The translations under genes were made by a program, and so were the position numbers. From a virus: a stretch of 17,335 bases of DNA. The notes below the pieces were generated by a model. It was not told where the DNA came from and ran no database searches. It was given only the letters and a program-made list of their open reading frames with translations. Below, piece by piece: positions 1 through 17,335 of the stretch. Position 1 is the first letter of the stretch. Each line of letters begins with the position of its first letter. The stretch is taken from UHGV virus genome UHGV-1687067; one strand, given 5' to 3'.

Positions 1-421
1 GACATATCAAGTATTTCGCATCCCCACGGTAGCCGCCGTGTGTGTCAATATGATGATCCGTGACCTCCTGTTATATGACGGCGGCCTGAAATGGTCGGCT
101 ACAACATGCGCCGCCGCTGGCGCAATCACGGTGCTGATAAATTACGACGCCGGGATGGTGGCGATCGCGTCATTCGTCGCGGTTGTTTCCGGTGCGCTTA
201 TTTCTGGCGGCGTTTACCGGGTTTTACCTGGTGACTTTGATTCTAAACGTTGGCCTGCAAATATAGCGTCCGCCATTGGTGATGCGTTAATTTTTCCTAC
301 GCTATCGTTTATGGCGTTCATGCCGGAAATATCAGCTATGCAATTCATCTCAAAAATGGCAGCGGTAACGGTGATTACTATCATCATGCGACGCTACTTC
401 ACGTTTGAGGGTAGAAAATGA
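1..421 (+). CDS. Hydrophobic integral membrane protein, 5'-truncated by window edge (function unknown; VUT/YhhQ-like transporter only a weak guess)
   Basis: Frame of track ORF 38..421 stays open back to position 2, so the gene starts upstream of the window. Translation is dominated by hydrophobic stretches (AAAGAITVLINYDAGMVAIASFVAVVSGALISGGVY; AAVTVITIIM). Stop overlaps next start (ATGA at 418-421). Confidence 0.45.
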   Translation, partial: TYQVFRIPTVAAVCVNMMIRDLLLYDGGLKWSATTCAAAGAITVLINYDAGMVAIASFVAVVSGALISGGVYRVLPGDFDSKRWPANIASAIGDALIFPTLSFMAFMPEISAMQFISKMAAVTVITIIMRRYFTFEGRK

Positions 422-1227
422 GCGGGCTTAGAAATTGGGTTGTCTGGTCGCTGTATGACGGCAGCGGGTACGCAGTTAAAGATTGGGCGGACGCAGGATA
501 TAAGTGTTATTGCTTCAACTATGACGGCGCTAATCACGGGGATTATGACGGGGTAAAAATAATTCATCCAAATATTGAATATGTCAATGTCTGGATTGAT
601 AGCTATTTCCTGGTAATGTTCTCCCCTGAATTGTCTGTATATCCAGATCCTGACATTATCCTGGGGTTTCCTCCGTGTGATGATCTTGCTGTGTCAGGCG
701 CTCGTTGGTTCGCTGACAAGCGGAAGAAAGATCCTTACTTCCAGCAAAAAGCAGCGCACAACGCAAAGTTAGTAGAAATGCTGGCGAGTATGTATAACGT
801 CCCGTGGATGGTGGAAAATCCGGTGGGCGCACTGTCAACGCTATGGCGTAAACCGGATTTTATCTTCAATCCGTGCGCTTACGGTGGCTACCTACCGGAA
901 GATGACAAGCATCCTGCTTTCCCGGAGTACATCGCCGACCGCGACGCCTACACGAAGAAAACTTGTATTTGGTGCGGGAATGGATTTAAGCAGCCGCTTT
1001 TGCTGGATTTTTTTTGGGGGGGGATGGTTTTTAAGCAGCCGCTATTCCGGCCTGTGCCGATGCCAGATGAATGGGAAGACAGTAAGCAGCACGCGAAGTT
1101 AGGCGGAAAGTCGAAGCGCACTAAGATGATCCGCTCACTAACGCCGCGCGGCTTTGCCCGTGCTGTATTCCTGGCTAACGACCGGGCCATCAATCGTACT
1201 ACGCTCAACCGCGTTTTACCGGACTAA
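418..1227 (+). CDS. DNA (cytosine-5) methyltransferase-like protein
   Basis: Motifs in canonical C5-MTase order: WSLYDGSGY (motif I-like AdoMet site), GFPPCDDLAVSGA (Pro-Cys catalytic motif IV), MVENPVGAL (ENV motif VI). ATG at 418. Contains internal T8G8 tract and FKQPL duplication near C-terminus. Confidence 0.65.
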   Translation: MSGLRNWVVWSLYDGSGYAVKDWADAGYKCYCFNYDGANHGDYDGVKIIHPNIEYVNVWIDSYFLVMFSPELSVYPDPDIILGFPPCDDLAVSGARWFADKRKKDPYFQQKAAHNAKLVEMLASMYNVPWMVENPVGALSTLWRKPDFIFNPCAYGGYLPEDDKHPAFPEYIADRDAYTKKTCIWCGNGFKQPLLLDFFWGGMVFKQPLFRPVPMPDEWEDSKQHAKLGGKSKRTKMIRSLTPRGFARAVFLANDRAINRTTLNRVLPD

Positions 1228-1250
1228 AGTTTACAAAATGGCGTCATTGC

Positions 1251-1264
1251 GTGATGTGGATCAC
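1251..1264. promoter_or_regulatory. Inverted repeat GTGAT-GTGG-ATCAC (operator-like site, copy 1)
   Basis: 5-bp arms are exact reverse complements with 4-bp spacer; same half-sites recur at 7222-7235. Confidence 0.3.
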
Positions 1265-1282
1265 ATAATGGCGCTTTTCGTC

Positions 1283-1310
1283 TTGTTATGACGTATCCAT
1301 TTTGTATACT
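1283..1310 (+). promoter_or_regulatory. Candidate sigma70-type promoter (TTGTTA-16 nt-TATACT) upstream of the ninF-like/ninG/rusA/Q cluster
   Basis: -35-like TTGTTA (1283-1288) and -10-like TATACT (1305-1310), 16-nt spacer, in the 159-bp gap between methyltransferase and next gene. Hexamer matching only. Confidence 0.25.
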
Positions 1311-1386
1311 TCAAGCAAACAAAATGCTCTTTAAAAATCCGGCAGCGCTGAAATGCGTAGAAATCACCTGAAAAGGAGAGAGCATT

Positions 1387-1563
1387 ATGTCTTTCGAAAA
1401 TTACCAATGGCATGACGACTATGAACGAGAAAGCGTCATGCGTGCAATGTGCAATGTATGCAGCACGAAGAAGGGAGGCTGTAACGAGTGCAACGAATGC
1501 TTAGAACATTGGCTAAGGGCCGGACACGCCGAAAGGCTGAACGAAACAGAGAATCAAAAATAA
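1387..1563 (+). CDS. Small Cys-rich protein (58 aa), NinF-like by position and length
   Basis: ATG at 1387 preceded by AAGGAG about 8 nt upstream; not in ORF track because under 60 aa. Translation MSFENYQWHDDYERESVMRAMCNVCSTKKGGCNECNECLEHW... has a CxxC...CxxCxxC pattern. Sits immediately upstream of ninG as ninF does in lambda; the NinF similarity is from memory. Confidence 0.4.
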   Translation: MSFENYQWHDDYERESVMRAMCNVCSTKKGGCNECNECLEHWLRAGHAERLNETENQK

Positions 1564-1577
1564 TCGGGGTGGTTTTT

Positions 1578-2183
1578 ATGCAAAACCCTAAAAAACCCAT
1601 AAGACGCCGTTGCAAATGCTGCGGCGTTTTTTTTGAGCCTAAATATCACAATCAAACGTGGTGCAGCGATGAATGTCTGGAAGAACTGAAGTTTGATCAG
1701 TTATGCCGCGACCGTGAGAAGGCTATGAAGGCTATGGAGCGGAAGAAACGCCGTGATAGCCAGAGGGAAGAACGCAACCGGAAGCGTAAACAGTTAAATC
1801 CGCGTAGTTATTGGATCAAACAAGTTCAAAATGTATTTAACGCCTATATTCGCGAACGTGACGCGCGCTTGCCGTGTATATCTTGCGGGACTTACTACGG
1901 TGAGCAATGCGGGTGGGATGCAGGTCATTACAGGACGGTAGCCGCCGCCGGACATCTTCGCTTTAACGAGGATAATTGCCATAAACAATGCAGGCACTGC
2001 AACCAGACATTAGACGGGAACATAGGAGGGTATCGCCCGGCACTGATTCGAAAAATTGGCCTCGCCAGGGTGGTAGCGCTGGAAAACAACAATGATACGC
2101 ATAAATGGACGATCGCAGAATGTAAGGAGCTAATAAACATCTATCAGGCTAAATTGGACGCCTTAAGGAGAAAGGCAGCATGA
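1578..2183 (+). CDS. ninG: NinG/Rap-family recombination protein
   Basis: Translation from internal ATG 1578 (MQNPKKPIRRRCKCCGVFFEP...PRSYWIKQ...LPCISCG...WDAGHYRT...LRFNE.N.HKQC..CNQ...WTIAECKEL) matches lambda NinG along its length, including conserved Cys/His residues. Track start 1488 is a GTG extension overlapping the upstream small gene and is rejected. Confidence 0.85.
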   Translation: MQNPKKPIRRRCKCCGVFFEPKYHNQTWCSDECLEELKFDQLCRDREKAMKAMERKKRRDSQREERNRKRKQLNPRSYWIKQVQNVFNAYIRERDARLPCISCGTYYGEQCGWDAGHYRTVAAAGHLRFNEDNCHKQCRHCNQTLDGNIGGYRPALIRKIGLARVVALENNNDTHKWTIAECKELINIYQAKLDALRRKAA

Positions 2184-2587
2184 ATGAATATTCTTTTAGC
2201 CTGCCTTACCCGCCATCGAATAATCGCTATTACCGACATTCGCGCGGTTTTCACTATATCAGCAAAGTGGGGAAGGAATACAGGGAACAAGTAAGAGACA
2301 TCATCGAGCTATTAAATTTAAATATTAACCTACCTTGCCGACTGGCAATTGCCATTTACGCCGCGCCGCCGGATAACCGGATCAGAGATCTGGATAATAT
2401 CCCTAAATGCCTTTTTGACAGCCTTACTTATGCCGGATTCTGGAGGGATGACGGGCAAATTGACTCAATAAAAATTGTCCGCTGCCGGAAGGTAAAAGGC
2501 GGACGCTTGTTTATTAAGATCCGCGAACGCGGCGACCTACTACCGGATATTGACGAATACGCGACTAATATGTGGGGTGAGCAATGA
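2180..2587 (+). CDS. rusA: RusA-family Holliday junction resolvase
   Basis: N-terminus [20 protein letters not shown] and [24 protein letters not shown] closely match E. coli/phage 82 RusA ([38 protein letters not shown]). Start overlaps ninG stop (ATGA). Confidence 0.85.
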   Translation: [135 protein letters not shown]

Positions 2588-2766
2588 AAAACGAAGTTAA
2601 AGATCTGCAAATAGATATTCAGCGCGACGAGCGTGATTTAGAGACGGTCCGACAAATCCAGGCTTTCCACATGCGCGAATTACTTGCGCTGAAAGAGTTC
2701 GAAAGAAAGCTGGTGCAATCCATTTCTGATCGTAAACGTCTGGCGGCACGTTATGAGGGCAAATAA
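2584..2766 (+). CDS. Hypothetical small protein (60 aa), charged, likely helical
   Basis: ORF with ATG overlapping rusA stop; translationally coupled to Q (TAATG at 2764-2768). No recognisable motif. Confidence 0.45.
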   Translation: MKNEVKDLQIDIQRDERDLETVRQIQAFHMRELLALKEFERKLVQSISDRKRLAARYEGK

Positions 2767-3494
2767 TGAATTTAGAATCCATTCTAAAATTCCACTTTCC
2801 TAAATCACCGCGATTATCTGACGAAAGCCGGGGCACGTCCCCGGACGCTCTTAATACGACGGATGCGCTAACCGCTGCGGGTATGGCGCAATCGCGCGTA
2901 GAGCTTGGATATAGCGCTTTTTTAGGGAAGATGGAACTATCACAAGCCGAAAAACACAGGGCCGTAGTTTTGCTTACAGAGCGTTTAAGGGCTATGGCGA
3001 AAGATTACGAATACGTGATGGAGTTAAACGAGGCACAACGCAATGATCTTATTATTCTTGTTTCCGTTTTCGCGTTTCGGGATTACTGCCAGAGTGCAGC
3101 GACCGAAAAAGTTTGCCCTAAGTGCGGCGGTCACGGGCATTTACCAAATCCATATTGCAAATACACATCAACAATTTGCGCACGGTGCGGCGGCAAAGGC
3201 TACGTTAAAAACCATTGCCAGCGGTGTAAGGGCCGTGGCGAAGTACCGGATAAAGCAGCCAGCGAAGCGGCGGAAATGCCAGTATTCAAAACGTGCCAGC
3301 ATTGCGGCGGGCGTGGGTACTCGCGTTTCCCGGTAGATCTCGTCCGGCAGGCGGTTAATCAGCTTGTTTTTCCGGTAAGCCGATCAACATGGTGGAAGAA
3401 ATACCGGGTTTTCTATGAAGACGCCATAGCGGAGCTATTCAAAGAAGAGGCCCGCGCGGAAAGCGAAATCAAACGAGTGACACGGGGTGAATAA
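2766..3494 (+). CDS. Q: Late-gene antitermination protein Q (lambda Q family) with four CxxCxGxG zinc-finger repeats
   Basis: N-terminus MNLESILKFHFPKSPRLSDESRGTSPDAL...AAGMAQS...GKMELSQ parallels lambda Q (MRLESVAKFHSPKSPMMSDSPRATASDSL...AAMGMAQSQ...GKHELSQ). Central region carries CPKCGGHG, CARCGGKG, CQRCKGRG, CQHCGGRGYSR. Confidence 0.85.
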   Translation: MNLESILKFHFPKSPRLSDESRGTSPDALNTTDALTAAGMAQSRVELGYSAFLGKMELSQAEKHRAVVLLTERLRAMAKDYEYVMELNEAQRNDLIILVSVFAFRDYCQSAATEKVCPKCGGHGHLPNPYCKYTSTICARCGGKGYVKNHCQRCKGRGEVPDKAASEAAEMPVFKTCQHCGGRGYSRFPVDLVRQAVNQLVFPVSRSTWWKKYRVFYEDAIAELFKEEARAESEIKRVTRGE

Positions 3495-3694
3495 TGGATA
3501 AGCTGGAAATAAACGATCAGTTTGCCGTTATCTTATTCGAAGATAAAACAGGCGGCGCATGGTGTAAGAAGGTCACTGGTGCTGAAGCACGCTTAATATT
3601 GGGTATGGCAAGCGCGTTAAATGAAGGCGAATTGCCCGCCATCCCTATTAAGCCTGTAAAAATTTACAAGCGTGGTGACGATGATGAAGCCTAA
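3494..3694 (+). CDS. Hypothetical protein (66 aa)
   Basis: ATG overlaps Q stop (TAATG); first gene of the tightly coupled small-gene island. Confidence 0.45.
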   Translation: MDKLEINDQFAVILFEDKTGGAWCKKVTGAEARLILGMASALNEGELPAIPIKPVKIYKRGDDDEA

Positions 3695-3956
3695 ATTAAA
3701 AGAGCATATTTACCGCCAGTTGGTTAACGATCTGACGGAAACGGCCCGTCATTACGCCGGAACACAACAGCTACGCGGGCGGTTATCTTCAGTTGTCAAC
3801 CGTTACATTGATACCGGATGTCATCGCAAAGGTGAAATCACGATGGACGAGGCCATCAAGCGCCGTTCTGCTGAATGGTCAGTGAGTAATACCGGATTAA
3901 CCGGATATATTGAAGGCTATAACGACTGTTTACAGGATCATAGCGATGGCAAGTAA
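3681..3956 (+). CDS. Hypothetical protein (about 91 aa)
   Basis: Track ORF begins at GTG 3672; internal ATG 3681 (MMKPKLKEH...) with GGTGA upstream is preferred. Confidence 0.4.
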   Translation: MMKPKLKEHIYRQLVNDLTETARHYAGTQQLRGRLSSVVNRYIDTGCHRKGEITMDEAIKRRSAEWSVSNTGLTGYIEGYNDCLQDHSDGK

Positions 3957-4254
3957 AGACCTGCATTTGAATCTGAAAGGGGAATATTTCCACGCTATCC
4001 GGGCGGGAAAGAAGGTGGAGGAATACCGGCTTTATAATGACTATTGGCGTAAACGTCTGGAAGGGCGGGAATATGAGCGCCTGATTATTAAATGGGGATA
4101 CCCTGCCAACCACGAAAAACACAGGATTATTAACCTTCCTTATTTTGGGTACGAAGTGAAAACTATCACACATCCATTATTCGGCACTGATCCGGTGAGA
4201 GTATTCGCAATTAAATGTGATGTGAATTGGATGTTAAGGTGGGTCGAGCAATGA
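3946..4254 (+). CDS. ASCH/PUA-like domain protein (putative)
   Basis: From ATG 3946: MASKDLHLNLKGEYFHAIRAGKKVEEYRLYNDYW... resembles the ASCH N-terminal signature (xLxxKxEYFxxIxxGxKxxExR), recalled from memory. Track start 3910 is TTG and rejected. Confidence 0.4.
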   Translation: MASKDLHLNLKGEYFHAIRAGKKVEEYRLYNDYWRKRLEGREYERLIIKWGYPANHEKHRIINLPYFGYEVKTITHPLFGTDPVRVFAIKCDVNWMLRWVEQ

Positions 4255-4463
4255 AAAGTAACCGTAAACGCCTTGTAAGGGCATATGACAAAGCATTAAT
4301 GACTTTTGATGATCTACGACACAATAAGCGCCGCCGCCGTAAATGGGCGCGTATGCTTGTTAGTGAATGGCATGATGAGGATTTTTTCCTTGAAGCCAGG
4401 CACATGACGCAGGATGTAGCGGACGCATTAGCTGACGAGAACGTTTATTACATGATGTGGTGA
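4251..4463 (+). CDS. Hypothetical basic protein (70 aa)
   Basis: ATG 4251 overlaps upstream stop (ATGA), AAGGTGGG upstream. Arg/Lys-rich (NKRRRRKWAR). Track start 4227 is TTG. Confidence 0.4.
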   Translation: MKSNRKRLVRAYDKALMTFDDLRHNKRRRRKWARMLVSEWHDEDFFLEARHMTQDVADALADENVYYMMW

Positions 4464-4467
4464 TAAT

Positions 4468-4833
4468 ATGCAAATAATCATTGATTATCTTTGCCATGCT
4501 GCAAATACGCTTTTTGGTTTTTATCAGCAACCATTCCTCAAAGAATGGGACGAAATGCTTAATGACATCATTGATAAAGGGTTAATAGTTGAAGTAGGCG
4601 AGCTAACTATAAAATTTAATTACGAAGGAAAAGAATATGATATATGGGTAGGCAACAGATGGTACGCATACGGGCATATTTATTCAATTGGCGGCAAATA
4701 CATTAAACGTAGCCAGGAGTTCAGACCGCGATTCCGCACAATGCGCCGCCTGCGTGACCTGCATATGAATATACTTGAAAATCAGGAAGCGTGTGAACTA
4801 TTCAAAATCTACGGAGATAAATCATGGAACTAA
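4468..4833 (+). CDS. Hypothetical protein (121 aa)
   Basis: ATG 4468, 4 nt after upstream stop; no recognisable motif. Confidence 0.45.
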   Translation: MQIIIDYLCHAANTLFGFYQQPFLKEWDEMLNDIIDKGLIVEVGELTIKFNYEGKEYDIWVGNRWYAYGHIYSIGGKYIKRSQEFRPRFRTMRRLRDLHMNILENQEACELFKIYGDKSWN

Positions 4834-5054
4834 AAATCTGGCAGGCTATCGACGTAGTTGATAACGCGTTATCTATGTTCGCCACTAACGGGAAACGCGT
4901 TGTGATAGCTACATGGACACGTAACCATGATGATATTGTTTTTCGTCGCAAGGCTGCGGAGTGGCTTTTCTCTGACAACGGCTACACGATGAATATCATG
5001 CAGCTTTCCAGAATGAAGGATGAAAAGCTGGTTGATAGTTACACAACTGCATAG
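4824..5054 (+). CDS. Hypothetical protein (76 aa)
   Basis: ATG 4824 overlaps upstream gene end; part of coupled array. Confidence 0.4.
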   Translation: MELKIWQAIDVVDNALSMFATNGKRVVIATWTRNHDDIVFRRKAAEWLFSDNGYTMNIMQLSRMKDEKLVDSYTTA

Positions 5055-5064
5055 TGGGGCAAAT

Positions 5065-5298
5065 ATGTGTATCTATGAACACAAGCGGGATAAAACCCGC
5101 TTTTTTGTTCGTGCTGGCGTGGCTTACCAGTATCACGACTGCGGATATATCGAGGCGCTTGCTTACGATCTGGACTTCGAACAAGAAAAAGAATGGTTCG
5201 ATTTCAAAATTTACCGGAAGCGTAAACCGACGCGCGACGAGCGACACGCTATCCGGGACTTTTTAATCAGCATAGACCGCTGGGAGACAGAGGAATGA
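5065..5298 (+). CDS. Hypothetical protein (about 77 aa)
   Basis: Preferred ATG 5065 (MCIYEHKRDK...) just after upstream stop at 5054; track start 5020 would overlap the upstream gene by 35 nt. Confidence 0.35.
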   Translation: MCIYEHKRDKTRFFVRAGVAYQYHDCGYIEALAYDLDFEQEKEWFDFKIYRKRKPTRDERHAIRDFLISIDRWETEE

Positions 5299-5582
5299 GA
5301 GCGAAGAAAACAGCAGATCAGAAAGCGTTAGTTATCACTACAACTGATGTGTCGTTATTCACGAAGGGTGAAGAAATAGATCTTAAATTACTTTTCGGCA
5401 TGTTTGAGCCACACGAAAAGCCGTGGTTCGTGCATGAAGACAAACAGGGAAATATGCGCGTAGTAGTGCCGGACAAAAACAGCGACATATTTTTTGCTAT
5501 TCCAGACCCGTTACATGACGGTGAATTGCTGGCGGTATTGTTGATCGCTGATGCTGTTACTTATAAAGGGAAAGAAATATGA
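5295..5582 (+). CDS. Hypothetical protein (95 aa)
   Basis: ATGA overlap with upstream stop; GGAG 8 nt upstream. Confidence 0.45.
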   Translation: MRAKKTADQKALVITTTDVSLFTKGEEIDLKLLFGMFEPHEKPWFVHEDKQGNMRVVVPDKNSDIFFAIPDPLHDGELLAVLLIADAVTYKGKEI

Positions 5583-5806
5583 AAGTTAAATTCTTGCACG
5601 ATCACGGCTACCCATCATTAAAACGCGTGGTAGGGGAAACGGTAGACGTTGTTCATTCTGATGATGTGACCTGCGTCATTTTGGGTAAAGACCTTATCGC
5701 TCACGGTGCTGATGATTACTACATTAACCCAGCGTGGTCATATACGTTTAGCCTGGGCGACTTCGTAGGCGATAAGGGGCGCGGCTTGCAAGTAGTCGAG
5801 GGTTAA
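5579..5806 (+). CDS. Hypothetical protein (75 aa)
   Basis: ATGA start/stop overlap at 5579-5582. Confidence 0.45.
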   Translation: MKVKFLHDHGYPSLKRVVGETVDVVHSDDVTCVILGKDLIAHGADDYYINPAWSYTFSLGDFVGDKGRGLQVVEG

Positions 5807-5810
5807 TATC

Positions 5811-6026
5811 ATGGACGTTTACGAAGATTTATACCTTCAAACAAATACCAGCACTTTTTATTTTTTGAAAAACGGCGTCGTATATCGCAGCGATGACGGG
5901 GTAATAATGAAAGAGTGGCTATTTAAACGCAAAGACCTACTTGATGACCTGGTTTTTGCCGGGATATTCCGTAAACGTCCGGCTAACCTGGAAGAAGAAA
6001 TGCTGATCGACGAGGTATTAAAATGA
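5811..6026 (+). CDS. Hypothetical protein (71 aa), possible member of the FxxNGxxY paralog family
   Basis: ATG 5811 with GAGGG upstream; contains FYFLKNGVVYRSDDG, resembling the N-terminal motif of the 6268-7219 paralogs. Confidence 0.4.
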   Translation: MDVYEDLYLQTNTSTFYFLKNGVVYRSDDGVIMKEWLFKRKDLLDDLVFAGIFRKRPANLEEEMLIDEVLK

Positions 6027-6268
6027 AAGTGAATTATTTCAGGGCAAAAGACAAGGCAACAGGAAAGCGGGTGGCTATCCTGGTTAATGAAGCAAATTAT
6101 ATGTTTGTTCTCCAGCCGTGGTGCATAGCTGACTATAACGATGATTATCGCCGTCACGCTGCGCGGCGGGCGGTCGGGATGAAAGGCTGGCAGCCTCGCG
6201 ACATGCTTAATTACTGCGACTGGAATCTGATAGCAAAATACACGGTCGATTATAAAGGGGTTTTCTGA
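6023..6268 (+). CDS. Hypothetical protein (81 aa)
   Basis: ATGA overlap at 6023-6026. Confidence 0.45.
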   Translation: MKVNYFRAKDKATGKRVAILVNEANYMFVLQPWCIADYNDDYRRHAARRAVGMKGWQPRDMLNYCDWNLIAKYTVDYKGVF

Positions 6269-6480
6269 TGCAAGTTAAATGCTCATACTCAAGCAATGAC
6301 AGTGTTTTCACGATTGGGAGTATTTATGACGTTCACATCGTTTATGGCAATGAAGCACACACAATGAGTAATTGCCTTGCCTTGATTGATAATCATGACG
6401 AAATATGGGTATTCAGGCCGAGCTATGAAGGCGGTGAAATATCCGGTGTAGGTTTTGCTGCCAGCTTTGAACGTTATTAA
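6268..6480 (+). CDS. Small paralog-family protein A (70 aa)
   Basis: ATG 6268 overlaps upstream stop; AAAGGGG upstream. Motifs FTIGSIY and IDNHDEIWVF align with the neighbouring three genes. Confidence 0.45.
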   Translation: MQVKCSYSSNDSVFTIGSIYDVHIVYGNEAHTMSNCLALIDNHDEIWVFRPSYEGGEISGVGFAASFERY

Positions 6481-6490
6481 AGGGGCAACA

Positions 6491-6748
6491 ATGAAACATT
6501 TATATTTTGAGGTATTGCAGACGCGCGACCGCAATATTTTTGAAGAAGGGAAGATCTATTGCGGCGTTCAACTCCACGGCGCACCGGGCGGTGATGGTGC
6601 AATGGCGATAACTGGCGATGATGATAAAGTTTATTTCGCTTATGTTAGCCATATCAATAACGCCGCTGGTTTGTATATTTATCGCATAGTGCATGATTTC
6701 CGTGAGATCGCGGAGTTTTGCGCCCGCGAAGGCAGTAAACCGGAATAA
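6491..6748 (+). CDS. Small paralog-family protein B (85 aa)
   Basis: Internal ATG 6491 (MKHLYF...) preceded by AAAGGGG, the same SD context as gene A. Motifs FEEGKIY and ITGDDDKVYFAY. Confidence 0.45.
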   Translation: MKHLYFEVLQTRDRNIFEEGKIYCGVQLHGAPGGDGAMAITGDDDKVYFAYVSHINNAAGLYIYRIVHDFREIAEFCAREGSKPE

Positions 6749-6758
6749 GTGAGGTGCT

Positions 6759-6998
6759 ATGAATCGGAAACATAGATACCAGTGCACATACTCACGATGC
6801 AGCGCGTTTTTTAAGAATGGCAAGATCTACGAGGTTGACGCGGCATTGGTTGACGCAAAGGATCAGGAATATATTCATGCCATTACTGACGACCAGGGGC
6901 AGTTATGGCGATTTTATAAGATGGGTTGTGGCACGGCGCTTGTTTATGCGCGTGCTGGTGGTGGTGCTTTTGCTGCGTTTTCGTATGTAGGGGTATGA
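6759..6998 (+). CDS. Small paralog-family protein C (79 aa)
   Basis: ATG 6759 with GTGAGGTG upstream. Motifs FFKNGKIY and ITDDQGQLWRFY. Confidence 0.45.
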   Translation: MNRKHRYQCTYSRCSAFFKNGKIYEVDAALVDAKDQEYIHAITDDQGQLWRFYKMGCGTALVYARAGGGAFAAFSYVGV

Positions 6999-7000
6999 AA

Positions 7001-7219
7001 ATGATTTTAACGTGTAACGAATCGAAATTGGGCTGTTTTGAGGAAGGCGTACAGTACACGGCTGAAAAACCGATGGGATTGTCTCCTAAATTTCCGTTTA
7101 TCGTCGTGACTGACACTTACGGTCACTTATGGTATGCAGGGCCGCTAGGCGGTATTGGTCGTTATGTTGTCCGTAGTTCGGATGGGGCGATGAAGGTTAC
7201 TTTTACGGAAGAAACGTAA
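7001..7219 (+). CDS. Small paralog-family protein D (72 aa)
   Basis: ATG 7001 (MILTCNESKLGCFEEGVQY...VVTDTYGHLWYAG); in-frame ATG 6995 also possible. Track start 6926 is a long extension in another gene's region and is rejected. Confidence 0.4.
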   Translation: MILTCNESKLGCFEEGVQYTAEKPMGLSPKFPFIVVTDTYGHLWYAGPLGGIGRYVVRSSDGAMKVTFTEET

Positions 7220-7220
7220 A

Positions 7221-7236
7221 TGTGATCTGTATCACA
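7221..7236. promoter_or_regulatory. Palindromic site TGTGAT-CTGT-ATCACA; fits CRP consensus half-sites TGTGA-N6-TCACA (operator-like site, copy 2)
   Basis: Exact 6-bp inverted arms around a 4-bp spacer, 2 nt after the stop at 7219, in a 98-bp intergenic gap. CRP consensus is textbook knowledge; binding is not demonstrated. Confidence 0.35.
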
Positions 7237-7245
7237 AGGTTTACG

Positions 7246-7282
7246 AAATGGCATTGTTTCGGCAGTGCCATTTTGTTATAAA
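7246..7282 (+). promoter_or_regulatory. Hairpin (AAATGGCATTG / CAGTGCCATTT) followed by T-rich run, overlapping a promoter-like TTGTTT-17 nt-TATAAA
   Basis: About 11-bp stem with one G-U wobble and 6-nt loop at 7246-7273, then TTTTGTT. TATAAA at 7277-7282 with TTGTTT 17 nt upstream. Could be terminator, attenuator or promoter. Confidence 0.25.
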
Positions 7283-7317
7283 GAAGCTGAAGAGAGAACG
7301 ATGCGGAGGGTAGAAAA

Positions 7318-7596
7318 ATGAAACGCTGGATTAACAAAGAAGTCGAATCTCGCTTAAACGCATTTTGGGAGATGGTGGAGAAAGAAGACCCAGCACACGC
7401 TGCAAGCCCTTACCTGAACAACATCGAATATCACTACATTGCAGCAAACAACGCGGAGTTCGAAGAAGAAGGTGGAGCCGACAAGTTCGCACAAAGCAAC
7501 GCATTCAACAACGCAAACGAAATGATGATGGCAGTCATCGAACAGGCAGAGGAAGACTACGAATGCAAATCACTTGAATTCGCACGTATGGCATAA
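7318..7596 (+). CDS. Hypothetical acidic protein (92 aa)
   Basis: ATG 7318 with GGAGGG upstream; first gene after the 98-bp regulatory gap. Net charge about -11 (19 Asp/Glu vs 8 Lys/Arg). Confidence 0.5.
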   Translation: MKRWINKEVESRLNAFWEMVEKEDPAHAASPYLNNIEYHYIAANNAEFEEEGGADKFAQSNAFNNANEMMMAVIEQAEEDYECKSLEFARMA

Positions 7597-7606
7597 GGGG
7601 GAAACC

Positions 7607-7747
7607 ATGAACGCTAACGCTAAATATCCGGCCTGGGTTTTCGAACTGTACGCAAGATACTTTGAATTACTGGCACAAGGTGAAGAAGCATTAAGCATTG
7701 ACGAGTACGCGGAGTGCTTAGGGTTTAAAGGAGACGAAGAAGCATAA
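7607..7747 (+). CDS. Hypothetical small acidic protein (46 aa)
   Basis: ATG 7607 with AAGGGGG upstream; MNANAKYPAWVFELYARYFELLAQGEEALSIDEYAECLGFKGDEEA. Not in ORF track (under 60 aa). Confidence 0.35.
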   Translation: MNANAKYPAWVFELYARYFELLAQGEEALSIDEYAECLGFKGDEEA

Positions 7748-7752
7748 AACAC

Positions 7753-7768
7753 GGGGCCGGATGGCCCC
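7753..7768 (+). other. GC-rich hairpin GGGGCC-GGAT-GGCCCC in intergenic gap
   Basis: Perfect 6-bp GC stem with 4-nt loop between genes ending 7747 and starting 7791; no following U-tract, so more likely a stability or processing element than a terminator. Confidence 0.3.
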
Positions 7769-7790
7769 ATCAAATCAGAAGGGTGTAATC

Positions 7791-8090
7791 ATGAAAAGCG
7801 CTAAATTTATTGCTTGCTGTTTTGTTGAAGTTCCTAACGATGATGTTTTCTGTAATTATGAATTTAAAGACAGCTTAGGCAGATCTCATGTTGTTGTTGG
7901 TAAGCGCGGCGACTGGTTATATATCACTGATGGAGACAGGATCTTCACTAAAAACCAGTTGTTAATAATAAAGGCAGAAAATGATGAAATACCAGTAGGT
8001 AATATGGGGATTATGAATTATCACGCTGGTTTATTGTTAAAGCACGATACGGTAAACAAAGCGCGTAGCTTACCTGGTGCGGAGTTTTAA
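7791..8090 (+). CDS. Hypothetical protein (99 aa)
   Basis: Internal ATG 7791 (MKSAKFIACCF...) with AGAAGGGTG upstream; track start 7761 rejected. Confidence 0.45.
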   Translation: MKSAKFIACCFVEVPNDDVFCNYEFKDSLGRSHVVVGKRGDWLYITDGDRIFTKNQLLIIKAENDEIPVGNMGIMNYHAGLLLKHDTVNKARSLPGAEF

Positions 8091-8093
8091 TTT

Positions 8094-8348
8094 ATGGAAA
8101 TAATCAAAATATGGCGCGGCAACAGTAAGGCTGACGGTGAGTTTTGCCGCGTCGTTCAATTCGTAAATTATGGTAGGTTTTACGAGCTACCTTATGACAA
8201 AAGGAAAGATGATTTCTATTTAAGCGAGTCAATCCCGGTGCACAGAAAAATAAAGGCGCTTAGGGGGTTATTGCGAAGTGGTTTTTATTCTTGCCCTAAC
8301 CCATTAAACAATCCTGAACTGGTAGCTATTTTTTACGAAGGAGAATAG
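8094..8348 (+). CDS. Hypothetical protein (84 aa)
   Basis: ATG 8094 with GGAG upstream, 3 nt after upstream stop. Confidence 0.45.
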   Translation: MEIIKIWRGNSKADGEFCRVVQFVNYGRFYELPYDKRKDDFYLSESIPVHRKIKALRGLLRSGFYSCPNPLNNPELVAIFYEGE

Positions 8349-8351
8349 ACA

Positions 8352-8675
8352 ATGTCTAAATTTATCAGCGTTAAAGTTTTCCGTGGCACTTTACCGAACG
8401 AAGAAAGATTAGGACAATTTGCCGGGCAACCTAGTGCATGTTTCCGTGTAGCCACTGAAGACGATGCGCATGTTAAATGCTTCCACGTATCGGAACCGCC
8501 TTTTAATGCAGACCATCTTGAAGACCCGGATAGAATTAAAAGCCTAGTTTTTGCCTATCTGATGTTCCAGGGTATCGCTAATATGGAAGTGGAATTGCTT
8601 GGCGCTGAACTGGCGGCAGAATACAAAGTGACTGAAGGCGAAAACGGAGGGGTGGAAATTGAGCGCATCAAATAA
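8352..8675 (+). CDS. Hypothetical protein (107 aa)
   Basis: ATG 8352 with AAGGAGAA upstream. Confidence 0.5.
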   Translation: MSKFISVKVFRGTLPNEERLGQFAGQPSACFRVATEDDAHVKCFHVSEPPFNADHLEDPDRIKSLVFAYLMFQGIANMEVELLGAELAAEYKVTEGENGGVEIERIK

Positions 8676-8910
8676 ACCTTACAAGATCCGGTGTAAAGGC
8701 GAATACCCTGGGTTTACGATTGGTTGCGAATACCTGGGCCACATTGGGTACGGCCCTTTCGGTGAGTTAGGGATGAATACGATGGACGACGACGGCGACA
8801 GCAGGACGCTTGATCTTGATTCTGATGATTTCGAATACATCCCTCCAGTTACTTACCGTGCCGTTGATGATTTCCTGGCTGAACATGAAGACGAGGGCGA
8901 TGATGATTGA
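8659..8910 (+). CDS. Hypothetical protein with strongly acidic C-terminus (83 aa), probable TTG start
   Basis: No in-frame ATG or GTG near the 5' end; TTG 8659 has GGAGGGG about 5 nt upstream. C-terminal half is Asp/Glu-rich (DDDGDSRTLDLDSDDFEY...EHEDEGDDD). Confidence 0.4.
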   Translation: MSASNKPYKIRCKGEYPGFTIGCEYLGHIGYGPFGELGMNTMDDDGDSRTLDLDSDDFEYIPPVTYRAVDDFLAEHEDEGDDD

Positions 8911-9097
8911 ATGCCTTATAGCTGTGATTGTTTTGCTTTATATCGCTGGCGCTATCCTGATGTCTTGTTTTATTAAGTTTAGCGGAGCTGAACCTGGCGG
9001 CCTTGAGATTCCTTTTTGGCCTGTGACTGTGTTTATCGCTTTCTTCGACGCTACGGCAGGGCAGATCAATCGAGCTATTAAGGAGCGCAAGAAATGA
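8903..9097 (+). CDS. Small membrane protein (about 64 aa, two predicted hydrophobic helices)
   Basis: ATG 8900 or 8903 in frame of track ORF 8810..9097. Translation MIECLIAVIVLLYIAGAILMSCF...FWPVTVFIAFF is hydrophobic; track N-terminal extension rejected. Confidence 0.4.
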   Translation: MIECLIAVIVLLYIAGAILMSCFIKFSGAEPGGLEIPFWPVTVFIAFFDATAGQINRAIKERKK

Positions 9098-9273
9098 TTG
9101 AAGATGGGGTGTACGCAACAGTAGTAGACGGGCTGTTTTACCGCGTAGAAGGTGATGATATTCGCATCCGCGTTGGCGGTGGTGAGTGGGTAGCGCCAAT
9201 CATTAAGACGACGCGAGAAACAATTAAAATATTTCTTGATGCTGGTGAACTGGTGAGGGTTAGCGACCTATGA
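9094..9273 (+). CDS. Hypothetical small protein (59 aa), paralog of the next gene
   Basis: ATG 9094 with AAGGAG upstream, overlaps upstream stop (ATGA). MIEDGVYATVVDGLFYRVEGDDIRIRVGG... Not in ORF track. Confidence 0.4.
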   Translation: MIEDGVYATVVDGLFYRVEGDDIRIRVGGGEWVAPIIKTTRETIKIFLDAGELVRVSDL

Positions 9274-9446
9274 ACGAGATCGAAGATGGTATCTATTTGC
9301 ATAAGGTATTTAACATCGTCTATTTACTTAAAGGTAATAAGGTGATGATAAGACCTGATGACGATCCACATTGGGAATCAAGCGACATGGATCGGCGGCA
9401 TATGCAAATGTTGGTTGATAACGGCCTGATATATAGAAAGCCGTAA
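9270..9446 (+). CDS. Hypothetical small protein (58 aa), paralog of the previous gene
   Basis: ATGA overlap at 9270-9273, GTGAGGG upstream. MNEIEDGIYLHKVFNIVYLLKGNKVMIRPDDD... shares the N-terminal (I)EDG(V/I)Y motif. Not in ORF track. Confidence 0.4.
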   Translation: MNEIEDGIYLHKVFNIVYLLKGNKVMIRPDDDPHWESSDMDRRHMQMLVDNGLIYRKP

Positions 9447-9453
9447 GCCGTAT

Positions 9454-9482
9454 TTGTAGGGCGTAAACAAACAGATTAAAAT
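9454..9482 (+). promoter_or_regulatory. Candidate late promoter (PR'-like): TTGTAG-17 nt-TAAAAT
   Basis: Hexamers with 17-nt spacer in the gap upstream of the holin, about 30 nt before an intrinsic terminator, as in the lambda PR'-tR' arrangement. Weak -35; inference only. Confidence 0.3.
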
Positions 9483-9510
9483 ATTTCCTAACAATGCGAA
9501 ATTGTAATTA

Positions 9511-9532
9511 CCCGGCCCCGCGCCGGGTTTTT
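9511..9532 (+). terminator. Rho-independent terminator (tR'-like) just upstream of the lysis cassette
   Basis: CCCGGC-cccgc-GCCGGG (6-bp GC stem, 5-nt loop) followed by TTTTT, about 20 nt before the holin SD (GGAGG at 9541-9545). Confidence 0.6.
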
Positions 9533-9552
9533 GCTTTGTTGGAGGAAAATCT

Positions 9553-9753
9553 ATGTTCGACAAAATACGGGAGGCGTGCGCGTATGTGACTGGGGCCGTA
9601 ACTGCTTTTTTCGGCGCGATAACCATCAATGACATTGCCGTCTTTGTGGGTATCTTATCAACCGTAGGCACATTTGCCGTTAACTATTACTTCAAATCAC
9701 AGGAGAACAAGCGAGCGCAAGAGGAACACGACGCGCGAATGGGGAATAAGTAA
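9553..9753 (+). CDS. Class II holin (pinholin, S21-like)
   Basis: 66 aa with two hydrophobic segments (AYVTGAVTAFFGAI; IAVFVGILSTVGTFAVNYYF) and charged C-terminus; immediately precedes a SAR endolysin; resembles phage 21 S (NLYFK vs NYYFK). Confidence 0.7.
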   Translation: MFDKIREACAYVTGAVTAFFGAITINDIAVFVGILSTVGTFAVNYYFKSQENKRAQEEHDARMGNK

Positions 9754-10245
9754 ATGATTAGCCAATCGCTGAAAAACAAGATTATTGCTGCGGCGGCTGG
9801 CGGGGCGATCGCTATTGCGGCTGTGATGGTTAAACCATTAGAAGGCGTGGAGTACGATCCGTATCGTGATGCTATCGGTGTATGGACTGTATGTTATGGT
9901 CACACCGGAAAAGACATTATGCTGGGTAAAACTTACACGCAATCAGAATGCGATGCTTTGTTAAACAAAGATCTCCACAAAACCGCAAAAGCGATTGACC
10001 CATATATTAAAGTCGAAATATCAGATTTTACCCGCGCGGCGCTTTATTCATTCGCCTATAACGTAGGCGCTACCAACTTCAAAACATCAACATTATTGAA
10101 GCTACTCAATGACGGCAAGAAATCGGAGGCGTGCGCACAGCTTAAACGCTGGATATATGCTGGTGGTAAGCAGTGGCAAGGGTTAATTAACCGCCGTGAT
10201 GTTGAATATGCCGTTTGCGAATGGGGTGAAACATGGACAAGGTGA
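9754..10245 (+). CDS. SAR endolysin (T4 lysozyme-like muramidase, P21 R-like)
   Basis: N-terminal Gly/Ala-rich signal-anchor-release segment ([17 protein letters not shown]) followed by [33 protein letters not shown], matching phage 21 R along its length, with the E-D-T catalytic spacing. Confidence 0.9.
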
Positions 10246-10703
10246 AGACGTTAATCATCGCCGTTGTTGTTTGCATTATTGCCGGGCTTACCGCCGTAAC
10301 GTGTTATTACCAGGGTGAGGCGGCAAGGTTACAGGAAGAAGTCACGGTGACGAAAGGCGCACTAAAAACAGCAAGTAACACTATCCAGCAGATGAAGGAG
10401 CGAAACGCCGAACTGTCAAAACTTGATAAGAGGTATCACGATGAGATTAAAGCTATCAGATCTGACATTGCCGATCTTCGCGCTGGCATTGATAGCGGTG
10501 CTATCAGGTTGCACGTCAACGCCGAGCCAGTGTACGTGCACGACGCCACCGGAACCGCCAGCAGCATTAATGGAGCCACCTGTAGACTTACTGCCAGTGC
10601 TCAATCAAATTATCTATCCCTCAGAGAACAACTAAAAGAGAAAGACGCGAAGATCACCGGATTACAGGACTACATCAAAACGCAGTGCATACGCAAAGAA
10701 TAA
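10233..10703 (+). CDS. Rz-like i-spanin
   Basis: N-terminal TM helix ([16 protein letters not shown]), coiled-coil-like middle, and RLHV...YLSLREQL...QCIRKE matching lambda Rz (RRLHIKA...YFTLRERL...EQCR). Overlaps endolysin 3' end. Confidence 0.75.
10441..10635 (+). CDS. Rz1-like o-spanin lipoprotein, embedded in +1 frame of Rz
   Basis: ATG 10441 with AGAGG about 8 nt upstream. [24 protein letters not shown] has lipobox LSGC; short Pro-rich mature region ([19 protein letters not shown]). Embedded architecture is classic. Confidence 0.7.
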   Translation: MRLKLSDLTLPIFALALIAVLSGCTSTPSQCTCTTPPEPPAALMEPPVDLLPVLNQIIYPSENN

Positions 10704-10858
10704 CAGCGCGCGGACGTGTCGCCGTTTCCGCCAGCCAGCCATAACCGGGCCAATCCTTCCCGCGAGCGACGGCGGAATAGTCAAAAACACGTAATACCGG
10801 ATCAACAGTCCCATTAACAGGTCAGGCGCTACCTGGGTAGAAGAAAGCGCCATTCACC

Positions 10859-10872
10859 AATTTTATAAAATT
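10859..10872. promoter_or_regulatory. Perfect 14-bp AT palindrome AATTTTATAAAATT in the 279-bp gap after Rz
   Basis: Self-complementary 14-mer in the long non-coding gap between Rz and the next gene; could be a promoter -10 region or protein-binding site. Confidence 0.2.
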
Positions 10873-10982
10873 CTGGAAACGGTACTGATGAAGCGCCGTT
10901 TTCAGTGTTTTATAACTGTTTTCACTCCCTGCGGTGTCGAGTTTTGCGGGGGTTATATTTTTCAGAATAGGAGATTATTCTG

Positions 10983-11525
10983 ATGGCTAAGGCTAAAGGC
11001 ATTAAATTGCCTCAATTTAAGATCCCACTCTTTGAGCATACAACCGTTTTCTTTTGCCCGACCCGCGAGATGTTCTATGAATTTTGCGAAAAGGCAGGAA
11101 TTCCGATTGAACCTGATTTCGAGTTGGCTGGAGGATTAACGCTTACTTGCACTGGCGAGAATGGTGGTAACTTCTACGTGATCGCAGTATTCAACAATGA
11201 GTTGGGAACGCTGGTCCATGAATGCGCCCACACTACATTCCACGTTTTAAGTGATGTAGGCGTCGTGGCTACCACGGATCCTACCCATCCGGCGAATGAG
11301 ACTTACGCTTACATGGTAGGCCGTATCTTCGATGCGTTTTTCCCTATCCTAGCAGAATCAAACGAAGCACAGGTTGCAGCAATGCAGGCGGCAGAAGTCG
11401 TCGATCAGGCGCTGGAACAGGCAGAACAGCCGAAGGAAGAAGAAAAGCCAGCGAAGAAAGGTAAACGTAAGCCGAAAGCAAAAGAAGCGCTTGTACCGCG
11501 TGTTATGAGTTTTAAACGAGGCTGA
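10983..11525 (+). CDS. Hypothetical protein with HExxH motif (possible zinc metallopeptidase-like) and Lys/Glu-rich C-terminal tail
   Basis: ATG 10983 with AGGAG 9 nt upstream. Motif LVHECAHTTFH (HExxHxxxH) in the middle; C-terminus low-complexity (EQPKEEEKPAKKGKRKPKAKE). Family not recognised. Confidence 0.5.
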   Translation: MAKAKGIKLPQFKIPLFEHTTVFFCPTREMFYEFCEKAGIPIEPDFELAGGLTLTCTGENGGNFYVIAVFNNELGTLVHECAHTTFHVLSDVGVVATTDPTHPANETYAYMVGRIFDAFFPILAESNEAQVAAMQAAEVVDQALEQAEQPKEEEKPAKKGKRKPKAKEALVPRVMSFKRG

Positions 11526-11527
11526 TT

Positions 11528-11617
11528 ATGATTGCGTCAATACTAACTTTCGTCGGCGGGATGGCGGCTGGATTCATCCTTTGCCTGTTTCTGGTAGTTA
11601 TGTCTATGCGAGACTGA
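11528..11617 (+). CDS. Micro-ORF 1: hydrophobic peptide, 29 aa (MIASILTFVGGMAAGFILCLFLVVMSMRD)
   Basis: ATG 2 nt after upstream stop, GAGG upstream; single predicted TM helix. Missed by ORF track (under 60 aa). Confidence 0.35.
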   Translation: MIASILTFVGGMAAGFILCLFLVVMSMRD

Positions 11618-11619
11618 TT

Positions 11620-11682
11620 ATGGACGCTTATTTATTTATCGGAATGGCGGCGGCTGTAATATTGTTTTTGTTGTGGAAGTAA
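11620..11682 (+). CDS. Micro-ORF 2: hydrophobic peptide, 20 aa (MDAYLFIGMAAAVILFLLWK)
   Basis: ATG 11620; N-terminus MDAY shared with micro-ORF 3; the same DNA context TGATTATGGACGCTTA precedes both. Confidence 0.35.
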   Translation: MDAYLFIGMAAAVILFLLWK

Positions 11683-11687
11683 TGATT

Positions 11688-11792
11688 ATGGACGCTTACA
11701 TCATTGCCGGATTAATCGGCGTTTCTGTGTTTCTTGCTGGTTCTATTATAGTTGCGCTGATAAACGTATATATCAAGTATTTGGTGGGGTGA
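11688..11792 (+). CDS. Micro-ORF 3: hydrophobic peptide, 34 aa (MDAYIIAGLIGVSVFLAGSIIVALINVYIKYLVG)
   Basis: ATG 11688 (in-frame ATG 11682 overlaps upstream TAA); paralog of micro-ORF 2. Confidence 0.35.
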   Translation: MDAYIIAGLIGVSVFLAGSIIVALINVYIKYLVG

Positions 11793-11797
11793 AAAAT

Positions 11798-11872
11798 ATG
11801 ATTGACCCGCTAATTATCCTTTCTGCCTGCGTCGCTGTATGGCTGGCGATCATGATATTCATTGAAAGCTGA
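11798..11872 (+). CDS. Micro-ORF 4: hydrophobic peptide, 24 aa (MIDPLIILSACVAVWLAIMIFIES)
   Basis: ATG 11798 with GGTGGGG upstream. Confidence 0.35.
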   Translation: MIDPLIILSACVAVWLAIMIFIES

Positions 11873-11883
11873 AGGTATCCACA

Positions 11884-11964
11884 ATGAACGCATACGAAAT
11901 GCTATTGCTGGTGGCTGTTATTACAGTTATTGCCGTAGATGTTTATCGGGAGTTTAAAAAATGA
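11884..11964 (+). CDS. Micro-ORF 5: hydrophobic peptide, 26 aa (MNAYEMLLLVAVITVIAVDVYREFKK)
   Basis: ATG 11884 with AAGG upstream; stop overlaps next start. Confidence 0.35.
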   Translation: MNAYEMLLLVAVITVIAVDVYREFKK

Positions 11965-12029
11965 AATGGCTTGATTTCTTTTTCCTGATCGTTGCGATTG
12001 TTCTCACTATGACCGCGCTTGCTCAATAG
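11961..12029 (+). CDS. Micro-ORF 6: hydrophobic peptide, 22 aa (MKWLDFFFLIVAIVLTMTALAQ)
   Basis: ATG 11961 overlapping upstream TGA; GGGAG upstream. Confidence 0.35.
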   Translation: MKWLDFFFLIVAIVLTMTALAQ

Positions 12030-12037
12030 GTGAAAGC

Positions 12038-12112
12038 ATGAACGCTATTGATATTATGTTGATCGTGTGTACCGTTGCATTAGTTATTATTGGGGTGATT
12101 ATCAATGTCTGA
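12038..12112 (+). CDS. Micro-ORF 7: hydrophobic peptide, 24 aa (MNAIDIMLIVCTVALVIIGVIINV)
   Basis: ATG 12038 with AGGTGA upstream. Confidence 0.35.
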   Translation: MNAIDIMLIVCTVALVIIGVIINV

Positions 12113-12173
12113 TGGTGATTTCTTAATCATGGCTATATGCACGCTGTTAACTGTTATTGTTTTCTTCGCGTAA
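12105..12173 (+). CDS. Micro-ORF 8: hydrophobic peptide, 22 aa (MSDGDFLIMAICTLLTVIVFFA)
   Basis: ATG 12105 overlapping micro-ORF 7 by 8 nt, GGGGTGA upstream; alternative start ATG 12129. Confidence 0.3.
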   Translation: MSDGDFLIMAICTLLTVIVFFA

Positions 12174-12182
12174 AGGTAAACA

Positions 12183-12266
12183 ATGAAAGAATTATTCGAT
12201 TGGTTGGAAGTATTAACATACTGTGCAAGTTTTGTTGCTTGCGTATATATCATCAATAAATATTGA
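12183..12266 (+). CDS. Micro-ORF 9: hydrophobic peptide, 27 aa (MKELFDWLEVLTYCASFVACVYIINKY)
   Basis: ATG 12183 with AAGG upstream; ends 10 nt before the terS start. Confidence 0.35.
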   Translation: MKELFDWLEVLTYCASFVACVYIINKY

Positions 12267-12276
12267 GAGGTGAATT

Positions 12277-12792
12277 ATGGCCCGCACTAAAAAGGCAAAA
12301 GCTGACGACAAAAAGCCAGCCGCAAAAAGGGTGGGCCGTCCGCATGGTTATACCGAAGAAAAGGCGTTAGAAATCTGTGAACTGGTGGCGGACGGTCAGA
12401 GCGTTAACAAAATTTCGAAGATGCCTGGTATGCCTACCCGTTCAACAATCCTGAAATGGTTTAGAGACGTGCCGGAATTCTCGGACATGTACATGCGCGC
12501 GAAGGAAATCGGCTTCGAGGTATTAGCTGATGAGATCCTCGATATAGCTGATGATGCTAAGAACGTTGATAAAGACCAACTACGCCGCCACCAATTAATG
12601 ATTGAAACGCGTAAATGGTTATTGGCTAAGCTACAACCGCGCAAATACGGCGAACGCGTCACACAGGAGATCGTCGGTAACAAGGAAGAAGCACCCGTCC
12701 AGGTAGAAGTAAATCAGACTACTGTCCTTGAGATAATCGATAACCTGAATAAGGAGTACAATACTCATGGAGACTGCGACGACAAAGATTGA
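12277..12792 (+). CDS. Terminase small subunit (putative)
   Basis: ATG 12277 with GAGGTGA upstream. Basic N-terminus (MARTKKAKADDKKPAAKRVGRPHGY), HTH-like segment (GQSVNKISKMPGMPTRSTILKWF), and position directly upstream of and overlapping the large terminase. Confidence 0.65.
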   Translation: MARTKKAKADDKKPAAKRVGRPHGYTEEKALEICELVADGQSVNKISKMPGMPTRSTILKWFRDVPEFSDMYMRAKEIGFEVLADEILDIADDAKNVDKDQLRRHQLMIETRKWLLAKLQPRKYGERVTQEIVGNKEEAPVQVEVNQTTVLEIIDNLNKEYNTHGDCDDKD

Positions 12793-14281
12793 CAGAGAGG
12801 TTCTAAGGGGGTTGTGTGTTAAAGGTTGTGCTCCCAAAGACATATCAGCACCTTTGTTTTTTAGTTCCTACTTTTATAAGCAACAGGTTGGCAAGGACTT
12901 TTTGGTTGGGCGTCATCACAGAATAATTGCCGATACGCTACAACGAGTTATTAATGGTGAAATCACCAGGTTGATAATCAACATCCCACCGGGCTATGGC
13001 AAAACAATGATTGCCACAATTCACATGATGGCCCGCTGCCTCGCAATAGAACCCCGCACCAGATTCCTGCATGTATCGTATTCACACGGACTCGCCTTGC
13101 TTAATTCCTCAGAGACAAGAAACATAATCACGATGCCGCAATATCAGGAATTGTGGCCTATGCAAATGCGCAACGATTCGAACGCGAAAAACCTGTGGTG
13201 GACCACTCAGGGTGGCGGCGTGTATGCGACGTCATCGCTTGGACAGGTGACAGGGTTCCGCGCCGGGTACATGGAACCTGGGTTTAACGGCGCAATGATT
13301 ATTGATGACCCCCTGAAACCAGCTGACGCTTATTCTGATGTGGTGCGAAAGCAGGTTAATACCAATTACAACGACACGCTTTCTTCGCGCCTGGCTGTGC
13401 AAACAACGCCAGTGATCGTCATCATGCAGCGTATCCACTACGATGATTTATCCGGCTACCTGTTACGTGGCGGTAGTGGTGAGAAATGGCATCACCTTTG
13501 CCTGCCAGTGAAGATCGACAACAGTCTTGACTATTGGGATCTGTACCCGGAAAACAAATTCGCTATTCCTGTTCCTCACAACCTGCCGGATGGCTGGCTA
13601 TGGTTGCATAAGCATAGTGATAAAGATGAATCAACTCTTAAATCACATCGCCGAACATTCGAAGCTCAATATATGCAGTGTCCGCGCAAGTTCGATCAAG
13701 AGGGCGCATTGTGGACTGAAGCGATGATAACCGCCGCGCACAGGATGCAGATAACGCAGGAGAAAATTCGCACGGTGATAGCCATCGACCCGGCAACAAC
13801 ATCATCTGATGAGTCGGACGAAACCGGGATCGTGGCATGTTCCGCTTATGGTGGCGGCAAGTACGCTCAGTATTCTGTAGACGGTGACTACTCAGGCCGC
13901 ATGTCACCTAACGACTGGGCGCAAGCAGCAATGAACGCCTACAACATCCATGAAGCTGACGCGATGGTTATCGAAACCAACCAGGGTGGTGATATGGCAG
14001 AGGCCACACTACGCAATGCCGGATTCAAAGGCCGCATTGTTAAGGTACACGCAAGCAAAGGTAAATTCGCCCGTGCCGAACCAATATCTGCGCTATATGC
14101 ACAGGGAAGGGTGGCCCACACTGGTGAGTTGTACACGCTGGAAAATCAAATGATGGAATACGTGCCAGCCACCGCTAAAAAATCCCCTGACCGTATGGAC
14201 GCTATGGTATGGGGTATCACCGAATTAAGCCAACCACAGGCGATGGGCCTTATGTTACCTAAGCGTCTGCGCGGATTTTAA
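12767..14281 (+). CDS. Terminase large subunit
   Basis: 504 aa, AAGGAG upstream of ATG 12767; Walker A-like PPGYGKTM in N-terminal ATPase region; overlaps terS by 26 nt; followed by portal candidate. Confidence 0.8.
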   Translation: METATTKIDREVLRGLCVKGCAPKDISAPLFFSSYFYKQQVGKDFLVGRHHRIIADTLQRVINGEITRLIINIPPGYGKTMIATIHMMARCLAIEPRTRFLHVSYSHGLALLNSSETRNIITMPQYQELWPMQMRNDSNAKNLWWTTQGGGVYATSSLGQVTGFRAGYMEPGFNGAMIIDDPLKPADAYSDVVRKQVNTNYNDTLSSRLAVQTTPVIVIMQRIHYDDLSGYLLRGGSGEKWHHLCLPVKIDNSLDYWDLYPENKFAIPVPHNLPDGWLWLHKHSDKDESTLKSHRRTFEAQYMQCPRKFDQEGALWTEAMITAAHRMQITQEKIRTVIAIDPATTSSDESDETGIVACSAYGGGKYAQYSVDGDYSGRMSPNDWAQAAMNAYNIHEADAMVIETNQGGDMAEATLRNAGFKGRIVKVHASKGKFARAEPISALYAQGRVAHTGELYTLENQMMEYVPATAKKSPDRMDAMVWGITELSQPQAMGLMLPKRLRGF

Positions 14282-14285
14282 GTTA

Positions 14286-14299
14286 TTGATTATTATCAA
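14286..14299. promoter_or_regulatory. Inverted repeat TTGAT-TATT-ATCAA in the terL-portal intergenic gap
   Basis: 5-bp exact inverted arms with 4-bp spacer; differs from the GTGAT-N4-ATCAC sites by one base per half-site. Lies in an unusually long (148-bp) gap between terL and the portal gene. Confidence 0.2.
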
Positions 14300-14429
14300 C
14301 TTCGAAAAATTTCCGAAGATGAACAAGAATAATTCTCAATTGGCTACATAAAATCTGCCTCACAATCCCCCGCAAGTTTTTATATTTTTCGCGTAGCAAC
14401 GCGTAAACATGTATTCAGGAGTAAACATT

Positions 14430-15800
14430 ATGCCATCCAATTTAGAATTGGCGGTTAATGCTGCCTTGTCACAACGCCAGGCGGCCTTTGCCCGCTATGC
14501 AGCCGCTAACCCATTCTCAATGGGTATTGATGCAAAACGTGATGCTGCGTGGAGTGAATACGGATTCAAAGAAGAAATCACCTATGCCGATTTATACAAA
14601 CTGTATCGTCGCGGTGGTATCGCTCACGGTGCTATTGAGAAGATCATTACTACGTGCTGGCGCACCAGGCCAACGCTGATTGAAGGTACGGAAGACGAGA
14701 AAGCGGAAAAGGAAACTTCGTGGGAAAGAGAAATCAAAAAACGATTCGACAATAGATTCTGGCGCGTAATTGCTGAATGCGATCGCCGCCGCCTCATCGG
14801 TCGTTATGCTGGACTGTTAATTCACGTCAGGGATAACAAGCCGTGGGATCAGCCAGTAACAAAAGGCGTAGGCATTGCCAAATTTACCCCCGTATGGGCT
14901 GGTGCTCTTACACCGAAGGACTTCGAAGAAAACCCGGATAAAGAAAACTATGGCCTGCCTACATGGTGGGAATACAAGGAGCGCATTAACAGTAAGACCA
15001 TAGCAAGAAAGATACATCCAGATCGCATATTTATCTTCGGTGATTATTCTGATGATGCCATCGCTTTCCTTGAACCGTCCTATAACGCATTCGTTTCACT
15101 GGAGAAAGTGGAAGGCGGCAGCGGTGAATCATTCCTGAAAAACGCAGCACGTCAACTGGCTATCTCGTTCGATAAAGAAATTGATTTCCGTTCTCTGGCT
15201 GCAACATACGGTTGCGACGTTACAGAGCTACGCGAAAAATTCAATGAAGCGGCAGAGGATATAAATAAAGGTAATGATGTGATGATGGCATTACAGGGAG
15301 CTACCGTTAGCCCGCTGGTTACTGCCGTAGCAGATCCTTCCGCTACCTATGACGTCAACCTGCAAACCGCAGCCGCTGGTATCGATATTCCAACGCGTAT
15401 CCTGGTTGGGAATCAGCAGGGCGAACGCGCATCAACCGAAGACCTCCGCTACTTCAATAACCGCTGCATGACCCGCCGTGAGGAAATAGGAGGTGAGCTT
15501 GAGGAGCTATTCCGCAAGATGGCAGATCTCCGCCTTATCAGTATGCCAGTAGACGTATCTGTACTGTGGGACGACCTTAACGCCATGACAAAAGCAGAGC
15601 TACTCGACGCGGCATACAAAATGGCACAAATCAATCAGGCATGTCTCGCTACTGGTGAGGAAATATTCAGCGGTGACGAGATCCGCGAAGCTGCCGGATA
15701 CGATGGCCCGGCTAGTGAGGTAGAACTGGAAGAGGAAAACGATGATGAATGTGAAGAAGATAATCAGGCGAATACCTCCAGCCGCGATAATGCCATCTAA
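14430..15800 (+). CDS. Portal protein (putative)
   Basis: 456 aa from ATG 14430 (AGGAG 8 nt upstream; track start 14409 rejected); located directly after terL, acidic C-terminal tail (EVELEEENDDECEEDNQ). Assignment rests on synteny and size, not a named motif. Confidence 0.55.
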   Translation: MPSNLELAVNAALSQRQAAFARYAAANPFSMGIDAKRDAAWSEYGFKEEITYADLYKLYRRGGIAHGAIEKIITTCWRTRPTLIEGTEDEKAEKETSWEREIKKRFDNRFWRVIAECDRRRLIGRYAGLLIHVRDNKPWDQPVTKGVGIAKFTPVWAGALTPKDFEENPDKENYGLPTWWEYKERINSKTIARKIHPDRIFIFGDYSDDAIAFLEPSYNAFVSLEKVEGGSGESFLKNAARQLAISFDKEIDFRSLAATYGCDVTELREKFNEAAEDINKGNDVMMALQGATVSPLVTAVADPSATYDVNLQTAAAGIDIPTRILVGNQQGERASTEDLRYFNNRCMTRREEIGGELEELFRKMADLRLISMPVDVSVLWDDLNAMTKAELLDAAYKMAQINQACLATGEEIFSGDEIREAAGYDGPASEVELEEENDDECEEDNQANTSSRDNAI

Positions 15801-16686
15801 CACCGAAGACCCGACCATGACAGGGAAGTTAAGGTCTGGTGCTATTAAGCGTTTCAAATCCTGCCTGAAAAAAGTAGCCGATCCATATATCGCCATATTG
15901 GACAGAATCCAATATAGCCTGGCTGTTAATAAGAAATACACCTTTCAGATTTACATGGATGAATTTCACGACATGCTGGAGGACGCAAGCGACATGATTG
16001 ATGAGATATTCGAGTTAACAGACCCGGAAAACTTCTGGTTCTGGCAGAATTACGTGAAGGTGGCCTATCAGCGCGGCACGGCACAGGAATATGCCAACCT
16101 CGCTAACCAGTCTGTCACGTACTCAAGCGCCTACCCTGATGTATCTGCCGTGTTATCAAGCACAACTTACCGCACCCGCCTTGCCCTGGTACGTACCCGT
16201 GTATTTGAGGAAATGCGCGGGCTGACCGCACAGATCAAAAAGGATATGGCAAGAAGATTAACCGAAGGTATGGCACGCGGTTTAAATCCACTGGAAATAG
16301 CGCGCACATTGAATCAGGAGACGCGGTTACCGCTATACAGGTGCAAACGTATTGCCCGAACTGAAATATGCACAGCGTTACGCACAGCGCGTATGGATGA
16401 GGCAGAAGCGGCGACAGAAGAATTTAATCTGCGCACTATGCAAATGCACATTTCGGCATTATCACCGACTACCAGGCTATCGCACGCGCAGCGGCACGGT
16501 AAAACATACACCATAGATGAGCAGCGCGAATGGTGGAGTAGATCCCCTAATTCAATTAACTGCAAATGTAGCACGATTACCGTATTAGTTGACGAAGACG
16601 GTAACATATTAAACGAACGAATATTAGATCGGGCGCAAGAAAACTATAAAGTTGCGCACGCTAAATATGGCGAAGATTGGGAGTAA
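15742..16686 (+). CDS. Head morphogenesis/minor head protein (putative, Mu F / SPP1 gp7-like by position)
   Basis: 314 aa, ATG 15742 with GAGGAA upstream, overlapping the portal 3' end by 59 nt; position after portal is typical for this gene. Starts at 15790 or 15817 also possible. Confidence 0.4.
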   Translation: MMNVKKIIRRIPPAAIMPSNTEDPTMTGKLRSGAIKRFKSCLKKVADPYIAILDRIQYSLAVNKKYTFQIYMDEFHDMLEDASDMIDEIFELTDPENFWFWQNYVKVAYQRGTAQEYANLANQSVTYSSAYPDVSAVLSSTTYRTRLALVRTRVFEEMRGLTAQIKKDMARRLTEGMARGLNPLEIARTLNQETRLPLYRCKRIARTEICTALRTARMDEAEAATEEFNLRTMQMHISALSPTTRLSHAQRHGKTYTIDEQREWWSRSPNSINCKCSTITVLVDEDGNILNERILDRAQENYKVAHAKYGEDWE

Positions 16687-16691
16687 AAACC

Positions 16692-17335
16692 GTGAGTAAA
16701 GAATTAATTCAGGTTAATACCAAATTAACCGCTAATACCATACGCCGGGAAACGTATAACGGGCGGGAACATATTGTTGTTCCGTCCTACACGTTACCCT
16801 TTAACATCGTAATGAACCGGGAATATTACCCGGAAGCTGAAATTATCGCTAATTACCAGTCACTGGAGGGTACGCTTGCCCCGCTGGGCCATCCTACCGT
16901 TGACGGTAAATTTGTTTCAGCATTTAGCCCGGAAGGATTAAACACGGGTTTTTGTGGTGCGTGGAACAGAAACGTTGAGTTACGCGGCAACCGTGTTTAT
17001 GTGGAAAAATGGGTGGATGTGGAAACCGCCAGCCATTCAAGCCAGGGCCGCGAATTATTAGCCCGACTGGAAGCACTGGAGAAAGGAGAAAGCAAAGATC
17101 CTATCTGGTCGTCCGTCGCTGTATATCGCCAGCGTATGCCAGCCACCGAAAAAATGAAAGCCCAGGGTGCTGACCATGTAGTGAAAATCATGTCGATCGA
17201 CCATGACGCTATCTTGCTGCATGAGCCGCCAGCCGCTTCGCCGGAACAGGGCGTAGGCTTAATGGTTAATACCGACCAGGCGAAGCCGTTAATGGCGGGG
17301 GGCATGAAAGAAAAAAGCTATTCCCTGTTCAGCGA
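16692..17335 (+). CDS. Head assembly protein (scaffold or prohead protease-like), 3'-truncated by window edge
   Basis: Open frame from GTG 16692 (GGAG about 9 nt upstream) to window end (214 codons, no stop): VSKELIQVNTKLTANTIRRETYNGREHIVVPSY... Absent from track because it has no stop. Function inferred from position only. Confidence 0.35.
   Translation, partial: MSKELIQVNTKLTANTIRRETYNGREHIVVPSYTLPFNIVMNREYYPEAEIIANYQSLEGTLAPLGHPTVDGKFVSAFSPEGLNTGFCGAWNRNVELRGNRVYVEKWVDVETASHSSQGRELLARLEALEKGESKDPIWSSVAVYRQRMPATEKMKAQGADHVVKIMSIDHDAILLHEPPAASPEQGVGLMVNTDQAKPLMAGGMKEKSYSLFS

Follow-up and report, generated by a model that had tools for sequence, protein, structure and literature searches.

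A private 45-nt segment with a T8G8 tract in a coliphage methyltransferase-like gene is probably an uncollapsed overlap between two sequence pieces

Genes and features of the window

The DNA analysed here (the window, a single stretch of 17,335 nt) came from a temperate coliphage of the mEp021/MagusPhagus type and covered its nin-Q-lysis-terminase-portal-head part. Identity was 86-90% to phages of that type and reached 97% to E. coli prophages. Such phages constitute the "mEpimmI" group, in which a putative DNA cytosine methyltransferase is listed among the proteins probably related to phage functions (PMC11893012).

Three other parts of the window and its relatives deserve mention. From the Q antiterminator to the holin (~3494-9550, ~6 kb) lay about 25 small ORFs on the same strand, of 45-120 aa and without Pfam matches, and this block was strongly mosaic in relatives, with identity down to 85-88% and variable gene content. 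The portal-like ORF 14409-15800 was Phage_portal_3 by Pfam in relatives, and in E. coli prophages it had the RefSeq/PGAP name "anti-CBASS protein Acb1 family protein"; this Acb1 name either is misleading or reflects a real fused or related domain. One relative (L032:2240-2764, GCA_900448115.1) carried a gene for an HNH_3 endonuclease between the lysozyme gene and the Rz-like lysis gene, where the window and the other relatives had none.

A small methyltransferase-like gene

ORF 418..1227 (+ strand) resembled small phage C5-cytosine methyltransferases and encoded 269 aa in the window and 254 aa in the allele that lacks the insertion described below. Its product matched PHROG 757 ("DNA methyltransferase") with E=2e-85 and contained the motifs D-G-S-G, P-P-C and E-N-P. 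The C5 catalytic motifs I (F/Y-D-G-S-G), IV (P-C) and VI (E-N-x) were checked in 17 homologues, and residues G15, S16, G17, P85, P86, C87, E133, N134 and P135 were invariant. An AF2 model of the 269-aa product (pTM 0.82) had a class I methyltransferase fold, and the top 37 Foldseek matches in the PDB were all DNMT3A/3B catalytic domains (E down to 6e-6, TM ~0.5). Weak profile matches to DNMT3B and M.HaeIII were also found (E = 0.02-0.04). A Pfam search of the 269-aa product gave nothing at E up to 1, including PF00145, and NCBIfam gave nothing either, leaving PHROG 757 as its sole family match; two homologues carried precomputed PF00145 matches. The PHROG 757 match, the conserved motifs and the DNMT3-like predicted fold make putative cytosine methyltransferase a reasonable label for this gene.

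The family was widespread, with 2396 matches at E up to 1e-5. In relatives, a separate gene for a Dam-type N6-adenine methylase lay three genes upstream. At the corresponding locus of one relative (L007:3698-4462; accession below) the gene caller gave only a 163-aa product (3971-4462) on DNA identical to the 254-aa allele, which is a difference in start site and no frameshift.

A direct repeat and a homopolymer tract in the gene

As the initial annotation had described, a 14-nt direct repeat (TTTAAGCAGCCGCT) occurred at 985-998 and 1030-1043, with T8 at 1008-1015 and G8 at 1016-1023; all of these coordinates agreed with the window sequence. Repeat and tract lay entirely within ORF 418..1227 (+, 269 aa), whose translation there reads ...CGNGFKQPLLLDFFWGGMVFKQPLF... 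(around the insert it was also given as ...WCGNGFKQPLLLDFFWGGMVFKQPLF...). The 14-mer was found twice in the window against 0.01 expected, and two copies appeared in none of 200 shuffles. T8G8 was found once, against an expectation of 0.01 even with up to two mismatches allowed. Apart from G8, no G or C run in the window exceeded 6, and 280 kb from 33 related loci contained none above that length, so G8 is out of character for this phage group. A natural T8 run was present at 1627-1634, in the NinG gene, within a 40-mer that was identical in 15 related loci; because that run is conserved, T8 alone is normal in the group.

A change of one base in either tract was predicted from the start to frameshift and truncate the methylase, and it does so: G7 or T7 gives 227 aa and G9 or T9 gives 205 aa, as against 269 aa for the intact frame. 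The ORF thus holds simple-sequence repeats, G8 and T8, whose length changes would switch its product.

The insertion is absent from relatives

The gene was compared with three independent assemblies encoding the same Q protein as the window (L007, GCA_052519125.1; L010, GCA_012978335.1; L011, Logan ERR4035131). Against the 810-nt gene, each of them showed 0 mismatches in 765 nt and a single 45-nt gap. In an alignment of seven sequences the gap fell at 985-1029 or, equivalently, at 999-1043, identifying the feature as a 45-nt in-frame insertion. Over ~9.4 kb (window 24-9494), only one further SNP, at 9414, separated the window from L007 and L011. The segment was therefore missing from independent assemblies of essentially the same DNA.

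None of 38 DNA orthologues (6 phages and 32 E. coli prophages) had the insertion. Each aligned in two pieces, and where the match was nearly full-length its span in the record was 45 nt shorter than its span in the query. Among 134 protein homologues fetched, none had the extra residues, and the longest did not exceed 262 aa. The motif K.TC.W.G..F..P was found in 122 of these, with zero spacing at the insertion site in every one; it was not found in the other 12. In the window this invariantly spaced motif was split by 15 extra residues (K-x-T-C-x-W-x-G-x-x|F-x-x-P). The insertion-free 254-aa protein was on record from several sources, and an exact-protein look-up of the 269-aa form returned no record. 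Patterns spanning both junctions with a variable tract of 8-26 nt had 0 matches in viral, genome and metagenome contig collections, as did the insert core TGGATTTTTTTTGGGGGGGGATGG. The comparison with orthologous methyltransferases that the initial annotation had proposed thus identified repeat and tract together as an insertion, missing from all relatives.

Close relatives covered the rest of the window, and no further indel or duplication was seen there. Differences from them were isolated SNPs up to 13794 and from 14267; in the intervening terminase-gene stretch (13795-14266) there were ~40 differences against L017, 15 against L024 and one against L019, L020 and L022.

Single-base differences from all close relatives numbered two. 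At 9414, C>G gives L49V in a 58-aa ORF (9270-9446), and the exact 58-aa protein with L49V had no record in an exact-protein look-up. The C>T change at 14266 falls in the large terminase gene and is synonymous.

The insert is a corrupted re-copy of the bases upstream

To the left of the insert, positions 963..984 (+) hold genuine gene sequence, TTGTATTTGGTGCGGGAATGGA, identical to L007, L010 and L011, which is the template of a corrupted image 45 nt downstream. The first copy of TTTAAGCAGCCGCT (985..998, +) follows, also genuine as judged from the sequence and the relatives, and supplies the last clean bases before the join. The next 9 nt at the join, TTTGCTGGA (999..1007, +), fit either register poorly, matching 1 of 9 positions of the true 954-962 and 4 of 9 of the true downstream ATTCCGGCC; they resemble the unmatched first 10 nt of the window. 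Positions 1008..1029 (+), T8 G8 ATGGTT, are a degraded in-register copy of 963-984. With the second copy of TTTAAGCAGCCGCT (1030..1043, +), clean sequence is back and the gene runs on normally, again by sequence and relatives.

At an offset of 45 nt, 954-998 and 999-1043 were identical at 29 of 45 positions. Tandem Repeats Finder did not report this 45-nt repeat in the window, because the copies are too diverged. At the same offset, which is set by the exact repeat, 1008-1043 matched 963-998 at 28 of 36 positions. The 22 of these that lie outside the exact repeat matched at 14, a value equalled by 71 of 200,000 random pairs of 22-mers (empirical p ~3.6e-4). T8G8 itself aligned to wild-type TTGTATTTGGTGCGGG, from which four changes (G->T, A->T, T->G and C->G) give the two homopolymers. 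When ~34,500 16-mers from both strands of the insertion-free window were searched, the single best match to T8G8 (12/16) was the in-register 16-mer at 963. Of the eight substitutions in 1008-1029, seven copy a neighbouring true base. The extra segment is thus a re-copy of the sequence beside the join, corrupted but in register, and is not foreign DNA.

Both ends of the window carry the same damage

The 5' end of the window (1..23) was degraded: 13 relatives share CGGCCCGTGGGTAATTCCGATCA where the window has GACATATCAAGTATTTCGCATCC. Against these concordant relatives, 0 of the first 10 nt matched, and 4 substitutions followed within 13 nt. Database matches to the window started at position 11 at the earliest and all ended by 17321. 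The 3' end (17299..17335) was degraded too, with 8 relatives agreeing against the window at 15 of 37 positions. Changes there included GGTGGCAATG to GGGGGGCATG and AAAATAG to AAAAAAG, and the last ~14 nt were essentially unmatched.

The layout of the ends mirrors that of the insert: some 10-14 unmatched terminal nt, inward of them a partly correct zone of 13-23 nt, and then perfect sequence. When the three partly correct zones (both ends and the insert) were taken together, 15 of 16 substitutions were copies of a neighbouring base; 6.7 were expected, and 0 of 200,000 simulations reached 15. The same type of error is therefore present in the insert and at the low-quality ends of the sequence. 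The degraded ends and the odd length of 17,335 suggest that the window represents an entire contig whose ends were left unpolished.

Origin of the insert

The comparisons show an insertion private to this sequence, which copies the adjacent sequence in register but in degraded form and has the error signature of both window ends. From the sequence, the 45-nt segment is most probably the uncollapsed overlap left where two sequence pieces, the second with a noisy head, were joined, and not a biological element. The inferred cause is not a mutation but a technical step, be it assembly, polishing, stitching or some other in-silico operation. The left piece would be clean to about 998-1000, and the right piece would begin ~45 nt further back in the true sequence, with its first ~31 nt error-ridden (9 nt unrecognisable and the next 22 nt partly correct). 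Placing the two end to end would give the true TTTAAGCAGCCGCT, then junk, then TTGTATTTGGTGCGGGAATGGA corrupted to TTTTTTTTGGGGGGGGATGGTT, then TTTAAGCAGCCGCT again. Since the errors swap a base for its neighbour, a T-rich stretch followed by a G-rich one would become T8G8. The join lies at about 1000|1001, and at 999-1000 the window has TT in place of a true AT, once more a neighbour copy. All three testable marks of such an overlap are present in the insert: absence from independent assemblies, a re-copy of the sequence beside the join, and shared errors at the sequence ends. Three points count against an artefact. The length is a multiple of three and leaves the frame open, which an artefact would do by a 1-in-3 chance and which is slightly more in keeping with a real mutation that is tolerated; at the join the left piece ends with hardly any degradation or none, whereas the window's 3' end is degraded; and there is a single such internal join in 17 kb.

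A real and very recent insertion in one phage or prophage, arising as an imperfect tandem duplication by template switching or by slipped realignment with error-prone synthesis, is unlikely but deserves consideration. The reading frame is kept, with the ORF running to its normal stop; in the AF2 model the extra residues form a loop of low confidence (pLDDT <50, 190-201) after strand 182-187 and leave the rest of the fold undisturbed; and the private differences at 9414 and 14266 could mean that this is a truly distinct isolate. Against this, the copies of a fresh duplication would be expected to be almost identical, and here only 14 contiguous nt of the 45 are exact, although the surrounding 765 nt are without substitution. 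Nor can the two copies (29/45) have diverged over time, since elsewhere the gene does not differ from its relatives by a single substitution. The neighbour-copy signature is also found at the window ends, where a mutation in the gene cannot apply, and the allele was in no other public sequence covered by the protein look-up or by the viral, genome and metagenome contig collections. It also splits a motif whose spacing is constant in 122 homologues. A real insertion would amount to one recent, probably damaging mutation of a gene that is otherwise ordinary, with 15 extra residues in a loop of a methyltransferase-like protein that would probably be crippled and at best would tolerate them. That such an insertion is physically real and at once created a slippage-prone T8G8 in an orphan cytosine methylase, a contingency locus at birth, seems very improbable; if this were true, self-methylation of the phage would be stochastically switchable.

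The reading put forward at first, an evolved contingency locus in which slippage in G8 or T8 toggles between full-length and truncated methylase and so makes methylation phase-variable, is slightly less probable still. It draws on the presence of both homopolymers inside the ORF and on the truncation that follows a one-base change in either. The tract, however, occurs at no length in any orthologue, having no counterpart in the 38 DNA orthologues or the 134 protein homologues, and tract-length variants numbered 0 in the viral, genome and metagenome contig collections, junction patterns included; the tract is instead a corrupted image of the adjacent sequence. A functional ON state is doubtful because even the in-frame form has its invariant motif (K.TC.W.G..|F..P) disrupted by 15 residues, which the AF2 model gives a pLDDT <50. 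The host, moreover, is E. coli. Phasevarions that rest on homopolymers are usually those of Haemophilus, Neisseria, Helicobacter and Campylobacter, and to our knowledge mismatch-repair-proficient E. coli and its temperate phages do not typically have them. The proposal of slipped-strand phase variation is therefore not supported. The fallback options offered with it fared better: an insertion or imperfect duplicate is indeed present and an artefact is favoured, albeit one of joining and not of merely miscounted homopolymer length. A mobile-element footprint or miniature insertion, with a 14-bp target-site duplication around 31 nt of element-derived DNA, is the least probable of these readings and close to negligible. 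Two exact 14-nt direct repeats do flank 31 nt, but 22 of the 31 nt repeat, in register and in degraded form, what lies upstream in the target itself, and are no foreign core. There are no terminal inverted repeats and no significant structure (fold z = -0.45), and the core TGGATTTTTTTTGGGGGGGGATGG did not recur at other sites, being nowhere in the viral, genome or metagenome contig collections.

Some further candidates were set aside. A terminator or an RNA or DNA structure created by the insert was rejected, as the region 700-1400 contained no terminator-like site and the fold z-score was -0.45. Mutagenesis of the diversity-generating retroelement type was rejected because the substitutions hit G, A, T and C alike and no reverse transcriptase was seen among the annotated genes of the relatives' matching regions. 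For adapter remnants at the ends or in the filler there was only a weak partial resemblance by eye, which does not count as evidence.

With the join artefact as the preferred reading, the source record would seem to contain one faulty join and to have been left unpolished at its ends. The private differences at 9414 and 14266 therefore need care; they may be true SNPs or further errors. A homopolymer in a methylase gene mimics a textbook phase-variation switch, and here it would have led to a false claim of a "phasevarion in a coliphage" together with a wrong 269-aa protein model. As a practical test, one can compare the locus with near-identical relatives and ask whether the adjacent sequence reappears in the insert, corrupted but in register, and whether the same error signature is present at the ends of the record.

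Comparison with known systems

In phasevarions, such as the mod genes of Haemophilus, Neisseria and Helicobacter, expression is switched by simple-sequence repeats. The gene described here resembles them in having a homopolymer within a methyltransferase-like ORF, where a one-base change truncates the protein. It differs in that the tract is private to one sequence, neither conserved nor length-polymorphic in orthologues, and sits in an insertion that splits a motif; the host is E. coli, and the gene is an orphan phage gene of the C5 type and not a Type III or Type I mod gene. The likeness is superficial.

Tandem duplication by slippage between short direct repeats shares with the insert a direct 45-nt period, the preserved frame and a local origin. 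Copies made in this way are nearly identical if the event is recent, whereas those in the window are identical at only 29 of 45 positions, with 14 contiguous exact nt, although the event must be very recent given the 0 other changes in the gene.

Uncollapsed overlaps and duplications occur at the joins of contigs, reads or chunks, for example as the repeated terminal k-mer of circular contigs or as stitch errors at window boundaries. Like these, the insert repeats a short true stretch in direct orientation at one point, is not found in independently made assemblies of the same DNA, falls at a round coordinate (~1000) and is accompanied by low-quality sequence ends. Unlike them, its second copy is not exact and is heavily corrupted by neighbour-copy errors, a pattern that could be traced to no particular program or platform.

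Without the insert, the gene is an ordinary one for the mEpimmI phage group: it encodes a methyltransferase-like protein of 254 aa and belongs with the known small phage C5-methyltransferase-like genes. It shares its motifs and a DNMT3-like predicted fold with the small orphan phage C5 methyltransferases of PHROG 757, annotated as "DNA cytosine methyltransferase" in mEp021 and related prophages, and its gene order (Dam, DUF6378, hypothetical, the methyltransferase-like gene, NinG, RusA, Q) is common to loci of this type. Compared with the other members of PHROG 757, the copy in the window is set apart by its 15-residue insertion.

Follow-up and report, generated by a model that had tools for sequence, protein, structure and literature searches.

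The window analysed here is the whole 17,335-nucleotide stretch of UHGV virus genome UHGV-1687067, which comes from a temperate coliphage of the gut that belongs to the mEp021-like (mEpimmI) group. Between the antiterminator gene Q and the holin gene, positions 3494-9446 (5953 nt) hold 24 genes of 46-121 aa, all on the + strand, and 96.7% of this segment is coding (Table 1). The preliminary description of the locus had counted about 30 genes, which is too many; its size range was exact. ORFs of at least 45 aa cover 0.98 of the + strand, compared with 0.27 in shuffled sequences (maximum 0.41) and 0.55 on the - strand. Near-gapless packing had been described as well and is borne out, as 13 of the 24 junctions, including that of Q with the first gene, are overlapping (-1, -4, -10, -11 or -17) and nine more have gaps of at most 10 nt. 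Larger gaps occur at just two places, 7220-7317 and 7748-7790, both where they had been placed. The overlap of the Q stop with the next start (TAATG, 3491-3496) was also confirmed, and TAATG or TGATG is found there in 57/57 relatives.

For all 24 array ORFs dN/dS lies between 0.04 and 0.39, with 0.15 for Q and 0.11 for the holin. Because each ORF in this respect resembles Q and the holin, we regard all 24 as real genes; purifying selection acts on every one of them (24/24). The GC content of the array (0.442) is slightly lower than that of its flanks (0.47-0.48).

Table 1. Position of genes and sequence elements in the window. Regulatory elements are predictions.
Feature	Position	Strand	Basis or remark
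Strong hairpin with U run	1240-1285	+	sequence, folds
boxA-like TGCTCTTTAA, followed by small hairpins with A-rich loops	1325-1334	+	sequence, folds
Q antiterminator gene, 242 aa	2766-3494	+	Pfam PF03589 E 3e-29; phrog_127 E 7.5e-77
g2, 66 aa, pI 4.8	3494-3694	+	phrog_35000; dN/dS 0.07
g3, 90 aa	3684-3956	+	dN/dS 0.21
g4, 102 aa, putative ASCH-like (PUA-like, RNA-binding)	3946-4254	+	phrog_625 E 4e-35
g5, 70 aa, basic, arginine-rich stretch RHNKRRRRKWAR	4251-4463	+	phrog_8758; dN/dS 0.21
g6, 121 aa, largest array gene	4468-4833	+	phrog_16975; dN/dS 0.10
g7, 76 aa	4824-5054	+	dN/dS 0.14
g8, 77 aa, predicted intragenic terminator	5065-5298	+	dN/dS 0.04
Terminator-like hairpin AAGCGGG-ATAAAA-CCCGCTT, then TTTTGTTC	5083-5110	+	terminator scan
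g9, 95 aa	5295-5582	+	dN/dS 0.09
g10, 75 aa	5579-5806	+	phrog_5009; dN/dS 0.08
g11, 71 aa	5811-6026	+	93% identity to mEp021 locus
g12, 81 aa, basic	6023-6268	+	phrog_38609; dN/dS 0.12
g13, small beta-barrel protein	6268-6480	+	flexible; tandem paralogue
g14, small beta-barrel protein	6491-6748	+	flexible; tandem paralogue
g15, small beta-barrel protein	6759-6998	+	flexible; tandem paralogue
g16, small beta-barrel protein	7001-7219	+	flexible; tandem paralogue
Perfect CRP-consensus palindrome TGTGATCTGTATCACA, gap 1	7221-7236		motif scan
Terminator-like 11-bp hairpin AAATGGCATTG-TTTCGG-CAGTGCCATTT, then TTGTTATAAA	7247-7283	+	fold z -4.3
g17, 92 aa, pI 4.4, acidic	7318-7596	+	homologues 52-61% identical in rV5-like virulent myophages
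g18, 46 aa, pI 4.1, acidic	7607-7747	+	PHROGs, dN/dS
GC-rich hairpin ACGGGGCC-GGAT-GGCCCCAT, gap 2	7751-7770		terminator scan, fold
g19, 99 aa, flexible or near-core	7791-8090	+	dN/dS 0.23
g20, 84 aa, flexible or near-core	8094-8348	+	dN/dS 0.08
g21, 107 aa, flexible or near-core	8352-8675	+	dN/dS 0.39
g22, 83 aa, TTG start, acidic tail	8659-8910	+	phrog_25234 over full 83 aa; dN/dS 0.12
g23, 65 aa, membrane protein, two hydrophobic helices	8900-9097	+	phrog_10061; dN/dS 0.33
g24, 59 aa	9094-9273	+	phrog_15318
g25, 58 aa	9270-9446	+	phrog_15318
Presumptive late promoter PR' with qut-like region	9454-9495	+	sequence; comparison with annotated P22 and lambda PR'
tR'-like intrinsic terminator ACCCGGC-CCCGC-GCCGGGT, then TTTTT	9510-9533	+	terminator scan; fold z -3.5
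Lysis cassette, start of late operon	9553-10703	+	annotations of relatives
Holin	9553-9753	+	annotations of relatives
Lysozyme	9754-10245	+	annotations of relatives
Rz-like spanin	10233-10703	+	annotations of relatives

The locus in related phages

In tblastn searches Q matches both lambda Q (32.9% identity, E 3e-29) and P22 gp23 over the full length and is thus, by sequence, a full-length homologue of both. In 57 related loci the distance from Q to the holin ranges from 2.0 to 7.25 kb (median 5.56 kb), and the block comprises 8-31 ORFs that keep a single collinear order in 49 gene-content variants. Six families are found in at least 55/57 loci, giving about six core genes, whereas 16 of the 24 array genes are absent from mEp021 and mEp515. 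The array had been proposed to be an island inserted into the genome; comparison of relatives instead revealed a family-wide mEpimmI locus with a core and a fixed gene order. It is the main variable accessory-gene locus of the mEp021 family, and we class the array among the nin-like early accessory arrays, a known type. In other phages that carry a Q homologue (lambda, P22, Erwinia Eho49 and Proteus Brookers), by contrast, 0.4-0.8 kb separates Q from the lysis genes, and the small nin genes precede Q. The statement that in lambdoid phages both PR' and the holin follow Q within about 100 bp holds for PR' in lambda and P22 but not for the holin.

The core comprises g7 (57/57; immediately 3' of Q in mEp021 and mEp515), g8 (56/57; the most conserved array gene), g11 and g12 (57/57 each), and g6 and g10 are near-core (55/57 each). 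Flexible genes include g2 (52/57) and g9 (35/57). The g25 family is present in 13/13 annotated relatives and, by stricter clustering, in 46/57 genomes and was therefore not assigned to the core. A conserved core block with assigned functions had been named as evidence against the preliminary description: core genes are indeed shared, but no assigned functions come with them.

Outside the mEpimmI family, the matches listed (60 of 490) include relatives in sequenced phages for g3, g4, g5, g6 and g17, and none for at least 18 of the 24 proteins. The N-terminal 35 residues of g3 form a module common to several PHROGs without known function, and its weak relatives map to the pmgT/pmgU region of P1. 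Among the matches listed, lambdoid, P22-like, Stx and P1-like phages contain many relatives of g4 but of no other array gene, and g4 homologues with 50-60% identity adjoin eaa/ea22. The earlier assignment of g4 to the ASCH domain proteins is weak, as the Pfam match is sub-threshold (E 0.078, 25 residues), although close homologues are named ASCH or RNA-binding in RefSeq. AlphaFold, given the g6 sequence alone, produced a model of too low confidence to use (pLDDT 38). The core protein g11 is homologous to gp41 of mEp021, a protein that mass spectrometry identified in purified virions and that is annotated as 'virion structural protein' in the mEp021 record; g11 homologues were found in E. coli only (54 clusters).

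Paralogues are present as described, but profile comparison merged the proposed two families into a single superfamily (96% probability), in which the tandem paralogues g24 and g25 group with g13, g15 and g16. At least five array genes form one small beta-barrel family, which is structurally similar to Gp54 of phage Bas11, a non-essential accessory protein that is sensed by a defence system. The two acidic proteins (g17 and g18) and the small membrane protein (g23, GRAVY 0.95) had been recognized correctly, and g22 and g23 are supported by RefSeq calls in strain MS 21-1. The gap hairpins flank g17 and g18 on both sides. If any part of the array is semi-autonomous, this pair is the strongest candidate.

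Hairpins within the array

The first of three embedded hairpins lies within codons 7-16 of g8 and folds with -19 kcal/mol (z -3.6). Its stem is retained in 59/59 loci with one G-U change, and synonymous diversity is 0.03 there compared to a mean of 0.20. mEp010 carries a compensatory synonymous double change in the stem (CGG to CGC together with ACC to ACG), which backs the prediction of a terminator inside this core gene, and in the mEp515 record the ARNold terminator T8 falls in the g8 homologue.

The gap 1 hairpin is present in 45/59 loci regardless of the following gene, and changes in its stem are wobble-compatible. Its tail doubles as an extended -10 (TGTTATAAA), and its aligned position is overlapped by ARNold terminator T8 of the mEp010 record. 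The CRP palindrome in this gap is the single perfect match to the consensus in the window (three sites with at most one mismatch, 0.39 expected); no more than about half of 45 relatives retain its right half, and the palindrome could alternatively be just an RNA hairpin. The gap 2 hairpin has a U run on the - strand and none on the + strand. It occurs in 44 loci, that of mEp021 among them; the changes in it are G-U compatible, and it is kept when the downstream gene differs. The three hairpins could truly terminate transcription, splitting the array into separate units.

Late promoter and antitermination sites

A promoter-like/terminator pair had been described just before the holin and is found at 9454-9533. 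The presumptive PR' consists of a weak -35 (TTGTAG, 9454-9459, 3/6), the conserved spacer AAACAAACAGAT, the -10 TAAAAT (9477-9482) and, as a -10-like pause element, AACAAT (9490-9495), which occupies the place of AACGAT (+1 to +6) in lambda and P22. TAAAAT-N7-AACAATGCGAAA is unchanged in 57/57 loci. The tR'-like terminator spans about +21 to +44 relative to the predicted start. It has an invariant stem and a variable loop (57 loci), and the mEp021, mEp010, mEp013 and mEp515 records likewise annotate it as a terminator. Overall the 100 nt before the holin are near-invariant in 57/57 relatives, the terminator loop alone varying, and share the lambda/P22 PR' layout of a -10, 6-7 nt, AAC(G/A)AT and a nearby terminator. 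This segment most likely contains, at 9454-9482, the promoter that Q acts on. No second promoter-plus-pause motif was found after Q or elsewhere within the window. In about one quarter of the relatives the -35 is swapped for an unrelated TCGCGC, independently of the Q allele; both the weakness and the replacement of TTGTAG count against the predicted promoter.

Upstream of Q, a nutR2 site has been reported after the cytosine methyltransferase gene (PMC11893012), a position that agrees with 1240-1360. This region is presumptively the nutR2 region, where the N-like Gp17 antitermination complex would be loaded before NinG, RusA, Q and the array.

Transcription and role of the array

The gene after Q is of the g2, g6 or g7 type in different relatives, and no conserved promoter-like sequence was found after Q among the 57. 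As Q and the following gene overlap at stop and start in all of them, and that gene differs, a Q-adjacent promoter is not conserved. Together with the invariant PR'/terminator, this places the array before the presumptive PR' and, presumably, in the last part of the Gp17-antiterminated early operon, and makes read-through from the Q operon the simplest transcription model. Co-transcription with Q, as suggested before, fits this model, but simple continuity is unlikely given three conserved internal hairpins, so that expression of the array should depend on processive antitermination. We therefore consider it probable that the array is an accessory locus at the distal end of the rightward delayed-early operon, with Q acting in trans at the downstream PR'.

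A separate transcription unit inside the array is possible, since the extended -10 and the perfect CRP site, centred about 61 nt before the predicted start in the source phage, could provide the genes at 7318-9446 with a promoter of their own. The whole array or a part of it, especially 7318-9446 or 7318-7747, might then be morons, genes equipped with a promoter and terminator each, which the repressed prophage would express to the benefit of the lysogen (for example in exclusion, in defence or in host physiology) and not during lytic growth. The terminator-like hairpin, the acidic pair between conserved hairpins that outlast changes of neighbouring genes and the slightly low GC content would suit morons. 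We judge this unlikely, however, as the CRP right half-site is often lost, the terminator U tract by itself can account for conservation of TGTTATA, the co-oriented, overlapping or near-abutting genes are operon-like, and Pfam and PHROGs gave no PADLOC-type or known exclusion domains.

The presence of gp41, the g11 homologue, in mEp021 virions suits late or structural roles better than early ones and counts against the early model. It would fit an array that is part of the Q-dependent late regulon or has late functions for the phage itself (such as lysis timing, DNA packaging, virion components), with the pre-holin hairpin as just an internal attenuator instead of the tR' of a separate late promoter; the poor -35 of the proposed PR' and the strict family-wide conservation of about six genes, as expected of phage-essential functions, point the same way. 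This is nevertheless quite improbable, because the only promoter-plus-pause motif is the invariant TAAAAT-N7-AACAAT-terminator unit before the holin, which copies the lambda/P22 PR', the post-Q sequence is not conserved and natural phages can do without most of the array genes, as mEp021 and mEp515 illustrate. That the array is mostly filler, i.e., selfish or near-neutral minigenes of little fitness value at a permissive recombination site with the hairpins as module junctions, is very doubtful. The very fast gene turnover, the tandem duplicates and the many proteins for which no relatives outside the family are among the matches listed would agree with it, but purifying selection on each gene, the conserved core with its fixed order and the hairpins kept at synonymous sites do not.

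According to the early-operon model, after induction or infection, polymerase from the early rightward promoter would be made termination-resistant by Gp17 at nutR1 and nutR2, pass through NinG, RusA and Q and then through the array with its three hairpins. The array proteins would thus be made early-to-middle alongside Q, solely under active antitermination, and Q would then act in trans at PR'/qut/tR', which lies 6 kb beyond the Q gene, and thereby turn on the lysis genes, beginning with the holin, and the morphogenesis genes. Non-core genes are gained and lost as single-gene cassettes within the fixed order.

The likeness to early gene blocks of lytic phages suggested previously is reasonable insofar as g4 and g17, among the matches listed the only two array genes with widespread relatives, have these next to eaa/ea22 in the early accessory regions of other phages or in rV5-like virulent phages, but searches of the 24 proteins against Pfam, PHROGs, NCBIfam and PDB sequences found no known anti-defence or takeover protein, and such a function of the array is a guess. 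As small soluble binders the array would encode at least five beta-barrel paralogues together with several helical proteins of acidic character, besides an ASCH-like protein and a small membrane protein. These products would most likely modulate host processes or host immunity in lytic growth.

Identity of the phage and gene order

A megablast search assigns the 17.3-kb window to the mEp021-like temperate coliphages, with MagusPhagus aligning over 90% of it at 89.9% identity and further matches to mEp010, mEp044, mEp554, mEp013, mEp021 and mEp515. The group was recently named 'mEpimmI' and consists of Nus-dependent, non-lambdoid siphoviruses common in human faeces, where they are reported to equal lambdoid phages in frequency (PMC11893012). 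Such a prophage is carried by 35 of 5,426 complete E. coli genomes. The gene order was read off annotated relatives: in the upstream part of the window DNA methyltransferases are followed by NinF, NinG and RusA, a 60-aa gene and Q, and after the array of small genes come holin, lysozyme, Rz, small terminase, large terminase and portal. The coordinates are collected in the table.

Positions of genes and sequence elements in the window
Feature	Position	Strand	Description
nutR2-like element	1240-1360		Just upstream of NinF; strong hairpin with U run, then boxA-like TGCTCTTTAA (1325-1334), then small hairpins whose loops are A-rich
NinF, NinG, RusA homologues	1387-2587		Upstream of Q
Q	2766-3494		Followed by the array
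Array (g2-g25)	3494-9446	+	
g8 hairpin	5083-5110		AAGCGGG-ATAAAA-CCCGCTT, then TTTTGTTC; intrinsic-terminator-like, in codons 7-16 of core gene g8 (5065-5298)
Gap-1 hairpin	7247-7283		11 bp, U-rich tail; fold z -4.3
Gap-2 GC hairpin	7751-7770		In 44 loci including mEp021; no U run on + strand
-10 of presumptive PR'	9477-9482	+	TAAAAT, then seven bases
Putative -10-like pause element	9490-9495	+	AACAAT, by sequence comparison with P22 and lambda
Terminator (tR'-like)	9510-9533	+	ACCCGGC-CCCGC-GCCGGGT and T run, ahead of holin
Holin	9553		
Small terminase	12277		

Between Rz and the small terminase, a spacer (10704-12276) has a low GC content, 0.38-0.41 at 11500-12250. An inverted repeat in it (10863-10915) resembles a terminator 3' of the lysis cassette, the micro-ORF start GAG(G/A)CTGATTATG occurs at 11517 and again at 11609, and copies of a 29-nt direct repeat are found at 11615 and 11683. 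In the matching region of MagusPhagus several ORFs of 29-40 aa are annotated. An out-of-frame ORF (10441-10635) nested in the Rz-like gene (10233-10703) has the position expected for an Rz1-type o-spanin.

A dense array of small protein genes between Q and holin

On the + strand, 3494-9446 is tiled by 24 genes, from g2 directly after Q to g25, and not by the approximately 30 of the preliminary description, which was right about their size (46-121 aa; the 24 genes average 80 aa) and their near-gapless packing; 96.7% of the block is coding. ORFs of at least 45 aa cover 98% of the + strand of the array, compared with 27% in shuffled sequences (maximum 41%). The junction with Q reads TAATG and, including this one, the genes overlap at 13 of the 24 junctions and are separated by gaps of 10 nt or less at nine. 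Larger gaps occur only at 7220-7317 (gap 1) and 7748-7790 (gap 2), at the same coordinates as described earlier, and the acidic pair (7318-7596 and 7607-7747) and the small membrane protein (8900-9097) and paralogues were also recovered. In a pooled comparison with homologues from 13 relatives, dN/dS was 0.04-0.39 across all array genes, and 0.15 and 0.11 for Q and holin, respectively. As these values are low and comparable to those of Q and holin, the array ORFs are genuine protein genes.

Gene turnover in a family-wide locus

The block had been taken for an island inserted in this genome. When the locus was aligned to related phages the coordinates held, but not the insertion: across the 57 loci compared, the gene block is shared by the whole family. 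The observation itself is real and its coordinates are accurate, whereas the gene count was overstated and 'island' is a misnomer. Between Q and holin lie 2,003-7,253 nt (median 5,562; 57 loci), and the blocks contain 8-31 ORFs belonging to about 49 families. The 57 genomes display 49 distinct gene-content strings with a constant relative order. Because content varies while order stays fixed, the variation is attributed to gain and loss of single cassettes and to tandem duplication. Six families recur in 55 or more of the 57 genomes (4468-4833, 4824-5054, 5065-5298, 5579-5806, 5811-6026 and 6023-6268). The minimal version, found in mEp021 and mEp515, has eight array genes, and since both phages are viable without most members, the array is mostly dispensable apart from the core of about six genes. 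Flexible genes are reported to be concentrated in a 'regulation cluster' (PMC11893012); that study describes neither the array block nor the distance that separates Q and the late promoter.

A PAPS-reductase/PP-loop cassette of 276 aa (PF01507, E 2.5e-9) is present in three of the 57 loci (IMG/VR locus L022, 13514-14344, and two other relatives), and is the sole array cassette annotated as enzyme-like. A flexible cassette of 115-136 aa with a DnaJ-type CxxCxGxG zinc finger (Pfam E 8e-4) occurs in locus L016 (10856-11266) and 24 other relatives; it is missing from the window, and a similar motif is found in Q itself. The ten commonest families not represented in the window yielded only the rare PAPS-reductase domain and weak DnaJ-type zinc-finger and KilA-N hints.

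An invariant PR'-like unit far downstream of Q

Q belongs to Pfam PF03589 (E 3.1e-29, above cut-off) and aligns over its full length with lambda Q (tblastn, 32.9% identity, E 3e-29); P22 gp23 is likewise a full-length homologue. In lambda and P22, PR' begins about 45 nt past the Q stop. According to the P22 record the -10 is TAAATT, the transcript starts at the first A of AACGAT, qut spans this region and tR' extends from +31 to +59. A promoter-like sequence and a terminator had been noted directly ahead of holin, and the PR' layout of lambda and P22 was indeed recognized there: at the sequence level, TAAAAT-7 nt-AACAAT in the window corresponds to TAAATT-6 nt-AACGAT (+1 to +6) in P22/lambda. 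The comparison was enlarged by 45 IMG/VR loci to a total of 59 loci, 57 of them complete. All 57 have an identical GATTAAAAT-N7-AACAATGCGAAA unit and an identical terminator stem, and differ from each other in the terminator loop and in the adjoining coding sequence. No second PR'-type motif was found across the window, so that the copy at 9477-9495 is unique.

In each of the 57 loci the start of the gene after Q overlaps the Q stop codon, and this gene is of three kinds (g2-like, g6-like or g7-like). With a gene that starts at this point and differs in kind, no conserved promoter is possible after Q, and together with the invariant unit before holin this places the array upstream of the presumptive Q-dependent promoter. 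The distance from the Q stop to the -35 is 5.96 kb in the window compared with about 45 nt in lambda/P22. The -35 itself (TTGTAG) is weak, with three of six matches, and in about a quarter of the loci unrelated sequence is found instead; the spacer between -35 and -10, AAACAAAyrGAT, is conserved. No co-variation was detected between the -35/spacer allele and the Q allele across the 2-7 kb gap. By analogy with lambda and P22, 9454-9482 would have promoter activity and Q would act at this PR'-like site.

In lambda, P22, Erwinia Eho49 and Proteus Brookers, which also encode Q homologues, the distance between Q and the lysis genes is 0.4-0.8 kb, and the small nin genes precede Q. In mEpimmI, terminator t5 has been 'experimentally demonstrated' (PMC11893012). 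Two stretches within the Q gene of the window, 3051-3083 and 3183-3215, have a synonymous diversity of 0.02-0.04 against a mean of 0.20, calculated from no more than 19 different sequences. An element embedded in Q might lie here, for example an antisense promoter like lambda paQ or P22 Pa23. CII-type TTGC-N6-TTGC sites were found 22 times, with 24 expected.

Conserved hairpins within the array

Three conserved hairpins are located within the array. The g8 hairpin has a fold z of -3.6 and its stem is retained in 59 of 59 loci, with one compensatory synonymous pair in mEp010 (CGG->CGC with ACC->ACG). Synonymous diversity across the element is 0.03 versus 0.20 overall. The gap-1 hairpin is present in 45 loci irrespective of the downstream gene, its stem changes are wobble-compatible, and in the alignment of the mEp010 locus an ARNold terminator overlaps its position. 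Its tail doubles as an extended -10-like TGTTATAAA (7274-7282). A perfect CRP consensus palindrome, TGTGATCTGTATCACA (7221-7236), has its centre about 61 nt 5' of the start that this element would imply, a distance that corresponds to class-I activator geometry. The palindrome can also form an RNA hairpin, and its right half-site is retained in only about half of 45 relatives. Rfam and tRNA scans of the array gave no matches.

A promoter-like sequence at 4972-4999 (CTGACA-16-TATCAT), upstream of the g8 terminator, was considered as a second PR'-like unit and rejected, because it is not conserved and relatives have CTGATG. The likeness of the hairpin region 1228-1300 to gap 1 was at chance level (score 32, shuffled maximum 34).

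The element just upstream of NinF occupies the same place as the published nutR2 (PMC11893012), and is probably this site plus the terminator before it. Operon membership of the array is suggested by this upstream nutR2-like site and by the absence of a conserved promoter.

Sequence and structure of the array proteins

Each of the 24 proteins matches a PHROG, all of them labelled 'unknown function'. There were no significant matches to Pfam, NCBIfam or PDB sequences. Together with PHROGs, these searches revealed no member of a known anti-defence or host-takeover family, nor did any of the proteins match a nin family. The putative ASCH domain of g4 (3946-4254) remained sub-threshold in Pfam (PF04266, E 0.078, 14.1 bits with a cut-off of 21.2, residues 8-32 only), but agrees with the RefSeq names of close homologues; proteins 50-95% identical to g4 are labelled ASCH or RNA-binding in RefSeq and GenBank. 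Homologues of 50-60% identity adjoin eaa/ea22 in lambdoid, P22-like and Stx phages, and are also present in P1-like phages.

Among the matches listed for sequenced phages (60 of 490 records), few array proteins have homologues outside the group, and those of g3, g5 and g6 are weak. Dozens of virulent myophages of the rV5-like group (Vequintavirinae), BASEL isolates among them, encode homologues 52-61% identical to the acidic 92-aa protein g17 (7318-7596); g17 is therefore an accessory gene common to a temperate siphovirus family and lytic myoviruses. In g5 (4251-4463), a basic protein of 70 aa, the stretch RHNKRRRRKWAR is rich in arginine and recalls the arginine-rich motifs with which N-type antiterminators bind RNA; apart from one 'unknown function' PHROG, g5 matched no family. 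The AlphaFold model of g6, calculated without alignment, reached a pLDDT of 38.

Homologue searches with g11 (5811-6026) and with the beta-barrel family (paralogues g13-g16, g24 and g25) retrieved only E. coli prophage proteins, in 54 and 81 clusters, respectively. An exhaustive profile search of 1.84 billion representatives returned 26 proteins, among which the long multi-stretch ones are probably spurious. At the sequence level the array beta-barrel family is confined to E. coli prophages. Its predicted structure matches the fold of Gp54 from phage Bas11 (PDB 9AXB), a likeness that is structural only: there is no detectable sequence similarity, and a PDB-sequence profile search with the family did not retrieve 9AXB (identity about 10%). 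The predicted viral structures that match the family are uncharacterised small proteins, mostly from enterobacterial phages. Gp54 itself is a non-essential protein of 66 aa which directly activates the CapRel-SJ46 defence, and its discoverers speculated that it is an inhibitor of another defence system (PMC11578894).

Discussion

We consider it rather probable that the array is a nin-like, antitermination-gated early accessory array which has moved past Q and ends at PR'/tR'. In the simplest reading, polymerase modified by Gp17, the N-like antiterminator of mEpimmI, would read through the hairpins and terminators of the array, and expression would thus depend on antitermination, as lambda nin-region terminators make expression dependent on N. 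Like the array, the nin region of lambda and P22 consists of co-oriented small genes with ATGA-type overlaps in an N-antiterminated delayed-early operon, contains embedded intrinsic terminators (tR2-tR4), and is largely dispensable and mosaic between relatives. However, the nin region is located between the replication genes and Q, whereas the array mostly follows Q and only the NinF, NinG and RusA homologues precede it. Since the array follows Q, its terminators are unable to gate Q expression. The presumptive late switch of the window resembles that of lambda, P22, phage 82 and 21, with a homologous Q, a -10 and, at +1 to +6, a -10-like element, and a nearby terminator directly ahead of the lysis genes. 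It differs in the distance from Q to the presumptive site (2.0-7.25 kb in mEpimmI loci, about 45 nt in lambda/P22) and in the weak and variable -35 of the window.

In Stx phages, cargo such as stx, tRNAs, nanS-p and others is found downstream of PR'/tR' and is Q-dependent and late. The array shares with Stx-phage and lambdoid morons the position of extra genes between Q and holin in a temperate enterobacterial phage, but unlike the Stx-phage cargo it is upstream of the PR'-like site and predicted to be early. Early regions of lytic phages (T7 class I, the plastic periphery of T4, BASEL accessory regions) are, like the array, dense in family-restricted minigenes with fast gain and loss. These regions are transcribed early, a timing that is predicted for the array, which in contrast is found in a temperate phage and would be gated by lambda-style antitermination.

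What the cargo does is a more tentative matter. The genes may possibly encode small binding proteins, for which host or immunity modulation would be the most likely role. We regard it as unlikely that the locus is a dedicated antitermination-gated counter-defence and host-takeover locus, in which beta-barrels and acidic proteins target immune sensors and the move past Q is an adaptive rewiring. Here, diversifying Gp54-like beta-barrels and acidic proteins would inhibit or decoy the host sensors, and accessory genes between Q and PR' would let Q be made without first crossing terminators, while the cargo would stay strictly dependent on the N-like antiterminator. Alternatively, the array genes could be morons expressed from the prophage. 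This fits best for the acidic pair at 7318-7747, which has flanking hairpins and, upstream, TGTTATAAA and the CRP palindrome; however, its downstream GC hairpin is without a U run, and no promoter/terminator flanks comparable to these were found around other array genes. Late or structural roles are a rival reading for the core genes; the g11 homologue, mEp021 gp41, was found in virions by mass spectrometry and termed 'mislocated' by the mEp021 authors. The array could also be near-neutral filler, as its fast turnover of gene content might suggest; the low dN/dS of all its genes speaks against this reading.

With this architecture the lambda paradigm is extended to a relative that is wired differently; no current model is overturned, and the locus is not categorically new. 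Unusual are the 2-7 kb split between Q and its presumptive site, an extreme turnover of gene combinations within a constant order, and the terminator inside a core gene. The functional darkness of the array makes it a good screening target and is not itself a discovery. About a tenth of each mEpimmI genome consists of this uncharacterised block, which represents a compact natural combinatorial library of about 49 small-protein families, with 49 variants of gene content among 57 genomes. Because it resides in a tractable E. coli K-12 phage system, it is a practical place to screen for inhibitors of bacterial immunity and host processes. The intragenic terminator of g8 cleanly illustrates how constraints on protein and on RNA can overlap, and the locus as a whole provides a natural test of whether a lambda-type Q must be encoded beside its site of action.

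Follow-up and report, generated by a model that had tools for sequence, protein, structure and literature searches.

Tandem, diverged paralogues in the accessory region of an mEp021-like coliphage and their predicted resemblance to the Gp54 barrel

Four consecutive small genes (here g1 to g4) in a 17,335-nucleotide virus sequence, UHGV-1687067 (the whole stretch being referred to as the window), each encode a soluble all-β protein of about 70-85 residues and constitute one family; on the evidence of profile comparisons, DNA traces and motif order they are tandem, diverged and anciently duplicated paralogues. The one member that could be modelled with usable confidence, g3, is predicted to form a six-stranded barrel with the rare topology of Gp54 from phage Bas11, and we regard the paralogy and the fold, taken together, as highly probable. 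The best explanation overall, which we hold tentatively and with slightly less than even weight, is a tandem cassette of Gp54-fold proteins acting as stand-alone binders of host proteins; that they would bind host proteins or act in counter-defence is argued by analogy and is, on its own, somewhat doubtful. Small paralogous genes are common in phage accessory regions and the phenomenon itself is ordinary. What is new is the definition of a family of some 240 unannotated proteins, its presence as a variable cassette in mEpimmI phages and a predicted fold identity with the rare Gp54 barrel, tying an orphan immune trigger to a far larger family.

The four genes and their relationship

All four open reading frames lie on the + strand with ATG starts at the positions given in the original prediction: g1 (6268-6480; 70 residues, pI 4.6), g2 (6491-6748; 85 residues), g3 (6759-6998; 79 residues, pI 8.8) and g4 (7001-7219; 72 residues), their orthologue groups being termed G1 to G4. 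The ribosome-binding site AAAGGGG, which had been noted as common to two genes, does precede both the 6268 and the 6491 start; GTGAGGTG precedes the start at 6759 and AGGGG that at 7001. The longest reading frame for g4 begins at TTG 6926; the MILTC start at ATG 7001 is conserved in 18 orthologues, so ATG 7001 is taken as the true start. The spacers between the array genes and their neighbours are 0-10 nt, as in the rest of the operon. The g1, g2 and g4 proteins are acidic (pI 4.6-5.5), and none of the four shows evidence of a signal peptide or a membrane segment, their hydropathy being near zero.

The two motifs by which the genes had been grouped, FxxGxxY and (I/V)xDDxGxxW(x)F, are present and co-linear. 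A third common motif, a C-terminal A-x-F-x-x-(Y/W), was not on the first list, and an N-terminal x-(K/R)-C-x-x-S is common to three of the four proteins; an alignment of 15 sequences contains three to four co-linear motifs. With respect to the predicted structure (below), x-(K/R)-C-x-x-S corresponds to the N-terminal strand, F-x-x-G-x-x-Y to the β1-β2 loop and the start of β2, the (I/V)-x-D-D-x-G-x-x-W-x-F hairpin to β3-β4, and A-x-F to the C-terminal strand; it may be that the conserved motifs are determinants of the fold rather than a binding surface. The most conserved copy, g3, is also the hub of the similarity network, and g2 is the most divergent copy, being without the N-terminal Cys and having Tyr in place of Trp.

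Comparison of single sequences detects part of this relationship. In Smith-Waterman alignments with 1000 shuffles, the g1-g3 pair gave a z value of about 7 (0/1000 shuffles scoring equally well), g3-g4 a value of 4.0 (5/1000) and g2-g3 a value of 3.2 (12/1000); g1-g2, g1-g4 and g2-g4 were not significant. Weak pairwise z values are common in this region, 18 of the 253 pairs among its small open reading frames exceeding 3. These two observations are what favours the reading that the shared motifs are a chance resemblance among unrelated short reading frames. For profile tests, orthologue groups were assembled from the same locus in six GenBank phages and 23 IMG/VR contigs. Starting from g1 and g3, an iterated HMM search settled on five subfamilies (G1, G1b, G1c, G1d and G3), with all g4 and g2 orthologues as the next matches, just under threshold. 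Profile pairs within the family gave hhalign values of 96% (G1 vs G1b), 97% (G1b vs G1c) and 94% (G1b vs G3). A core profile of four subfamilies matched G4 at 75%, ranking it second of 36 behind a family subgroup, G1e, and an enriched profile built without any G2 sequence matched G2 at 69.5% (E 4e-5 over 42 columns), first of 34 gene families.

When each group was compared with a family profile from which that group had been excluded, with 100 column shuffles in each case, none of the shuffles reached the observed score for G1 (score 47.6, 96%, z 17.6), G3 (48.7, 96%, z 20.9), G4 (29.9, 76.8% over 50 columns, z 10.4) or G2 (28.8, 70%, z 9.2). The proposed paralogy is thus borne out for all four genes; as for its shuffled controls, the profile scores stand above them in four of four groups, but three of the six single-sequence pairs do not. 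There are also in-register stretches of identical DNA between g1 and g3 (6280-6291 vs 6783-6794 and 6445-6461 vs 6960-6976) and between g2 and g3 (6537-6558 vs 6808-6829), and g1 and g3 independently match the same PHROG, phrog_31142 (E 8e-5 and 8e-7, respectively). Because the profile tests, the in-register DNA traces and the co-linear motifs agree, we conclude that the four genes are paralogues, g2 being the least certain of them. Chance resemblance, set against these results and the first or near-first ranks of the four genes in comparisons with about 34 control gene families, is largely refuted for g1, g3 and g4, and we consider it barely credible.

The suggestion of a diverged fifth member at 5811-6026 is not supported. 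Its similarity is confined to a hairpin of about 13-15 residues (FLKNGVVY, of the form FxKNGxxY), the other motifs are missing, and in hhalign comparison it reached 0.3-0.9% over 8-13 columns, a score attained by 4 of 100 shuffles. A better candidate is the gene at 8659-8910 (+ strand, TTG start), probably a fifth member lying apart from the array, with YKIRC..FTIGCEY..MDDDGD and a C-terminal tail that is acidic: it matches the family profile at 38% (E 3e-4 over 45 columns, rank 2 of 34), with 0 of 100 shuffles reaching its score (z 6.1), and is conserved in 20 relatives with a dN/dS of 0.18. Its protein is strongly acidic, which with g1, g2 and g4 gives a pI range of 4.0-5.5. Separately, the reading frame at 5295-5582 gives a faint signal with the family (hhalign 2.6%, z 5.0).

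Genomic setting, variation and expression

The window derives from an mEp021-like (mEpimmI) temperate coliphage. The region is 82-86% identical in DNA sequence to MagusPhagus, mEp010, mEp013, mEp044, mEp554, mEp021 and mEp515, the 1.5 kb compared at 5811-7330 is 100% identical to a chromosomal prophage of E. coli MS 21-1, and related DNA is present in 34 of 5,426 complete E. coli genomes. Gene order, established from the annotation of relatives and Pfam scans, runs from NinG (1488-2183) and RusA (2180-2587) through the Q antiterminator (2766-3494; PF03589) to about 25 short co-directional reading frames (3494-9446) and the holin (9553-9753), downstream of which are the endolysin, spanin, terminase and portal genes. 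The array lies in the middle of the Q-to-holin block, i.e. within some 6 kb of small accessory genes before the lysis cassette. In the published account of the mEpimmI phages the array genes are hypothetical, and their paralogy is absent from that account.

The proposal that the array belongs to an accessory region is supported by comparison of about 30 related genomes, in which it comprises 0 to 5 copies in at least 10 configurations, with site and order always constant. It always starts directly after a conserved gene (6023-6268, + strand) that is unrelated to the family (hhalign 0.1%, no similarity) and forms the fixed left boundary in every genome examined. The order is (G1c, G1d or G1b)-G1-G2-G3-G4. 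The content of the window, G1 G2 G3 G4, recurs in several other genomes; other contents are G1b G3 G4, G1b G2 G3 G4, G1c G1b (G2) G3 G4, G1d G1 G2 G3 G4, G1b G1 G2 G3 G4 and G1d G1 G4. The array is reduced in mEp013 and in mEp554, which has G1 alone, and mEp021 has no copy; some deletions have left in-frame fusions, e.g. in mEp013_60 and P0007. The 0-5 range is solid, whereas the frequencies of the configurations are biased, because most loci were found by searches with g1 or g3. The array is dispensable and modular.

This variability bears on the reading that the proteins are not directed at the host at all, being instead the phage's own accessory virion, assembly or lysis-timing factors. In that regard it is of interest that the gene at 5811-6026, two genes upstream of the array in the window, has an mEp021 orthologue, gp41, that was found by mass spectrometry in CsCl-purified virions although it is a core gene outside the structural cluster, and that one family member in Bas11, 0041 (DUF7244), is encoded directly upstream of the holin. 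However, the window orthologue of gp41 is not a member of the family; mEp021, the virion proteome of which has been analysed, makes virions without the array; and the copy number ranges from 0 to 5 among phages with common structural clusters and genome architecture. We consider a virion, assembly or lysis-timing role improbable.

The four genes are real and under purifying selection. Within orthologue groups dN/dS is 0.13-0.20 (g1 0.18, g2 0.17, g4 0.20), slightly above the value for neighbouring core genes (0.09-0.13), with no gene-wide dN/dS signature of positive selection in the orthologue groups; the diversifying selection originally envisaged is therefore not seen among orthologues. Amino acid variation inside the groups clusters in loops, the variable ones being residues 29-36 of g1, 52-61 of g2 and 47-72 of g4. 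The diversity of the array fits old duplications together with gain and loss of whole cassettes, rather than ongoing gene-wide diversifying selection.

The array forms one co-directional block that closes at a terminator-like hairpin (7243-7276, + strand) with a 15-bp stem, a UUCG loop and a U-rich 3' side; its predicted RNA fold has an energy of -28 kcal/mol (z -3.2 vs shuffles), and a Rho-independent terminator is annotated at its position in mEp010, mEp044 and mEp554. The stop codon of Q overlaps the next start, so that a late promoter could not fit immediately downstream of Q, and the Q-to-holin block has only two gaps: 7220-7317, which holds the hairpin, and 9447-9552. The latter contains TTGTAG-17 nt-TAAAAT, with a GC-rich terminator (9510-9528) between this element and the holin, and by its sequence resembles the pR'/tR' arrangement of lambdoid phages. 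On that reading, the array and the other small genes would lie in the N-antiterminated early-right transcript. Given the absence of promoter space after Q and the promoter/terminator-like gap before the holin, we infer that the array is probably expressed from the early-right transcript reading through Q.

An alternative that turns on expression is that these are 'morons' for lysogenic conversion or superinfection exclusion, which the prophage would express to the benefit of the host. In its favour, the phage is temperate and the window is found as a prophage resident in E. coli MS 21-1; like many morons, the array is also accessory and closed by a terminator. Against this, the + strand upstream of 6268 yielded no σ70-like promoter, the short spacers are operon-like, signal peptides and membrane segments are not evident, and the family occurs also in Bas11 and other phage genomes of about 50 kb. 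T1-like phages are strictly lytic. A moron function is, in our view, decidedly improbable.

Predicted fold and possible role

AF2 modelling of g3, using g3 orthologues plus g1 and g4 as input, gave a model (pLDDT 74.6, pTM 0.68) with six β-strands and a long β1-β2 loop, on which F18-x-x-G21 lies. The g2 model, built from its own orthologues alone, has six strands whose positions in the family alignment match those of g3 one-to-one, with a pLDDT of only 54.7 and an uninformative fold search. A Foldseek search of predicted viral structures (BFVD) with the g3 model returned small uncharacterised proteins, mostly from enterobacterial phages, many of them T1-like, at TM 0.6-0.7. The sole close structural match of the g3 model was Gp54 of Bas11 (crystal structure, PDB 9AXB); that entry was released in 2024, so memorisation of it by AF2 should not have been possible.

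Gp54 is a 66-residue protein, not essential in the laboratory, that binds the C-terminal zinc-finger-like antitoxin domain of CapRelSJ46, a fused toxin-antitoxin defence protein, with an affinity of 800 nM and activates it. Binding opens the Gp54 barrel: order is lost in β1 and β6, and the β1-β2 loop forms a new strand that clamps the target by β-sheet augmentation; the G24D substitution in this loop reduces CapRel binding at least 20-fold. The glycine concerned is that of I-F-K-K-G, as read from the Bas11 gene. The discoverers of Gp54 suggested that it may normally inhibit another defence system. Close homologues of Gp54 fail to trigger CapRel, and its activity is therefore not transferable to the window proteins.

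At the sequence level the relationship to Gp54 is not detected. Comparison of Gp54 with the family by hhalign gave 0.15-0.6%, with 14 of 100 shuffles scoring equally well; the Pfam family PF25180 ('Phage antiviral trigger protein Gp54'), with which Gp54 scores 116 bits, matched none of the four proteins at E≤1; and a transitive route via the N-terminal segments of two-domain T1-like proteins was also negative, as were the direct profile-profile and Pfam routes. Since similarity is undetectable past a short glycine-containing element and PF25180 is unmatched, only a resemblance of fold, as predicted for g3, is claimed, and not membership of the Gp54 family.

Other small β-folds were considered. 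SH3b was rejected as the closest match, the PDB sequence hits being not significant and the structural scores far under that of the Gp54 match. The D-x-x-G-x-x-W hairpin could in principle represent a single β-propeller blade, with oligomers forming propeller-like rings as in two-blade lectins such as RSL; however, an exhaustive search gave motif-level matches only, to repeated hairpins in long proteins, the window proteins match none of the repeat families in Pfam (Reg_prop, BNR, GH43-type), and the g3 model is a closed barrel rather than a propeller blade, making this very improbable. A further reading is that of small nucleic acid-binding or regulatory barrels (SH3, Sm, KOW or Tudor-like) that modulate phage or host transcription or translation. 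Against this, the g1, g2 and g4 proteins are acidic and the 8659 member strongly so; regulators would not usually be dispensable and present in varying copy number, as these genes are; none of the nucleic acid-binding families in Pfam is matched; and the best structural match, Gp54, is a protein binder. We regard such a role as rather unlikely.

The counter-defence idea gains an indirect argument from the fact that the sole close structural match is a CapRelSJ46 binder and activator. In the host-binder model that we favour, each paralogue would probably be a stand-alone protein-binding module made during lytic growth, its message most likely being the early-right transcript that continues past Q. 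The host partner would differ from one paralogue to the next and could plausibly be an immune sensor or some other host factor; docking would be via the conserved β1-β2 loop and edge strands, in the manner in which Gp54 clamps the CapRel zinc-finger-like domain, with specificity set by the variable β2-β3 and β4-β5 loops. Retention, loss and duplication of cassettes would then adapt the phage to whichever defences its hosts possess.

A stronger form of this proposal, which we consider unlikely, is that the array is a counter-immunity island in which each Gp54-fold paralogue binds a different immune sensor, or the same sensor family across hosts. β-Sheet augmentation via the β1-β2 loop would block the sensor, or, once the host had adapted, the paralogue would itself be sensed, and the gain and loss of mEpimmI cassettes along with the dispersed and fused copies in T1-like phages would reflect an arms race. 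If true, the several hundred 'hypothetical' relatives would represent a large unrecognised class of immune-interacting phage proteins.

Whichever role applies, the array offers a concrete and inexpensive experimental handle, namely four natural paralogues and natural, isogenic-like variants with 0 to 5 copies (mEp021, mEp554, mEp010 and MagusPhagus, the last with the full array), with which it can be asked what use the fold is to the phage and whether recognition of one member by a defence protein extends to the others. Even if the role proves mundane, a clean definition of a family of about 240 unannotated proteins remains.

Breadth of the family and comparison with known systems

The breadth of the family is visible with profiles only. 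It is absent from Pfam, no match was found in NCBIfam or, for the whole window, in Rfam, and PADLOC gave no match at E≤1 for the seven proteins searched; close orthologues were all that came from tblastn against 50,697 phages and from a word-indexed protein search using g3 or g2 singly. A profile search of 5.8 billion proteins, by contrast, found 242 relatives, all 'hypothetical' and none with a Pfam domain, many of them encoded on phage contigs some 50 kb long and others containing two family domains per chain. For two-domain homologues, the N-terminal domain matches the mEp core profile at 93.7%. The profile search recommended in the original prediction places the family also in T1-like phages, including Bas11, in which the family HMM finds 0071 (E 5e-5), 0041 (DUF7244), the C-terminal half of 0048 and the N terminus of 0079. 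PHROGs splits the family into several groups of 'unknown function'.

Gp54, with its rare barrel topology, has so far been an orphan known only as a trigger of CapRel. If the g3 model holds, the Gp54 fold is common to a far larger family, one that is not linked to Gp54 by sequence searches and that is tandemly multiplied in temperate coliphages prevalent in the human gut as well as being present in T1-like phages.

Of the known groupings, phrog_31142 (PHROGs v4) corresponds to the G1b subfamily, found at the same place in the array in mEp010, mEp013 and mEp044 (E 3.5e-45); it covers, however, one subfamily only, g2 and g4 do not match it, and it carries no functional annotation. DUF7244 (PF23896), the Bas11 proteins 0041, 0071, 0048 and 0079, and phrog_4788, 9181 and 2684 have the same motifs and align co-linearly, although the DUF7244 model does not pick up the window proteins; in the T1-like phages the copies are dispersed or are two-domain fusions (P0063, P0071), whereas here they are tandem genes. 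SH3 and SH3b domains differ in having five strands and a 3-10 helix compared with the six strands of the g3 model, and the window proteins match no Pfam SH3 family.

With respect to Gp54 itself, neither D-D-x-G-x-x-W nor A-x-F is recognisable in it, and it is encoded by a single-copy gene in a T1-like phage, in contrast with the tandem array of four in a temperate phage described here. The likenesses are that the near-invariant glycine of the family (F-K-N-G in g3) aligns with Gp54 G24; that both are, as predicted for our family by the g3 model, six-stranded β-barrels in which the β1-β2 loop is prominent; that Gp54 is acidic (pI 5.2), like g1, g2 and g4; and that Gp54 is a small, non-essential accessory phage protein, comparable with the 70-85-residue window proteins and their array, which is missing in mEp021.

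Family members and candidate members in the window and in relatives

The gene at window 8659-8910 (plus strand, TTG start) is probably a fifth member of the family of small proteins, predicted to be six-stranded barrels, lying away from the four-gene array (g1-g4). Its product carries the sequence YKIRC..FTIGCEY..MDDDGD, ends in a strongly acidic tail (pI 4.05, charge -15) and matches the family with an hhalign value of 38% and a z of 6.1 against shuffles; the gene is kept in 20 relatives, with a dN/dS of 0.18. The ORF at 5295-5582 (plus strand; SLFTKGEEI...FVHEDKQGNM) bears a faint likeness to the family profile, with 40 columns aligned, an hhalign value of 2.6%, a z of 5.0 and 0/100 shuffles scoring as high; the match is too weak for the ORF to be counted as a member.

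In some relatives a second site, lying between RusA and the gene that precedes Q, holds an extra member, the subfamily G1e (VVKCTQSS..FFTEGKKY..DDADAWRL..RFKVV; 40-288 in locus L033 and 694-990 in the mEp044 locus L004, mEp044_46). G1e aligns with the core profile, built from subfamilies of the array, at hhalign 89%; the window lacks it. Bas11, the source of Gp54, the closest structural match to the g3 model, has at least four family members recognisable at the sequence level (33759-33929, 37578-37943, 45147-45338 and 47216-47653 in locus L042), and the proteins P0063 and P0071, from other phage contigs of ~50 kb, each have two family domains fused.

Derivatives of g3 arising by deletion or frameshift occur naturally. 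In mEp013_60 (4499-4795 in the mEp013 locus L005), the C terminus of a 9094-like gene is joined in frame to g3 residues 1-69, and in P0007 that of an 8352-like gene is joined to g3 residues 1-61, while P0008 and P0010 shift into the alternative frame of 6817-6990.

Other genes of the Q-to-holin block

Besides the array, the Q-to-holin block contains two more paralogue pairs, both on the plus strand: 9094-9273 with 9270-9446 (Smith-Waterman z 7.4; MIEDGVY and IEDGIY), of which cluster c40 in other phages is a third relative (hhalign 54%), and 3672-3956 with 4824-5054 (z 4.9; hhalign 25%).

The core gene at 5811-6026 (plus strand) is orthologous to mEp021 gp41, which is annotated as a 'virion structural protein' because mass spectrometry detected it in CsCl-purified virions; its locus is far from the structural cluster.

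Possible transcription signals flanking the block

Q stops at 3494, with zero intergenic space downstream. At the other end, directly before the holin gene, window 9447-9552 (plus strand) contains a promoter-like element (TTGTAG-17 nt-TAAAAT) and then a GC-rich terminator (9510-9528). This arrangement resembles pR'/tR'; if it is one, the small genes that fill ~6 kb after Q would belong to the early rather than the late transcript.

Follow-up and report, generated by a model that had tools for sequence, protein, structure and literature searches.

Two copies of an inverted repeat, GTGAT-N4-ATCAC, stand between genes of a 17,335-nucleotide stretch of phage DNA (the window, in what follows), and they raise the question of whether a single DNA-binding regulator acts at both and, if so, whether that regulator comes from the phage or from its host. 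A preliminary description of the window, drawn from its letters alone, had suggested shared operator-like sites at operon boundaries, read either by host CRP, which would couple phage expression to the carbon status of the host, or by a phage repressor, and had named a related repeat further along as a third site. Our analysis assigns the window to a temperate E. coli phage of the mEpimmI group, with mEp021, mEp010, mEp044, mEp554 and MagusPhagus as relatives. Phages of this group are Nus-dependent, non-lambdoid temperate coliphages and are common as E. coli prophages (PMC11893012). Strains with such prophages include M1/5, UMNK88 and O157:H7 LSU61.

Two repeats that fit the CRP consensus

Both repeats were found where they had been placed, TGTGATCTGTATCACA at 7221-7236 (site 2 below) and GTGATGTGGATCAC at 1251-1264 (site 1). 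Site 2 begins 2 nt past a TAA stop codon (7217-7219), within a 98-nt gap that spans 7220-7317. Site 1 occupies the gap between a stop codon at 1225-1227 and the start of a ninF-like gene at 1387, upstream of the ninF-like/ninG/rusA/Q cluster; the presence there of NinG, RusA and a lambda-type Q (PF03589) is borne out by Pfam.

A CRP site consists of the pentamers TGTGA and TCACA, 6 bp apart, within a 22-bp site of consensus AAATGTGATCTAGATCACATTT (PMC2859248). Site 2 fits both half-sites, as had been claimed, with 10 of the 10 bases of the core TGTGA-N6-TCACA; over the full 22 bp, the lac site as read from MG1655 scores 15, to be set beside the values for our two sites in Table 1. These matches are counted against the published consensus and are not the output of a calibrated binding model. 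At the level of sequence, both repeats qualify as CRP DNA sites. Moreover, their recurrence holds up against chance: GTGAT-N4-ATCAC occurs twice in the window where 0.01 occurrences are expected, and none of 200 dinucleotide shuffles reaches two. If one mismatch to TGTGA-N6-TCACA is allowed, the window contains three matches against 0.39 expected (one shuffle in 200 reaches three), the third of them at 4155 within an ASCH-like gene. By the same measure mEp021 carries seven boxes against 1.45 expected, a number that none of 100 shuffles reaches, and just one of the seven is clearly within coding sequence; in lambda there are two, both coding. The M1/5 prophage has the same sequence as the window around site 2; 40 kb of it contain four boxes, every one of them in non-coding DNA, which makes up 15% of that stretch.

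The third repeat, TTGATTATTATCAA, is indeed present at 14286-14299, but it does not belong to the recurring element. A site like it arises in 9 of 200 shuffles, and the 70-nt insertion that holds it is absent from mEp021 and all seven characterised relatives and occurs in 9 of 44 E. coli prophages; given that frequency and an insertion that few relatives have, we do not count it as part of the element. It has no GTGA/TCAC, and we found no -10-like hexamer or promoter at the distance that a Class II site requires. The consensus of the FNR box is TTGAT-N4-ATCAA, to which 14286-14299 is a perfect match. Measured against an FNR site, which would centre at about -41.5 and be kept among relatives, the sequence fits, but conservation and promoter placement fail. 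The repeat at 14286 is probably fortuitous and unrelated to the boxes. Part of the insertion has a weak (82%) match elsewhere in some E. coli chromosomes.

Two further intervals of the window deserve a remark. Between the lysis genes and terS, 11526-12276 looks like a gap but contains a run of very short open reading frames encoding hydrophobic peptides, two of which start MDAY... and lie in a 29-nt direct repeat at 11615/11683. At 7751-7770, immediately upstream of the MKS.KFIACC gene, stands a G+C-rich hairpin, ACGGGGCCGGATGGCCCCAT, which by our reading would be a minus-strand terminator and which is kept at the same gene boundary in mEp021, mEp044 and MagusPhagus.

Table 1. Features at the two sites, in the terL-portal gene interval and at the tail-region boxes of relatives (positions are those of the window)
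Feature	Position	Strand	Remarks
15-bp hairpin GGCGUCAUUG(C)GUGAU-GUGG-AUCAC(A)UAAUGGCGCU	1240..1275	+	apex is the site 1 repeat; z -4.1; followed by UUUCGUC
Site 1, 22-bp CRP-like site TTGCGTGATGTGGATCACATAA	1247..1268		core CGTGATGTGGATCACA at 1250-1265; 9/10 core, 14/22 consensus
Promoter-like TTGTTA-16 nt-TATACT	1283..1310	+	-35-like hexamer starts 17 nt past the 16-bp box
nutR2-like site	1325..1358	+	boxA TGCTCTTTAAAAA at 1325-1337; boxB-like hairpin GCGCUGAAAUGCGU at 1345-1358
Site 2, 22-bp CRP-like site AAATGTGATCTGTATCACAAGG	7218..7239		core 7221-7236; 17/22 against consensus AAATGTGATCTAGATCACATTT
A/T tract at the alpha-CTD position	7243..7251	+	one copy of the over-represented ACAAAATGG; position according to PMC2859248
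15-bp hairpin ACGAAAUGGCAUUGU-UUCG-GCAGUGCCAUUUUGU	7243..7276	+	U-rich tail; -19.9 kcal/mol, z -5.1
TTGTTT, -35-like hexamer	7254..7259	+	starts 17 nt past the 16-bp box
TGtTATAAA, extended -10-like element	7274..7282	+	17 nt past the -35-like hexamer
First gene downstream of site 2	7318..7596	+	92 aa, without a significant family
70-nt insertion, terL-portal gene interval	about 14279-14348		holds TTGATTATTATCAA (14286..14299)
Tail box TGTGATACTGATCTCT-17-TTCACT-17-TATAAA	relatives' tail region	-	centre ~ -60.5
Tail box TGAGAACTTCGTCACA-27-TTCACA-17-TATATA	relatives' tail region	-	centre ~ -70.5; kept in about 20 relatives
Tail box TGTGATCTACGTCACG-19-TTGATA-17-TATATT	relatives' tail region	-	centre ~ -62.5

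A shared module with promoter-like geometry

When sites 1 and 2 are aligned, ATCACA is followed in both after 17 nt by TTGTT(A/T), then by CCATTTTGT exactly 32 nt past ATCAC and by a -10-like hexamer, and mEp021 holds a third copy of the module at 16520 with equal spacings. A scan of the viral-contig collection IMG/VR with the pattern GTGAT-N4-ATCAC-N32-CCRTTTTGT, which demands a perfect repeat, returned 62 loci, nearly all on mEpimmI-like contigs of ~54 kb, with at most three copies per contig. The loci form three families, which we call M1, M2 (that of site 1) and M3 (that of site 2). Common to all is a 16-bp box (T/C)GTGA-N6-TCACA, separated by 17 nt from a -35-like TTGTnn and, after another 16 or 17 nt, a -10-like TAnAnT or TATAAA.

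This layout can be compared with that of lacP1, which reads TGTGAGTTAGCTCACT-17 nt-TTTACA-18 nt-TATGTT in MG1655. Both have a 16-bp box of the TGTGA-N6-TCACA type, 17 bp and then a sub-optimal -35, with the box centred about 60 bp upstream of the start, a predicted start in the phage, and the distance from box to -35, 17 nt in the modules as in lacP1, is thus identical. The spacer between -35 and -10 differs, being 18 in lacP1 and 16-17 bp in the phage DNA, so that with predicted starts at ~1317 and ~7289 the predicted box centres fall near -59.5 for site 1 and near -60.5 for site 2. The box of site 2 is nearer to consensus than that of lac, and site 1, unlike lac, is embedded in an RNA hairpin. 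At Class I promoters, CRP sites centre near -61.5 (or -71.5, -82.5, -92.5) of a sigma-70 promoter and the alpha-CTD docks 18-19 bp from the CRP site's midpoint (PMC2859248). Counted from the predicted -10, the centres of the two phage boxes are 1-2 bp from the -61.5 optimum, and an A/T tract occupies the alpha-CTD position at site 2 (CGAAAT), at site 1 (GCTTTT), in M1 (ACATTT) and in a tail family (ACAAAA).

The promoter-like hexamers themselves are consensus matches of a kind that shuffled sequence yields at a similar rate. Scored with a crude sigma-70 matrix, TTGTTA-16-TATACT of site 1 ranks highest on the plus strand of the window; the -10-like element of site 2 ranks 102nd, and its promoter is weaker on paper because a T at -7 is absent. 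The TATAAA/TATATA type is the sole promoter candidate upstream of two isolated leftward genes of mEp021. We also considered site 2 as a Q-dependent late promoter and rejected this, since mEp021 lacks the module and a better, lambda-like candidate stands at 9454-9533. There, a likely Q-dependent late promoter is formed by TTGTAG (9454-9459), 17 nt and TAAAAT (9477-9482), followed by a -10-like AACAAT (9490-9495), a layout like that of lambda PR' (TTGACT-17-TAAATT...AACGAT). Downstream of this candidate and upstream of the holin gene, 9510-9528 and the T-run after it make a strong terminator, the equivalent of t5 of mEp021.

A motif that accompanies the modules, ACAAAATGG/CCATTTTGT, is strongly over-represented. 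Its copies in the window are at 1233-1241, 1297-1305, 7243-7251 and 7268-7276, and those in mEp021 at 6066, 11926, 16566, 37650-37685, 42049 and 43921; the 10-mer TACAAAATGG is present in seven copies in mEp021, where 0.16 would be expected, nearly always between genes. In one orientation the motif abuts -35-like hexamers, in the other it lies directly upstream of -10-like hexamers. It could be a UP-like element, part of a promoter class, the tail of a terminator or a site for a phage protein. Readings of CCATTTTGT as a sigma-54 or sigma-32 element were rejected by eye, spacing or key bases being a misfit, and readings of the motif as an IHF or DnaA site were rejected for mismatch.

The same architecture is repeated on the minus strand by the tail-region boxes of relatives (Table 1), upstream of leftward genes that need promoters of their own. 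One of these boxes, TGTGATCTACGTCACG, is kept in 30 distinct relatives with a variable spacer, and the operon behind it encodes an ANT-domain (antirepressor-like) protein. In mEp021 the strong leftward promoter TTGATA-17-TATATT that heads this operon carries over its -10 a perfect 18-bp palindrome, TACAATATACATATTGTA (43950-43967), which is kept in relatives and resembles the operator of a dedicated repressor.

How far is the box itself conserved? We re-collected the families through anchors other than the full repeat, nutR2 for M2 (35 distinct sequences) and, for M3, the downstream hairpin and also the left half together with the A-tract, which corrects only in part the bias of retrieval by pattern. 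Among the 35 M2 sequences GTGA and TCACA show no change at all, whereas the four positions at the centre and the one just ahead of GTGA vary in at least six to nine sequences. TTGT and the -10 block GTATCCATTTTGTATACT are likewise unchanged in all 35, while the five bases upstream of TTGT and the six downstream of it are almost saturated with changes. M1 has a similar pattern of core and spacer, yet its -10 is poorly conserved. Some variants, TGTGACATCGTTCACA and GTGACTCGTATCACA for example, retain the CRP core but lack the T or A that completes the GTGAT/ATCAC arms, from which we conclude that the unit under selection is (T/C)GTGA-N6-TCACA and not GTGAT/ATCAC. In M3 the GTGA of the left half is kept at each of the 25 loci collected through the hairpin, or 26 if the window is counted, and the TTGTT of the -35-like hexamer is unchanged in the 25 distinct relatives; the right half is degenerate and non-palindromic in 14 of the 25 (CCCGCA, CTCGCA and others). 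With this one exception, the pentamers are fixed and the spacer is free in M1, M2, M3 and two tail-region families. At site 1, conservation runs about 10 nt past either end of any CRP site. Identity among the relatives is 85-98% at these regions, and since all are close kin, conservation has limited weight. The genes flanking the site 2 module vary between relatives on both sides, and the module is absent from the archetype mEp021 and is thus dispensable; mEp044 and mEp010 have the modules of both sites.

Taken together, these observations make it on balance probable, with modest confidence, that both repeats are host cAMP-CRP sites at Class I activator positions within conserved intergenic cassettes; we infer occupancy by CRP, the transcription starts and whether regulation is positive or negative. 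At high levels of cAMP, CRP would attach to the box and recruit RNA polymerase through the alpha-CTD at the A/T tract. The effect would be to raise transcription from weak internal promoters: at site 1 from one immediately before nutR2, ninF, ninG, rusA and Q, and at site 2 from one ahead of the variable small-gene block 7318-9446.

Hairpins, the nut site and competing readings

The DNA of site 1 also encodes an RNA structure. Its homologue in mEp021 is the predicted terminator t4, and nutR2, a third nut site, lies downstream of the methyltransferase gene (PMC11893012); the GenBank record MH706966 carries t4 as TERM_4. That description of mEp021 names no promoter in the interval from t4 to nutR2, and the term 'CRP' occurs in it 0 times. 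In the window the nutR2-like site opens ~8 nt past the predicted start of site 1, ahead of ninF-like, ninG, rusA and Q, and is almost unchanged across 35 relatives. The first ten bases of its boxA are the same as in the rrn-type TGCTCTTTAA, and a short hairpin with a GAAA-rich loop follows. As site 1 combines a CRP-type box with the DNA of hairpin t4, the cassette would read terminator, CRP-dependent promoter, nut site. Transcripts that begin at site 1 would not have passed nutR1, which would explain the need for a third nut site. A small stem-loop at site 1, in the interval from T-tract to -10, was considered and rejected, the bases around CTTGTT varying without covariation.

Could the repeats act as RNA only, as the apex of t4 and as a small hairpin before a terminator, with GTGAT/ATCAC incidental? 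We consider this unlikely, although a good deal speaks for the hairpins. Both regions fold far better than shuffles (z -4.1 and -5.1) and each hairpin is followed by a U-rich tail, which in the case of 7243-7276 lies partly within the stem. Independent pipelines call terminators at both: TransTerm-type and ARNold annotations in relatives (TERM_4 in mEp021; the homologue of 7243-7276 in mEp044, annotated 'terminator T7 (ARNold)') mark them, whereas our in-house terminator scan called neither. The non-canonical pairs are mostly G.U, three of them in 7243-7276, which ties the hairpins to the plus strand and argues for folding as RNA; single C to U and G to A changes improve pairing. We think that the terminator-like hairpins are probably real and superimposed on, or adjoining, the DNA site. 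Against RNA as the whole explanation, however, the pairing of the site 2 repeat, which alone makes a 6-bp stem without a U-tract, is lost in 14 of 25 distinct relatives whose left half is unchanged, and family M1 has the same box without the extended hairpin. A search for pairing by compensation found no double change in the 35 M2 sequences; some single changes in the M2 stem keep pairing, but four break pairs. Of the transitions in the apical stem that wobble pairing would tolerate, only one outside the CRP core occurs, an A to G at CRP position 14 (a spacer position), which is the sole change in that stem. The U-tract of t4, moreover, is poor in mEp021 and other relatives (CUAUUCACC), and folding leaves unexplained the fixed 17 nt to TTGT and 32 nt to CCRTTTTGT in three families. 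We conclude that the hairpins explain neither the shared box nor its fixed distance to the promoter-like blocks. Searches for known RNA families and tRNAs found none.

As for the identity of the regulator, the idea of a single one survives for the two sites, where paralogous modules, fixed geometry and conservation of the CRP core speak for it, and not for the repeat at 14286; of the two regulators that had been proposed, CRP is the better candidate, and the placement expected of repressor operators was not found. Such operators would cover the core of early promoters beside the repressor gene, as a rule in tandem, whereas both sites are single-copy, at least 17 bp upstream of -35-like hexamers and 8-14 kb from the immunity region. 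Operators of the lambda repressor type were rejected, since we saw no GTGA-N6-TCAC repeats where mEp021 has its pR-like promoter. The boxes might instead be operators of a phage-encoded dimeric protein with CRP-like specificity, either gp14 or an activator of the accessory and internal promoters, which we regard as improbable. Such a protein would account for boxes spread over five to seven regulatory regions, including the only 1-mismatch box in the immunity region of relatives (mEp021 11126), and the ACAAAATGG/CCATTTTGT motif that accompanies the boxes could belong to a phage-specific system. The gp14 protein of mEp021, moreover, has a sub-threshold match to HTH_Crp_2 (E 7e-4; 20 bits, the cutoff being 27) and aligns with the CRP helix-turn-helix, SLRDTIS standing opposite SRETVGR. 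However, its matches stay below curated cutoffs and are common to the MarR, Rrf2 and HTH_36 families, so that they indicate a generic winged helix only, and R180, E181 and R185, the recognition residues of CRP, are unaligned. The boxes are upstream of -35 and not over core promoters. Which positions are conserved, how freely the spacer varies, the favoured T9/C10 and G13/A14 and the frequent combination of a strong with a weak half-site are all what is expected of CRP. Inside E. coli, finally, one would expect CRP to bind a site of perfect consensus, whatever else binds there. We note that gp14 (81 aa, minus strand, 10615-10860 in mEp021) is the product of the first leftward gene of the immunity region, which adjoins the repressor gene, and that a homologue in RefSeq is named a MarR family regulator.

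A further reading grants that CRP can bind and denies that binding has a regulatory role, the matches being due to chance or hitch-hiking and kept through recent divergence. The high identity of the relatives and the statistically unremarkable promoter-like hexamers are in keeping with it. Yet columns beside the conserved blocks are near saturation while the core has zero changes, the module is kept between differing flanking genes, and the boxes are enriched over shuffles and over lambda and restricted to intergenic DNA. We hold this reading to be very unlikely.

Known systems and biological meaning

Control of phage promoters by host CRP has a precedent. In phage T1, cAMP-CRP directly represses the pir, dam and recE promoters, and lysis-lysogeny is tied to carbon supply (PMC6737242, Laganenka et al. 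2019). The two cases differ: in T1 the effect is repression and the sites are unmapped, whereas here the geometry is activation-like, each genome has several boxes and the phages belong to an unrelated group. In mEp021 as described by Negrete-Mendez et al. (2025, PMC11893012), t4 is the counterpart of site 1, and the boxA and boxB downstream of it are at the published location of nutR2.

Multicopy activator sites in phages are also familiar from another setting. The late-activator sites of P2 Ogr and P4 Delta are dyads of the form TGT-N12-ACA near -55. The boxes share with these a partial TGT...ACA dyad, multiple copies and a position upstream of a -35 hexamer that belongs to a weak phage promoter, but here the dyad is TGT-N10-ACA with full CRP pentamers, and it serves early and accessory regions and not late operons. 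No gene for an Ogr-like zinc finger was identified.

More generally, one may ask what a set of such boxes would do for a prophage. Prophages of the mEpimmI group are reported to be non-UV-inducible, and with five to seven putative cAMP-CRP sites per genome (at nutR2/Q, at accessory genes and at the leftward ANT-domain operon) it is conceivable, though we rate it as rather unlikely, that host carbon status, and not SOS, gates lysogenic-conversion genes and entry into the lytic cycle, and that one stretch of DNA at site 1 does double duty, as a CRP site and as the tip of a terminator hairpin. If CRP acts at the boxes at all, site 1 would have to be re-annotated, being more than the simple terminator predicted so far, and one CRP-controlled promoter would feed the late antiterminator Q through a nut site of its own. 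A common prophage group of human-gut E. coli would then sense host cAMP at several promoters, and there would be a route from nutrition to prophage expression, and perhaps to induction, in a group whose lysogens reportedly ignore UV.

Follow-up and report, generated by a model that had tools for sequence, protein, structure and literature searches.

A putative late-gene control module lying kilobases away from the Q antiterminator gene in mEp021-like coliphages

Background

The Q gene has been described as lying next to its transcription unit (PMC9388147), and in the Q-lambda family the Q-binding element (QBE) sits between the -35 and the -10 (PMC6606751). In lambda itself a -10-like pause element lies at +1 to +6, with a discriminator GGG at +7 to +9 (PMC5001585). 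Other lambdoid late promoters reportedly lack the -35-like element that accompanies this pause element (PMC6606751), and hence such a third element is no defining trait of the wider family. In the PR'-qut-tR' unit of lambda, which yields the 6S leader RNA, PR' begins some 50 nt beyond the Q stop codon, has a strong -35 (TTGACT) together with a second, -35-like TTGACT beside the pause element, and specifies a leader of 194 nt. The P late/qut/t late unit of P22 adjoins gene 23 and gives a short terminated leader with the terminator at +31 to +59; several hundred non-coding nucleotides separate that terminator from the holin gene. In phi80, pR' adjoins Q, its -10 (TAGATT) is followed after 7 nt by AACGCT-GGG and about 45 nt later by a terminator, and a good -35 (TTGCAT) directly adjoins the annotated Q site, TCGCGGA. 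The PR' of Stx phages is a constitutive late promoter whose transcription is terminated immediately downstream, giving a short RNA (StxS) in lysogens (PMC7547250). Stx phages have several kilobases of accessory genes between Q and the lysis genes; these genes follow PR'/tR' and are late and Q-dependent.

The closest described relatives of the phage studied here are the mEpimmI phages, a group of Nus-dependent, non-lambdoid temperate coliphages that have a Q-lambda-like protein and an N-like protein, Gp17, with three nut sites (PMC11893012). One of these sites, nutR2, was placed 3' of the cytosine methyltransferase gene (section 3.5 of that paper), the early antitermination system of the group has been documented experimentally, and terminators t1, t2 and t5 of mEp021 are listed as demonstrated experimentally (PMC11893012). 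The term "late promoter" is absent from the same paper and "promoter" occurs once, for the vector Ptac; it therefore gives no pause element or Q-utilisation site.

Phage group, gene order and the Q protein

The window analysed here is the whole 17,335-nucleotide stretch of the virus genome UHGV-1687067. Positions 2700-10300 matched seven phage records only, namely mEp010, mEp013, mEp021, mEp044, mEp515, mEp554 and MagusPhagus, at 85-89% DNA identity over 44-85% of the interval. Judged by this nucleotide similarity and by a gene order common to mEp021 and mEp010, the window belongs to the mEpimmI (mEp021-like) group. Related prophages were present in 35 of 5,426 complete E. coli genomes, and a scan of the contigs of representative genomes, with Q as the query, recovered no close relative, none of its 164 pattern matches being confirmed. 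The genes and sites that define the gene order are:

418-1227, plus strand: DNA methyltransferase gene
1325-1380, plus strand: boxA-like TGCTCTTTAA (1325-1334) plus hairpins with A-rich loops, recognised in the sequence and positioned as the published nutR2
1488-2183, plus strand: NinG gene
2180-2587, plus strand: RusA gene
2766-3494, plus strand: Q antiterminator gene of the Q-lambda family, 242 aa (phrog_127, PF03589, PDB 7ubm)
3494-9446, plus strand: about 28 small chained ORFs separating Q from the late module (from the ORF list)
9541-9545, plus strand: ribosome-binding site GGAGG of the holin gene
9553-9753, plus strand: holin gene (PHROG and Pfam matches)
9754-10245, plus strand: lysozyme (endolysin) gene (PHROG and Pfam matches)
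10233-10703, plus strand: Rz-like spanin gene (PHROG and Pfam matches)
9553-10703, plus strand: the lysis cassette holin-lysozyme-spanin as a whole, the first late genes 3' of tR'
downstream of the spanin gene, plus strand: small and large terminase subunit genes
14409-15800, plus strand: putative portal gene

The product of the gene at 2766-3494, which the earlier note had called Q, is indeed a Q-lambda-family antiterminator: it matched PDB 7ubm (lambda Q) with E = 3e-36 in two stretches jointly covering the protein, phrog_127 with E = 3.5e-77 and Pfam PF03589 with 103 bits against a cutoff of 26.7, and in tblastn it is about 33% identical to lambda Q over the full length. The N-terminal, HTH-body and zinc-ribbon regions all line up. 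Unlike lambda Q, the protein carries an insertion of about 35 residues, an extra zinc ribbon with two additional CxxC pairs, at the position of the lambda zinc-ribbon arm. This long, inserted-arm form is seen in most family members, including phi80 (Q 36% identical to that of the window), the P22-like SE1Spa (37%) and ES18-type phages, whereas lambda and P22 have the short form. Among relatives the variable sites of Q are distributed as 35/27/142 over codon positions 1/2/3, indicating that the gene is under purifying selection. Stx-phage Q proteins belong to other Q families.

The stop codon of Q overlaps the ATG of the next small ORF. Most of the small ORFs at 3494-9446 match PHROG families of unknown function, and their content and total length (1.9-6.7 kb) vary among relatives.

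A promoter-like element, a putative pause element and a terminator upstream of the holin gene

The earlier note had proposed that a promoter and an intrinsic terminator resembling lambdoid PR'/tR' lie immediately before the holin gene. The region resolves into the following elements:

9454-9459, plus strand: -35-like TTGTAG, weak and variable, matching TTGACA at 3 of 6 positions
9465-9476, plus strand: conserved A-rich spacer block AAACAAACAGAT, candidate Q-binding element (from the alignment)
9477-9482, plus strand: -10 hexamer TAAAAT, matching the consensus at 5 of 6 positions, invariant in 34 distinct sequences
9490-9498, plus strand: predicted start and sigma70-dependent pause element AACAAT (+1 to +6), then a discriminator-like GCG
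9510-9533, plus strand: intrinsic terminator tR' from the terminator scan, with stem ACCCGGC/GCCGGGT, loop CCCGC and a T-run

Both hexamers are present as described, 17 nt apart; the -35 is weak and not conserved across the group. Because TTGTAG agrees with TTGACA at only half of its positions, the pair fell below the threshold of our consensus promoter scan. An extended -10 is absent from the module. In relatives the -35 position reads TTGTGG or TTGTAT, or else TCGCGC (11 of the 43 loci, and likewise L102, a relative with a 71%-identical Q), and three quarters of the group retain TTG there with the 17-nt spacer; TAAAAT is kept in L102 as well. The -35 variants reflect two sequence classes upstream of 9465. 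In class 1 this sequence is GCCGTATTTGT(A/G)G..., which is the source of the TTG, and the seven cultured phages appear to be of this class since each aligns through the region in one piece. Class 2, comprising the 11 loci and L102, has (G/A)CCATAATCGCGCAT..., with TCGCGC at the -35 position, and a CATAAT box 31 nt 5' of TAAAAT; in one locus this box pairs with a GTGAAA of the upstream ORF, which is not conserved among class-2 loci.

The sequence AACAAT-GCG (9490-9498), which had escaped the earlier note, begins 7 nt 3' of the -10, such that the window reads TAAAAT-ATTTCCT-AACAAT-GCG; the invariant pause region in the alignment is CTAACAATGCGAAA. Counterparts of the same form occupy the same position in lambda and P22 (AACGAT), phi80 (AACGCT), SE1Spa (AACAGT) and the locus L186 (AACAAT), and the annotated transcription start of P22 is the first A of its AACGAT. 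In our judgement AACAAT-GCG supplies the strongest argument for reading this region as a late promoter. No lambda-type -35-like element was found 1 bp 5' of the pause element, where ATTTCC agrees with TTGACA at 2 of its 6 positions; nowhere else is the core so variable. We also considered a boxB-like reading of ACAAT-GCGAA-ATTGT (9492-9506); it was dropped because the common variants ACTGT, GTGT and CTATA break the stem.

The terminator reported in the earlier note is confirmed as a hairpin at 9510-9528 followed by TTTTG, with seven pairs of which six are G-C, and is the best plus-strand match in the window. The terminator scan alone proves little, because the whole window contained 16 terminator-like sites against 18.0 expected by chance. 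The homologous hairpin has been annotated already, as T9 in mEp010 and as TERM_5 in mEp021. The GenBank record of mEp021 orders TERM_1 to TERM_5 along the same strand, and from this order the terminator t5 of mEp021 is, by its numbering, probably the homologue of 9510-9533. A 2023 paper on Gp17 (Arch Virol 168:92) may define t5; the supplements of the 2025 mEpimmI paper contained nothing on terminators. If transcription starts at A9490, the leader would be about 43-45 nt, in line with the earlier estimate of about 45 nt. So short a leader is not in itself peculiar: the P22 terminator at +31 to +59 gives a leader of the same order, if somewhat longer than the roughly 43 nt predicted here, and the median leader in our survey of lambdoid loci (below) is about 65 nt. 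The predicted leader folds to -21 kcal/mol, with a predicted pairing of its 5' AACAA-GCGAAA to the U-rich sequence 3' of the terminator. From the end of the terminator to the start codon of the holin gene, at 9553, there are 20 nt; the upstream ORF stops at 9446. An antisense ORF that spans the module (9378-9671) matched no PHROG family, and an Rfam scan of the entire window gave no hit above any family's threshold.

Conservation and mobility of the module

An alignment of the region upstream of the holin gene was built from 49 sequences, 34 of them distinct, consisting of the window and of phage, prophage and IMG/VR loci. No variation occurs here in GATTAAAATA, in CTAACAATGCGAAA, in either arm of the terminator stem or in the T-run; the sequences differ in the loop of the terminator, in the 7 nt separating AACAAT from the -10, and in the part that runs from the pause element to the hairpin. 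Over 45 distinct sequences 55 of the 88 columns of the core (9465-9552) do not vary; in the same comparison 14 of 67 third codon positions of the holin gene and 30 of 164 of the lysozyme gene (18-21%) are invariant. The non-coding core is thus conserved like first and second codon positions. It is this conservation, not pattern counts, that sets the module above chance: the motif of a -10, 5-8 nt and AAC[AG]NT is by itself common, with about 8 occurrences expected per shuffled window, and the 33-nt core of the module occurs once in the window.

We observed that the homology of relatives to the window begins either far upstream, or exactly at the stop codon of the upstream ORF, or at 9465, and that two prophages share the module only and have a different holin. 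These breakpoints, along with the different-holin prophages, indicate that the module is a unit preserved while its neighbours are exchanged. A scan of IMG/VR for the core motif returned contigs of the same phage group only, none of which (0 cases) has the module beside a Q gene.

The spacer block AAACAAACAGAT has the consensus AAACAAA(C/T)(A/G)GAT, with AACAAA and GAT invariant in the 34 distinct E. coli-group sequences, and the divergent L102 has AAAAAGAT in its place. This conserved block is the best candidate for a Q-binding element. No similarity was found between the spacer and the Q-binding sequences of lambda or phi80, or other known QBEs. Nor was any association detected between Q residues and the two upstream classes (best uncorrected p = 0.014 over 70 variable columns), and with two classes and no Q residue linked to either, the placement of the QBE is a guess. 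The class-2 relatives have a TCGCG motif reminiscent of the phi80 Q site, lying 7 bp further from the -10 than that of phi80, so that the two may not be equivalent.

Comparison with known Q-dependent late promoters

The module is co-linear with the post-Q regions of lambda, P22, phi80, SE1Spa and the lambdoid metagenomic relative L105, which we compared with the help of the P late, qut, RNA 5' nucleotide and t late annotations of P22 and the pR' and Q site annotations of phi80. The common layout consists of a -10, 5-8 nt, (C/T)TAAC(A/G)NT and a terminator 30-75 nt later, the annotated terminators of P22 and phi80 beginning about 30 nt and about 45 nt, respectively, beyond the pause element. 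The proposal of a lambdoid PR'/tR'-like arrangement is thereby upheld for the Q-lambda family of late promoters. A comparison of 9447-9510 with the regions downstream of Q in Q homologues, suggested in the earlier note with a view to a conserved Q-binding element, retrieved the -10, pause and terminator layout and, against lambda and phi80, no shared Q-binding sequence.

Lambda and the window have in common a homologous Q and the succession of a -10, 6-7 nt, an AACNAT pause element, a G/C-rich triplet, an intrinsic terminator and the lysis genes. They differ in that the window has neither the strong -35 of lambda nor its second -35-like TTGACT, has a leader of about 43 nt instead of 194 nt, and has a spacer unrelated in sequence to that of lambda. 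With P22 it shares the short terminated leader, with SE1Spa and phi80 the long-arm Q, and with phi80 pR' the 7-nt distance from the -10 to the pause element; in place of the several hundred non-coding nucleotides between the P22 terminator and holin gene there are 20 nt in the window. All three described systems have the promoter next to Q or gene 23, whereas in the window it lies far away.

Separation of Q from the module

In the window 5,960 bp, with about 28 ORFs, separate the Q stop codon at 3494 from the -35-like hexamer. We surveyed Q-lambda-family loci by scanning, in order, for a -10-like hexamer with A2 and T6, 5-8 nt, AA[CT][AG]NT and, no more than 135 nt further on, a terminator. 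Among the lambdoid loci the module starts at most 250 nt from the Q stop in 65 of 72, with a median distance of 54 nt. Six of the seven failing loci were inspected: four have the element beside Q (three with a lambda-like long leader and one, L127, with the Q stop placed too far downstream), and the other two are L179 and L180, the latter with opposite-strand inserts after Q and a distal match that looks like chance. In all 44 mEp-type loci, on the other hand, the distance to the Q stop ranges between 1.9 kb (mEp021) and 6.7 kb (median 5.4 kb), and the module is the only conserved pattern match between Q and the lysis genes. The separation of Q from its presumed target, which had been singled out as the unusual part of this locus, is therefore real and unusual.

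The relative with a 71%-identical Q keeps both the module and the separation, and in L105, whose Q is 40% identical, the module directly follows Q. In the relatives with Q 71% and 46% identical, Q is followed directly by overlapping small ORFs, and the split arrangement is thus a stable feature of the lineage. We found no description of a non-adjacent Q and PR' in the part of the literature searched. As Q is a diffusible DNA-binding protein, the distance poses no mechanistic obstacle, and what the separation alters is genome organisation and timing. In this respect the window also differs from the Stx phages, in that its intervening genes precede the module.

Proposed mechanism and alternative explanations

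From its sequence features, 9454-9533 appears to be a late-gene control module made up of a PR'-equivalent sigma70 promoter, a promoter-proximal pause element and tR'. RNA polymerase would start near A9490, and sigma region 2 would re-bind the non-template AACAAT (+1 to +6), causing a pause at about +14 to +17. Without Q, transcription would end at 9528-9533, with release of an RNA of about 43 nt. Q, made from 2766-3494, would bind DNA in or beside the promoter spacer, for which AAACAAACAGAT is the best candidate, and load on the paused complex to render it terminator-resistant; the modified polymerase would then transcribe the holin, endolysin, spanin, terminase and morphogenesis genes. In contrast to lambdoid phages, Q would not be the last gene of its early operon: some 2-7 kb of small accessory ORFs are translationally chained to it and are presumably co-transcribed with it, the N-like Gp17/nut system acting on transcription from the early promoter; this would place the ORFs at 3494-9446 in the early (PR, N-like-antiterminated) operon. 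We consider this model, taken as a whole with its promoter activity, pausing, Q-binding site, Q dependence and early timing, to be probable.

The best surviving alternative is that the 9510 hairpin serves only to close the early operon, as the "t5" of mEp021, that polymerase from the early promoter, modified by Gp17 at nutR2, reaches the late genes, and that TAAAAT and AACAAT are used otherwise, for example as a Q-independent lysis promoter. A nut-type site (the nutR2-like boxA/boxB at 1325-1380) does sit about 8 kb 5' of the 9510 hairpin on the same strand, every gene from that site to the terminator is co-oriented, the group's early antitermination is experimentally documented, and the -35 is weak or absent. 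Such a scheme nevertheless leaves unexplained why a full-length Q-lambda homologue is held under purifying selection, and why an invariant -10, an exact spacing and an AACAAT-GCG match the pause architecture of the family; we regard it as unlikely. In lambda the N and Q systems coexist, and N read-through is for that reason compatible with Q control. N-like antitermination from nutR2 could take polymerase through the 9510 terminator too, which counts against the main model.

We give little credence to the notion that Q needs no conventional promoter here, either loading on early complexes paused at TAAAAT/AACAAT or, bound in the spacer, substituting for -35 recognition, which if true would be a Q action undescribed for lambda, 21 or 82. 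Very improbable, too, is that there is no dedicated promoter and that Q loads on early-operon polymerase pausing at TAAAAT and AACAAT by way of retained or re-bound sigma70. The lack of a recognisable -35 in about a quarter of relatives, the presence of two invariant -10-like hexamers 13 bp apart and the location of the module where a long co-oriented operon ends agree with it; against it, TTG at the -35 and the 17-nt spacer persist in three quarters of the group, the elements are arranged co-linearly with those of the family's true promoters, and sigma-dependent pausing works poorly far from a promoter.

The Q target could instead lie nearer Q, with both hairpins (that at 9510 and the one below) acting as downstream terminators through which Q-modified polymerase would pass, and the small ORFs being late. 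The motif GTGACA-16-TAAGCT-7-AACGAT (3477-3517), across the Q stop codon, has the right spacing in the canonical position. Its hexamers, however, vary at synonymous sites (GTGACG, GTTACG; TAAACT, CAAGTT), it is absent from mEp021, the L007-type junction, L102 and L104, and 43 of 45 loci have no terminator within 135 nt of it; we rejected it as PR' and regard it as coding-driven. A second site comes with a further hairpin:

5083-5110, plus strand: second conserved hairpin AAGCGGG-ATAAAA-CCCGCTT, then TTTTG, inside the ORF at 5065-5266

This hairpin is exact in 42 of the 46 loci that carry it, shows a compensatory synonymous pair (G to C with C to G) in mEp010 and lies only about 260 nt after Q in mEp021. 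It is very likely a real structure, as these sequence comparisons suggest, and may terminate transcription inside the early operon. Upstream of it we found ordinary codon-position variation and no conserved promoter or pause-like element: the scan promoter CTGACA-16-TATCAT (4972-4999) is unconserved, relatives having AACATC at the -10, and the conserved CACGAT block 5' of the hairpin is not preceded by a -10-like hexamer with A2 and T6. The earlier note had named a functional PR' elsewhere as the finding that would count against its proposal; neither of these two candidates was upheld, and a Q target nearer Q is highly improbable.

Significance

The phage group, its Q-like gene and the terminator are already on record; what is new relative to the literature examined is the promoter with its pause element and the consistently non-adjacent arrangement. 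The split between Q and PR' is a modest variation on the textbook switch. If the late-promoter reading is right, tight linkage of Q and qut is not obligatory, and about 28 genes of unknown function would be assigned to the early rather than the late class. The Q-utilisation site of a long-arm relative of lambda Q would at the same time be narrowed to about 45 bp and the leader, at about 43 nt, would be among the shortest in the family, dimensions that make simple in vitro tests feasible. A constitutive short terminated RNA of this kind could also act as a small RNA of the prophage, as may be compared with StxS in Stx phages.

Proposed late promoter region and the Q protein

The late transcript is predicted to begin with AACAAUGCGAAA (9490-9501), which is complementary to UUUUUGCUUUGUU (9528-9540), a segment lying directly 3' of the terminator of the late promoter module. 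Pairing of these two segments in the read-through RNA would generate a longer hairpin, which would end a few nucleotides from the ribosome-binding site of the holin gene. On the other side of the module, the two ORFs directly 5' of the late promoter (9094-9273, 59 aa, and 9270-9446, 58 aa) both match phrog_15318 and look like a tandem duplication.

The class-2 relatives, which lack the -35 element and have TCGCGC at its position, possess a conserved CATAAT box (9695-9700 in the related locus L010) 31 nt 5' of the TAAAAT. Their TCGCGC motif resembles the annotated Q site of phi80, TCGCGGA, although its distance to the -10 element differs. The Q protein of the window is distinguished from lambda Q by an extra zinc-ribbon insertion (residues 116-149, window 3111-3212). 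No other part of Q varies nearly as much among the relatives: almost all positions from residue 116 to 148 differ, and the remaining protein is conserved.

Other candidate regulatory elements

Several further elements were noted in the window:

1325-1380, boxA-like TGCTCTTTAA and, after it, short hairpins whose loops are A-rich, located 3' of the methyltransferase gene in an intergenic gap
5083-5110, terminator-like hairpin AAGCGGG-ATAAAA-CCCGCTT followed by TTTTG, inside ORF 5065-5266 (phrog_30442)
7221-7236, perfect CRP-consensus palindrome TGTGATCTGTATCACA, in a 99-nt intergenic gap
7250-7282, 8-bp inverted repeat AAATGGCA...TGCCATTT, 3' of the palindrome
7751-7770, minus strand, strong terminator-like hairpin of 8 pairs (6 G-C), between plus-strand ORFs

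The position of the first of these agrees with that of the published nutR2 of mEpimmI phages. The hairpin at 5083-5110 occupies codons 7-14 of its small ORF and is present as an exact copy in 42 of 46 related loci; in phage mEp010 a synonymous compensatory pair of changes (CGG to CGC and ACC to ACG) preserves the stem. The hairpin may act as an internal terminator of the early operon or a translation-sensitive attenuator. Of 51 related loci, 27 carry the minus-strand hairpin with at most 2 mismatches (0-2). No minus-strand gene was found near it, and it may form a barrier to antisense transcription.

Upstream of the small terminase gene lies a gap of about 750 nt (11525-12277) with no plus-strand ORF of at least 50 aa, and the mEp010 annotation of this gap has only tiny ORFs. 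It could contain a packaging site or constitute some other regulatory region.

The palindrome at 7221-7236 is found unchanged in 10 related loci, and 7 others carry it with 1-2 mismatches. A TATAAA occurs about 60 nt downstream of it. This site may be a cAMP-CRP-dependent promoter that drives the ORFs from 7318 onwards.

Follow-up and report, generated by a model that had tools for sequence, protein, structure and literature searches.

AcrZ, MgtS, MgrB, KdpF, CydX, SgrT and YohP are all shorter than 50 amino acids, consist of one hydrophobic helix without an enzymatic domain, and usually escape annotation. Where their action is known, proteins of the AcrZ, MgtS, MgrB, KdpF, CydX and SgrT type work by helix–helix contact with a larger protein in the membrane or by perturbing the membrane. 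Membrane depolarization is among the effects reported for YohP. Genes of this type are single, chromosomal and stress regulated. Phages also encode small proteins with one TM helix, e.g., LysA/LysB of P2, RI of T4, the accessory membrane proteins of Mu, LysM of an ssRNA phage (37 amino acids) and E of phiX174. These lysis proteins are encoded beside or within the lysis genes, exert their effect via the membrane or on an enzyme in it, and amount to one or two fixed genes per phage; the small proteins of P2, T4 and Mu tune lysis. Type I toxins (Ibs, Ldr, TisB, ShoB, DinQ, Hok) are short and hydrophobic as well. They are individually repressed behind folded 5′ UTRs, ibs/sib and ldr/rdl occur as tandem repeats, and cationic features are typical of TisB and Hok. 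Finally, anti-CRISPR and anti-defence loci, the lambdoid nin region and morons combine a fixed slot and conserved anchors with variable small genes that are exchanged across phages; their products are soluble and 50–150 amino acids long, and morons carry their own promoter and terminator. Fremin et al. are said to have catalogued phage small-gene families from metagenomes in 2022. Work on enterobacterial intergenic microproteins found smORFs that are conserved, lack annotation, evolve under purifying selection and are in many cases hydrophobic; it described no dense tandem arrays (PMC11188072).

Here we analyze a window of 17,335 nucleotides (the whole stretch of DNA under study), which is a prophage of the mEp021/“mEpimmI” coliphage group with E. 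coli as host. It contains nine tandem micro-genes whose predicted products share with the AcrZ/YohP type the small size, the lack of an enzymatic domain, the absence from annotation and, by prediction and for most of them, the single hydrophobic helix. In contrast to that type, nine genes (up to 13 in relatives) lie collinear in a phage late operon, and no sequence family common to the two was found in Pfam or NCBIfam. The products are phage-encoded, small and, as predicted for most of them, single-helix like the lysis proteins, from which they differ in that the number and identity of the cassettes are free and no family is held in common. The fixed slot, the conserved anchors, the variable small genes and the exchange across phages recall the anti-defence loci, but the genes here encode predicted membrane peptides, have 20–47 codons and lack individual promoters. 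A description of the array was not found in the literature searched, which did not include Fremin et al. 2022 or the UPEC Ribo-seq preprint. The left end of phage T1, a candidate analogue, has small genes, but its annotation contains no comparable array of hydrophobic ORFs of 20–30 codons.

Layout of the array and its neighbours

The array takes up about 740 tightly packed bases on the + strand (11528–12266). An earlier note, written from the letters of this DNA, had listed nine ATG-initiated micro-ORFs of 20–34 amino acids here, and all nine are present. Together these hydrophobic ORFs cover 95% of the interval. Across 2000 dinucleotide-preserving shuffles there were on average 2.4 such ORFs and at most 7, with a maximum coverage of 81%; the opposite strand of the interval has zero. 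Over both strands of the 17-kb window, only five ORFs combine a length of 18–60 codons, a GRAVY above 1.0 and an SD-like site, and all five are array members. Neighbouring ORFs overlap or abut, as had been noticed, by TAATG at 11680–11684, by ATGA at 11961–11964 and by 8 nt at 12105–12112. The purine-rich SD-like site ascribed to each ORF is found at all nine; the energy of its pairing with the anti-SD lies between −3.0 and −6.9 kcal/mol. RefSeq annotation has no feature in the interval, GenBank records of phages mis-frame part of it, and six of the nine peptides have no exact match in a collection of 15 billion proteins.

What surrounds the array? Upstream are the lysis genes: a holin recognized by its match to the HP1 family (9553–9753), a lysozyme whose hydrophobic, Gly/Ala-rich N-terminus is of the SAR type, and Rz/Rz1. 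The array had been placed between the lysis and packaging modules, and this holds overall, except that a gene of 180 amino acids, p180 (10983..11525, + strand), intervenes between Rz and the array. It has an HECAH (HExxH) motif and is possibly a small zincin or a PolyVal-type metallopeptidase; the junction at which p180 stops and micro-gene 1 starts reads TGATTATG. A terminator-like hairpin with a U-run (10863..10915, + strand; −24.1 kcal/mol, z = −6.6) lies between Rz and p180, ahead of the unit formed by p180, the array and terS, and the mEp021 record has a terminator annotated at the equivalent position. Some phage records annotate small ORFs between Rz and p180; these lack hydrophobic character and look spurious. 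On the 3′ side, the array is followed by terS, the gene of the Sf6-like terminase small subunit (12277..12792, + strand; Pfam PF20901, E = 1e-37), which is its 3′ anchor in 51 of 51 related loci. No + strand promoter-like site stands out in the interval, where their count is below chance expectation, and no terminator was found between the array and terS. We set aside a moron: promoter-like sites in the array and upstream of it do not exceed chance, no terminator precedes terS, and the cassettes are spaced −8 to +17 nt apart.

Most of the products are predicted to be single-pass inner-membrane peptides. GRAVY values of the nine range from 0.8 to 2.4, and Hessa-scale sums are −2.3 to −4.8 over 15–21 residues for seven of them. 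Predicted insertion is energetically marginal for peptides 5 and 9, so not all nine need be transmembrane. With that reservation, the cassette spacing, the SD energies and the Hessa-scale sums agree with the earlier picture of hydrophobic peptides encoded in an SD-equipped operon. The typical layout is an acidic N-flank (net-acidic in 14 of 18 families), an uncharged core of 13–27 residues and a neutral or basic C-end. Because of these flank charges and the positive-inside rule, the N-terminus is predicted to be periplasmic and the C-terminus cytoplasmic. Cassettes A, A2, A3 and B contain Gly/Ala small-residue motifs.

Coding evidence and cassette turnover in related phages

Are the micro-ORFs real genes? 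We compared 45 distinct variants of the stretch that runs from the HExxH protein gene to terS. Nearly all of the approximately 350 nucleotide-level homologous segments in these 45 arrays are intact ORFs; the exceptions are a start codon gone in 4 arrays and a single frameshift. In the proposed frame, which has zero stops, the pooled dN/dS is 0.18, vs 0.94 and 1.64 in the shifted sense frames and 0.30–1.88, with stops, in antisense. Variable sites are distributed 110/72/223 over the three codon positions. Every testable family has a dN/dS of 0.08–0.36 (terS, 0.08, and p180, 0.06, for comparison), which shows that selection acts on the amino acid sequences themselves. At 151 cassette starts the mean SD duplex energy is −5.5 kcal/mol, compared with −1.7 at 736 other ATGs (p = 2e-53). 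A general protein-coding test (open frame, synonymous excess, initiation signals) came out positive, and did so for each of eight cassettes taken singly, ORF2 being a single allele. The earlier note had taken the ORFs for coding genes and had set the fate of their frames in relatives as the check; the frames are preserved. Intact ORFs and the in-frame dN/dS therefore argue for genuine peptide genes, and the sequence comparison confirms the nine as maintained by selection, ORF2 by context alone.

All nine micro-genes are on the + strand. Micro-gene 1 (family A; 11528..11617) encodes 29 amino acids starting with MIAS (MIASILTFVGGMAAGFILCLFLVVMSMRD), which form a predicted single TM helix (Hessa-scale sum −2.7) with the small-residue motif GGMAAG. 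Its SD duplex is −5.9 kcal/mol, and family A has a dN/dS of 0.19 with 8/8 homologous segments intact. Micro-gene 2 (family A3; 11620..11682; 20 amino acids, MDAY..., MDAYLFIGMAAAVILFLLWK) is a chimera in which the start of a B-type cassette is joined in frame to an A2-type body, as seen in repeats D1 and D5 and in the A2 alignment. It is represented by one nucleotide allele in 6 loci and has the weakest SD site of the nine (−3.0), hence the dependence of its coding status on context. Micro-gene 3 (family B, dN/dS 0.25; 11688..11792; 34 amino acids, MDAY..., MDAYIIAGLIGVSVFLAGSIIVALINVYIKYLVG) has alternative starts at ATG 11682 and GTG 11673; relatives without cassette A3 employ the MDAY start. 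Its peptide is recorded in the protein collection as “hypothetical protein.” The upstream context that micro-genes 2 and 3 had been said to share is a direct repeat, D1 (11615–11643 vs 11683–11711).

Micro-gene 4 (family C; 11798..11872; 24 amino acids, MIDP..., MIDPLIILSACVAVWLAIMIFIES; SD −6.8) belongs to a family that is intact in 41 of the 45 arrays and comprises 22 nucleotide alleles (dN/dS 0.33); peptide C is unchanged in the divergent phage L052. Micro-gene 5 (family F; 11884..11964; 26 amino acids, MNAY..., MNAYEMLLLVAVITVIAVDVYREFKK) encodes a short hydrophobic core and a basic C-tail, and its stop overlaps the start of micro-gene 6 in the ATGA. Family F occurs in 36/45 arrays (dN/dS 0.28) and is paralogous to D2 (z = 12.3). 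Micro-gene 6 (family H; 11961..12029; 22 amino acids, MKWL..., MKWLDFFFLIVAIVLTMTALAQ; SD −6.9) has counterparts in 41/45 arrays, with 28 alleles and a dN/dS of 0.13; the family is paralogous to G and G2 (z = 5–7). For micro-gene 7 (family I/I2; 12038..12112; 24 amino acids, MNAI..., MNAIDIMLIVCTVALVIIGVIINV), dN/dS is 0.18 in I and 0.29 in I2. The overlap of I/I2 with the following J is always 8 nt, and just two arrays bearing I/I2 are without a detected J. Micro-gene 8 (family J; 12105..12173; 22 amino acids, MSDG..., MSDGDFLIMAICTLLTVIVFFA) has 28 homologous segments in its family (dN/dS 0.31). Three related arrays have lost its start codon (ATG to ACG), so this cassette is individually dispensable. 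Micro-gene 9 (family L; 12183..12266; 27 amino acids, MKEL..., MKELFDWLEVLTYCASFVACVYIINKY) is the least hydrophobic cassette; its Hessa sum is just −0.3, which makes its TM helix uncertain. Its stop codon lies inside the terS SD region, and family L is in every case the last cassette before terS. All 36 of its 36 segments are intact, with 27 alleles and the lowest dN/dS of the families (0.08).

The locus is a constant feature of the mEp021/mEpimmI phage group. About 18 peptide families of 20–47 codons recur in it, with 3–13 cassettes per phage in one fixed order; the 45 arrays show 37 cassette combinations and zero order violations. Cassettes are gained and lost whole, exactly at gene boundaries, and where one is absent a constant short spacer is re-formed, while the interval ranges from 322 to 1307 bp among relatives. 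Some families are mutual paralogs, one cassette is chimeric, and individual cassettes have occasionally decayed. The proposal that the array grew partly by duplication fits the direct repeats, the paralogous families and the chimera, with recombination involved as well. terS identity between the related loci is 78–100%. In one phage with a p180 of just 62% identity, peptides C and L are unchanged. We infer from these comparisons that the set is an accessory, individually dispensable and fast-turning-over module. The earlier note, concerned with one genome, had missed that a whole phage group has this hypervariable, strictly collinear cassette locus.

A homolog of peptide A (29 amino acids, 74–79% identity), reached by tblastn with the concatenated peptides, is found in about 89 records of virulent rV5-like phages, where it sits among small genes of unassigned role with no recognisable lysis gene near. 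This cassette held in common with virulent phages had also gone unseen. Peptide K, searched for with an alignment of its family, occurs in addition in an unrelated viral contig of 140 kb, and a protein search with family K returned 27 close clusters, each named “hypothetical.” terS, used both singly and in aligned form, retrieved no relative from a contig collection with one genome per species; the array was seen in E. coli phages only.

Possible roles of the peptides

We consider it probable that the locus is a genuine micro-gene cassette array providing late accessory, membrane-perturbing peptides for conflict or lysis tuning. The peptides would be made by coupled translation from a late transcript that covers the lysis genes, passes the terminator-like hairpin and continues into terS, terL and the portal gene. 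Each would serve, late in infection, as a small TM-helix ligand of one particular membrane protein, or of the bilayer, which it would bind or perturb. The likeliest use would be phage–phage or phage–host conflict, with the peptides keeping rival phages out or disarming host defences embedded in the membrane; tuning of pmf-sensitive lysis (holin plus SAR-like endolysin) would be nearly as likely. Exclusion genes are as a rule expressed from the prophage or soon after infection begins, and a place in the late operon is unusual for them. Against this explanation as a whole, family searches gave no known functional homolog for any cassette. The nine peptides and family K had only TM-noise matches (E > 0.01) in Pfam and NCBIfam, as did the nine peptides in PHROGs and PADLOC. 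The label “DUF1043,” given to peptide A in one nr source, was not reproduced by our own Pfam scan and was disregarded. An Rfam scan of the interval gave no credible family; a sub-threshold S15-leader match at the array/terS junction (22 bits, gathering score 39.5) and a snoRNA-like match at noise level were taken as chance.

Could the array be a lysis-timing module? Peptides placed in the inner membrane beside the holin and the SAR-like endolysin might tune lysis in two ways: a proton leak could trigger the holin earlier and release the endolysin, or packing on the holin and SAR helices could bring about an antiholin-like delay or a releasin-like release of the endolysin. The position in the same late unit, downstream of holin, lysozyme and Rz/Rz1, speaks for such a module, as do the SAR-type N-terminus of the lysozyme, the Gly/Ala motifs of cassettes A, A2, A3 and B, and the lysis tuning by extra small membrane proteins in P2, T4 and Mu. 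However, the cassette sets of close relatives, compared for cassette content, differ in a way that is hard to square with timing by one integrated device. The peptides have no significant similarity to the phage's holin or to the TM segment of its Rz (z at most 3.1), and mimicry of these was rejected. No holin or antiholin family was matched in Pfam or PHROGs, and the setting of the rV5-like homolog of peptide A, away from recognisable lysis genes, also weighs against this role. Nor do the peptides look like holins or antiholins themselves: they have no such family and just 20–34 amino acids, and the phage already has its HP1-family holin. A holin is usually 60 amino acids or longer, with at least one TMD and a charged domain at the C-terminus. 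We regard a lysis-timing module as possible and, on balance, rather unlikely.

It is quite unlikely that the peptides are depolarising poisons of the type I kind, silent in the lysogen and used for post-segregational killing or abortive infection like TisB, Ibs, Ldr or Hok. The resemblance drawn by the earlier note holds for size (20–34 amino acids), hydrophobicity and composition, and the tandem multiplicity recalls the ibs/sib and ldr/rdl repeats. It ends there. The nine peptides match no toxin family in Pfam or NCBIfam (E up to 1), and no Sib, Rdl, IstR, Sok, OhsC or similar antitoxin sRNA family was found with Rfam (E up to 1). Antisense promoter-like sites are two and weak, not above chance (regional count 4 vs a shuffle expectation of 7.1), and the sole antisense terminator-like site lies in terS, outside the array. 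Unlike type I toxin genes, the cassettes have strong SD sites, are translationally coupled and lie inside a structural operon, and their N-flanks are acidic, whereas TisB and Hok typically have cationic features. With no toxin-family match and no sign of an antisense RNA, they would not count as type I toxins on the sequence evidence.

A further suggestion is that the peptides have no function: their translation would shield the late mRNA from Rho termination or decay, or couple terS, and hydrophobicity would be a by-product of AT-richness. The interval is AT-rich (39% GC vs 46% in the window), 55% of second codon positions are T, the SD region of terS takes in the final stop codon of the array, and individual cassettes are dispensable. 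However, a dN/dS of 0.08–0.36 in each testable family shows selection at the amino acid level, peptides C and L stay identical where p180 has diverged, and unrelated virulent phages keep peptide A in another context. In addition, the length of translated spacer is not conserved, since some arrays shrink to 3 cassettes. This suggestion we hold to be very unlikely.

Scarcely credible is a non-coding packaging (pac/cos) region with coincidental ORFs, named in the earlier note as the alternative and rejected here on the sequence: the interval lies directly upstream of terS, but it has no inverted repeats, only short, two-copy direct repeats at cassette junctions, a length that varies fourfold among relatives and an overwhelming coding signature, and the pac site of P22/Sf6-type phages sits inside the terS gene, although a short pac site may conceivably be embedded within a single cassette. 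Nothing speaks for class II bacteriocins, as the peptides begin 2–9 residues before the hydrophobic core with no leader-like N-terminal extension, and the neighbours p180 and terS are accompanied by no transporter or immunity gene.

Implications for phage and membrane biology

For accessory membrane peptides encoded in cassettes, we put forward one further idea tentatively, as a possibility that may well prove wrong: the array could be a combinatorial library of minimal TM-helix binders, each with its own inner-membrane target. The targets would be, for example, DNA-entry or transport proteins that rival phages make use of, or membrane-embedded defence sensors or effectors, and whole cassettes would be swapped among temperate and virulent coliphages. 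If true, the library would correspond in nature to the “traptamer” TM peptides made by engineering, and conflict loci would gain a new class, in which all gene products have 20–47 residues.

The genes of the array are far below the size cut-offs of gene callers, the locus is blank in RefSeq, and it provides a clean benchmark for smORF prediction. A phage can give a fixed genomic slot to about a dozen selection-maintained genes of 20–30 codons. If the peptides target membrane proteins, the array, with its separable cassettes, would be a tractable system for the roles of very small membrane proteins, and, if each of them does so, it would provide about 18 natural, minimal and evolutionarily validated TM-helix ligands for E. 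coli.

Coding status of the nine micro-ORFs

Nine successive ATG-initiated ORFs (29, 20, 34, 24, 26, 22, 24, 22, and 27 codons) lie on the + strand of the window at 11528-12266, with coordinates, strand, and starts exactly as listed in an earlier note made from the sequence alone. Neighboring ORFs are either spaced 2-11 nt apart or share 4 or 8 nt; together they make up 95% of the interval, and each is preceded by a purine-rich site able to pair with the anti-Shine-Dalgarno sequence (-3.0 to -6.9 kcal/mol). Is such an array expected by chance? When the interval was shuffled 2000 times with its dinucleotide content preserved, an average of 2.4 and at most 7 hydrophobic ORFs of 20 or more codons appeared, with a maximum coverage of 81%; the opposite strand of the interval has none. 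On both strands of the 17-kb window, the only ORFs of 18-60 codons with a Shine-Dalgarno (SD)-like site and a GRAVY above 1.0 are five that belong to the array.

We compared 51 loci from relatives, 7 taken from phage records and 44 from IMG/VR contigs, which represent 45 distinct sequences of the interval between p180, the conserved upstream gene for a 180-aa HExxH protein (10983-11525), and terS, the Sf6-type terminase small subunit gene (12277-12792). The distance between the two genes varies from 322 to 1307 bp, and all 45 sequences are filled by hydrophobic micro-ORFs, 3-13 per phage, which fall into about 18 recurring families. Homologs were found at the nucleotide level and checked for an open frame only afterwards, which avoids ascertainment bias. 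Nearly all of the approximately 350 homologous segments are intact, departures being limited to two mutated start codons (one of these common to three arrays), a single frameshift, and a few cases in which the C-terminus is extended or the stop moved by 1-3 codons. With 17 families pooled, the proposed frame has no stops and a dN/dS of 0.18; the corresponding values are 0.94 and 1.64 for the shifted sense frames and 0.83, 0.30, and 1.88 for the antisense frames (2-13 stops per 100 codons). Codon positions 1, 2, and 3 contain 110, 72, and 223 variable sites. Single-family pN/pS is 0.08-0.36 throughout; for comparison, the flanking bona fide genes terS and p180 have values of 0.08 and 0.06. SD strength averages -5.5 kcal/mol at 151 distinct cassette (micro-gene) starts versus -1.7 for 736 ATGs elsewhere in these sequences (p = 2e-53).

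The reading frames are therefore preserved in related phages. The loss of frame that would have spoken against the earlier note's operon of coding hydrophobic peptides is clearly absent, and the ORFs are real, independently initiated micro-genes maintained by selection. Eight of the nine in the window are coding on individual support, while ORF2 is a single allele whose coding status rests on context.

Existing annotation reflects little of this. The interval is blank in RefSeq and lacks any annotation in the mEp021 record. PHANOTATE-based GenBank records of mEp phages call some cassettes, plus some out-of-frame ORFs; MagusPhagus, mEp010, mEp044, and mEp515 have several out-of-frame or 5'-extended calls in the array that contradict the dN/dS-supported frame, examples being two in mEp044 (L004 1727-1834 and L004 1877-1975).

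Cassette order, duplication, and exchange

The 18 families, denoted by letters, follow a fixed order (A/A2/A3-B-D2-C-D-E-F-G-H-I-J-G2-K-L) with zero violations in the 45 arrays, among which 37 different cassette combinations occur. Where a cassette is missing, its neighbors are joined by the usual short spacer or overlap (F-H, -4 nt; C-F, 10-11 nt; J-L, 9-10 nt), indicating that gain and loss occur at gene boundaries. Several families are paralogous (D2-F, z = 12; G-G2-H, z = 5-10; D-D2, z = 4). ORF2 is chimeric: over its first four codons and the 6 nt before them it is a duplicate of ORF3 (repeat D1), and its body aligns with codons 8-18 of an A2-type cassette. Growth of the array by duplication, as previously proposed, was therefore correct, with recombination to be added.

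Cassettes are also found in more distant phages. A metagenomic phage with only 62% identity in p180 encodes identical copies of peptides C and L. A full-length, 29-aa homolog of peptide A is present in approximately 89 records of rV5-like (Vequintavirus-like) virulent myophages, some deposited as "Campylobacter phage," with 74-79% identity to the window copy and near identity to some mEpimmI alleles. In rV5 itself (DQ832317.1 96254-96343; L065 3001-3090) this homolog of micro-gene 1 is an unannotated 29-codon gene, MIASILTFMGGVAFGFIVCLFIVIMSMRG. It stands alone as a micro-gene amid small genes without an assigned function, and several further genes for small TM proteins (ORF129, ORF131) are close by. 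Peptide K is also present in an unrelated 140-kb viral contig. Cassettes therefore move between unrelated phages. Only E. coli phages are known to carry the array as such, since a one-genome-per-species collection yielded no relative of the window terS.

Genomic setting

The window is a prophage from the temperate coliphage group known as mEp021 or "mEpimmI," and this region is 100% identical in E. coli GN04592, MS 21-1, and other strains. The gene order begins with a holin (9553-9753) and a lysozyme (9754-10245) whose hydrophobic, Gly/Ala-rich, SAR-like N-terminus is typical of signal-anchor-release endolysins, followed by Rz (10233-10703) with an embedded Rz1-type lipoprotein ORF in its +1 frame (10441-10635; LSGC motif). 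Between Rz and p180 is a strong terminator-like hairpin followed by a U-run (10863-10915; -24.1 kcal/mol, z = -6.6), and the mEp021 record annotates a terminator at the equivalent position; transcription of the packaging genes, and of p180 and the array before them, would thus need read-through or antitermination. No promoter-like site above chance was found inside or just 5' of the array, so it most simply belongs to the late transcript.

In mEp013, an HNH endonuclease gene (L006 999-1484) separates the array from a truncated p180, and in a divergent phage another (L052 2752-3273) is inserted between the lysozyme and Rz genes, further evidence that the neighborhood is an insertion hot spot. 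Downstream, terS is followed by terL and the portal gene. The ORF at 14409-15800 (L066 5962-7001) is named "anti-CBASS protein Acb1 family protein" in RefSeq (GN04592) and matches Pfam Phage_portal_3 (E = 1e-17); RefSeq has probably misnamed a portal protein.

Cassette 9 (L), always last, is the most conserved family (dN/dS 0.08), and its end falls within the terS ribosome-binding region. A sub-threshold match to the Rfam S15 leader (12224-12305; 22 bits versus a gathering score of 39.5, E = 0.023) covers this junction, where the last stop overlaps the terS ribosome-binding site, and is probably due to chance.

Predicted peptide properties and possible roles

The peptides have GRAVY values of 0.8-2.4. 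In 14 of 18 families, the N-flank is net-acidic (Asp or Glu at positions 2-6); next come a core of 13-27 uncharged residues and then a C-end that is neutral or basic. By the positive-inside rule, such peptides are predicted to lie N-out/C-in, and their short acidic N-tails are like that of Pf3 coat protein, a YidC-type substrate. Sums over 15-21 residues on the Hessa biological hydrophobicity scale are -2.3 to -4.8 kcal/mol for seven of the nine window peptides and marginal (-0.3) for peptides 5 and 9.

No peptide matches a family in Pfam, NCBIfam, PHROG, or PADLOC. Rfam yields no antitoxin sRNA or other element, only the S15-leader-like match and a noise hit, and the interval has no inverted repeats, its repeat structure being confined to cassette junctions. 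Membership in the type I toxin-antitoxin, holin, bacteriocin, moron, or pac/cos classes is therefore unsupported by any of the features tested, and the kinship to type I toxins once suggested finds neither a toxin family match nor an antitoxin sRNA. The peptides might still act in a toxin-like way or in connection with lysis. Small membrane proteins are already known from phages and bacteria; as far as we found in an incomplete coverage of the literature, there is no precedent for a dense array of this kind, collinear and hypervariable, with about 18 families of genes 20-47 codons long. The general surveys consulted, on small membrane proteins, on microproteins of enterobacteria, and on membrane proteins of phages, describe no such arrays, and the paper defining the mEp group does not mention the array and assigns exclusion to lipoproteins.

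We propose that the cassettes would be expressed late through coupled translation, that most peptides would insert in the inner membrane, and that each might act by helix-helix contacts or bilayer perturbation. Use in conflict, as exclusion or counter-defense, ranks first in our analysis, because the array shares with such loci an extreme presence/absence polymorphism among near-identical phages and exchange with virulent phages. Tuning of lysis is a close second because the array lies next to the lysis cassette, and the triggering of its holin and SAR-like endolysin depends on how the membrane is energized. We place generic toxin action, translation without a functional product, and a packaging site below these two. 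For these phages the array is an accessory locus that is always present and variable in content: none of the 45 arrays is empty, and the commonest cassettes are C and H (41/45 each), L/L2 (39/45), and F (36/45).
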